Part shown: positions 1 through 64,000 of the stretch, piece by piece | Layout of the letters: the number at the start of each line of letters is the position of its first letter | Position numbering within the stretch: the stretch's first letter is position 1 | DNA from: Octopus vulgaris | Lineage: Eukaryota | Direction of reading: 5' to 3' | Length of the DNA: 64,000 nucleotides | Assembly (NCBI GenBank): GCA_951406725.2 | Contig: OX597831.1 | Location: forward strand, 76,570,001 to 76,634,000 | Program-made: the position numbers and the translations under genes | The notes under the pieces: generated by a model | Database searches by the model: none | Told to the model about the DNA's origin: nothing | The model's input: only the letters and a program-made list of their open reading frames with translations

Positions 1-1189
1 GGAAAATGTCGTGGGTGGGAAACCAACCGATGAATGGTATAGAGAGACAGTGGAGGGTATGAGGGGAGATGGCCCCGAATCTGCGCATGACTATGTCGTT
101 AAGTTTATCTTTTTAATTAGTATGTATAATCCATGCGCAAGAGCGCGCGCGCGCACATACGCTCTCAAACATACACACACACACACACACACACAAACAT
201 ACATACATACACATGGACTCACACACACGTATACACACACACATCACACACACACACACACACAGACGCACATACAAACAATAATTATGTACGTACTCAT
301 TCAGAGACCCATAAGAGACAGAGAGAGAAAGAGAGATACTGAGCTGGAGAGAGAGAGAGAGGCAATAAGTTTTGAGGAGAGAGAATGTGTAAGAGTAAGA
401 TAGAGAGAGAGAAAGAGTAAGGCGATAAAGAGAGAGTGAGAGAGAGCATTATTGGGAGAGAGAGAGAGAGGCACAAGCAGACCGTGTCGAATATGTTAAT
501 TACCAAGGGGGAGAGCAGGCAGACAGGCAGACAGACAGACAGGCAGGCAGGCACATCGTTGTCAATGGTTACTGCGTTATTTTGTTGTTATCACGTAAAC
601 TTAGACTGAATGTATTGGGTGAGATGAGATGATCAATTAATATTAGATTACAACAGCAACAGCAACATTAACAACTAAAACGCTATCGCTACCACAACCA
701 CTAGCAGCACTAACCATGACGACAGCAAGAACAACAACTACACAAGCAGTGATAACTAAGCAGATATATATATATATATATAATAACAAAATAATATATA
801 AACATATGCATATATACATACATATATGTACATACCTACATCTATATGTATATATACATGCATATATGAGTACAGGACACCAAAAAAAACCTAGACCACA
901 ATGAGAAACGAAAACATAAAAACAAAAACATAGCAACGGACTTTTTTTTTCAAACAACGAAAAAACAGAGTACAAGACATACAACACAAAGAATATTCCC
1001 CTTCTTCAGTTGTCCCTGTTTCGGCTACTCCGCGTTCGAAGGTAAGGACAAGGCGCGACTTCGTTGAAATAGTCCTTCCCGCAAAGCAAATTAAATAAAA
1101 TTTGGGATTTTTTGTGGAGGTGTAGAGAGAGAGAGTCGATATTGCATTTCTGTGGCACATGGCAGAGTTAGGGTTTGGAGAAGAAGGGG

Positions 1190-2185
1190 TGAACGTCATG
1201 CCGATGGCTGTGTGGGGGAGAGAGACTTATGGGGTGGCCAGAACATCATGGTATGGGGCGGGATTGCACTCAACGAGAAACTTGGACCGGTTGTCTTCAA
1301 AAACATCGGGGCAATGGAGCAACCGCTGCTCGTTACATCGACCAAGTATTGAAACCTCACATTGTGCCGTACTTTGCAAGTCATCAGAAGCCCGTGCCCA
1401 TACTGCCAGGTTGGCAACAGACAACAGCACAACATCCAGACACTGCCATGGCCTGCCCTAAGTCCAGACTTGAACCCCATAGAGCACCTGTGGGACAAAA
1501 TCCAAAGAAGGCTAAATGATATCCAGTCAAGGCTGACAACTGCAGCACAATCCACTGCAAGTTTTAATAGTGTGTGTGCTGCTATCTCTATGGTCTTCAT
1601 CAATTGTTTCGTGCATTCAGATGTCCTTTCACGACTGGAGCGAGAAATCTTTAGAGAATGCTCTGGTTTCTAAAATTTATCAAGAAATGGCCACTTTGTC
1701 TTCAATATGTCCATTGAGCGAATCTAATCAAAATGGATTATCAAGAGAAAACAATGGCAGACGACAAGTCGGCTGCCATAAACTCTTCTTGCCGGAAGGA
1801 ACAGATTTGACAAAAGGAGAGAAAAATATAAAGCTGGTCTTCGCCGAAATCGAGGTTGTGTACTTTATATATTGATGTCTCAAAAAAGAGTCGAATTCTT
1901 CGTCTGAAAACTGTAAAATAGTTAATATGAAAGGTAAAAAAATAGATGTCTGGCAGTAATCAAGGCTAACGGTGGTCACACAAGATTTTGAGTTCATCTC
2001 TTTGGATCCAGAACACTCCGTTATCACGTGACACCATGTAACGTCAAACATGTTTCAGGAAACGACATTTTATCATTAGGAAAGAACGGTTTCTTAATTA
2101 GAACTCTTCAATCAATGCTACGGCAGTCTGTTAATAAATTGGTTTCTATTTAGTATGTGTGCGACGTTTCTTTTGTGGTTCAGTA
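1190..2185 (+). mobile_element. Degraded Tc1-like transposon (3' half), interrupted at 1626-1943
   Basis: Frameshifted MVWGGI, YIDQVLKPH, WPALSPDLNPIEHLWD motifs; C-terminal RCLAVIKANGGHTRF resumes at ~1944; TIR-like end ...ttcagTA. Confidence 0.8.
1624..1945 (+). repeat. Diverged copy of 2471-2795 (exon fragment) inserted in the Tc1 remnant
   Basis: Direct sequence match with a few substitutions and indels; flanked by AGATGTC at 1619-1625 and 1944-1950. Confidence 0.9.
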
Positions 2186-2238
2186 TATATATATATAGAT
2201 ATTTTTTATTTATTTATCTATTTACTTACTCATTTCAG

Positions 2239-3274
2239 ATCCTGGTTGGCACCGCCATCTCTGCTGCAATCATCAACATCTTCTACAACATTACCAATGC
2301 TATTACCGACGGCACCAACATCCTCATTCTCTCCACATACAAAGCCGTTGTCTGTTCCACACCGTTTGAATGACAAGCAGATTTCGAAACGGTCAAACGT
2401 TCCTATCTCTTCCGACTGTTCAGATCGCCAAAATAATCATAATAATAAGTTGCATCGAGTTAATATCGCTTCCTTTCACGACTGGAGCGAGAAATCTTTA
2501 GAGAATGCTCCGGTTTCTAAAATTTACCAAGAAATGGCCACTTTGTCTTCAATATGTTCATTGAGCGAATCTAATCAAAATGGATTATCAAGAGAAAACA
2601 ATGGCAGACGACAGGTCGGCTGCCATAAACTCTTCTTGCCGGAAGGAACAGATTTGACAAAAGGAGAGAAAAATATAATAGCTGGTCTCTGCCGTAACCG
2701 AGGTTGTGTACTCCCACATATTGATGTCTCAAAGAAAGAGTCGAATTCTTCGTCTGAAAACTGTAAAAGAGTTAATATGAAAGGTAAAAAAATAGTCAGT
2801 TATTTCCCTTCTATTCAGAACCTGGACAGCTCTTCAATGTTTTTACAAACCGTAAAAACCAATAAGAAAGAGGAATGCATTTATCATTGGTGGGAACAAA
2901 ATCCGAATGTTGCAGCCAATTGTCTGCGCAAGTATAACGCATCGTGTGCCCTTCCGTTAGGAATGAACTATTTCAAAGACTATATGTCGTGTTTATTTTT
3001 AGATATGGGTTCGCAGATGTTTCATGCTGGCCGTAAGAATTCATCTTCGTCATCACCGTATGCATCGAGCGGATCCTCTAGGAATCTTCACGGAATCAAA
3101 GCACCGCCAAACACACCAAATTTAGAAGTTACCAATGCGAAAGATGGCAAAGTAAAGAATGGTAAAAGCAACAGAAAAGAAGTCAAGTTGGAAAATAGTA
3201 AAAAGAAAACCCATTTGGTAGTATATGTGCCGAAGGCTGAGGAAGACATTTGCGACAAAGATAGCAGAGATTAA
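2239..3274 (+). CDS. Probable terminal coding exon of an unidentified gene (Ser/Asn/Lys-rich, several Cys/His)
   Basis: ~345-codon open frame in AT-rich DNA, preceded by tttacttactcatttcag acceptor, ends TAA; no family recognised. Confidence 0.5.
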
Positions 3275-3779
3275 ATGAAAAATTAGCAATACTTTTGAAA
3301 GTTATGTCTACACGGGTTAAGAGCAGCCCAGAAGAAACTGGGAAAACTCAGACAAGATATTTTGATAAAAAATACTGTCTACGAAGTAAGAAATATTTTT
3401 GTGGTATCTGTTCAATTAATGGATTTTACAATATTGTTATTGAACTGATGTCTTAGTGCTGTGTTGGCCAGTTTCTCAGGATAAAAGGAATTTCGTTTAC
3501 GACTGGATTTCAATTCTCAGCAGACAATCTATCGCCTGCTTTGACACCACAACCTGGTCCATGAGAGATTTTTGTAGTGTCTGCTCTAATGCAAATATTC
3601 AGGTTTCGTCTCTGATGAGATCTCCTTCGCCTGACCCCAATCAATCTTAGAAACCATGACAAGGCATGGTCACTACCCTTTAACTTCTAAGCCAATAATA
3701 ATAATAACAACAACAACAACAACAACAATAATAATAATTATAGCAATAATAACAATTATTATTATTATAATTATAAAGA

Positions 3780-3956
3780 AGCAAAGATATAGACAAATGG
3801 CCGAAGGAGATTGAAATAAAATACCCGATAGAACTCCTACAGAAAGTTTGTCCCTTAGGGACTGCAATGGTTATCAGGAGGAGGGTTCTAAGCACTTGAA
3901 AGACTGTTGAAAATTTGTGGAATATCAGGAATAAGATCGAACCTGAGCCAAACTAA

Positions 3957-3991
<35 letters not shown>

Positions 3992-3993
3992 TG

Positions 3994-4057
<64 letters not shown>

Positions 4058-4070
4058 TAATAATCATAAT
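3780..4070 (+). mobile_element. 3' end of R4/Dong-like (RLE) LINE with (TAA)n tail
   Basis: ELLQKVCPLGTAMVIRRRVLST* resembles the LQK..LLGTA.I.RRVL C-terminus; long (AAT)n follows. Confidence 0.6.
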
Positions 4071-4424
4071 TAATTCGTTTATTGGCCACAAGGGCTAACA
4101 AAAATCAAATAAAACATGTAAGGACAAAATACAGGATGAAAGTTACAAAAAGGGTTTTGTCCGTTTGAAAAGTCCGTGTAAAAATGCAAGATAACAACGA
4201 AAATATAACAAGTAAAAACTCCCAATAGGGGGAGGCGCTTCGAAAGGTTACTCGTGGAAAAACCCACAAAAGCCACGGGAGCCTGGTCAAAAGGGGGGTA
4301 GAGAGCCCCTTTCTCCTCTTATATTACCTTTTTTTTTTACAGGTGCATCCTCAGAATTGGTCCGTTCATACTGGCCATTCTTCTGACATTCACCCACCTT
4401 TCAATGAATTTGCTACGAGACAGA

Positions 4425-4660
4425 ATAACAATGTGGGCAATGAAGAAAGTAGACGTGGCACCAATTGGTGCGTTTGAAAGCATCAGTACGGAACTTCCGA
4501 CATGGCTGGGAAAGTGATTGGAACGAACGTAAAGATGGGAACTCCTTCAAAAACCATCATTGCTTTGAACTACGAGAGTTCTCCGCAGGGTTCTTGAAGC
4601 ATGACCAGTAAACAAGTGTCACCTTAGTCTGCTGGCTGTGGTCAGCTGACACTTTCCTCT
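4425..4660 (+). mobile_element. Degraded 3' fragment of a second R4/Dong-like LINE
   Basis: MWAMKKVDVAPIGA...LLQK..LL*TTRVLRRVLEA*. Confidence 0.5.
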
Positions 4661-5529
4661 TCTTTGTAATTGCTACAACTGCTAGAAAGAGCGACTAAAT
4701 TTTCCTCAAAATCATATCCTACTGTCTTAAAAAGAAACAAGGAAGGCGCGGTTGGATTGCACAGTTCTTGATGTATTTTGATTGACCGACTTAATAGAAA
4801 AAGAAGGAGAGTCATAGCTGGAGCGCCTTTGATTTTAAAAGGGTCTGCTTGATGAGGACTGATCAGAGCCTAAACAACAATAACAACACGCATTAATTAA
4901 CGCACCCCTTCCCCCCATACACACATACACATTGTTAATACCGTGACAGAACAATACGGAAAACCATCTGGAGTCACAAGATGGGTGCGGAGTGAAAAGA
5001 AGATTGCAAACGGCACCGAGTGACATCATCAGAGGTTGAAATACGACAATGACTCGCTATAAAACACAGAGGTCACGTCTCAAAAGACAATTTATTATAT
5101 TTTATAGAAATAATATCTTATTGATCTCGCTCCGAATAATACCGAAACTTACTAATAATTTCTACATGGTAATATAATACGATAATAAGACAATAGTTAC
5201 AGAATGTATCAATAGAATAACGACTTCTTTCAAAGAGAAGACGAACTGCATTTTTGCGGTAAAATTTTCAATGATAGAATGGAGAGCCATGCCTAAATGG
5301 TATCTGCAATTGCTGCCAGAAAGAGGGAGATTTTACTAAAATGTAAATCAGTCTTATGGAAAACATTGCTATGTATACATCTTAAATTTTATGTAGTAAA
5401 AACTTCAAATGAAGTAATAGCTGATTTTTCCTACGTAACATAGGTATGTTGTCATATGGACTTTGATTAATGGAAAAGTTTCAAACGTTTTAGAGGATTC
5501 AAGCAGTTATCATATATATATATATATTA

Positions 5530-5910
5530 CCCAAATGATATTGGCATTATGTTTACAATTCACCCAAGACAAGGTCCCCGTGCAACGCGTTCCATACAAA
5601 GGTCGAGATCACATCACATAAAAACATTGCGAGACAATTTCTTCACTGCCAATGATCCTGCACTTTTCAGTGTTATCCTAAAAGAAATTAAAGTAGAAAA
5701 AGACCCCAAAACTTTCAAATGGTACCTGGACAAATTCCTCCAGAAAATACCGGATAAACCACCTACACCTGGATACGCCTCAATCAACAACAACAACTCT
5801 CTGCTTGAGTGGTCCGTGGTGTCCCGAAATGATTAACTAAAAGACTTTTCCAAGTAGTGCTATTGAGTTAGTCATGGCCTGGGTCGATAATGGCCGAAAC
5901 CAATCTAAGT
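5530..5910 (+). mobile_element. 3' end of CR1/L2-group LINE
   Basis: ...LFSVILKEIK...FKWYLDKFLQKIPDKPPTPGY...NSLLEW C-terminal motif. Confidence 0.6.
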
Positions 5911-5936
5911 TATATAAGTTATATATATATAATATG

Positions 5937-5988
<52 letters not shown>

Positions 5989-6134
5989 GTATATATTATA
6001 TATATTATATATATTATATATTATATATGTATATAATGCGTTGCAGCTTGGGCAAGTGTCTTCTACTATAGCCTCGGGCCGACCAAAGCCTTGTGAATGG
6101 ATTTGGTAGACGGAAACTAAAAGAAGCCCGTCGT

Positions 6135-6215
<81 letters not shown>

Positions 6216-7627
6216 TGTATGTATGTATGTATGTATGTATGTATGTATGTATGTATGTGTTTGTGTGTGTGTGTGTGTATGTTTGTGTCTGTGTTTGTGC
6301 CCCCAACATCGCTTGAGAACCGATGCTGGTGTGTTTACGTTCCCCGTAACTTAGCGGTTCGGCAAAAGAAACCGATATAATAAGTACCAGGCTTACAAAG
6401 AATAAGTCCCGTGGTCGATTTGCTCTCGACTAAAGGCGGCGCTCCAGCATGGCCACAGTCAAATGACTGAAATAAGTAAAGAGTAAAAGAGTATATACAT
6501 ATAAGGCTGATTGTGATGGCCATTGGATATTATATATTATTATTATATAACATTATATTATATTATATTTTATTTTATTATATTATACGTTATATTATAC
6601 GTTATATTTATACATATTTATATTCATATATAATATCTATTCATATATATACATATTCATGTGTATGTGTGTGTATGTACGTTAGGTAGATGAATACATA
6701 GGGGAAACCTTATTGACCAATTGCATAGTCAAATGTTCAGACATTGCTCTTAGTAATCTTTAGTGCTGCTATTGGATTGCCGATGTGCATGTAAGTACAC
6801 ACTGTACATACGCGTGCACACACACACACACACACACATCTATTTTTTCTAGTTATTCTTTAAATATTTTTGTATCATTCTAAATATCGTTTCTAAATCT
6901 CACAACGTGAGATATTCAGCAACAGTACTTTGTAGTAAAGATTCGAAAATATAAGAACACAGATAGTGTCGTCGTATAGCCAGCTGGAGACGATGTCTCC
7001 TGGGGCTAAATTACAGCAACAGTCGTCCTAAACCAGAACTGCCATGTTATGTTGGCAAGCAATCTTTACTCCAAAGGACCGTTGCTGAATATCTCTCGTT
7101 GTGAAATTTGAAAATAGTACATTTCCAAACTAACAAAATATTCGTACGTAAAACTTTTATACTCCAAGTATCAGCCTTTGTCTTTACTTTATTCTTTTAT
7201 TCTTTTTTATTTTGACTTTTAAACATTACGGCTGCTACATAAGTACTTAGACTTTATCCCTTAAGAAAACTACTTGGTGTTTTCGTCCCCTTTTTTTTAA
7301 TTACTCAATCATGTAAATTTTATTTGTCTCCGATTTTTATATGTGATATTTATTTTCTTTATCTCTTGTTTTAAATTAGTTTGCAAATAAAAATGCATTA
7401 TTATTAAGTATTACTTCTATTGTTATAATTTCTGCTAAATTGAATTAGAAATTAAAAAAAAGTTCACACTTGTGTGGATTTAATCGTATTGATCAGCATA
7501 TACGCGCAAAGCTGGAAATGTTAATGACGTCAATCTCTGAATCCATATTCTGGAAATAAAGTTACGGAAACAGTGGTTTCCGATCGTATTTATTAAAAAT
7601 AGGGATGTATAATAACGTATCTATTCA

Positions 7628-7960
7628 TTACCTCCGCCTTGGCGAAGGCGGATATATTGTTTTCAGTTGTGTTTGTTTGTTTGTCCTTGATCAAGATACC
7701 TCAAGAACCCCTTGATGGATTCGGATGAAACTTTCAGAGACGTTTGGCCTCGTGAGTGGTACGAACTGATTAGATTTTGAGATCAATCCGGTATCGGACA
7801 ATGATTCTGGATTATTTGTTATATTTACTTTATTTGCATGAAGTATTACGATCTTACGTTCACTTTCAAGTCTTTCATTGATTATCTCCCCTGAAAGCAC
7901 GCTCAGGGTTTCCACGTAAGTTATGGCGGCGTTGCTGTTTCCAAACTACATAAGCAAACA
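7628..7960 (+). mobile_element. Possible Helentron/HINE-like non-autonomous element fragment
   Basis: Starts TTACCTCCGCC..GGCGGA (short hairpin), followed by a (GTTT)n tract; family assignment from recall only. Confidence 0.35.
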
Positions 7961-9684
7961 ACAGCAAAACCGTTCTGAAATTAAATAACACTAACATATT
8001 CAGTAACAAAAATAAATTCAATTTATCTTTGATAATTTTTAGTTTTACCCGTTTTTAATATATCGCTCCTGTTTAAGACCTTTTACCTACTTGACAATTG
8101 CATTTCTAGTTATTAATAAGTCCGGGCAAATCTGGATGTGAGTAAGTCCATTTAGGCAGATAAATCAGTGTCCCAATGTCTCCTCCCACCAGTGTGTGTC
8201 TTGTGTTGTGAATACACATCGTTTAAAAGGACATAGTGTTCACCGGTGACAAAAACAACGGCGATCAGCGTATTCGCGTTGAATCTATCAGAACGTATTA
8301 AGAATGTATAAATACGTTATTGTTTAACTTCTTGTTGATCTACGTGCACCGCATGAATTGTTATCGGTTTGGTAAATGTTTGGCAGGCATCACCCTGCAT
8401 CAGCAAATAATTTGTTTGTGGTTTTGTATAAGAGCCTGTGCTCCAATTCGATTCATCAGTTAGGCGGAGTAGCAGTGACTGAAGAGGCACACAATAAAAT
8501 CAAAATACTGCGGCGTCTCGAAGTCCACTTACACCGATGAATCCTGTGTGCTATAAACATATATAGCCTAAAGAGAGGAGGTATTCTCCGATGAGGAAAA
8601 GTAACAGGGATCAGATATTCAGATTCGAATCTGCCAGGAGGTATTAAGAATGAAGAGGAGATGCGTTGTTGGTTGGCTTATGTATTGTTCTTTGAAAAAA
8701 AAAAAAAGATTGGCACAGCCGTGCAGAGAAGAGTGAAGAGAAGAGAAAAGAGAAGGCGGCAAGCTGGCAGAAACGTTAGCGCGCCGGGTGAAGTGCTGAG
8801 CAGTATTTCGCCTGCCGCTACGTTCTGAGTTCAAATTCCGCCGAGGTCGACTTTGCCTTTCATCCTTTCAGGGTTGATTAAATAAGTACCAGTTATGCAC
8901 TGGGGTTGATGTAATCGACTTAATCCGTTTGTTTGTCCTTGTTTGTCCTCTCTGTGTTTAGCCCCTTGTGGGTAGTAATGAAATAGAAATAGGTATTTCG
9001 TCTGCCGTTACGTTGTGAGTTCAAATACCACCGAGATCGACTTTGCCTTTCATCCTTTCGGGGTCGATAAATTAAGTACGTTACGCACTGGTGTCGATGT
9101 AATCGACTTAATCCCTTTGTCTGTCTTTGTTGGTCTCCTCTATGTTACGCCCCTTGTGGGCAATAAAGAAATAAGAAGCTTGCTTCCCAACTACATCGTT
9201 CCAGGTTCAGTCCCACTGCGAGGCATCTTGAGCTAGTGTCTTCTACTATAGGCTCAGGCCGACCAAAGGCTTGTAAGTGGATTTGGTAGATGAAAACTGA
9301 AAGACGCCTGTCATAAGTGTGTGTGTACATATCTATGTGTGTGTGTCTTTGTGTCTGTGTTTGCCTCCACCACCGGTGTTGGTTTGTTCCCGTCTTCATA
9401 ACTTAGCGGCTCGGGAAAAAGAGACCAATGGACAAAGTACCAGACTTTAGTTTAAAAAATACATACTGGGGGTTGATTAATCCCTTCAAAACGACTGAAG
9501 CAAATAAAAGGTAAAAGGTACACACACACACACACATATATAGGTGCAGGAGTGCTTAACAATCATATGGTTCCGGTTTCAGTCCCACTGCGTGGCACCT
9601 TGGGCAAGTGTCTTCTACTACAGCCTCCAGCCGACCAAGGCCTTGTAAGTGGATTTGGTAGACGGAAACTAAAAGGAGACCGTC

Positions 9685-9790
<106 letters not shown>

Positions 9791-9807
9791 GTATATATAT
9801 ATACATA

Positions 9808-12800
9808 AGCACTAATTATGTTTGCCTTCCCCGTTGATGTTGCAAGGTTAAGAGTGAGGATGCGCTCTGAGCCATTTGAAGGAGGGATCACCATGGGGAG
9901 CAAGCTGTTCCTCACGGCAAACCCCACGCCATGCTGGCGGGCCTCCTCGACGGGTCTCCCCTGCCAGTAGAAGGTGTAGTCCTTCTCCCGTAGCATGCCG
10001 TCTGCGGCGAGCCTGGTCTCTTGCAGCGCCGCTATGTCGATGTTCAGCCTTTTCAATTCGGTGTTGATGACTGCTGTCTTCCTTCTGTCGTTCATCTGTC
10101 GTAGATCGTCAATGATGCCAGGGCACATGGTCCTGACATTCCAGGTGGCCAGTCGCAAGACTGGTGACTGGGTGTTTGTTTTTCCTTTGTTTGCTGGTGC
10201 AGGGTTTTCAGTCTGGAGCTCGACGCCACCATCAGCCAGATACCAGGGTCGGAGCCCATCTTCCTTCTGGGCGACTTCAACGCAAGGGTGGGATCCGATC
10301 ACGGGGCATGGCCAGATTGCCTTGGACGCTTTGGCGTGGGGAAGGTGAATGAGAATGGCCAGAGACTGTTGGAGCTTTGCTCTTACCGGAAACTCTGCGT
10401 TTCCAACACATTCTTCATGACTAAGCCGCATCACCAGGTCTCATGGAGGCACCCAAGGTTCGGACACTGGCACCAACTGGACATGGTCATCACCCGGCGA
10501 GCCCACCTCGGCAGTGTGCTTCTCACACGCAGCTACCATGGTGCTGACTGTGATACAGACCACTCTTTGGTGTGCAGCAGGGTCCGATTGGCCCCAAAGA
10601 AAATCAACCGTCCCGTAGGGAAAAGCCGACCACGCATCAACACCGCCAGGACAACCAACCCCGACCTCCGCTCGGAATTCACCAACCGCATGGAGGAGGC
10701 CCTTAAAGATCACGCAGCCACGACCATCGAGGAGAGATGGCAGATTATTCGCGACACCACTTGCAGAATAGCCATGTCATCCCTAGGAAAGAGGGAGCGG
10801 AGAAATCAAGACTGGTTTGAAGCTCACCTGCATGAGATGGAGCCTGCCATTGCTGCCAAGAGGGAAGCACTGGTCAACTATAAGCGCGACCCATCAGAAA
10901 AGAACCTGGCTACTCTGAGAACAGCCAGAAGCGACGCCCAGAGGACGGCCAGACGTTGCACCAACATCTACTGGCAGAACTTATGCCAGAACATCCAGTG
11001 CTGTGCTGACAGTGGTAACTTGAAAGGGATGTACGAGGGGATGAAGAAAGCATTCGGGCCCACTGTCAGAAAGGTTGCTCCACTGAAGTCCAGAGATGGC
11101 GAGGTCATCAAGGACCAAGCGAAGCAGATGGAGAGGTGGGTCGAGCATTACCAGAACCTCTACTCCACTGAGAATGTGGTCACCAGGTCTGCCCTCGCCG
11201 GCATTCCTGCTCTGCCTGTCATGGAGGAGCTTGACCTGCCTCCAACAAAGGAAGAACTGAGCAAAGCAATTGACTCACTCGCTCGGGGCAAGGCACCAGG
11301 GCAAGACGGCATCCCCGCAGAAGTCATCCAGTGCGGAAAGCCAGCCCTTCTGGGCCATCTCCACGAGCTGCTCTGTCACTGCTGGGAGGAGGGCTCTGTC
11401 CCTAAGGATATGCGTGACGCAAACATCATCACACTATAAAAACAAAGGGGACAGAAGCGACTGCAATAATTACAGGGGCATATCACTGCTCAGCACTGTC
11501 GGTAAGGCATTTGCCAGGGTGGTCCTGAAGAGGTTGAAAATAGTTGCAGAGCGTGTGTACCCCGAGTCTCAGTCTGGCTTTAGGGCAGAGAGGTCTACAA
11601 TTGACATGATCTTCTTACTCAGGCAGCTTCAAGAAAAGAGTCGAGAACAGAGACAGCCCCTATACGTGGCCTTCATCGACCTGGCTAAGGCGTTCGACTC
11701 AGTCAGCAGGGAGGGGCTGTTTGCGCTCCTGGGTAGGATAGGTTGTCCTCCCAGACTGCTGAAACTCATCACCTCCTTTCACGACGGTATGCAGGGAATA
11801 GTGCAGTTTGACGGATCGCCCGCGGAGTCATTCCCCATCCAGAGTGGAGTGAAACAGGGTTGCGTTCTGGCGCCGACGCTCTTCGGAATTTTCTTCTCCT
11901 TTGTCCTGGCCTATGCCTTCAGAACGTCCGACGACGGAGTGTTCCTCCACACCAGGGCTGATGGTGGATTGTTCAGTCTTGCGCGCCTCAGAGCTAAGAC
12001 CAAAGTCCGTCAGGTGCTGATCAGAGAGATCCTCTTTGCTGACGATGCCGCCCTAACATCACACAACCAACCGGGTCTCCAGAGGCTGGTCAGCTCCCTG
12101 GCGGATGCCTGCCAAGAGTTCGGCCTTACCATCAGCCTGAAAAAGACAGAGATCATGGGCCAGGACGTCGGAGGGGTCCCCAGCATCAGTGTCGGCGACC
12201 ACAGCTTGCAGGTGGTGAACGAGTTCACTTACCTGGGATCGACGGTCTCCAGCAGCCTGTCCCTCGAGCCGGAGCTGAACAGACGGATTGGGAAGGCTGC
12301 TGCTACCATGGCTAAGCTCTCCAGGAGAGTGTGGGAAAACAACATGCTCACAATAACCACCAAGATCGCAGTGTACCGAGCCTGCGTGCTGAGCACCCTA
12401 CTCTACGGCAGCGAGAGCTGGACAACATACACCCGGCAGGAATGCCGCCTCAGCGGCTTCCACATGCGGTGTCTTCGACGGATCCTTGGTATCTCCTGGA
12501 AGGACCGAGTACCAAACGGAGTCATCCTGGAACAGACTAATATGCCAAGCATGTATGCCCTCCTCGTGCGGAGACGACTGCGCTGGCTCGGACACGTCTG
12601 CTGCATGCAGGACGGTCGCATGCCTAAAGACATCCTGTACAGCGAACTCACCACGGGATCCCGACCCAAGGGACGTCCACAGCTACGATACAGGGACGTG
12701 TGCAAGCGCGACCTGAGGACTGCCAACATCTGTGTGGGCACGTGGGAGGAAACAGCTGCTGACCGCTCTGCCTGGCGTCGGACGGTGAGGAAAGGCGTTT

Positions 12801-13027
12801 CCATGGCTGAGGAGAGGAGAGCACAGCTGTGGTTGGACAGGCGGGACAGGAGGAGGACAACTGCAGCAACACCCCACACGTACCCATCGATGTTCGTGTG
12901 CAGCAACTGTACCAAGGACTGCCACTCTAGAATTGGACTGTTCAGTCACAGCAGACGCTGCACATCATCAAAGTAGGCCCCACCCTTGGCGCAACCCATT
13001 GTCTATCAAGACAGACGGGGAATAAGA
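9808..13027 (+). mobile_element. RTE/BovB-like LINE, near-intact, 5' ~400 bp inverted, one frameshift at ~11435
   Basis: APE motifs (TWNVRT, LQETR on the - strand; [15 protein letters not shown] on the + strand), RT motifs (QGCVLAPTLF, LFADD), C-terminal CxxC..SRIGLFSHxRxC; ATATATACATA duplicated at 9797-9807 and 13028-13038. Confidence 0.93.
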
Positions 13028-13948
13028 ATATATACATATATATATGTATATATATATGTAAAAATATATGTGTGTGTGTGTGCGTGTGTGTTTGTATGTG
13101 TGTTTGTGTGTGTGTGTTTGTCCCCCAATATCGCTTGACAACCGATGCTAGTGTGTTTACGTCCCATAGCTTAGCGGTTCAGCAAAAGAGATTCGATAGA
13201 ATAAGTACTAGGCTTACAAAAATTAAGTCCTGGGGGTCGATTTGCTCGACAAAAGGCGATGCTCCAGCATGGCCATAGTCAAATGACTGAAACAAGTAAA
13301 AAGAATAAAAGAATAAGTGTGCATAATTCACTGGCAAGGCATTGATCGGCCCAGGACTTTAGGAGAAGAAACTTGTCCAAAATACCTATTTCTTTACTAC
13401 CCACAAGGGGCTAAACACAGAGAGCACAAACAAGGACAGACAAACGGATTAAGTCGATTACATCGACCCCAGTGCGTAACTGGTACTTAATTTATCGACC
13501 CCGAAAGGATGAAAGGCAAAGTCGACCTCGGCGGAATTTGAACTCAGAGCGTCACGGCAGACGGAATTACGAAGCGAACGTTTTTTTTTACCCAGACACC
13601 CACGTCAGCCCTTTATGTACAATTTCGTTGAAATAAAAGCAAGATAAAAAAAAAAAAAAAAAACGGAATCCCACAGTTTTAGCTAGATTCCACCTGGATT
13701 TGAACCATAACACAGCGAAGCATAGAAACAGTGAGGTGAAGTCGGAGGTGGTGGTGGAGGAGGAATCGAGAAGTGAAACTGACTCAACTCTTTTGTTTGT
13801 GTAACGTTAAGCGTCTAGAGTAGCCTCCCCCTGAATGCCGCACTCTTCTTTTCAGGCAGGGTGTTGTCTCCTGCCTAAACCATCCTGTTTAGTAATTAGT
13901 AATAGTTATTAATTAATTAATTAGCTTTAATTAGTTCAGTTCCTCGTT

Positions 13949-14024
13949 ATGATGGATTATTGCCATGTAACAATATACGTGTTATTTCTTTGTCTCGCTG
14001 CGTGTGGTTTCGTTCCCGTCTCTG
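13949..14024 (+). CDS. ADAM17: ADAM17-like exon 1 (signal peptide [25 protein letters not shown])
   Basis: ATG, hydrophobic core, strong donor G|gtaagt; phase 1 matches exon 2. Confidence 0.75.
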
Positions 14025-14138
14025 GTAAGTTGAAATGCATGTTTGTACACACACACACCTATACAAACAAACAAACATACATACATACATATACATAAAT
14101 ACATACACACACACGCACACACACACACATATATATAC

Positions 14139-14236
<98 letters not shown>

Positions 14237-14263
14237 AGTTAGGTACAAAAATTTCAGGGTGGA

Positions 14264-14316
<53 letters not shown>

Positions 14317-14607
14317 GTATGCATGTATACACACAAAATTACTCGTGTGTAACCTCTCTGACATCTGAAGACATGGGATTTTGTGGCTTTCATGCGTCTC
14401 TTGAGAGAACTTTGACATCGTACATGAAGCGATGAAGTGGAGAAAGCAACAACTGGGACAGGAAGCAAGTTCATTCTCACCTCATATCTCGGTCTTTTAC
14501 GACTTCGTAATTGTTTATACAGGCTCATATGTAACAAATACATGTACACATTCAACACACTCATAAACATACACACATAAACAAACGTATATGCACATAA
14601 ATATACT

Positions 14608-14654
<47 letters not shown>

Positions 14655-14874
14655 TTGTAGAGCACCTGAGCACTGTACACAATGTTTTATTATTATTATT
14701 ATATATACACCTACACACATGTACATACTCATAAATATACGTACACACGACTATATATAAACACATACGCAAATATATATCAAATATATATATATGTATA
14801 TATATTTATATATATATATATATATACACACACATACATACTCACACGACTATATATAAACACATACGCAAATG

Positions 14875-14906
<32 letters not shown>

Positions 14907-15377
14907 ATATATATATATATATATACACACACATACATACACACATGACTATATATAAACGCATATACAAATATACATGCACAAACACACACCTTGATTG
15001 TTTTTAACTGTAAAATATATTTGATGCCGCGAGGAACAAGAAACTACCATTCCAGGAACCCTTTTAGACTTGCAGTATTTCAGGAAGTAAAGCTTTCGTT
15101 TTTAACTGTTTTTGGCGCAATCCAGGGATGAACGTCACTACTTCATGTGTGAAGAATTAGAGGAAGTTGGTGTCACAAAATAACATCTCAGTCATATTTG
15201 ATATTTTTTAAGAAATGTTGTGGTCTTTATTGACTTTCTTAAAGATATATATTAAGTTGAGATTATGGCTCCAGCTAGGATATCAAGTACCGCGCGCAAG
15301 TGTCTTTCTCTATAGCCCCAGGCCGACCAAAGCCTTGTGAGTGGATTTGGTAGACGGAAACTGAAAGAAGCCTGTCG

Positions 15378-15412
<35 letters not shown>

Positions 15413-15658
15413 ATTTAGCAATCGATGCTAATGTCTATAAGTCTCTTAAGGTAGCAGTTCGAAAAATAGAGGCTGATAGAATAAGTCCTGGGGTCGATTT
15501 CTTCGACTAAAATTCCATCAAGGTGGTGCTCCAGCATGACCGCAGTCAAATGACGGAAACAAGTAAAAGAATATTAGACAAAAGAAATATCTATCTATCT
15601 ACATAATATCGAGGTCTCTTTCATTCTTTTGTTGTCTTACCATTTCTATCAATATACA

Positions 15659-15718
<60 letters not shown>

Positions 15719-17530
15719 TAGCAGTATCGCCCGGCGTTGCTCGGGTTTGTAAGGGAAATAACTATATAAGCATTTTTAGAGAGTTACTTCCCTTATAAAT
15801 TCGGGCTTTCTTAGCCATTTTTGTTTTGGTGTCTTCAAGCCATGAAGTCGTTGTTCTAAAAGAACGCTGGTTTCCTTCACAACGCATTACGACGTTGATT
15901 TCTTTACACTCCCTTCCCCACAGCTTCACGAGGGAGGGAAGGGGAAGGAGCAAACAGGTGCAGCTGTGAGCGTGGACGCCAACTCCGCCGCCATCGACAT
16001 ACGATGCATTTTATGCATTAAAATGGAATAAAAAATTATGTTAAATTATTTTTTAAATCGTTGACTCATCGTTGACGCGCGCTAATAGTCAGACGGGCTC
16101 GATATGAATCACGACTATAAGATACCCGAATTTGGTTAAACTGCACCGCAAAATGTGGGAGGAGTTAGGAATCTAAATCGAAGGGGACAGACACTCACAC
16201 AACTAGAGTTTTATATATATAGATATATGTATATATATTACACACACACATATACATACATGCATCCATACATACACGCACGAACGGGAGAAAGTTTTAA
16301 TTGTTTGACAGAAAAAGTCCTCAGTTTCAAATGAATATATCTATATATATAAAACTGTAGTTGTGTGAGTGTCTGTCCCCTTCGATTTAGATTCCTAACT
16401 CCTCCCACATTTTGCGGTGCAGTTTAACCAAATTCGGGTATCTTATAGTCATGATTCATATCGAGCCCTTCTGGGTATTAGCGCGCGTCTACGATGAGTC
16501 TACGATTTTAAAAATAATTTAACATCATTTTTTATTCCATTTTAATGCATAATTTTTCGTGTGTCGATGGCGGCGGAGTTGGCGTCCACGCTCAAACACC
16601 TGCACCTGTGTTTGCTTCTCCCCCTTCTTCCCTCCCTCGTGAAGCTGTGGGGAAGGGAGTGTAAGGAAATCAACGTCGTAATGTGTTGTCAAGGAGACCA
16701 GCGTTCTTTTAGAACAACAACTTCATGGCTTGAAGACACCAAAAGAGAAATGGCTAAGAAAGCCCGAATTGGCATCTATAAGGGAAGTAACTCTCTAAAA
16801 ATGCTTATATAGTTATTTCCCTTACAAACCCGAGCAACGCCGGGCGATACTGCTAGTATATATATATATAATCATATATATATATATATATCAATAATAA
16901 TAATGGGTAAAATTAATTAATTAGTAATTAATCATTCTACCAAGTAGTGTTCAGCATATTAAAAGGACCATTTACGGTAAACTTAAACATTACTTTATAT
17001 AATTATGAGTATAATTATAATTAGGGTTCAGCAAAAAAGTTTGCTTTGCCACATACCGAACTTTTAAAAATAGCAGCCAAAGAGCTTAGCTATTTCTTCT
17101 ACTATAAGAAGATTCTCGCAGACAATGTATACTCAAAAACATTCACGTAGGCATAGAGGGAAAAATAACGAAAAATCACCCGGCATTTGATATATATATA
17201 TATATAACAATTGCAGCGTGGAAGGTGTTTATAAGCCATTTAAGAAACACACAAAAGCCGTTCGATTCACTTCAACATTTAAGTTTAATTTGAGGCTATA
17301 GAGAAAGACACTTGCGCGCGGTACTTGATATCCTAGCTGGAGCCATAATCTCAACTTAATATATATTTTTAAGAAAGTCAATAAAGACCACAACAAACTT
17401 AAATGTTGAAGTGAATTGAACGGCTTTTGTGTGTTTCTTAAATGGCTTACAAACACCTTCCACGCTGCAATTGTTTTCGTTTCAGCACACGATCTCAGAA
17501 CAAATTACTTGCTATGCGAGTACATCTCCG

Positions 17531-17586
<56 letters not shown>

Positions 17587-20500
17587 GGCCTTCTAAGGTC
17601 GGGACTTATTCTGAAAGAAGAAAATTTGTAGCTAATTCTTCATCAGTTGTCATCATTTATGTTTTTATATTTATAATATATAATATGTTTATATATATAT
17701 ATATATGTGTGTGTGTTTATATATATAATCACAGTATTCCTTGAATATATGTGTTTATTTATATTTGTCTGTGTGTGTGTGTATTATACACACATTTTGA
17801 GTACTTCGGTTCACGGTGTCCAATATAACTGTGACGAGTTTTGTCACATTTTAATCGTGACAAAAAGGAAAAAAAACCCAATTAAACCTTTACGTTTTTT
17901 GGGACGAAGGTAAACGGATTTTGCAAACCCTGACAACTAAAAAATTCACACACACACACCCAGGTAGAAAGATACTTTTGTAGTTGTGGCCGATGTTGTA
18001 TTTACTAAAGGATTGATACGAGTGTGTGACAGTTGATTGGCGAGCCTTGTCGCAGAATGCCCATAACTACTTCCTCGTTGGAGACAAGGAATTAAGAGGT
18101 GGATCACAGATGGCACTGCATTGCCGTTACGTTCTGAGTTCGAATCCCGCCGAGGTCGACTTTGCCTTTCATCCTTTCGGGGTCGATTAAATGAGTACCT
18201 GTTACACACTGGGGTCGATATAATCGACTTAATCTGTTTGTTTGTCCTTGTTTGTCCCCCCCCCCCCTTGTGTTTAGCCCCTTGTGGGTAGTAATGAAAT
18301 AACTACTTCTCTCTCGGGTCCTGAGAGAGAGAGAGAGAGAGAGGTGGGAGAAAAATATAAAAGACACGAAAGGTGGGTGAGAAAAACAGAACTTTTATAG
18401 GGAATACATACGTGTGTATCATCTTATCGGTACTACTTAAGAACAGTGGTCCCGATGCGCGCACTCGCGTAGTCACGCATCCGCGCTAGCTAGTCATGAC
18501 TAGTCGATCCTTACTTTGTGTTTTATTTACTTTGTGTAAAAAAAATTATTTATTTTGTGTTTTATTTACTTTGCTAGGTAGTCGTTGTAGGATCGACTAG
18601 TCACGACTAGCTAGCGTGGATGCGCGACTACGCGAGTGCGCGCACCGGGACCACTGTTCTCAAGTAGTACCCATCTTATCCAATGTGTCCTCCCGTAGTG
18701 TTAGCGTGTGACGTTGAGAGAGATTTGGCTGTTATTTCCAGCAAATCGTAGAGAGAGAGAGTGGTGGCGTGTTGACGATCTGAACGACAGCTTATACAAA
18801 ACTTATTAGACCCCCTCCTTTTCCTTGCTTTCAATCGGCGTTTTATCAGCTTGTGGAGGTGCAATGGCCTAGTGGTTAGGGCAGCGGACTCGTGGTCATA
18901 GGATCGCGGTTTCGATTCCCAGACCAGGCGTTGTGAGTGTTTATTGAGCGAAAACACCTAAAAGCTCCACGATGCTCCGGCAGGGGGGGGGGGGGGGGTG
19001 AACCCTGCTGTACTCTTTCACCACAACTTTCTCTCACTCTTACTTCCTGTTTCTGTTGTACCTGTATTTCAAGGGGCCGGCCTTGTCACTCTCTGTGTCA
19101 CGCTGAATATCCCCGAGAACTACGTTAAGGGTGCACGTGTCTGTGAAGTGCTCAGCCACTTACACGTTAATTTCACGAGCAGGCTGCTCCATTGATTCGG
19201 ATCAACCGGAACCCTCGTCGTCGTAACCGACGGAGTGCTTCCACTTATCAGCTTTTCATATGAATGTGTGTGTGTGTGTGTGATGGGCAGCATGAACAAC
19301 GGTCGTCCATTTCACAACCCCCTCAAAAAAAAATTAATCAAAAAAAATCTGTGTCTGAGATTGAAAAGATCCGTTTATTCTTTTATTTGTTTCAGTCATT
19401 TGACCGCGGCCATGCTGGAGCACTGCCTCGGACCCCCCCCCCCCCCCAGGACCTTTTTTTTTTTTAAAGCTTAGTCCTTATTCTATCGGGTCTCTTTTGC
19501 CGAACCACTTCTTGCCACACCCACATCTGTAAATTATAATGTGCGATTTTATTCTCTCTCTTTACTCTTTTACTTGTTTCAGTCATTTGACTGCGGCCAT
19601 GCTGGAGCACCGCCTTTAGTCGAACAAATTGACCCCGGGACTTATTCTTTGTAAGCCCAGTACTTATTCTATCGGTCTCTTTTGCCGAACTACTAAGTGA
19701 CGGGGACGTAAACACACCAGCATCGGTTGTCAAGCAATGCTAGGGGGACAAACACAGACACAAACACACACACACACGCATATACATATATATACATATA
19801 TACGACAGGCTTCTTTCAGTTTCCGTCTACCAAATCCACTCACAAGGCATTGGTCGGCCCGGGGCTATAGCAGAAGACACTTGCCCAGGATGCCACGCAG
19901 TGGGACTGAACCCGGAACCATGTGGTTGGTAAACAAGCTACTTACCACACAGCCACTCCTGCGTCTCTACAATGGACGCAAAACCTGAAATGTGGATGGA
20001 GGGGGCCAGTCGATTATAGTGAACCCGTGTTTAACTGGTACTTATTTTATCAGTCCCACAAAGATGAAAGTCAAAGTTAGCCTCAGCAGAATTTGAACTC
20101 GAAACGTAAAGCGAGGAGAAACGCTGCAAAGCATTTCATTGAGTATGCAAATGTGGAATCAATTATTATATATATAAAGAACAAAAAAGTTTGAATGAAT
20201 AAGAGTTTTAGGCTTGAAAAATATGTTACAATTACATTTAAATACCATGAACGATAATTAAAGAAATTAAGCAATATTTTTAGTTTTTTTATTAGTTTTT
20301 TTATTACATTACTTGTATACAATGGTAACACCAATTTAAATATTTGGTAGCATTACATAGTTGTGGAAAAACACAAAAACACACACACACATGTGTTTTA
20401 TTTTATATTTGGAATAAAACAATGAAAGCAAAAGAAAGCATTCGTCGTTTGCTGGAGTTTTACTGTGGCTTTTTTTTTTTTTCAGCTAAGCTTTGTTTCA

Positions 20501-23500
20501 GTGTTGTTATCACTCACTGACTCATTATGAATTTAGCTCATTAAAACGTGACACTGCCTATATGACTGCCTTTGCCAACTGCATGCAGTCGTTGTTGCAG
20601 GCATGGCTTTGGTCGGTACAGACGTAGCCGTGAGGCTAAGTAGTTTGTTTTCCTATCATATGGTTCCAGGTTCAGTCCCACTGCATGGCACTTTGGGCAA
20701 GTGTCCTCTACAATAGCCCCAGGTGGACCAAAGCAGTGGTTCTTGACCTTAGTGGGGTCACACTGAAAAAAGGTAAAACATGAATGAATTTTAAAAAATT
20801 TATATTTGAATGAAGACCATCAAAGGCCACTTGGGGCCCTGGGAGCCGCAGTTGAAGACCGCTGAACCAAAGACTTGTGAGTGAATCTGGTGGTTGGAAA
20901 CTGAATGAAACTTATCATCATCATCATCATTTAACATCCGTTTTCCCTGCTGGTATGGGTTGGACAGTTTGACAGGAGCTGCTTCTGCTCCCTGTCTGTT
21001 TTGACATGGTACCTTACAGCTGGATGCCCTCCCTAATGCCAACCCCTTTACAGAGTGTAGTGGGTGTCTTTACACAGCACCAGCAGGGGTGCATGTACAT
21101 TCCACCAGTAAGGGTGCTTTTTAGGTGGCACCCCAGCACCCGTGAACCTGCAAGATTTGGAACGGTCAGCTGGAGAGGGATGCCGAGGACATACCTGCAT
21201 GCAAAGATGACCATGTATTTACTCAGCCAGCTTGATGTGTCTTCTCAGTCAGAGCAAACCACCAAGAGTTATGGCTAATGCTGAGGTGTAAATGGCCAGG
21301 TAGACTGCAAACTATAGTGTAAATGGCCAGGTAGACTGCATGCTAAAGTGGTGCCGTTTAATCAAACCAACTTAATTACTAATTTATAGTATATCTTATA
21401 TTTTATTTTCGCTCCGGAGCATAAAAATATACAGATGTATACACAACTCAAGAATAATAATTTCAGACAAACTAATGAAGAGAATAACAAACAAAAAAAA
21501 AACATTCAGAAGAATTACAATAAGAAGCTTATCTTATATGACACAATATCTATGTCCTTATATTTTTGAACAGGGAGTCCAGCACAAGACACAGATATTG
21601 TGTTGTATAGCCAGCTGGAAACGATATTTCCTGGGGCTAAACAGCAATAACACTCGTTCCTTCCAGGGCAGCCACATTATTTTGGCAAATAGCATTTACT
21701 TTAGAGAACTTTCACTGAATATCTCTCTTTGAGAGCTTTAGAAATAATAATGTTTCTATTTATATGTTATAAAATGGTAATTAAATCAATTTAATTAAAC
21801 TAAGCGCTTTGTTTATAAAATATATAGTATGAAATGGTAATTAAACCAGTTTAATTAATCTTAGTAATCATCAGTGTAAATGATGCTTGTAACTAAATTC
21901 ATTGTTTAACTTGATAATTTGCTTTTAAGTAGTTATAATAGGAACGATAATAATAATAATAATAATAAAACTGAAAGGTGTGGCTGTATGGTAAGAAGAT
22001 TGCTTCCCACACATGGGTTCAGTCCCACAGCATGGCACCTTGGGCAAGTGTCTTCTATTGTAGCCTTAGGCTGACCAAAGCCTTGTGAGTGGATTTAGTA
22101 CAAGGAAACTGCCATTACATTCTGAGTTCAAATTCTGCCAAGGTCAACTTTATCTTTCATCCTTTTGGAGTCAATTAAATAAGTACCAGTTATGCACTGG
22201 GGTTGATGTAATCATCTTGTTAGGGTTATAGAAGACAGTGTATAGAGTCAAAATCATTGAAAAGGTTGCAAGACGCAACGAAAATTTTAGAAAAATAAGA
22301 AAGAAATAAGTGGAAATTTTACTGGTGAGTGTGTTACATTATAAGGCACAAAAAGAGAATGACTCTCCCCAGACACAACAGAATATTCTTCAACACACGA
22401 ACTCACATAAAGAATCTTAGAAACCAAATCCAAAAACGAAACATGGATTAGTTGTAGTAAAGATTGTTTGCCAACATAACATGGCAGTCCTGGTTTAGGA
22501 CGAATGTTGCTGTAATATAGCTCCAGGCGACATTGTCTCCAGCTGGCTATATGACACGATCTGTGTCCTTATAGATCGTATCGTATAGCCAGCTAGAGAC
22601 GATGTCTCCTAGGGCTAAACCAGGACTGCTATGTTATGTCGGCAAAAATCTTTACTACAAAGTACTGTTGCTGAATATCTCTCATTGTGAGATTTAAAAA
22701 TAGTAACCTTCTAATATGGATTAGTTGTTTGAATATATTATGCATGGCCATCCGATCGTGGCTGTGCCAGCCTCGCCTGGCACCTGTGTCAGTGGCACAT
22801 AAAAAGCACCCACTACACTCACGGAGTGGTTGGCGTTAGGAAGGGCATCCAGCTGTAGAAACACTGCCAGATCTGACTGGCCTGGTGCAGCCTTCTGGCT
22901 TCTCAGACCCCAGTTGAACCGTCCAACCCATGCCAGCATGGAAAGTAGACGTTAAACGATGATGATGATGATGTGATTGGATCTTTGATCCAATCCCTGA
23001 ACAGCACAGGACTCAACAAATGTCCAAGCAATCACATAGTAGGTATGTTGACCAATCACTACAGACTAAACTTGATAAGCCTATATAAATTCAAATGTTT
23101 TCAATATGCCGCAGTAGAAATTGGTCTTGCCACGAGGTATTTAGATGATGGTCATTAATTTTCCCTTCCTTGCACCTGCATGCAGGCCTTCACTCCTCAT
23201 CCCCGATCATCACACCACACCGCACCACTGCCCTATCCTTTTCTAAAACTCTTCCAATGTAGTACATCGTTTATCTGTTTGTATTTCCCAGTGCACACTT
23301 CGTCTTTTGCAGGAAATATACAGCAGAAACTGCACTATTTTGAAACCCTGAAATCTACAGACATTCACATAATCACTAAACGTAGCATTGACGCCAACCC
23401 CCAGTCACACCTTAAGTTTGTACACCTGAAAGGACTAGGCAGGTAGGTTGCTAATGTTCGTTAAGAACAATGTTATTTTTGTGTATTTCAAGGGTTGGGG

Positions 23501-26500
23501 GTTTATTCAGTGACAAGGGCTGATTAATTTTCTATTTCTAATTATAAATCCTCATTGCTGGGGTCTGTTTGTGCTGTGGCTCAAAGAGTATTCTCTTCCC
23601 TTAACCTTACAATCAGGCATCTCTCTCACTCATTCTGTTGACTCAAACTTTATGCATACTTGCTACTCTGTTAACCTACACTCAAACCTGCACTCTCAAA
23701 CCTGACTTTAAACTAAATTGAGCTTCACTCTCACTTACTCTTTTAATTCAAGCATCACACTCACCCTGTTGAAACTGACATCAGTCTTATTCTGTCAACA
23801 CAGATCTCTCACTCACTCTTAACTCAAACTTAAGTCTCACTCACTATTGATTCAAACTTCACTCTCATTCCCTCTTGACTTAAATGTCAGTCTCTCTCAC
23901 TCTACAGATGCAGACCTCACTTTCATTCACTGTATTGGCACAACCTCTCACTCACCCTTTTGGCACAGGCCTCGCTTCCACTCAATTGGCACAGACCTCA
24001 CTCTCACTCACTCTAGTGACTCAAACCCATCCTCACTAACTATTAAATACAAACTTCAAATTATGTTTTAGTGATATTTAAGTGCTCCAGTCTGGTCATC
24101 ACTATATTTGTATAGTTATGGTTTAAATTAAGGTTTTTGAGTGTTTTCCACAATTTTCTCTTGTATTTTTTTGGTTAATTTGAAGAAATTCTCAGAATAA
24201 AGCAAGAATTGATAACATTATAGAGTTTTTTGTTTTTTGTTTTCTTTGTTTGATGTTTGCTTGTATTTTTATTTTCATTATTTTTATCCAGGGACTTCAA
24301 TTTTTATTTACGTTCCAAGCAGCAAGTTTTGACCTACGATTTCAAAGCCACTGTAGTCGATGCAGATGGTCACGAAACTTCACTTTTTGTTGATAAGAAT
24401 GCCTTTTATCAAGGAGCGCTACAAGGTGCGTCAGTAAGTTCATTCACATCACCACCATCATCATCATCATCATCATCGCCATTGTTTTAACGTTTTCTTT
24501 TCTGTATTTACGTGGTGCAGGTGAGAGAGTATTGTTGGAGTAGAGTTTTCTGTGGTCAGATACCCTTCCTGATCCCTACTCTCCCTTATTTCCAAGCAAA
24601 CTAATAACCCCACCATGACCACTACTGTCTAATGAACAATGAACAGCCTGGATACAGTTACACAGAAAGACTGGAAACAAACGACACTCTGTGAACGAGT
24701 CTTTTGTTTATGAAAACCACTCAACGTGCTAAAGACTTGTCTGAAGTTGTCGTATGCTTTTGTGGTGGACTGCAAGCAAAGGACAATGTCTGGACAGTGA
24801 GGCCATTGTTTACAATCAGTAAACACTCATGAGATGACGAAGGGAAATAAGAAGTGTCACTCTCAATAAATTTAATGCTTTGTGCAGGTCAAGACTTGTC
24901 ATAGAAGCCTACAAATGCTTTCAGGGTTGACTTTAGTCAAAGAATACATTTTACACTCAAATATCAGACTTACGCTCTAAAGAGAGGTCTCTCTCTGTCT
25001 TGACTCACACTTCATTCTCACTCACTTGTGACTCAGACTTCAGTCTCACTCACTCGTGACTCAGACTTCAGTCTCATTTGCTCTTGACTCACACTTCAGT
25101 CTCATTTGCTCTTGACTCACACTTCAGTCTCACTCACTCGTGACTCACACTTCAGTTTCACTTCGCCTTGACTCACACTTCAGTCACACTCCACCTCGAC
25201 TCAGACTTCAGTCTCACTCCATCTTGGCTCAGACTTCAGTCTCACTCCACTTCGATTCAGATTTCAGTCTCACTCACTCTTGACTCAGACTTCAGTTTCA
25301 CTCCGTCTTGACTCAGACTTCAGTCTCACTGACTCTTGACTCAGACTTCAGTCTCACTCGCTCTTGACTCAGACTTCAGTCTCACTCTATCTTGACTCAG
25401 GCTTCAGTCTCACTCACTCTTGACTCAGACTTCAGTCCCACTCGCTCTTTACTCTGACTTATTTACTTTAGTTACCTTGAACCCAAATCCCACCCTAATC
25501 ACTCAAACCTTACTCTCTTACAATCAGCAAACACACAAAGGTGAGAAGAATACAAACTCTCTCTTTCTCCCTCTCTCTCTCTCTCAATGAATTTACATGT
25601 TCTTAATGTTTGTTTTATTTCTCTCTTCTTCCATTTATGCAGACGATGCTCAGTCACATGTTGAAGCTGTTTGGGAAGGTGAGGACTTACTGGCCACCAT
25701 AACCACACCTAATGACACCTATACGGTTGAGGTGAGCTGTTTGATATAACACTTTGATATTCTGGGTTCAGAAATAATGCAAAATTAAACGGACCCCTTC
25801 TTTGTGTCAATGATGAAAACTCTTGATGTTCCCTTTACCTTGTCATCATCATCATCATCATCATCATCATGTGTTCATGTTCCATCATCATCATCATCGT
25901 TTAACGTCCGCTTTCCATGCTAGCATGGGTTGGACGGTTCAACCGGGGTCTGGGTAGCCAGAAGGCTGCACCAGGCTCCAGTCTGATCTGGCAGTGTTTC
26001 TACAGCTGGATGCCCTTCCTAGTGCCAACCACTTTGTGAGTGTAGTTGCTGCTTTTTACGTGCCACCTGCACAGGTGCCAGACGAGGCTGGCAAACAGTC
26101 ACGATCGGATGGTGCTTTTTACGTGCCACCGGCACGGAGACCAGACGAAGCTGGCAACCATGTTGACGTATTTTTACTGGAACCGATGTTCCAAAGACAA
26201 GATTGATCTCCAAGTGTCTCCTTTGGTGTTGGGTTTTCCAGTTGGTTGCCCTTTCTAATGCCAACCACTTTACAACATGGACTGGGTGCTCTTTTCGTGT
26301 CACCTGCACTGTTGCTGGGGTCGCCATGCAGTTTGCAGCCGGGCTATGAGCTACGGGTTGAATTATAGCATAAAGGGCGAAGGTAAAGAATATGTAATAA
26401 AAACCCTAACGCTTACCCCTGACCCTAAACACCAGGTGTGTGTATTCTTTACCTAAGCCACATAATGTGTTGAGTATTTTACTGCTATTTTTAGCAGGTC

Positions 26501-29500
26501 AAGCAACTGTGAAGAGGTAACCTTTGTTAACTCGTTTGAAGGATTTAGGCATTTCTACTCATTGAACTATAGTGTGAAGGTCAGTTGGCCACATTTTGTT
26601 GTTGGTCAACGATGCTGTTGCAGAGACAGTATCTTAGGGCGGCGAGCTGGCAGAAACGTTAGCACGCCGGGCGAAATGCTTTGCGGTATTTCGTCTGCCG
26701 TTACGTTCTGAGTTCAAATTCCGCCAAGATCGACTTTGCCTTTCATCATTTCAGGGTCGATTAAATAAGTACCAGTTACGCACTGGGGTCGATATGATCG
26801 ACTTAATCCGTTTGTCTGTCCTTGTCTGTCCTCTCTGTGTTTAGCCCCTTGTGGGCAGTAAAGAAATAAGTATCTTAAGCACCTCTTCTGAGCCTGGGCT
26901 GTTTCCAGAAGGAAGGGCCCAACCCCTAGCACACTCCACTCATGGATGCATCACAAAAGAAAGACAGTGTGTTCACAGTACCCATGGAGCCACAGGGAAT
27001 GTCATGACTGTGCCAAGTGGAGGCACATGGCTTGGTGGTTGTGGTTTCGATTCCTGTACCGGATGATGCGTTGTGTTCTTGAGTGAAACACTTCATTTCA
27101 CTCAGCTGATAAAAATAAATGATCCTGTGATGGACTGCATCCCCATCCAGGAAGGGATATATATATATAACAGGCGCAGGAGTGGCTGTGTGGTAAGTAG
27201 CTTGCTAACCAACCACATGGTTCCGGGTTCAGTCCCACTGTGTGGCATCTTGGGCAAGTGTCTTCTGCTATAGCCCCGGGCCGACCAATGCCTTGTGAGT
27301 GGATTTGGTAGATGGAAACTGAAAGAAGCCTGTTGTATGTATGTATATATATATGTATATGTGTGTGTTTGTGTGTCTGTGTTTGTACCCCTAGCATTGC
27401 TTGACAACCGATGCTGGTGTGTTTACGTCCCCGTCACTTAGCGATTCGGCAAAAGAGACCGATAGAATAAGTACTGGGCTTACAAAGAATAAGTCCCGGG
27501 GTCGATTTGCTCGACTAAAGGCGGTGCTCCAGCATGGCCGCAGTCAAATGACTGAAACAAGTAAAAGAGTAGAGAAATCAGGAAACTGACCCTGTGCCCC
27601 TTACAGAGTAATGTGGACAAACCATAATTTCACAGATCTGCCTTAGGGGTCCCTCCCATAGCCTTGTTAAAACACTCAGTAAATTTCCCCACAATGCAAC
27701 AAAGGTTTATTATGATTGTAGGCATGGTTTGTACAGAGCCAGTCCCACTCGTTTGTCTTTCAAACTTGTAAGGGAGCGAGGTGGCAGAAACGGTAGCACG
27801 CCGGGCGAAATGCTACCGCCAAGGTCGACTTTGCCTTTCATCCTTTCGGGGTCGATAAATAAAGTACCAGTCACGCACTGGAGTCGATGTAATCGACTTA
27901 ATCCCTAATCCCTTTGTTTGTCCTTGTTTGTCCCCTCTATGTTTAGTCCCTTGTGGGCAATAAAAAAAAAAAACCTGTATTGGTCTGGTGCTACAAGTGC
28001 CACAAGCCCAGTAGTTATCAAAATGCAGGATTTGTATGGAATTATCTTCTCTCCGAGAAGCAGATAAAGGTCTAAAGGACTTTGTCTACACTAGGGACTC
28101 TGAGAGGGTCTGCCAGTAACCTTTATCCAGAGGCAATCTCATGACATGCTAGTTAACCCGTTAACTTAAAGAGCTGAGCCTTTTGCTGCTGTTTGTATCA
28201 GGTCAAGCAACTGTGTAGAGGTGCCATCTTTAGCTTTGTTGAAGGATGTTGGTCAGCGATGCCTTCTTTGCCAGGAGAACAACAGCCAAGTCATGTGACC
28301 GGCTGAGAGTAGAATGAATTCTTTGCTGTCAGTTCCTGTAGTAGTTAGCTATGCATATTGATATTCTTTACTCTTTTACTTGTTTCAGTCATTTGACTGT
28401 GGCCATGCTGGAGCACCGCCTTTAATCGAGCAAATCGACCCCGGGACTTATTCTTTGTAAGCCCAGTACTTATTCTATCGGTCTCTTTTTGCCGAACCGC
28501 TAAGTGACGGGGACATAAACACACCAGCATCGGTTGTCAAGCAATACTAGGGGGGACAAACACAGACACACAAACACACACGCACATACATATAAATATA
28601 CATATATACGACGGGCTTCTTTCAGTTTCCGTCTACCAAATCCACTCACAAGGCTTTGGTCGGCCCGATGCTATAGTAGAAGACACTTGCCCAAGGTGCC
28701 ACGCAGTGGGACTGAACCCAGAACCATGTGGTTGGTAAACAAGCTACTTACCACACAGCCACTCCTGCGGCTTTGTGGAAGAAATATGACTCAGTACAAA
28801 AGATAAAATGTTATTTCTGTCATCGTTTTCCGGTTGTCCCTTATCTGTAACTATGGCAACTTGTTTTTATCTATTTTATCCAAACATGAATATAATAATA
28901 TATCAGTAAAACAAGAATTTCTATTGGTTGCTTGCTTGTGCGTGTTTGTAATGGTTGGTAGAGTTTGACTTGGAATCATCATCATCATCATCATTGTGTA
29001 GCATCCGCTTTCCATGCTAGCATGGGTTGGACGGTTCAACTGGGGTCTGGGAAGCCCAAAGGCTGCACCAGGCCCAGTCTGATCTGGCAGTGTTTCTACA
29101 GCTGGATGCCCTTCCTAACGCCAACCACTCCGTGAGTGTAGTGAGTGCTTTTTATGTGCCACTGACACAGGTGCCAGGGGAGGCTGGCAACGGCCACAAT
29201 CGGATGGTGTTTGTTACATGCCACCAGCACGGAGGCCAGTCAATGCGGTGCTGGCTACGGCCACGTTCGGATGGTTCTCTTATGTGCCACAACTACAAAT
29301 TCCATTGATGTTGATCGATTTCATTTTTGATTTGATTTTTTGATTTTTTTGATTTTCACTTGCCTCGAATTTGTTATTTCTAAACACTTTAACCCTTTGG
29401 CATTTAAACCAGCCAAACCTGGCCCGAATGTTCTACACATTTAACCCTTTTTGTACCAACCCAGCTGAAACTGCATCTGGCTCTGTAATACACATGTCTT

Positions 29501-32500
29501 GTTTTCATAAGTTTTGATTTACCATCTTCCCCCAAACCTTAGCCACAATTTATGTTCTTAACACATGTTGAATGATAACTAAGTTATTTTACTAAATTCT
29601 TTGTTATATTTAAAATTAATTGAAAGAAACACAGAGCATCTCAAAATAAATATGGTAACAAAAGGGTTAACAAATGATTAATTTAACCCTTTTGATACCA
29701 ACCTGGCTGTAAACACCTCTTGCTCTATAATACGAATGTCTTGTTTTCAAAAGTTCTAAATTAAAATCTTCCACCAAACCTTAGTCACAATTTATGTTCC
29801 TAACACTAGCTTAATGACAACTAAGTTATTTTACTAAATTCTTTGTTATATTTAAAATTAATTGAAAGAAACACAGAGCATCTCAAAATAAATATGGTAA
29901 CAAAAGGGTTAACAAATGATTAATTTAACCCTTTTGATACCAACCTGGCTGTAAACACCTCTTGCTCTATAATACGAATGTCTTGTTTTCAAAAGTTCTA
30001 AATTAAAATCTTCCACCAAACCTTAGTCACAATTTATGTTCCTAACACTAGCTTAATGACAACTAAGTTATTTTACTAAATTCTTTGTTATATTTAAAAT
30101 TAATTGAAAGAAACACAGAGCATCTCAAAATAAATATGGTAACAAAAGGGTTAACAAATGATTAATTTAACCCTTTTGATACCAACCTGGCTGTAAACAC
30201 CTCTTGCTCTATAATACGAATGTCTTGTTTTCAAAAGTTCTAAATTAAAATCTTCCACCAAACCTTAGTCACAATTTATGTTCCTAACACTAGCTTAATG
30301 ACAACTAAGTTATTTTACTAAATTCTTTGTTATATTTAAAATTAATTGAAAGAAACACAGAGCATTTCAACAGAAATATGATAGCAAAAGGGTTTTAATG
30401 TTCAAACTAGCCCTATCCAGCCACTCACACCTACCTTATAGTGTCATTCTAGTAATAAACCACCACACCATTGAAATCTCACAGCTATGAGATAATGCAT
30501 GGTTTACTCAAAACAATTTGAATAAATAAGGATCACATTTGACAGAATAATCTGATTGCTTAAGGGTTCAATACTGGTCTGGGTTTCAAAAGTGGGAGTG
30601 AATAAAGACAGTAAAAAATGATGTTTCCAATGGTTACTGTTTTTTATTTTGTGTGTGTCAGTAGGGAGATCACTGCTTATGACCCTTTACTGGGCCTCTT
30701 AGACTTGGGGAAGGGAGAGAAATTACTCAAAGCAAAGGTTTAAATTTTAATTGCTCGTTAGCCTTTTAAAAATAAATTAATAGATTGTAATTTGACCCTT
30801 TTTGTTTGCTTTTTGAAAATATTACTGGGGTCTTTATTAATCCTGTTGGCAAGGGACCTACAAAGTCTCTATCCACCTCAGGTGTGTGTGTGTGTATGTG
30901 CATGTGCGCACATGTATGAGTGCATGTATGCATGTGTATGTATGTGTGTGTGTGTGTGCAGTAGTGCCTTCAGTGCCCTGTTGCTGACTTTTTAATATTT
31001 TAATTTTGTCTCCCACTATTCTCTCCAGCCCTCTTGGCGCCATCTCCCCAACAGCAAGAACCACACTATGATCATTTACAAAGGCTCAGATGTTGTCAGT
31101 TTCTACAACAAGACAGGACATGGAAAGTAAGTTGCCTCTTCTTCTTCTTCTTCTTCTACCCCCCCACCCCCCGGCCATCTTTATTCGTTTTTCTCTGCTT
31201 TTCTTTCTTAACTTCCAAAAATTGCCGATTATTTTCAAGAACAGAGAAACAGGAAAAACTAGCCGAGGAAAAGGATTGGTTCCACTTGACAAGAACATAC
31301 TCGCCTCATGTTGTCTAGTGGTTCCCAGACTTTTTGGGGCTGCCACCCCCTTAGCACCTGGGCCACATTCCTAGTGCCTCCGCCCCAGCTAACCCTCACA
31401 AACATTGACCTCTTTCTAAAACAAATTCAAACCAACTGCATTTCACAAACAAAAATTTAACCTAATCAATCCATTATTTTGATGTTTTTACATGAATCGG
31501 CCCCTTTTCATTATACTGGTGGCTGTGGTGAAAGACTGTATGGTGGGCTCATTTGAAAGGTTTAGAGACAAATACTTTCCTCTCAGGCCAACCTCCCATC
31601 AACTTTTTCAAGTATCACTTGAAAAAGAAGATGAGAATAGAAAGGGAAGTTTTGTCTAATGAAAAGGTGGGTGAATGTGGCAAGGATGGTATGCATAAAT
31701 GATGGAACCACCTTGAGCATGGTCTTATAAAACAAAGAGAGAAAGAGTGCTTTGCTCTCGTGTTGTGTTTTTTTTTTTTTCGTTTTTTAGGTTACCGTGG
31801 TTCTTTTTTATAGGTTTTTCTTTCCACGGATAAACCTAGTCAGTGTTATATTTAGTCCCCCTTTTGGGAACTCTAATTTTTAAAAACCGACACTTTTGTT
31901 AGTTCCTTGTGTACACGTCCCAAAATGTTTTCAATCCCTTTTGATCATTTTCGAAAATAATAAATTCTACATTGTGCTCGGCCCTGCGGGGCTAATAAAA
32001 AAATCTATCACCCCACTTTTCTTCAACGACCCCTTGGAACCTTCCACCACCCCTGGGGGAAGAGTACCGCTCACTTAGGGAACCATTGGTTTAGATTCAC
32101 CTTCGGTCTGGATTCACCTTTGTAAATAGCATTTTTATTATTAAGGCTTTAGGCTGACAGTATCATTAGCATGTTGGGCAAAATGCTTTGCAGCGTTTTT
32201 TTCAGTGTTATGTTCTGAGTTCAAATCCTGCTATGGTCAATCAACTCTGCCTTTCATCCCTTTTCACTTGATAAGTACCTATTTCTTTATTACCCACAAG
32301 GGGCTAAACACAGAGGGGACAAACAAGGACAGACATAGGTATTAAGTCGATTACATCGACCCCAGTGCATAACTGGTACTTAATTTATCAACCCCGGAAG
32401 GATGAAAGGCAAAGTCGACCTCGGCGGAATTTGAACTCACAACGTAACGGCAGGTACTTGATAAGTACCTGTTGAGCATCAGGATTGATGTAATTGACTA

Positions 32501-33041
32501 CACCCTCCCCCAAAATTTCAGGCTTTACACCCATAGTAGCAAGGGTCCTTATTCTCATTATTAAGGTTTGTCTAAGGTGGCAAGCTGGCAGAATCATTAG
32601 CATGCGGACAAAATGCTGAGTGGCATTTCTTCCATTTTCATGGTGTGAGTTCAGATTCCACTGGGGTTGACTTTGCCTTTCATCCTTTCGGGGTCAATAA
32701 ATTAAGTACCAGTAAAACACTGGGATTGGTATAATCTTCTAGCGCCTCCCCCAAAATTTCAAGTTTTGTGCCTTTAGTAGAAAGGATTATTATTATCATC
32801 ATCATCATCATCATCATCATTATTCAGGTGGCAAGTTGGCAGAATCGTTAGCATGCTGGGCTAAAAATGCTTGGCTGTGTTTCGTCCGTCTTTATGATCT
32901 GAGTTCAAATTCAGCTGAGGTCGACTTTGCTTTTCATTTTTTGGGGGTTGGTAAATTAAGCACCAGCTGAGAACTTAGGTTGATATAATCGACTACCCCC
33001 CTGCCCCAAAATTTCAGGCCTTGTGTCTTTAGTAGAGAGGT

Positions 33042-33073
<32 letters not shown>

Positions 33074-34341
33074 TAGTTCTGTTTTTATATCATGCTTTCA
33101 CTTCACTACCGAGCGCAGCTCTGTGTGCCTTGGGTATGTGCTGTGATTTGTTGTGATGTTCTGATGGTTCCTGTATGGAAAGTGTTCTACGTAGGATGTG
33201 TGCAGTGCCCAGTAGTGCAATCTTCTCTATGTTATATATGTTTGTAAGTCCTGGTGTTTTTGTTATGTATTTGTCTGAATATTTTTTTATCATGCCTAAT
33301 GCACCTACTATGATAGGAATTGTTTCTGTTTTCAGATTCCACATTCTAGTTACCTCTATTTCCAGGTCTTTGTATTTTGAGAGTTTCTCCATTTCTTTTA
33401 GAGACACGTTGTCATCAGCCGGTATTGATACATCAATTAGAAAGCATTTTTTTTCTTTATCTGTGTGTATCGGCATATCCCAGAGTATGGTTGCTTTCTC
33501 GTTTTCTGTGACCTTTTCTGGTGTGTGCCTATACCATCTTTTTTCTGTTGTTATTCCATAATGTTGGCATAGCTTCCAGTGTATGTAGGTTCCAACTCTG
33601 TCATGTCTGTGAATATATTCCTTCTTAGCCAGGACTGGGCAGCCAGAGATAATATGATTTATTGTTTCTTGTCCATCTCCACATATTCTGCAGTTACTTG
33701 TTATATTTCTTTTCATTACATGTATTTGGTAATTTCTGGTGGGGAGGCTTTGGTCTTGTGCTGCAATTAAAAATCCCTCTGTCTCTGCTTTGAGTCCTGA
33801 GCTTTTCAACCATTGCTGGGATTTTTCTTTGTCTATTTCTTTTGCGTTTAGTTAAGTCCAGTATTTGCCATGAAGGGGCTTTTCTTGCCATCGTTTTATC
33901 ATGGCTCGTTGCTGTTCTATTTTTAGTTTGGATTTCATTTGTTTTATAGCTTTTGTTGTTTCTTCATCTTCTTCTTCTTCTTCTTCTTCTTCTTCTTCTT
34001 CTTCTTCTTCTTCTCCTTCTTCATATTTATTATGGGGTATGATTTCTTGTTTGAATTTGTCAGCTTCCTTAAATACTGAGAACAGTTTTTGTTTTGCTTG
34101 TGTTTTGCGGCTATTTGTATCAGTTTTACTTATTCTCTCTCTCTTTTACTCTTTTCAGTCATTTGACTGCAGCCATGCTGGAGCACTGCCTTTAGTCGAG
34201 CAAATCGACCCCGGGACTTATTCTTTGTAAGCCCAGTACTTATTCTGTCGGTCTCTTTTGCCGAACCGCTAAGTGACTGGGACGTAAACACACCAGTATT
34301 GGTTGTCAAGCAATGCTAGGGGGACAAACACAGACACACAA

Positions 34342-34394
<53 letters not shown>

Positions 34395-36283
34395 CCATCC
34401 GAGCGTGGCCGTCTGCCAGCCTCGTCTGGCACCTGTGTCGGTGGCACATAAAAAACACCATCCGAGCGTGGCCGTCTGCCAGCCTCGTCTGGCACCTGTG
34501 TCGGTGGCACATAAAATCACCCACTACACTCTCGGAGTGGTTGGCGTTAGGAAGGGCATCCAGCTGTAGAAACACTGCCACATCTGACTGGCCTGGTGCA
34601 GCCTTCGGGCTTCCCAGACCCCAGTTGAACCGTCCAACCCATGCTAGCATGGAAAGCGGACGTTAAACGATGATGATGATGATGATGATGATACGACAGG
34701 CTTCTTTCAGTTTCTGTCTACCAAATCCACTCACAAGGCATTGGTCGGCCCGGGGCTATAGCAGAAGACACTTGCCCAAGATGCCACGCAGTGGGACTGA
34801 ACCCGGAACCATGTGGTTGGTTAGCAAGCTACTTACCACACTGCCACTCCTGCGCCTATATTATTATTATTATCATTACTACTACTACTACTACTACTAT
34901 TATTATTAGTCGTAGTAGTATTTGCAGCTACTTATGGGGCTGTGTTTTAGCTTCCTCATCCCGTCGTTAACAGTTTCAGGAACCCTGGAAAAGGGTCAAT
35001 TCATTTGAACCCATTATTGCATCCACCGCTGCCACCACCATTATTACTACTACTGTCAATACAACCATCCCCACCACCACCACCACCACCACTGCTACTG
35101 CTACTGCTGTCATGTTCTATTTTGTGTCCGTGTTTCAGCCAACTTTACTGTGGAGTCCAGCCTGGTGTTACTCTGAGTAAAGAGGAGTATGAGGAATCTC
35201 TAGAAATAACCAAACGATTCCGTGAATCAGGTAAATCAAACCCTCACTTCTTTTTTTGTTTATTTTGTTAATTTTGTAAAAAGCATTGGTGCCACATGAC
35301 AATCACCCGGTACACTCTGTAAAATGGTTGGCATTAGGAAGGGCATCCAATTGTCGAAACCAAGCCAAGAGCATTATCATTGCCAGAGCAGCCAACTGGC
35401 TCCGTGCCAGTGACACGTAAAAGGGCACTATTCGAGCGTGATTGAAATCGAATTCGATCAACATCCATGGAAATTGCAGCTGTGATACCAGTGCCAGTGG
35501 CACGTAAGAGAACTATATGAACATGGCCATTGCCAGCGCCAACCCGACTGGCCTCGTGCCGGTGGCACGTAAAAAGCACCATCCGTTCGTGGCCGTTTGC
35601 CAGCCTCGTCTGGCTCCCGTGCCAGTGGCACGTAAAAAGCACCAACCGATCGTGGCCGTTTGCCAGCCCCGTCTGACACCTGTGCCGGTGGGACGTATAA
35701 AAGCACCCACTACACTCACGGAGTGGTTGGCGTTAGGAAGGGCATCCAGCCGTAGAAACATTGCCAGATCAGACTGGGCCTGGTGCAGCCTTCTGGCTTC
35801 CCAGACCCCAGTTGAACCGTCCCACCTATGCTATCATGGAAAGCGGATGCTAAACGATGATGATGATGATGGTCGTTACCAACATCGCCTTAGTGGCACC
35901 TGTGCCAGTGACATGTGTAAAAAATTCGAGCGAAGTCATTGCCAGTATCACCTGACTGACCCCGTGCTGGTGGCACGTAAAAGGGCACCATTCGAGCGTG
36001 ATCATTACCAACATCGCCTTACTGGCACCTGTGCCAGTGACATGTGTAAAAAATTCGAGCGAAGTCATTGCCAGTACTGCTTGACTGGCCCCCGTGCCGG
36101 TGGCACTTAAGAAGCACCCACTACACTCTGGGAGTGGTTGGCGTTAGGAAGAGCATCCAGCTGTAGAAACTCTGCCAGATCAAAAATGAAGCCTGGTGCG
36201 GCTGTCTGGTTCACCAGCCCTCAGTCAAAATCGTCCAACCCATAGCAGCATGGAAAGCAGACATTAAATGATGATGATGATGG

Positions 36284-36342
<59 letters not shown>

Positions 36343-36999
36343 ATGTGTGTGTTTGTGTGTATATATATATATCATCATCATCATCATCGTTTAGCGTCTG
36401 TTTTCCATGCTAGCACGGATTGGATGGTTCGACCAGGGTCTGGGAAGCCAGGAGGCTGCACCAGGCTCCAGTCTGATCTGGCAGTGTTTCTACAGCTGGA
36501 TGCCCTTCCTAATGCCAACCACTCCATAAGTGTAGTGGGTGCTTTTTATGTGTCACCGGCACAGGTGCCAAGGGAGGCTGGCAGAAGCCATGATCAGTTG
36601 GTGCTTTTTACGTGCCACCGGCACAGAAGCCGGTCACGGCAGCGCTGGCGTCGGCCACGTTTGGATGGCGCTTTTTATGTGCCACCGCACAGGTATCACA
36701 ACTACAATTTCCATTTAATATTTATATATATATATATATCAATTAGAAAAAAAACCCTTTTATCATTTCATTTTTTTGCAATTTACTTAATCATTGGTAT
36801 ATTATTGTTATTTTAATTTTAATATTTCTATTATATGTAATTTTCTAGATGGTGTAATTTAATTGTTCATTTTGAATTGATAAAAGGTGTTTTTTTTCTA
36901 ATTTTTATATATATATATATTATATTTTGTGAAACTTGATTTAGTATTTCTAAATTGAATTTTTCCCTGTAAGTTAGGATTAATATTCCCTCAGATAAT

Positions 37000-37041
<42 letters not shown>

Positions 37042-39296
37042 GTAAGTGCAGATGTGATTCTGTTGTTAAGAAGCTCACCTTCTCAAACAACATGATTCTG
37101 GGTTCAGTCCCACTGTGTGGCACCTTGTGCAGGTGCCCTCTATGATAGCTCCAGGCCGACTAAAGTCTTGTGAGCAGATTTAATGAATGGAAACTGGAAG
37201 AAGCTCTTTGCATTAAATGTGTGTTTGCATCTCATATCTTGGGTGTTAAAATGATTATGATGGTAGATATGTTTCTCTGTCGTTACATAGTCATTAGTTT
37301 TGGTCATACTGGAGCACTGTCTCGAAGAATTTCTGTCAAACAAATCAATCCCAGTATTTTTTTTTTTGTGTATTTTATTTTTTGTGTCTGATACTTATTC
37401 CGTTACTCTCTTTTGCCAAGCTGCTAAGTTAGAGGGATGCAAACATGCCAAACCAGTTGTCAAGCAGTGGTGGGTAACAAACACAGACTCAAAGATCCAC
37501 ACATATATACAACAGGTTTCTTTCAGTTTCCATTTATCAGATGTGCCGGTTGCATGTAAAAGCACCCACTACACTCTCAGAATGGTTGGCGTTAGGAAGG
37601 GCATCCAGCTGTAGAAACTCTGCCAGATCAAGATTGAGGCCTGGTGCAGCCATCTGGTTCGCCAGCCCTCAGTCAATCGTCCAACCCATGCTAGCATGGA
37701 AAGCGGACGTTAAACGATGATGATGATGAGATCCATTCATGTTGTTGGGAAGCAAACTTACCACATTGGCATGCCTGTGCTGATTGCAGTGCCTGCATAA
37801 TTGATTGATAATTATAATAATAATAATAATACTAACACAAGAAGTGAAATAGAACCAGTGCATGTGTTTATTATTGGCATTATGACCCTCCCAAGTTACA
37901 ACACAATTGATATAAATAGATTTGAAATATAATTAACATTACAAACAAGCGTATATTTTTGTTTCCTCCATTCTATCCCTTTTTTAGGCATGAAAAATTT
38001 CTCCAAATATTCTGGTGATAATCAAGATACTGGCCACCACCGTAGTAAACGTTTCACTCCACAACATGATACTTGTGATATGATCATTGTGGCTGACTAT
38101 ACATTCTTCAAAAATATCGGCAACTCAGACAGTTTGAATACGGCTAACTATTTAGTAAGTATCAATTTATTTACTCTTTTACTTGTTTCAGTCATTTGAC
38201 TGCGGCCATGCTGGAGCACTGCCTTTAGTCGAGCAAATCAACCCCAGGACTTATTCTTTGTAAGCCCAGTACTCATTCTATTAGGCTCTTTTGCCAAACT
38301 GCTAAGTGACGGGGACATAAACACACCAGCATCGGTTGTCAATTAATGTTGGGGGGACACACACACATACATACATCATCATCGTTTAACGTCCGTTTTC
38401 CGCGCTAGCACGGGTTGGACGGTTCGACCGGGGTCTGGGAAGCCAGGGGCCGCTCCAGGCTCCAGTCTGATTTGGCAGAATTTCTACGGCTGGATGCCCT
38501 TCCTAACGCCAACCACTCCGTGAGTGGATTGGGTGCTTTTTACGTGCCACCTGCACAGGGGCCGGGGGGTCCGGCATCGGTCGCGATCGGTTCGAGCTTT
38601 TAACGTGCCAGCGGCACGGGGGCAACTGGGTCCGGGGTACTTTGGGGATCCGGGGTACTTTGAATGGGTAGGGGGTATGTGGAATTGCTGCAGAAAGCAG
38701 CCCGGGTCTTTGCAGTCACAGCATATCTCCAGAGATCTTGGTCTTTCGCCATTGCCTCAGTGAGGCCCAATGCTCTGAGGTCATGCTTGACTACCTCATC
38801 CCATGTCTTCCTGGGTCTACCTCTCCCCCTGATACCTTCAACTGTTTGGGAGTGGCACTTCTTCACACATCTCTCTTCATCCATCCGCAGCACATGACCA
38901 TACCATCGCAAGCGTCGCTCTTGCACACCACATCTGATGCTTCTTATATCCAGCATTTCTCTTAGGATGCTTACATTCTGTCTTGCGTGCACACTGACAC
39001 TACACATCCAGCGGATCATGCTAGCTTCATTTCTTTCAAGTCTACACATGTCCTCTGCAGTCACTGCCCATGTTTCATTACCGTGAAGCATGGCAGTTCG
39101 CACACATGCATCATACAATCTACCTTTCGCTTTGAGGGAGAGACCTTTTGTTGCCAGTAGGGGTAGGAGCTTTCTGAACTTTGCCCAGGCTATTCGTATT
39201 CTAGTGGTGATACTCTCTGTGCATCCACCTCCGCTACTAACTTGGTCACCCAGGTAGCGGAAACTATCAACTACTTCTAGTTTCTCTCCCTGGAGT

Positions 39297-39337
<41 letters not shown>

Positions 39338-42300
39338 ATATATATATCAAAATAAGCAACAAGTATATCCAAGGTAGAGTAGTACAATTGTTTCATGCTA
39401 CTTCATTTTATTAAACACTGTAAGTATTACATCAGTTTTAAAATGTCGAGCAATCTTCAGCCACATATAGAATTTCCCAATTAAACGGACAATGCGCATT
39501 CTTATCCTTATTTCATTTGCCAACATCATAAAGCGGGTCGATATATAGACAGAGAGGTTGATTTCATTCTTAAGAACATGAAACAATTGTAGTACACTAC
39601 CTTGGATATCCTTGTTGCTTATTTTGATTATAATCACCCCATTTGATTTATATGGATAATACCATACAAAATTCTGGTGCCTTTAACTTAAGTACCATAT
39701 TCACCTGAATCTAAATTTTGCTAAACATATATAACTATACATGTATATGACGGGCTTTTTTTCAGTTTCCGTCTGTTATCAAATCCACTCACAAGGCTTT
39801 GGTTGGCCCGAGGCTATAGTAGAAGACCCTTGCCCAAGGTGCCATGCAGTGGGACTGAACCCAGAACCATGTGATTGTTAAGCAAGCTACTTACCACACA
39901 GCCACTCCTACTCCTATATACACCCTGTTGTACTCTTTTACTCCCTGAGGATTTGCTCTGGCAGCCCCTTGCTATGATCTTGTCTTTTTCCCTAGCTACT
40001 CCAACCCACCCTTATATTATATTGCGTAACCATGTATCTTTGCTATAAGACACCTGTACTTGTCCCCCTATCACACAGTGTCCCTCCTCCCCACCCAAAT
40101 TACTTTGTACTTTCAGTGCCGTATACCCAGGGTGGGGATGAGCTGGCTCTGACCAACAAGTCATGTTTGGAGTCTCAGTATGAATACAGTTTCACATGTG
40201 GGCCCCAGTCACATGCATACACACCTTGGGATAGTGTGGTCCATAACGGCTCATCTTGCTATCAATTGTTGACCACCACAGAAGATTCACTGATCAACTC
40301 ACCACTGTTTATCGGAGCAGACATAGTCTGGTTCTGAAATGGATTCTTGAGACACGTTTTAACAAAAACTAAGGGGTGCCTCATTCCCAGTGGTTTTCCA
40401 GTGTGCCAGACATCAACCCAGAATTTCTGAGGGCGCAGATTAACCCAATACCTGACATAAAGCCACCTAGCATAACCCACCCAACAGCTGGCATAAAGCC
40501 CTTCTTCTTTCTTAAGTACTCTCCTCACTTAGCCAAGGGTTCTTTTTTTTTACCTTTTCCTATCTTACAAGTTGCTTGGCAACCTGACTAGTTCCAGAGG
40601 GGCAAAAAATACCTCCCAGTACACGCTATAATGTGGTTGATGTTTGGAAGGGCACCCAGCCATAGAAGACATGCCAAAGCTGACACGGGAGCAAAGTGCA
40701 GCCCTACCACCTGCCGGATCCTATCAAACTGTCTGACTCGTACCGTCATGGAAAACGGACATGATATGATGATTATGATGATGATGATATGAACTGTTTA
40801 AAGGAAAAACATGATGGAAATAATCTAAGAATTCTGTTAGCTGGGTGAATGCTGGTCATACAGTTCTATTCTTGGAGAAAGAGTTTGGCTCTTGAGGTTT
40901 CAGATTCCTCTGTCAAAGCTTACCCTTATTCACTCACACTGAGATTTTAATGATGTGACTGTTTAGCTTTATAATGGCACTGCAGAGTAGGTGTGAGAGG
41001 CTGGATCTAGTCAGTTTGAACATAAACCAGATAGAAGATTTGGACCAAATACGGCTGGTTTAAATGCTAAAGGGTTAAGATGCTGTTGTTTGGAACCTAA
41101 TAATCCTTTCTATAGGCACGAGGCCTGAAATTTGTGGGGAGGGGGACTTGTCGATTACATTGACCCCTGCACCCCACTGGTACTTAATTTATCAACCCTG
41201 AAAGGACAAAAAGCAAAGTCGACCTTGGTGGAATTTGAACTCAGGACATAACGACAGGTGAAATACCGCTAAGCATTTTGCTTGGCACGCTAATGATTCT
41301 GCCAGCTTGCTGCCTTTGTTTGGACCCTAACACTCAAGATTCTGAGATACAAAAAAAAAAAAAAAGAAGCGAGGCTACCATGAAACTTTCACCTAAAATT
41401 TTGCACTATCTTTCATAAGATTTTAGCTTAACCCTTTTGACAGCTACCCACCCAAGAACACCCATGGTTCCCTGTCACATCTAATCCTTATTAATTCACA
41501 CTGTTTTGAATTAACTAAACATCATCGTGTTGCTTTGAGATTTTGACAAGGTGGTTTTTTTAGTTTTCGAATGGCATTGAGGGGTAGGTGTGAGAAGTGA
41601 GACCTGACTGATTTAAATACTAAAGAGTTAAAGAAGCGGTTCCTGTTTCTCTCTCTCTCTCGTATTTGTGTGTATGCATGTGTACACTTAGCCTGGAGAG
41701 GGACAGGCTCCTCCACCAGGCTTTCTTGCCCTGGTTACACTTCAGTGCTCCAGCAACCCTGAAGAGGCTGAGGGACTTGCGGATGATGGTGTGGGTACAT
41801 TGTGGTTGAGAAGCTTGCTTCCCAACCATGCATTCCCAAGTTCAGTCTCACAGCATGACATCTTGGCCAGATGTCCTCTAGTAAAGCTTTTGGTTGACCA
41901 AAGTTCTGTGAGGCCAAATACTTTCCAAAAGCATGCCCTCTGCTAAAGGCCTCCAATGGTCAGGTGGTGCTGTTAATCCAAACAATAAAAAAAGTGCTAG
42001 TTTTGGTGGGGGTGATTGATGGTAAAGATGGTGGTGGAGGTGGTGATGATGATGAATGATAATGATGATGGTGGTGGTGGTGGTGATTGATGGTAAAGAT
42101 GGTGGTGGAGGTGGTGATGATGATAATGATGATGGTGGTGGTGGTGGTGATTGATGGTAAAGATGGTGGTGGAGGTGGTGATGATGATGAATGATAATGA
42201 TGATGGTGGTGGTGGTGATTGATGGTAAAGATGGTGGTGGAGGTGGTGATGATGATGAATGATAATGATGATGGTGGTGGTGGTGGTGATTGATGGTAAA

Positions 42301-43245
42301 GATGGTGGTGGAGGTGGTGATGATGATGAATGATAATGATGATGGTGGTGGTGGTGGTGGTGATTGATGGTAAAGATGGTGGTGGAGGTGGTGATGATGA
42401 ATAATAATGATGATGGTGGTGATTGACGGTAAAGATGGTGGTGAAGGTGGTGATGATGATGAATGATAATGATGATGGTGGTGGTGATTGATGGTAAAGA
42501 TGGTGATGATGATGAATGATGATGATGGTGGTGGGTAGTGATGTCTGGTGACGATAGTGGTGGTGGTGGTGGTGAGGGTAGTGTTTATGATACTGAATGT
42601 GGTGATGGTGATCATGATGGTGAAAATAGTAGTAGTGGTGATGGCAGTGGTGGTGGATTTTTTTTAGGGTGGGGTGCTGTTTTGCCACCAGTGGTGATGA
42701 TAACGATTTATGTTTGTCTTCCTCTTATCATTTCAGATCCACATAATGAGCAGAGTCGACCATATCTACCGTACCACAGTTTGGGATGAAAGTACAGGTT
42801 ACACCAACATGGGCGTCAAAATCAGACAGGTATGTTAATATTCTTCACTGTCATTGCCGTTCCTTCATTTGTTTTTATGTCACTTTTTTTTTTTTCTGTT
42901 TTTCATGCCAACATGGGTTTGGACGAGGAATATTATCAAAGCTCTCTTTGTCTCTTTTGGCTAATACTTGTCTGTTTTTCAAGTAAGGAAGCTTAAGGAC
43001 AAGAATGATTTGTCGACGGGAAGAATGACAACAATAGCATTGCTTCTAGCTTGCAATTATAAACAAACACATCCAATACAGGCGCAGGAGTGGCTGTGTG
43101 GTAAGTAGCTTGCTAACCAACCACATGGTTCCGGGTTCAGTCCCACTGCATGGCATCTTGGGCAAGTGTCTTCTGCTATAGCCCCGGGCCGACCAATGCC
43201 TTGTGAGTGGATTTGGTAGACAGAAACTGAAAGAAGCCTGTCGTA

Positions 43246-43292
<47 letters not shown>

Positions 43293-45301
43293 ATGTGTCT
43301 GTGTTTGTCTGTCTAGCATTGCTTGACAACTGATGCTGGTGTGTTTACGTCACTTAGCGGTTCGGCAAAAGAGACCGATAGAATAAGTACTGGGCTTACA
43401 AAGAATAAGTCCTGGGGTCGATTGGCTCGACTAAAGGTGGTGCTCCAGCATGGCCACAGTCAAATGACTGAAACAAGTAAAAGAGTAAAAGAATACACAC
43501 AAACGTATGCACGCTTACACACATACATATACATATAGGCGTAGGAGTGGCTGTGTGGTAAGTAGCTTGCTTACCAACCACATGGTTCCAGGTTCAGTCC
43601 CACTGCGTGGCACCTTGGGCAAGTGTCTTCCAATATAGCCTCTAGCCGACCAAAGCCTTGTGAGTAGATTAATAGAGGGAAACTGAAAGAAGCCCATCGT
43701 ATATATGTATGTGTGTGTATATATATATATATCTATATCTATATCTGTAATATGTGACAATTATTCAGTACTAAGATAAAACTCTGAGTTTCAGATGCCG
43801 AGTTGGAAATTCACACCACCATCTCTTCAGCATCTGAAACTCAGAGTTTTATCTTGGCTACTGAATAATTGTCACATATTACATTTACAGATAAATTTCC
43901 TCTATTCACATAATATCGAGGTCTCTTTCTTTTGTTATCTTACCGTTTTTATCTATCTCTTTCTCTGTATATATATATATATGTATGTGTGTGTGTATAC
44001 ATTTGGATGTCTGTGTTTGTCCCCCCCCCAACCGATGCTGATGTGTTTACGTCCCTGTAACTTAGTGGTTCAGCAGAAGAGACTGATAGAATAAGTACTA
44101 AGCTTACAAAGAATAACTCCTAGGGTCAATTTGCTCAACTAAAGGTGGTGCTCCAGCATGGCCACAGTCAAATGACTGAAACAAGTAAAAGAGTATACAT
44201 TACATCATCATGATTGTTTAATGTCTGTCTTGCATACTAGTAGGGGTTGAGCTATTTGAAGGGACTCAATAGGGCCAAGGACTGCATCAAACTCCAGTAT
44301 CTACTTTGGGTGGAGGCGCATGGCTTAGTAGTTAGGTTGTTGGAGTCCTAATCACAAGGTTGTAGTTTCAGTTCCTGGAACAAGATATGCATTATGTTCT
44401 TGAGCAAAACGCTTCATTTCGCATCGCATCAGTGCACTCGGCTGGCAAAAAAGAGTAAACCTACAGTGGACCAGCAACCCGTCCATGTGGGGAATATGTA
44501 CGCCACAGAAGCCAGCCATATGATTCTGTGGAGACACATAGCTTAGTGGTTAGGGTATTGGATTCCTAACCATAATTTGTGGTTTCAATTCCTGACCCAG
44601 ACGACACACGTTGTGTTCTTGAGCAAAACACTTCATTTCATGTCGCTCCAGTCCACTCAGCTGGCAAAGGTGAGTAGCCCTGCGTTGGACTGGCATCCCA
44701 TCCAGGTGGGGAATATACACGCCGTGGAAATCGGGTAATCGCCCCCTTATGCGTCAGCATGACTCAAGAAGGTAACTTCCATCTACTTTGGTTTCAACGG
44801 TTGGATGCCCTCCCTAATGCCAACCACTTTACAGAATCAACATGGTGCTTTTTATGTGGTACCTGCATTTGGGAAATTGCCATGTAACTCACAAGGACTG
44901 AGGATCCAGGCTTCCTTCAGTTTCCATCCATCGAGTCTATCCAGAAAGCTTTGCTCTGACTTAGGCTGTAGTCAGCCCAGGGCTATTGCACAAGCCACTT
45001 GCCCAAATCACCGCAGAGCGGGACTGAACCCAGAACCATGGGGCTGGGAAGCAAACTTCTTACCACACAGCCATATCTACACATCTATTCTTTTATTCAT
45101 ATGACTCAAGTACTTGAGGGTTTACATTATTTACATTTGATGGATATTTGTTCCTCATCTTGTTTGTTGTTAACACAATGTTTCGGCTGTTTGTTGTTAA
45201 CACAATATTTATTTACATTTGATGGATATTTGTTCCTTCATCAGGTGTCTTGGGGAAATTTCGAACCTGGGTTCTCATTCCAAAGGTATTTTTTGATGTT
45301 A

Positions 45302-45350
<49 letters not shown>

Positions 45351-45494
45351 CGTTATTATTATTATTATTATTACATATTTTTCAATGTTGTTGTTATTAT
45401 TATTCAGGTCACTGCTTGGAACTGAACTCGGAATCTTGAGATTAGTAGCCTGTGCTCTTAACCACTACGTCATATGTTCGATTCCAAGCAGTGA

Positions 45495-45542
<48 letters not shown>

Positions 45543-47100
45543 CGAAAAATACCTTAAGAATGAGAACCCAGATTCGAAATTTCCCCAAGACACCTGATGA
45601 AGGCTGGAGGGTATATCAGCTGAAACGTGTTAACAACAAACAAGATGAGGACAAATATCCGTTAAATGTAAATAATGTACATAATTCCTCATCTCTTAAA
45701 TATAGAACTGTACTAGGGGGTTTGCCTGAGTGTATCATCGTGTTCAAAGTTCAATCCCACATTCCCCTTGGTTCACATCCTGTTGATAAAGTCAGTTCTT
45801 TCTCTAATTCCATTGTTCTTTAATTCCAGGTCAAGATTCATTCAAGCTATTCCACAGACGCATCTTATAACGGAAAGCAGAAATGGGAGTATACAAAATT
45901 ACTAGAGGTAAGTCACCCATTTTTATATATGCTTTGAAACACGGCCATGCTGGGGCTCTATCTGTGACAGTTCTTGCTGACCATATCAACCTTAGTTGTT
46001 TTTGTTTACCACCCAACATTGGCAGCCACTTCATAGTTGCTCTACCTGCTGGAAATAGTAGCCAAACCTCCCACAAATCGCATCCTTTTATCTTGTATAA
46101 GGACAGTTCAAGTTAGCTGTTGTAGTTCTAATGTAACCTCTAAAGTGATGTAATGGCTGGAATGCCTTCAGTCAGTAAATATGTACTGGCGCTAATCTCA
46201 TTCATCAAAATTTCTAAAGTTCACTTTGGAGTAAAATGATTTAATACCACAAGGTATTTTTTATTAATCAGTGTTTCGCTTTTTGTTCAGCCTTCTTCTA
46301 GCAACACACATACGTACCTGTATGTATGGTGCACTCATGATTGCTAGATTCTGAGTTCAATTTCTAGATCGGTCGGTGCATTGTGTTTTTGAACAAAACA
46401 CTTCATCTCATGTTGCTCTGTGATCACTGACGCATGGCACACCGTGGCACCTCTTCAAACAACTTCGATTTGATGGAAAGAGTGAGCTAGTGTGCAGGCA
46501 TGAACATTTGATCACTATAAACAAATCGTTTGTGCAATTTGTTTGGGAAAAACTGAACACTCATACGTTGTCTTTGATGGGGGAGTCCATCAAATATATA
46601 CACAGTCCGATTCAAAAGTCGCCATACACAAGAACAATTTATCTTTTTATAAGAAATAGTTTTTTTATTTAACAGGCTCTATGCATTATTTACATTATTT
46701 ACATTATTTAACAGGCTCTATGCATTATTTACATTATTTACATTTGATGGATATTTGTCCTCATTTTGTTTGTTCTTAACACAACGTTTCGGCTGATATA
46801 CCCTCCAGCCTTCATCAGGTGTCTTGGGGAAATTTCGAACCTGGTTTCTCACTCCTAAGGTATTTTTTGATGTTATTATTATTGCGTAGTGGTTAAGAGC
46901 ACAGGCTACTAACCCCAAGATTCTGAGTTCGATTCCAGGCAGTGACCTGAATAATAATCATCATCGTTTAACGTCCATTCTCCATGCTAGCATGGGTTGG
47001 ACGGTTCGACCGATGATCTGGGAAGCCAGAAGGCTGCACCAGGCTCCAGTCTTATCTGGCAATGTTTCAACAGCTGGATGCCCTATTAATGATAATGAAG

Positions 47101-47132
<32 letters not shown>

Positions 47133-49894
47133 CATCATCATCATCGTTTAGCATCCGCTTTCCATGCTAGCATGGGTTGGACGGTTCAACTGGGGTCTGG
47201 GAAGCCAGAAGGCTACACCAGGCTCCAGTCTTATCTGGCAATGTTTCTACAGCTGGATGCCCTAATAATGATAATGAAGATAATAATAATAATAATAATC
47301 ATCATCATCATCATCATCGTTTAGCATCCGCTTTCCATGCTAGCATGGGTTGGACGGTTCAACTGGGGTCTGGGAAGCCAGAAGGCTACACCAGGCCCAG
47401 TCTGATCTGGCAATGTTTCTATGGCTGGATGCCCTTCCTAACGCCAACCACTCTGTGAGTGTAGTGGGTGCTTTTACGTGCCACTGGCACATGTGCCAAG
47501 CGAGGCTGGCAATGGCCACAATTGGATGGTGCTTTTTACATGCCACCGGTACGAGGCCAGTCGGGGCGGCACTGGCAACGGCCACATTCAGATGGTTTTC
47601 TTACGTACCACCGGCACTGGTATCACAGCTGCAATTTCCATTGATGTTGATCGATTTTCACTTGCCTCAACAGGTCTTCACAAGTAGAGTTTTGTGTCCC
47701 AAGAAGGAAAGGTATGCATAAGTGGACTGGCTACATCCCAGGTAGAGGCCATGGGTTATGGTCTCACTTGTCCTGCCAGTTCTTCTCATACACAGCATAC
47801 CTCCACATGTCTCAGTCTCTAGTTATTTCCTCGTGAGACCTAAAGTTCGAAGGTTGTGCTTCACCACCTCGTCCCAGGTTTTCCTCTTCCACAGGTTCCC
47901 TCAACCGCTTGGGTGTGGCACTTTTTCACACAATCATCTTCATCTATTCTCGCCACATGACCATACCAGCGCAAACATCTCTCTTGCACACCACAACTGA
48001 TGCTTCTTAGGTCCAACTTTTGTCTCAAAGTACTTACACTCTGTCGAGTATGAACACTGACATTACACATCCATCGGAGCATACTGGCTTCATTTCTTGC
48101 GAGCTTATACATATCCTCAGCAGTCATGACCCATGTTTCACTGCCATGTAGCATGGCTGTTCGTACACATGCATCATACAGTCTGCTTTTACTCTGAGCG
48201 AGAGGCCTTTTGTTACCAGCAAGGGTAAGAGCTCTCTGAACTTTGCCCAAGGTATTCTTACTCTAGCAGTTACACTTTCAGCACACCCGCCCCCACTACT
48301 GACTTGGTCACCTAGGTAACGGAAGCTATCAACTATTTCTAGCTTTTCTCCCTGGAATGTGGCGGAAGTTGGTCCCAGTGCATTTTCAGCGTTTATTGCC
48401 CCTGAGCATCTGCCACATACAAAAACTGTCTTCCTAGTTAGCCTTCCTTTGACATTGCTGCACCTCTTATGTGTCCATAGCTTACACTTGGTGCATCTTA
48501 TAGAGTTTCTACCTACGCCTTTTCTACAGATCGAGCAGGGCCATCTACCTGAAGGCATTTGTGATTTGTCTACCTTCCTACTTATTAAGACTTTGGTTTT
48601 AGCTAGGTTGACTCTAAGGCCCTTCGATTCAAATCCTTGCTTCCACACCTGAAACTTCTCCTCCAGTTCTGATAGTGACTCAGCAATTAGAGCAAGGTCA
48701 TCAGCATAGAGGAGCTCCCAGGGGCATCCCGTCTTGAATTCCTTCGTTATTGCCTGGAGGACTATGATAAATAGGAGGGGGCTGAGGACTGAACCTTGGT
48801 GGACCCCTACCTCTACCCGGAATTCTTCACTGTACTCGTTGCCAACCCTCACCTTACTAGCAGTGTCCCTGTACATGGCTAGCACAGCTCTCACTAACCA
48901 GTCATCTATCCCTAGTTTCCTCATTGACCACCAGATAAGGGATTGGGGGACCCTGTCGAAGGCTTTCTCCATGTCAACAAAAGCCAGGTACAGGGCCTTA
49001 TCTTTGGCTAGGTATTTCTTCTGCAGCTACTTACCTGGAATATAGCATCAGTGGTACTCTTCCCTGGCACGAACCCAAACTGCATCTCATCTAAACTAAC
49101 TCTCTCTCTAATTAGTTGGGCTATGACCCTCTCCATGACCTTCATTACCTGATCCAACAGCTTGATACCTCTATAATTATTTGTATCTAGGGCGTCACCT
49201 TTACCTTTGTAGCAGTTGACTATTATGCTGCTACACCAGTCATTGGGAATGACTCCTTCGTGTATCACCTGATTAACTATATGGGTGACTAGGCTATAGC
49301 GGACACTACCAGATATTTTGAGCATCTCTGCAGTGATTCCTGATGGGCCTTGGACTTTCCCTGTCTTCATGCTTCTAATTGCCTTAACTACTATTTTCTT
49401 TATTCAGCAACCTTTTATAGTGGTGTTTCCAAGCCTCTCTCTTTGCATCCTCATTTAGCGCAAGTGAGCCATCATACATGCGAACACATTTCTCTCCTAC
49501 CACATCACAATTCTCTCTCACACACTGTCTTGCAACACGAAATACCTCAAGTCTTTGGTCCTCACAGCACAGAACATTGGCAAATTTTTTTCTTTTCTGC
49601 TTCCCCTCTGGTTAAATAGACCTGTCTCCTAGCTTCTCTTTTGGTAGTCTGATACAATTCTCTGCTACCCCCATTTTTCCAGTCCTTCCAAGCCTGTCTC
49701 TTTTCTCTAATAGCCCTGTCTACAACATTGTTCCACCACCACGTTATTTTGTGTCGAGAGGGGACTTTGCACCAGCCACAGATCTGGTCAGTGGCTCTCA
49801 GCAGGTTGTCCCTTAGAAACCTCCAGTTGTCTTCTACCCCATGTGAAGCTATATCCTGTTCTACTTCATCAAAGGCTTCAAGTAATATGTAATA

Positions 49895-49926
<32 letters not shown>

Positions 49927-49927
49927 G

Positions 49928-49966
<39 letters not shown>

Positions 49967-52900
49967 TCGAAAAATACCTTAGGAATGAGAACTCGGGTTT
50001 GAAATTTCCCCAAGACACCTGATGAAGGCTGGAGGGTGTATCAGCTGAAACATTGTGTTAACAAGAAACAAGATGCAGACAAATATCCGTTAAATGTAAA
50101 TAATAATAGGCGCAGGAGTGGCTGTGTGGTAAGCAGCTTGCTAACCAACCACACGGTTCTGGGTTCAGTTCCACTGCGTGGCACCTTGGGCAAGTGTCTT
50201 CTGCTGTAGCCCCGCGCCAACCAATGCCTTGTGAATGGATTTGGTAGATGGAAACTGAAAGAAGCCCGTCGTATATATGTATGTATATATATGTGTGTGT
50301 ATATGTTTGTGTGTCTGTGTTTGTCTCCCTAGCATTGCTTGACAACCGATGCTGGTGTGTTTACGTCCCTGTAACTTAGCGGTTCGGCAAAAGAGACCGA
50401 TAGAATAAGTACTGGGCTTACAGAGAATAAGTCCCGGGATCGATTTGCTCGACTAAAGGCGGTGCTCCAGCATGGCCGCAGTCAAATGACTGAAACAAGT
50501 AAAAGAGTAATGTAAATGATTCCTCATCTCTTAAATATAGAACTGAAGGCTCTATGTGGTGACCCCTGTTTTGAGCACACATTGCAATACGTTTACCCCA
50601 ACTCATTGTGAACTCGTAATCGCACATCTGGTGGTACTTGTGCAAAGGGGATGGTGATGTGTTCCTTCAAATGATTTAGGTCTTTTATCTTTCCGCGATA
50701 CACCGTGCCTTTCAAATGCCCCCAAAGACAATAATGAAGAGGGGTCAGATCAGGGGATCTAGGGGATCTTATAAACTGTTTCTTATAAAACAATAAATTT
50801 TTCTTATATATGGAGTCTTTTGAATCACCCTGTATGTATATATGTGTGTGTGTGTATGCCACAAGTGGAACTGAACCTGGAACTATGTGGTTGCTAAGAG
50901 CTTCTGGTACCACTTTAACATGTGATCTACCTGGCCATTTATACTTTTGCTACAGTCTAACCCTAACCTTAATCCTAAACCCATTTTAACCCTAAAATCT
51001 TATCCTAAACCCTGACCCTAAACTCTAACCTTAAACCTTAAAACCTACCCCTATACCCTAAAACCAAATCCTAACCCTATACTTTAACCATAACCTTAAA
51101 CCCTAACCTTACTGTAACCCTTATTCCTAACTATAAAACCTAACCAAAGCCCTGTACTGTTACCCTAACTATAAAACATGACCCTAACGCTTAACCCTAA
51201 TTCTAAAATGTCACCTTATATCTTAACCCTAAACTGTAACCTTAAACCCTAAAATCTAATCCTAAAACCAAATCCCTACCCTAAACTATAACCTTAAACC
51301 CTAAAATCTAATCCTAAAACCAAATCCTAACCCTAAACTATAACCTTAAACCCTAAAATCTAATCCTAAAGCCAAATCCTAATCCTAGACTGTAACCTTA
51401 CACCCTAAAACCTAATCGTAAACCCTAATCCCTAACCCCAAAACCCTAAACTGTAACGTAGATCAGGTCATTTCACAGCATAAAATTATACTGTGGTCGC
51501 CTGCTTGCTAGAGCAGCAATGAGGTTCTTGACCACACAGCCATGTCTGCATCTGTTACTCTTACTCTCTTTTACTCTTTTACTTGTTTCAGTCATTTGAC
51601 TGCGGCCATGCTGGAGCACCGCCTTAACCCCAGGACTTATTCTTTGTAAGCCTAGTACTTATTCTATCAGACTCTTTTGCTGAACCGCTAAGTAACAGGG
51701 GCATAAACACACCAGCATCGGTTGTCAAGCAATGCTAGGGGGACAAACACAGACACACAAACACATACACACACATACATATATATACATATATACGACG
51801 GGCTTCTTTCAGTTTCCGTCTACCAAATCCACTCACAAGGCATTGGTCGGCCCGGGGCTATAGCAGAAGACACTTGCCCAAGATGCCACGCAGTGGGGAC
51901 TGAACCCGGAACCATGTGGTTGGCTAGCAAGCTACTTACCACACAGCCACTCCTGCACCTGTCTGCATCTGTTGTGTATTTTTTTTTTTATTTCATGTTT
52001 GTATTTATATTATTTATTTTATTTATTTGTTCCTTCCTTTTCTGTTGTGTTTTTCCATCTCACAGAAGTTTAGCTGGGATACCCGGTTCAATCACTATTG
52101 CCTTGCTCACCTTTTCACTTTTCAAAAATTCCAAGACGGGGTCCTTGGATTGGCATATATAGCATCACAACGTCTTAACGCAGTCGGCGGTATTTGCTCA
52201 TCACGTAAGTAATCTTTCTTCTCATTGGTCAGTTATTTAGACAGTTTGATCGACTGGCTGGTCAATCGGTTGGCTGGCTGGTTGGTTGGTCAGTTTGTTG
52301 GTTAGTCAGTCTTTTCGTTGACCAGTTGGTTGGTTTTTGCCGATCGGCTGGTCAGTTGGTTTGTTGGTCAGTCAGTCCGTTCATTGACCAGTTGGTCAGT
52401 TGGTTGGTTTTGTTGATCGGTTGGTTGGTTGGTTGGTTGGCTGGTCGGTTGGTCAGTTTGTTGGTCAGTCAGTCTGTTCATTGACCAGTTGGTTGGTTTT
52501 GTTGATCGGTCAGTTGGTCGGTTAGTCATTTGGTTGACTGGTCATTTGGTTGGTCACCTGTTAGGTTAGTTAGCTGTTTGGTCAGTCAGTTGGTTAGTTG
52601 GTTTGTCCAGTTAACCAGCTGGCCAGTGAGTCTGTCGATTGAAAAGTCAGTCAGTCCGTCAGTAGCTTTTTAAGTGGAGCTTGTCTCAGTTGCCATTTGG
52701 TAATTATAACACGCCCTCTAGAGGCAGAAATGATTTCAATAAGTGATAATTTTATGTTGTATGGTATTTGATATACCTGTATTAGTCTGTTGTTTAAATA
52801 CAAGCCATAGTCAGTCTGAGATGTTTCTCATAACTCTTTTTTTTTGTTTAAACATTTATCATCGACACCAGTCATATCTCTCTTTACTCTTTTATGTGTT

Positions 52901-53095
52901 TCAATCATTTGACTGCGGCCATGCTGGAGCACTGCCTTTGGTCGAACAAATCGACCCGGGGACTTAATCTTTGTAAGCCCAGTACTTATTCTATTGGTCT
53001 CTTTTGCCGAACTGCTAAGTGACGGGGACGTAAACATGCCAGCATCGGTTGTCAAGCAATGTTGGGGTGGGGAACAAACACAGACACACACACAT

Positions 53096-53131
<36 letters not shown>

Positions 53132-56100
53132 GACATGCTTCTTTGAGTTTCCATCTACCAAATCCACTCACAAGGCTTTGGTCGGCCTGAGACTATAGTA
53201 GAAGACACCTGCCCAAGATGCCACACAGTGGGACTGAACCCAGAACCATGAGGTAGGTAAGCAAGCTACTTACCACACAGCACATGTTTTATGTTCAAAT
53301 TGGCTAGGTCTGGCCTCTTACACCTGCCCTTCACTGTCAGTCTAAAAATAAACAATCACATCATCGTGCTTTAAAAGAAGACCCATCAAGCTGAGCAAAA
53401 TCGTCCAACCCATGCCAGCATGGACAACTGACGTTAAATGATGATCATCATCATCATTGAAATCTCAATGTTGCTGATGCTATCAGGACAAAATCCCCAC
53501 CAAGACCAAAATCCACCAAAGATAAAATTCCTCCAGACAAATTTTACACAAAAATATAAACTAATAAATATTCTAAATTTTTTTGTAAAATTTTTCTTCG
53601 CTAAAATATTTTTATTGTAAAGAAAGAACAACACCCCAGGCGATATTGACTGCCGGGGGACTATGTCCTAGTACCACAACTGATAATGCATAATTCATTC
53701 AAAACAATGTGAATTAGTAAACATTACATTTGACAGAACAATCTGATTGCTAAAGGTTTAAATTATGCAAATTACCAATACCATAAATGTGTTTCTACTC
53801 ATTTTGCATTTGTCTAAGTTCCTTGGTTACTGGAGATAGGTTAGGGCAGCTGCTGTGTTGATGAGGCCTATTGAGGCAGAAACATGTGTCCTTGACTGTC
53901 CTCTTGTCTCCTGACAATAAACCTGTCCTTTCAACTTTGGAGAATTCCTAATTCTTGAGATTATCTCCCTTCCTCGAGTGGAACTGGTCTTATTTGCCAT
54001 TTGGTTGTTATGATACTTCATCTGGAGGTGGAGGTCATCATCATCATCATCGTTTAACATCCGCTTTCCATGCTAGCATGGGTTGGATGATTTTGACTGA
54101 GGACTGGCGAACCAGATGGCTGCACCAGGCTCCAATCTGATCTGGCAGAGTTTCTACAGCTGGATGTCCTTCCTAACGCCAACCACTCTGAGAGTATAGA
54201 GGGTGCTTTTACGTGCCACCAGCATGAGGGCAAGTTTGGTGGTACTGGTAAAGGCCACGCTGAAATGGCGCTTTTTATGTGCCACCTGCACAGGAGCCAG
54301 TCCAGCGGCACAGGCGATGACCTCGCTCGAATGTTTCACGTGCCACCAGCACAAGTGCCAGTAAGGCGACACGGTAACGATCACGCTCGAATGGTGTGCT
54401 TAACGTGCCATCGGCACGAAGGCCAGCTTGTTGCTCTGGCAACGATCTCACTCGTATGGTACTCTTAGCTCTCCACTGGCAACGGATGCCAGTCACCGAG
54501 TTTGATATATGTATGTATATATATATGTATATATATATATGTATGTGTCTGTGTTTGTTCCTGCACTTTTGCTTGACAAGCAATGTTGGTGTGTTTACGT
54601 CCCCGTAAACTTTTGTAGTTTGACAAAAGGGACCAATAGAATCAGCACTAGGCTTACAAAGAATAAGTCCTGGGGTCGATTTGTTTGACTAAAGGTGGTG
54701 CTCCAGCATGGCTGCAGTCAAATGACTGAAACAAATAAAACGAAAACAAAAAGAAAGAAAAAGAATATCATCATCATCATCATCATCGTTTAACGTCCGT
54801 TTTCCGCGCTAGCACGGGTTGGACGGTTTCGACCGGGGTCTGGAGAGCTCGGGACTGCCCCAGGCTCCAGTCTAGTCTGGCAGTGTTTCTACAGCTGGAT
54901 GCCCTTCCTAACGCCAACCACTCCGCGAGTGTAGTGGGTGTTTTTTACGTGCCACCTGCACAGGTGCCAGAGGGGTCTGGCATCGGCCACGTTCGGATGG
55001 TGCTTTTTTTTTTTTTTTTTTATATATAATATATTTTCCATGCTGTCATGGGTTGGATGGTTCCCACAAGAAGTAGCAAGTAAGAAAGATTGCATTAATG
55101 CCTGGTGTCTGCTTTGGTTTTGGCATCGTTTCTATAGATGGATGCCCTTCCTAATACAGATATATTGGTTGCTTCTTTTGCATGGCACCAGCAGTAGCAG
55201 CAACAGTGAGTTCAGCAAGCAAGTTGCAAGGCAAAGAGCCTCTTGACTGAGATGGAGCAGAGTAATATTGGGGGACAGGAAAAGCAGTCTTGCATTAGAG
55301 GGCAAATGTGGCTCCCTCGAGAGGGCAGAGAGTGAGAGAAGATGGTGAAGATGTGATAGGGAAACAGGGATAGGGATATATATATATATATATGGCAAAA
55401 AGAGACCGATAGAATAAGTACTGGGCTTACAAAGAATAAGTCCCGGGGTCGATTTGCTCGACTAAAGGCAGTGCTCCAGCATGGCCGCAGTCAAATGACT
55501 GAAACAAGTAAACGAAAATATACGTGGTCTGGTCAATAAGTATGTGGACTGTTGCCATGGTTACGAAGCTAAAGCATGCAGAGTAAAGCCACTTGGCACA
55601 GATTGAGCTTGAACTCTGCTGTGCAGGCACACTAAGTTTTAACATTCTGGCTCACTTCCACTGTTTACAGCAGTGCTTAGAAGGAAGGTGTGTAGCGTGT
55701 GATCATCGCATTGACAATGACAGATGGTTGAGCTGAAAATTTGCATCAAATTTTGCCAAAAGCTTGGTGGTACCTGCTCAGAGGCCTTCGCAAAGTTTTC
55801 AAAATGTTTTCATCATTCTCAACACAATCAAGGAGATCTTATGCATCTGAAACCCGAATGTCTTCTTGGTCAGCTGAAAACAGTTTTGGCACAAACTTGG
55901 CAGACACACATCTCATACCCAAATCTTCAGTGATAATGGACTGAACTGAACCATAACTAATCTGCACATCCTCTGGTAACTCACGGATGGTGATTCGACG
56001 ATTTCCCCTCACAACTGCACACATATCTGCAATGTTTTTTTCGGTTCTGCTAGCTGCAGTTCTCCCAGAATGCTTGTCATCTTGGAAAAATCTGAACCCC

Positions 56101-56397
56101 TCATACACTTGTGTGCAGCTCATACACTCCTCTCCATACACTTTCTGTAACTCTACGTAGGCCTGTGAGCAGGTATCACTGTGACAGCTTTCTCTGTCAT
56201 GTCCAATGTGACGATCACACGCAACACACCTTCCTTCCAAGCATTGCTGTAAACAGCGGAAGTGAGCTAGAACGGTAAAAGTTAGTGCACATGCTCAGCA
56301 GAGCTTAAGGTCAATCTTTGTCAAGTGGCTTCACTCTGCATGCTTTAGCCTTGTTACTAAGACAACAGTCTGGATACTTATAGATCAGACCTTGTAA

Positions 56398-56449
<52 letters not shown>

Positions 56450-59400
56450 ATATCTAATATCAAAGATCCTAACCTCTCCATCTAGAGTAAGAACCCAGTC
56501 CTGTAACAGCTTGGGGCTCAAAGCCCATAGCTTTTTAGAACCTTGCCAAAAAGCATACATATTTCTTTACTACCCACAAGGGGCTAAACACACGGATTAA
56601 GTCGATTATATAGACCCCAGTGCGTAACTGGTACTTATTTAATCAACTGCGAAAGGATGAAAGGCAAAGTCGACCTCGGCGAAATTTGAACTCAGAATGT
56701 AGCAGCAGACGAAATACCGCTAAGCATTTCGCCCGGCGTGCTAACGTTTCTGCCAGCTCGCCGTCTTAAAGCATACAGATATGAATATGTTCAAAGAACA
56801 TTTAGACAAATTTTTTATCTGATAAAGCAGATGAACCTACATCATAACAAGAAGCACAAAGAAGGACAGCTTTGTCCAACTCACTGCTTTACCAGACTGA
56901 GTTTTGAGATGACCGAGAAGTGAATATAAAATGCACAAGCATGAGCATAAATGGTGGTGCACCAGCATGGCCACAACCTCTAACTGAAGCCAATGAGGCC
57001 CAGGCATGGCTGTGTGGTAAGAAACCTACTTCCTAGCCACATGGTTCTGAGTTCAATCTTCTACTATAGCCTCAGGCCAACCAAATCCTTGTGTGTGGAT
57101 TTGGTAGGTGGAAACTGAAAGGAATCTGTTGCGTGTGTGTATGTATGTTCCCCATGACCTCTTGACAACTGGTGTTGGTGTGTTTACATCCCTGAAATAT
57201 AGCAGTTCAGCAAAAGCAGCCTATAGGGTAAGTACTAGGCTTAAAGAAATAAGTCCTGGGTTTGTCTAAAAATTCTTCGAGCCTATGCCCCAGCATGGCC
57301 GTTGTCTAATGACCAACACAAAGAAAAGATGCATCTTCTCTCTATATATAAACGGCAGTTTGTCTGTGTGTCTGTCACGTTGTACCCTCACCCTGACCAC
57401 GGCTTTCAACCGATTCTGATGAAACTTGACACACACATAGCCCAATGTCATAATTCAAAACTAACGCAGCGAAAATTTTGAAAAGTTCCCCCAGTTCTGA
57501 AAAATATCGATAAATTCGACATGGGGTCGAGAATCAGAAACACAAACCACAGACTGTCTAGGGGACGCAACTCGACCCTTTTAACTCTCAAAAAAAATTT
57601 ACCATCATTTTTTTGCTATTTTTTGGCTATAACTCTCTAAAAATGCTTTATAGTTATTTCCCTTACAAACCCGGGCAACGCCGGGCGATACTGCTAGTAA
57701 TAGATAAATGCAATGTATTTTACAGTCTTTTACCAAGACGGATCCTTCTTGACTTTGAATACTGGCTGGAGCAGTTCAATGAACACGCAGGGTCACCGTG
57801 TTCTCACTCAAGAAGCCATAATTGTTACCACCCATGGTAAGTGGATCTTTTTATTGTTGTTGTTGTTGTTGTTGTTGCAATGATGACCTACAGGTGGGTC
57901 ACAGCCAGCTGCAATGGGTGTGGATGTCTGGGGATTGTGATGTGTGTAACGAGGGAAAACTTGGGATCGAGGATAATGCTGAGGTCAGTTTTGTGTGGTG
58001 CGTAAAACGTGGGGCTTAGCTGTGTGTGGTGTGTGCAATACCTAGCTTTGTGTATAATATGATACTTAACTATGTTGTTTGATTGTATGACTTGTTTTAT
58101 TATACACTGCCTGGTTGTATGATGTAACTGCTTGTGGACAAATTATTGTCTGATTGTATGATAAAACAGATTGTGGATGGATTATTGTCTAATTGTATGA
58201 TAAAACAGATTGTGGATGGATTATTGTCTAATTGTATGATAAAACAGATTGTGGATGGATTATTGTCTAATTGTATGATAAAACAGATTGTGGATGGATT
58301 ATTGTCTAATTGTATGATAAAACAGATTGTGGATGGATTATTGTCTAATTGTATGATAAAACAGATTGTGGATGGATTATTGTCTGATTGTATGATAAAA
58401 CAGATTGTGGATGGATTATTGTCTAATTGTATGATAAAACAGATTGTGGATGGATTATTGTCTGATATGAATATGCTGCCAATGTATTGTATGTTGCTTG
58501 TGTGTGTTATATATTGTTTGATGATTGTATGATGTAATAGATTGGACAAATTATTATCTGATTGTATGATATAAATATTCTGTCAATATAGGCGCAGGAG
58601 CAGCTGTGTGGTAAGTAGCTTGCTTACCAACCACATAGTTCCGGGTTCAGTCCCACTGCGTGGCGCCTTGGGCAAGTGTCTTCTACTATAGCCTCGGGCC
58701 AACCAAAGCCGTGTGAGTGGATTTGGTAGACGGAAACTGGAAGAAGCCTTCCCTTCCAGACCTAGAGTTACGTGGTGGTGGAATAGTACAGTAGACAAAG
58801 CCATTAGAGCAAAGAAACAGGCCTGGAAAACTTGGAGGGGTGGGGGTAACAGGGAACTGTACCAGGTAGCCAGAAGGAAGGCTGGGTGGCAGGTATACAT
58901 AGCTAAGGGTGAAGCAGAAAAGAAGATGTTTGTCAATGTCCAGCAACGTGGGGATCAAAGAACTGAGGTATTTTGGATTGCAAGACAGTGTGTGAGAGAA
59001 AATTGTGATGTCACAGGAGGGAAATGGGTCCGCATGGATGATGGTGCACTTGCTTTCAATGTTTCTGAAAAGAAAAAGGCTTGGAGAAGCCATTATGAGA
59101 GACTGCTGAATGTGGAGAATGAATGGGAGAAGGAGAGCCTGCCAAATGTTGACCCAGTAGACGGAATTATCCGAATAGACAGCTCCCCAGTAGTTAAGGC
59201 AATTAAGGGTATGAAACCAGGAAAAGCCCCCGGCCCATCGGGAATCACTGCTGAGATGCTTAAAACAGCTGGTTGTGTGGGCTATGGCCTAGTTACCCAC
59301 ATTGTAAACCAGGTAGTTCATAATGGAGTCATACCCAATGACTGGCGTAGCAGCACCATAGTCAACTGCTACAAGGATAAAGGTGATGCTCTAGATAGAA

Positions 59401-62400
59401 ACAACTATAGGGGTATTAAACTGGTGGATCAGGTGATGAAGGTCACAAAGAGGGTCATAGCCCATCTCATCAGGGAGAGAGTTTGCTTAGATGAGATGCA
59501 GTTCAGTTTTGTGCCAGGTAGAAGCACCACTGATGCTATATTCCTGGTCCGACAACTGCAGGAGAAATACCTAGCTAAAGATAAACCCCTCTACATAGCT
59601 TTCGTGGACTTGGAGAAAGCCTTTGACAGGGTCCCCCGATCCCTTATCTGGTGGGCGATGCGGAAACTGGAGATTGATGAATGGTTAATAAGGGCTGTAC
59701 AGGCCCTATACTGAGAGGCTGTCAGCAAGGTTAGGATTGGCAATGAGTATAGTGAAGAATTCCGGGTAGAAGTAGGGGTCCACCAAGGTTCAGCCCTCAG
59801 TCCCCTTTTATTCATCATAGTCCTCCAGGCAATAACAGAGGGATTCAAGATGGGTTGCCCCTGGGAGCTCCTCTATGCTGATGACCTGGCCCTCATAGCA
59901 GAATCACTACCGGAACTAGAAAAGAAATTTCTGGTGTGGAAGCAAGGTTTAGAATCAAAGGGCCTTAGAATAAATGTAGCAAAGACCAACTTGATAGTAA
60001 GCAGAAAGGTGAACTCATCACACACACCCTCGGGCAGGTGGCCCTGCTCGATCTGTAGGAAAGGTGCAGGTAGAAACTCCATAAGATGTACCCATAAGAA
60101 GCATCAGATGTGGTGTGCAAGAGAGACGTTTGTGCTGGTATGGTCATGTACTGCGGATGGATGAGGAGAGATGTGTGAAGAAGTGCCACTCCCAAACAGT
60201 TGAAGGTATCAGGAGGAGAGTTAGACCCAGGAAGACATGGGATGAGGTAGTCAAGCATGACTTTCGAACGTTGGGCCTCACAGAGACAATGATGAAAGAC
60301 GGAGATCTCTGGAGATATGCTGTGACTGCAAAGACCCTGGCCAGCGCTACCATGACTGGTTTCTGTACCGGTGGCACATGACCTGCTGTGCTTGCGGCGA
60401 CCTATTGAGTCAAGTACATCAACATCAAAATTAATATCAAATGGAAATAGTAGTTGTGATACCTGTGCTGGTGGCACGTATAAAGCACCATCCGAACGTG
60501 TCCGATGCCTGCGCCGCCTTGACTGGCTTCTGTGCCAGTGGCACGTAAAAATCACCAACCGATCATGGCCGCTGCCAGCCTCCCCTGGCACCTGTGCCAG
60601 TGGCATGTAAAAAGCACCCACTACACTCATGGAGTGGTTGGCGTTAGGAAGGGCATCCAGCTGTAGAAACACTGCCAGATCAGACCCCAGTCGAACCATC
60701 CAACCCGTGCTAGCATGGAAAACGGAGGTTAAACGATGATGATGATGATATATATATATTCGGTGTTTCTCCCCCACCATTGCTTGAGAATTGATGTTCG
60801 TGTGTTTACGTCCTTGTAACTTATCGGTTCAGCAAAATAGACTGATAGAATAAGTACTAGGCTTACAAAGAATAAGTCCTGGGCTCAATTTGTTCGAGTA
60901 AAAGCGGTGCTCCAGCATGACCGCAGTCAAATGACTGAAACAAATAAAAGAATTCTGTCAATCTATTGTATGTTGTTTGATTGTATAACTTGATGTGTTA
61001 GATATTGTTTGATGGTTGTATGATGTAAAACACTGGTCAAATTATTGTCTGATTGTATGATAGAAATATACTGTTGAAGTATCATATTCGTTTCCTTTAT
61101 AATATATCTTCTTATATTTTCTTTCCCACCAAATGCTGTGTCCATCCTTAACAGAAATTGGTAAGTTAGCATTGTCTTAATCTTTATATTTTTGCATCCC
61201 ACAACACAAATACTGAATAATGTGGTGCTCCGGCATGGCCATGGAAGTTAAAACAAACTAAATACCTGTTTCTTTACTACCCACAAGGGGCTAAACACAG
61301 AGAAGACAAACAAGGACAGACAAACGGATTAAGTCGATTATATCGACTCCAGTGCGTAACTGGTACTTATTTAATCGACGCCGAAAGGATGAAAGGCAAA
61401 GTCGACCTCGGCGGAATTTGAACTCAGAACGTAGCGGCAGACGGAAATACCTCTACGCATTTCGCCTGGCGTGCTAACGTTTCTGCCAGCTCACCACCTT
61501 CTAAAACAAACTAAATACCGCCACCACCACCAAACTGTGTTTTTTATATGGTTTAGTTACTCATTATTCAGGTAGTGATTGGTCATCACATGTCTAAGCG
61601 TCAAGTACACAGACAGAAGCACAACTGACTTCTTTGACAAGAAGCTTGCTTCTCAACCATATGGTTTTCGGTTCAGTCCTGCTGTGCAGCACTCCTAATG
61701 CCAACCACTCCAAGAGTGTAATGGGTACTTTTACATGCCAATGGCACGGGTGCCATTTGCATGACAACAGGGTGTGTTTAAGTGCCACCGACACAAGTGC
61801 CAGTTTGTGCGACACCGGTATCTGTCACAACTGCAATTCTGCTCAGTTTGATGGGTCTTCTTTTAAAGCACGACATAATGCCAAAGGTCTCGGTCATTGC
61901 CTCCATGGGGCCCAACACTCGAAAGGAACACAGCTGCCTTGCCTCCATGCATGTATGCATGCATCTTTGTGTTTGTTCCCTCCAACTCCCATGCCACTTG
62001 ACAACTGGTGTTGGTTTGTTTATATCCTTGTAACTTAGCAGTTTGGCAAAAGCAACTAGTAGAATAAATACCAGACTTTAAAAAAAAAAAAACCCAAAAA
62101 TCAAGTAATGACGGGGTTGATTTGTTTGAGTAAACCTTTTCAAGGCAGTGCTCCAGCATGGCCACAGCCCAGCGACTGAAACAACCTGAAGCTAAAAGAC
62201 AAAAAATTTAAATATCAGGGATCAATGAGTTGCTAAGTGATTTTGGGTTCAGACCAGATTTTTTTGTTTTTTTCTTTTTGTTGTTGAAGGGGTTAGTGTG
62301 TCCTTATTTCATTGGTTTTTTTTTTACATCAGGCCATAACTGGGGTAGTGAGCATGACCCTGGCGAGGGCATCTGTTCCCCTTCATCATTTGACAATGGA

Positions 62401-62451
62401 AAATACGTCATGTACCCTTATGCTGTCTCAGGGTATGAATTAAATAACTAT
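13949..62451 (+). CDS. ADAM17: ADAM17/TACE-like metalloprotease gene, 13 coding exons in the window, 3' part (disintegrin/TM/tail) beyond the window
   Basis: Manual splicing gives a continuous 444-codon frame with a signal peptide, prodomain, Cys-switch-like LYCG, furin site [47 protein letters not shown] and Met-turn VMYPYA. It is colinear with ADAM17 as recalled. All introns are GT-AG with matching phases. Strict orthology versus an ADAM10/17 paralog is untested. Confidence 0.9.
15718..16223 (-). mobile_element. Non-autonomous Helitron-like element (copy 1)
   Basis: 5' A|TCTATATATATAAA, 3' hairpin CCCGAGCAACGCCGGG then CTAG|T. Confidence 0.85.
16340..16856 (+). mobile_element. Non-autonomous Helitron-like element (copy 2, inverted relative to copy 1)
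   Basis: Same termini and body as 15718-16223; A|TC...CTAG|T. Confidence 0.85.
17206..17475. repeat. 81-bp inverted repeat enclosing a 102-bp inverted copy of 15216-15317
   Basis: Arms 17206-17286 and 17395-17475; insert 17294-17395 matches the reverse complement of 15216-15317 with one mismatch seen. Confidence 0.9.
18429..18671. mobile_element. MITE with ~80-bp TIRs and 9-bp TSD (Mutator-like)
   Basis: GGTACTACTT...AAGTAGTACC; CATCTTATC at 18420-18428 and 18672-18680. Confidence 0.88.
18853..19244 (+). mobile_element. Full-length tRNA-derived SINE
   Basis: A box TGGCCTAGTGG, B box GGTTTCGATTCC; TSD TTATCAGCTT at 18843-18852 and 19245-19254. Confidence 0.85.
20734..20864. mobile_element. 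hAT-like MITE nested in a SINE
   Basis: CAGTGGTTCTTGAC...GTTGAAGACCGCTG termini; 8-bp TSD GACCAAAG/AACCAAAG (7/8). Confidence 0.65.
23313..23442 (+). CDS. ADAM17: ADAM17-like exon 2 ([13 protein letters not shown]...KGLGR, prodomain)
   Basis: ttttgcag acceptor, AG|gtaggt donor; resembles the ADAM17 prodomain start, including a basic KR site. Confidence 0.88.
24292..24425 (+). CDS. ADAM17: ADAM17-like exon 3 ([26 protein letters not shown]...FYQGALQ)
   Basis: tttttatccag acceptor, G|gtgcgt donor, prodomain similarity, phases 2/1. Confidence 0.88.
25002..25460. repeat. 28-bp minisatellite (GACTCAGACTTCAGTCTCACTCACTCTT)n, ~16 units
   Basis: Direct periodicity; a decayed relative lies at ~23620-24040. 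Confidence 0.9.
25643..25731 (+). CDS. ADAM17: ADAM17-like exon 4 ([30 protein letters not shown])
   Basis: pyrimidine tract plus gcag, GAG|gtgagc, phases 1/0. Confidence 0.88.
26637..26871 (+). mobile_element. SINE family B, representative copy (tRNA-like head, GCCTTTCATCCTTTCGGGGTCGAT core resembling the Meta domain)
   Basis: Copies at ~8754-9172 (two), 13381-13570(-), 18125-18302, 27775-27965, 32278-32452(-), 41110-41315(-), 56560-56765(-), 61262-61500(-). Confidence 0.85.
27171..27570 (+). mobile_element. SINE family A, representative copy (tRNA head, CORE-like segment, internal TA/TG microsatellite, AAAAGAGT tail)
   Basis: Near-identical copies at ~6047-6492, 9541-13315 (split), 15297-15575, 19553-19965(-), 28365-28769(-), 34137-34858(-), 43080-43493, 43537-44195, 50108-50509, 51560-51960(-), 52880-53280(-), 58588-60951 (split), 63410-63575. 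Confidence 0.9.
29441..30397. repeat. Four tandem 242-bp units, each a TTAA-CCCTT...AAGGG-TTAA MITE (piggyBac-like), nested in a related MITE (~29388-30570)
   Basis: TTAACCCTTT starts at 29441, 29683, 29925, 30167; the first three units end AAAAGGGTTAA, the last AAAAGGGTTTTAA. Confidence 0.88.
31029..31126 (+). CDS. ADAM17: ADAM17-like exon 5 ([22 protein letters not shown]...)
   Basis: ctctccag acceptor, AA|gtaagt; E-P-x-W-R and MIIYK-SD motifs as in ADAM17. Confidence 0.9.
33071..34112 (-). mobile_element. R4/Dong-like LINE 3' part (CCHC finger plus RLE) abutting (TAA)n
   Basis: [51 protein letters not shown]; 3' end joins the TAA microsatellite at 33044-33070. Confidence 0.88.
34392..34690 (+). 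mobile_element. Repeat family C, representative copy (GGTGGCACGTAAAAAGCACC units, GGAAGGGCATCCAGCTGTAGAAA block, (GAT)n tail)
   Basis: Copies at ~22745-22972, 25885-26160(-), 28978-29300(-), 35305-36282 (several), 36372-36710(-), 37540-37728, 54037-54500(-), 54767-55005(-), 62560-62975; also forms the 3' end of RTE fragments. Confidence 0.85.
35139..35230 (+). CDS. ADAM17: ADAM17-like exon 6 (QLYCGVQPG..., cysteine-switch region)
   Basis: tgtttcag acceptor, G|gtaaat, phases 2/1, CG motif. Confidence 0.85.
37988..38154 (+). CDS. ADAM17: ADAM17-like exon 7 (furin site RSKR; start of catalytic domain [13 protein letters not shown]...TANYL)
   Basis: tttttag acceptor, TTA|gtaagt, reprolysin N-terminal motif. 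Confidence 0.92.
38375..39300 (-). mobile_element. 5'-truncated RTE-clade LINE (family 2) with family-C 3' end
   Basis: [33 protein letters not shown]; continues into the C block and (GAT)n tail. Confidence 0.85.
39346..39628. repeat. 52-bp inverted repeat (fold-back or MITE-like)
   Basis: Arms 39346-39397 and 39577-39628, few mismatches. Confidence 0.75.
42010..42660. repeat. Compound (GAT/GGT)n repeat with ~60-bp higher-order units
   Basis: Recurrent GTGATTGATGGTAAAGATGGTGGTGGAGG. Confidence 0.9.
42737..42829 (+). CDS. ADAM17: ADAM17-like exon 8 ([31 protein letters not shown])
   Basis: tttcag acceptor, CAG|gtatgt, RVDxIYRxTxW motif. Confidence 0.92.
43746..43883. repeat. ~53-bp-arm palindrome with a minus-strand CUGAAGA...GAAA core (Penelope-like fold-back end)
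   Basis: Arms 43746-43798 and 43830-43883. Confidence 0.7.
45124..45711. mobile_element. Head-to-head pair of tRNA-headed, (TAA)n-containing elements with a hammerhead-like 3' module
   Basis: Minus copy ~45124-45476 with A/B boxes; plus copy ~45477-45711 truncated in the B box; CTGATGA...GAAA core at ~45593-45626. Confidence 0.7.
45830..45907 (+). CDS. ADAM17: ADAM17-like exon 9 ([26 protein letters not shown])
   Basis: ttccag acceptor, GAG|gtaagt, YN...W...LLE pattern, phases 0/0. Confidence 0.88.
46778..46823 (-). ncRNA. Minimal type I hammerhead ribozyme-like motif
   Basis: GACAC-CUGAUGA-a-GGCUG(gagggtatat)CAGCC-GAAA-CG-UU-GUGUU: stems I and II pair; helix III is the palindrome AACGUU. 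Confidence 0.6.
47300..49890 (-). mobile_element. Degraded RTE-clade LINE (family 2), RT with YADD and an internal Cys/His finger
   Basis: [57 protein letters not shown]...CGRC; several frameshifts. Confidence 0.9.
50545..50833 (-). mobile_element. Internally deleted Tc1/mariner remnant
   Basis: TACAGGGTGATTCAAAA terminus; [21 protein letters not shown] motif. Confidence 0.7.
50923..51465. repeat. Degenerate telomere-like (CCCTAA/CCTAAA)n tract bounded by TGATCTAC/GTAGATCA
   Basis: ~500 bp of decayed TAACCC units; 8-bp inverted ends. Confidence 0.7.
52066..52204 (+). CDS. ADAM17: ADAM17-like exon 10 ([46 protein letters not shown])
   Basis: cacag acceptor, C|gtaagt, hallmark ADAM10/17 motifs. 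Confidence 0.95.
52245..52665. repeat. Degenerate (TTGG/GGTC)n tetranucleotide repeat
   Basis: Direct periodicity. Confidence 0.85.
55523..56394 (-). mobile_element. Mariner-derived element with ~250-bp inverted ends and an N-terminal transposase fragment
   Basis: TA flanks; [50 protein letters not shown]. Confidence 0.85.
57334..57697 (+). mobile_element. Non-autonomous Helitron-like element (related subfamily)
   Basis: TC start, near-identical 3' end TTATTTCCCTTACAAACCCGGGCAACGCCGGGCGATACTGCTAG|T, different internal sequence. Confidence 0.8.
57726..57836 (+). CDS. ADAM17: ADAM17-like exon 11 ([36 protein letters not shown])
   Basis: ttttacag acceptor, CATG|gtaagt; ends with the first zinc-ligand His plus 1 nt. 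Confidence 0.93.
58143..58470. repeat. 39-bp minisatellite (TTATTGTCTAATTGTATGATAAAACAGATTGTGGATGGA)x~8
   Basis: Near-perfect units; decayed units extend to ~58580 and resume at ~60963-61070. Confidence 0.95.
58749..60750 (+). mobile_element. Degraded RTE-clade LINE (family 2) nested in a family-A SINE
   Basis: [29 protein letters not shown]; internal deletion near 60095; outer SINE flanked by ATTCTGTCAAT at 58577-58587 and 60952-60962. Confidence 0.9.
61155..61160 (+). CDS. ADAM17: ADAM17-like exon 12: 6-nt microexon AAATTG completing Glu-Ile-(Gly) of HEIGH
   Basis: ccttaacag|AAATTG|gtaagt with an upstream pyrimidine-rich tract; G+AA=E, ATT=I, G+GC=G restores HExxHxxGxxHD exactly. Confidence 0.85.
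62333..62451 (+). CDS. ADAM17: ADAM17-like exon 13 ([40 protein letters not shown])
   Basis: poly-T tract plus catcag, TAT|gtgagt; second and third zinc His and Met-turn. Confidence 0.95.
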
Positions 62452-63357
62452 GTGAGTATTTTTGTTTCCATGCTTTTGGGGTTTTTTTTTATTTATGTTT
62501 TTTTTTTAATATCTTTTATATATTGTTCAAAAATCAAAATCAAGATCGAAATCAAAATGGAAATTGTAGTTGTGGCCGATGCCAGTGTTACCTGACTGGC
62601 ACCCGTACTGGTGGCACGTAACAAGCACCATTCAATTGTGGGTCTACGCCAGTGCCACCTGACTGGTCCCTGTGCCAGTGGAATGTAAAAAGCACCGTCC
62701 AAACGTCGTTGATGCCAGTCCGCCTTCCCATCTGGCTCGTGTGCCTGTGACACGTAAAATATACTATACGAACTTAATTAATGCCTGGCTCCCATGCCGG
62801 TGGCACATAAAGACCACCCACTACACTCTCTGAGTGGTTGCTGTTAGGAAGGGCATCCAGCTGTAGAAACCCTTTCTGATCAGATTGGAGCCTGGTGCAG
62901 CCTCCTGGCTAGCCAGCCCTCAGTCAAACCGTCCAACCCATGCCAGCATGGAAAGCAGATGTTAAACGATGATGAGGATAATGTTGCATTGTATGGTTTG
63001 CAATTTCATTGTTGTCGTGGTTGGGTGGTAAGCAGCTTGCTTCCCAGCTGCATGGTTTCAGGTTCAGTCCCACTGCTTGGTGTCTTGGGTGGTTGTATTC
63101 TGCTCCAACCTGAGGCCAACCAAAGAGGATTTGGTAAATGCAAACTGAAATCGCTAAACACTCAATCCTATTCTTCATTCTGTTTCTTTGCTATTTTCTT
63201 CTTTATTATCGGCTCTTGAAGATAGACTTGTAATTTATAGTCAATTTGACTTTTCATCTTTTATATTTGTTTCTTTGAGAGTAGATTTAGTGGATGGAAA
63301 CTGAAAGAATCCCATCATGTATATATATATGTGTGTGTTTGTGTATGTCTATATATA

Positions 63358-63392
<35 letters not shown>

Positions 63393-64000
63393 TCCACATG
63401 TATATATATAGGCACAGGAGTGGCTATGTGGTAAGTAGCTTGCTTACCAACCACATGGTCCTGGGTTCAGTCCCACTGCATGGTACCTTGGGTGAGTGTC
63501 TTCTATTATAGCCTTGGGTCAACCAAAGCTATGTGAGTGGATTTGGTAGACAGAAACTGGAAGAAGCCCGTCATGTTTATATATATATTATATGTATTTC
63601 ATATCTTTTGTTTCCTACATATGTTTCACCATTGTGGTTATTTGTATGCTCTGCATCAGATGTTTTTAGTGCAGTTGGTCACTGAACCATAACAGCAGGA
63701 ATCAAGATCTTACTAGAAATGATTAGAGAAGATACCGGCATAAAACTCTGATTCTGAAACCAAAGTCTTGATGGGGAACAAGGACAGTTGGAAACAGAGA
63801 GTGAAGGATGTCTCCAACTGTTTTGCATATGGAGGACTGGTGGTGACGATACACATAAAGTGTATGAGCAGGGGTGGGGGAATATGTGTGGGTTCAAGCC
63901 TTGCTGTCTTCGTATTTCATGTTGATTGCTAATAAACATCAGCATCATATAAACAGTGTTCAGCATTTGCAATCTGCCATGAAAACATGTCTGGCCATTG

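Follow-up and report, generated by a model that had tools for sequence, protein, structure and literature searches.

A six-base microexon completes the catalytic motif of ADAM17 in Octopus vulgaris and recurs in related animal genes

Plant invertases contain a microexon that, in potato, is reportedly skipped under cold stress. This 9-nt exon (Glyco_hydro_32N) is a frame-preserving phase-1 exon that encodes part of an enzyme signature motif, and plant microexons in general are long conserved, often unannotated and sometimes fused to their neighbours after intron loss (Yu et al., 2022; PMC8831610). In animals, the neural microexons of the SRRM3/4 (eMIC) type (PMC8797185) and the human micro-exons regulated by RBFOX and PTBP1 (PMC4317164) are tissue-switched, very short and frame-preserving, with a long AG-free zone, a set-back pyrimidine tract and a conserved flank. 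According to Li et al. (2015; PMC4317164), constitutive inclusion applies to about 81% of micro-exons in human, this acceptor profile belongs to the alternative and not to the constitutive ones, and the RBFOX motif is enriched downstream of micro-exons, not upstream. For the protease considered here, PMC12184519 attributes metzincin chemistry to three His and one Glu; the human ADAM17 mutant E406A is described in PMC7042727 as inactive or dominant-negative, and in PMC12184519 as retaining iRhom2 binding.

The window, that is, the whole stretch of 64,000 nt of Octopus vulgaris DNA that we analysed (G000:C18:76570001-76634000), matches two protein models annotated as 'ADAM 17-like protease' (CAI9736378.1 and CAI9736379.1). 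Residues 1-444 of CAI9736378.1 are reproduced exactly by 13 window exons with AG/GT ends, which bears out the exon numbers of the first-pass annotation. The rest of the gene is collinear beyond the window, to about G000:C18:76674183, and the exons of the O. sinensis orthologue (P0129) can be followed on G000:C18 through residue 746. The identification of the gene as ADAM17 also held: the protein P0002 scored 402 bits against ADAM17 and 170 bits against ADAM10 among PDB chains, its best PDB sequence match being human ADAM17/TACE (8snl; E 3.8e-119, vs 6.4e-49 for ADAM10), and P0129 carries the Reprolysin, disintegrin and ADAM17 membrane-proximal domains of Pfam in that order. Judged by the PDB match and the membrane-proximal domain of the orthologue, the protein is ADAM17 and not ADAM10; its sheddase activity and iRhom dependence are predicted. 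A strict first-look search of the genome, which was not exhaustive, showed no second ADAM17 copy. Separately, the octopus models P0001, P0128, P0130 and P0131 diverge past the disintegrin domain, by read-through or alternative splicing at about residue 550, and two of them stop without the transmembrane part. The features of the gene within the window are as follows.

13949-14024, 23313-23442, 24292-24425, 25643-25731 and 31029-31126, forward strand: ADAM17 exons 1 to 5, by match to CAI9736378.1
35139-35230, 37988-38154, 42737-42829, 45830-45907 and 52066-52204, forward strand: ADAM17 exons 6 to 10, by match to CAI9736378.1
57726-57836, forward strand: exon 11, ending with the first zinc His and base 1 of the Glu codon
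57837-61154, forward strand: intron A (3,318 nt); within it lie a LINE-like remnant and tandem repeats of 39 bp
61082-61154, forward strand: acceptor region of the microexon, a 73-nt AG-free zone with TGC at -21
61155-61160, forward strand: exon 12, the 6-nt microexon, phase 1-1, with a cag acceptor
61161-61166, forward strand: donor of the microexon, consensus gtaagt
61161-62332, forward strand: intron B (1,172 nt); an interspersed repeat of high copy number occupies about 61260-61500
62333-62451, forward strand: exon 13, starting at base 2 of the Gly codon and carrying the second and third zinc His and a Met

Exon 12 completes the codon of the catalytic Glu, adds Ile and supplies base 1 of Gly in HEIGH, and with it the eleven-residue HExxHxxGxxH zinc motif of ADAM17 (metzincin M12B) is complete; the Met of exon 13 we take to be that of the Met-turn. 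The introns and the upstream DNA also hold repeats and mobile-element remnants. The LINE-like remnant of intron A (58692-60380) contains an open stretch of 340 aa in which motifs resembling reverse transcriptase were recognised by eye; it was inserted within a degenerate repeat tract, parts of which lie at 58030-58583 and 60952-61074, and the tract includes an array of 8.9 copies of 39 bp (58115-58463). Further remnants in ADAM17 introns or upstream of the gene (9559-12500, 33093-33851 and 55842-56294) are of endonuclease-like (weak Pfam match), zf-RVT and mariner-like types, the last a fragment seen by eye without a Pfam match. A local duplication of about 320 nt (1624-1945 vs 2471-2795, 97-98% identity in the main blocks) has its second copy inside a 378-aa open frame (2138-3271) that had no Pfam match.

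The claim from which this analysis started was that six bases in a gap of about 4.5 kb supply the catalytic Glu. The distance from exon 11 to exon 13 is 4,496 nt and all junctions are in phase 1. Reading past the exon 11 donor gives THGKWIF, and the ten residues of the frame before the exon 13 acceptor likewise supply no Glu, so that skipping exon 12 does mean loss of the catalytic Glu. Within the gap there are 44 AG-N6-GT/GC candidates, of which 10 yield HExxH and a single one has a GTRAG donor. For the loose pattern AG-A[AG]NNNG-GT, shuffles of the gap give an expectation of 0.73, so that by itself it is not significant; a strict pattern (YAG, a Glu and a hydrophobic codon, GTRAG), which was picked after seeing the site, turned up 0.001 times per shuffle (1000 shuffles). 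All six octopus protein models, from three species, carry HEIGH, and none of them is labelled as an alternative isoform.

We then looked at the same region in other animals. A scan of metagenome contigs confirmed 120 stretches, the best 80 of which gave at least 76 loci, and in 16 rows, the window included, both flanks were matched, with the upstream match ending in His-G before GT and the downstream exon starting after AG with GN-His. Two rows, L052 and L053, had false upstream matches with stop codons inside and were removed from the two-flank count. Among the matches listed, every one of the 13 non-octopus two-flank loci contains exactly one AG-A[AG]NTNG-GT exon, encoding Glu-Phe in 12 loci and Glu-Leu in one; on the reverse strand the pattern was found 0 times, and shuffles of all 16 rows gave 0.87 expected. 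These loci are annelid-like. Their best named matches, among those listed, are mostly annelid proteins, and their downstream exons are 64-97% alike, which corresponds to about 12 distinct yet related genes.

This conservation is the decisive support for a real exon between exons 11 and 13, and we regard it as very improbable that the six bases are a fortuitous match and that the two residues come from a different site, from editing or from a gap in the assembly. What speaks for a chance match is that such an intron should hold the loose pattern about 0.7 times by chance, that almost a quarter of the gap candidates restore HExxH, and that the exon joints of the RNA contigs are obscured by a high-copy repeat in the four runs considered below. 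Nevertheless, 61155-61160 is the only candidate that combines the EI of the octopus models with a GT donor, which in addition is the consensus donor, the window contains no N, and the same exon recurs at all 13 other loci.

Elsewhere the two introns occur singly or not at all. In L018 (nearest P0008), which we read as rotifer-like, and in L062 (nearest mollusc-group proteins), only intron A is found and the six bases are fused to the next exon. At loci L074, L076 and L078 the position of intron B is marked by an acceptor, followed by an exon 86-91% alike to P0157, a protein that groups with Trichoplax and Corticium proteins; their label as putatively non-bilaterian-like follows from this grouping, and the tree, midpoint-rooted and built without P0009, P0050, P0149 and P0238, gives a rough grouping only. 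Sponge, rotifer-like and non-bilaterian-like genes likewise have one or both of the introns. Loci of arthropod-like type have introns elsewhere and a contiguous motif, with neither intron A nor intron B, and the motif is contiguous in L072 as well. Because the six bases can be fused to the next exon and the motif can be contiguous, a separate exon is dispensable. We can safely state that the microexon is older than the split between molluscs and annelids. An origin before the bilaterians is plausible, given the protein models of Trichoplax and Corticium and the single intron of L074, L076 and L078, and intron A, B or both would have been lost in some lineages; vertebrates presumably lack both. 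Two further loci have introns close by. L046 (1130-1290; nearest P0285) is an ADAM-like gene in which a phase-0 intron directly follows the HExxH Glu codon; it lies two bases from the intron A position and is hence a different intron in the same motif. L016 (1290-1310; nearest P0206) has a phase-1 donor that precedes the first His, six bases 5′ of where intron A would lie, and the remainder of its motif is outside the contig.

The expectation that gene predictors would miss the exon was borne out in the family at large, but not in octopus, where all six models include it. Among the best 150 family representatives, 118 are canonical, 26 are short by exactly two residues (23 by pattern and three, P0219, P0242 and P0249, on reading), two read through at His-Gly and four are otherwise broken or do not cover the region. 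Four of the 133 proteins gathered by the end of a second search lacked exactly the two residues (from Argonauta, Paralvinella, Plakobranchus and Elysia); two Tegillarca models are likewise two residues short, and a Sepia model enters the intron at His-Gly. Ten affected models can be named, from Trichoplax, Corticium (read-through), Capitella (two), Argonauta, Aplysia, Littorina, Tegillarca, Sinanodonta and Haliotis, and all of them are genome-derived. Four Haliotis species have proteins that are more than 90% alike; the residues are present in two of their models and missing from the other two, and at a Capitella locus one model has them and one does not (P0030 and P0200, on contigs of equal length), as would be expected of erratic annotation. 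A two-residue-short model requires intron A and an acceptor at position B, which may be that of intron B or an AG inside the exon where the middle codon ends in A; the Trichoplax model is therefore weaker proof than the annelid-like DNA, since such an internal AG could serve as its acceptor. We infer that most two-residue-short models are annotation failures and not real isoforms, and models short by exactly two residues point to the presence of the microexon in other molluscs. About one in six of these ADAM17-like representatives seems catalytically dead solely through two residues missing at this exon, RefSeq models among them, and surveys of invertebrate sheddases may miscount active enzymes. 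As separate observations, 10 of 13 tree representatives of a divergent ADAM17-like group that includes an Aplysia paralogue lack the two residues (members P0173, P0204, P0219, P0222, P0231, P0233, P0235, P0243, P0249 and P0278), and in P0097 of Mizuhopecten yessoensis a Tyr stands in place of the third zinc His (HELGHSWGSEY), a residue retained by the Argopecten orthologue.

By metzincin chemistry, a product without exon 12 would lose the general base, and the spacing of the zinc His would change from i+4 to i+2. Two natural Haliotis proteins, one with the residues and one lacking them, agree in overall secondary structure in their AlphaFold models but differ in the active-site helix, which extends over 379-388 in the short protein vs 379-393 in the intact one, with local pLDDT of 81/62/66 vs 95/94/81. 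The intact model lies within 1.6-1.7 A of the TACE catalytic domain. These models bear on the fold only and not on stability or trafficking. The earlier inference that skipping would yield a dead enzyme is a sound one, and by analogy to E406A the skipped form might act as a dominant negative.

Several features set the microexon acceptor apart in the 14 loci compared, which are not independent of each other. The AG-free zone has a median of 73.5 nt vs 29 nt for control acceptors, and in 13/14 loci T is scarce close to the AG and abundant at a greater distance, compared with 2/14 for the next exon. The same arrangement is found in octopus, with the T-rich tract set back by more than 20 nt and fewer T directly before the AG; its AG-free zone of 73 nt is not unusual within the gene, as three of the other 11 acceptors have longer ones. 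In two annelid-like groups the 60-80 nt of the acceptor flank show a conservation of 0.67-0.71 vs 0.48-0.61 for other intron segments. The RBFOX motif TGCATG lies at -40 to -54 in 8/20 loci, all of them annelid-like, in a count that leaves out L037, whose candidate sits in G-rich surroundings and has no downstream exon, the cut locus L049, and L056, whose flank is that of L051; none is found within 300 nt of the octopus microexon. TGC (UGC) occurs close to the acceptor in 8/14 microexon loci vs 5/14 controls. The microexon donor is closer to the consensus than the upstream donor in 12/13 annelid-like loci, whereas in octopus both are gtaagt. The annelid-like loci are related, hence their p-values are too strong.

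Transcript evidence comes from assembled sequences, which display the main form alone. All six transcript-assembled lophotrochozoan proteins (P0012, P0141, P0142, P0017, P0025 and P0089) have HExxH, and an exon-less form was found in none of them (0/6). For octopus RNA, contigs without tissue labels from four of 24 listed runs (four studies) were aligned to 61020-62475. In each of the four runs one contig spans exon 13 (62332-62451, to 62455 in one) and leaves the genome at the exon start; two of these contigs are long (2,564 and 3,089 nt) and extend more than 1,100 nt upstream. The contig offsets did not tell inclusion from skipping. No contig covers the microexon plus its intronic flanks in any of the four runs, in assemblies that drop rare forms. 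In Aplysia, RefSeq has two models at one locus (XP_005099982.1 and XP_035826059.1), X1 (884 aa) and X2 (882 aa), whose sole difference is the two residues. Two Haliotis genes and one of Littorina have sole RefSeq models that lack the exon, and for this reason X2 may be an alignment artefact; it may also reflect a tandem acceptor, provided that the paralogue has no intron B.

We consider it likely that an old 6-nt microexon is normally included in the main ADAM17 transcript and is often dropped by annotation. Two phase-1 introns, six bases apart, interrupt the codons of HExxH; recognition of the exon between them would rely on its strong donor together with an acceptor region that is set back and conserved, and an active enzyme would require the exon. 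Direct sight of the exon comes from the DNA and the protein models of octopus and from DNA of annelid-like type, and the HEIGH of the octopus models and the HExxH of the transcript-assembled proteins argue for its normal inclusion, while the Aplysia pair, the acceptor profile and the flank conservation are points against it. The latter are what a regulated on/off switch, as the first-pass annotation had proposed, would lead one to expect. The exon would then be skipped in certain tissues or stages, giving an in-frame, full-length ADAM17 that lacks its general base and has its zinc ligands out of place. By analogy, such a protein might retain its binding to iRhom or to substrates and be a dead or dominant-negative form. 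Since Li et al. (PMC4317164) assign such an acceptor profile to alternative micro-exons, the profile counts toward skipping, as does the resemblance of the AG-free zone, T distribution and flank to those described in PMC8797185. The TGCATG motifs, the preserved fold of the short Haliotis model with its shortened helix, and the behaviour of E406A fit the same picture. On the other hand, no transcript-assembled protein lacks the exon, Aplysia X2 has the other readings given above, octopus has neither a nearby TGCATG nor an exceptional AG-free zone, TGC lies near the acceptor in 8/14 loci vs 5/14 controls, the annelid-like loci are related, and any very short exon may require a set-back acceptor merely to be spliced in. 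On balance we think regulated skipping unlikely.

Compatible with normal inclusion is a timing gate, in which the exon is always present in the mature mRNA and the introns are removed slowly and in order, B first, so that retained-intron precursors would buffer or limit ADAM17 output. The stronger microexon donor of the annelid-like loci favours it, as does the detained upstream intron often found with plant microexons (PMC8831610); against it stand the identical octopus donors and the lack of contigs over the microexon and its intronic flanks, though such contigs would drop rare forms. We give this gate a small chance. The most far-reaching scenario, in which a microexon older than the mollusc-annelid split, and perhaps as old as animals, is skipped under RBFOX- or eMIC-type regulation, so that lophotrochozoans switch shedding off through a full-length dead protease and arthropods and vertebrates gave up this control with intron loss, we judge improbable.

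Overall, exon 12 is real, old, widely mis-annotated and probably included by default, with a possible role as a switch. It is already part of the octopus annotation, and what is new here is its conservation far beyond octopus. A 2019 study by Torres-Mendez (Nat Ecol Evol) reportedly covers octopus microexons; our literature search found no paper on an ADAM17 microexon, and the exon could already stand in that study or in supplements and VastDB tables, which lay outside the search. With only six bases between them, two introns inside a catalytic motif, retained by molluscs and annelids while other lineages lost one or both, offer a clean case for studying microexon origin, and regulated skipping, if true, would give a central signalling protease a splicing switch of a rare kind.

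How does this exon compare with known systems? As an internal coding exon of no more than 15 nt, with AG/GT sites, that restores a conserved protein, it is a coding microexon by its sequence. The human HELGH lies, we assume, inside one ordinary exon. Human ADAM17/TACE (8snl) has the same domain order and zinc motif as the octopus protein, and differs in that microexon control, a candidate in octopus, is not described for it. With the eMIC, RBFOX and PTBP1 exons the ADAM17 exon shares its size, frame preservation and acceptor layout; unlike those tissue-switched exons, it is in all the assembled transcripts seen, and its skipping would remove a catalytic residue. The Drosophila eMIC pattern of a weak own donor and a strong upstream donor, as given in PMC8797185, is reversed in 12/13 annelid-like loci and replaced by equal donors in octopus, and membership among the neural eMIC exons is a candidate assignment only. 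The closest likeness is to the plant microexons, in phase, frame, place within an enzyme signature motif, long conservation, poor annotation and fusion to neighbours after intron loss; this exon, in contrast, belongs to an animal gene, has 6 nt instead of 9 and serves a zinc metalloprotease, and its skipping is hypothetical.
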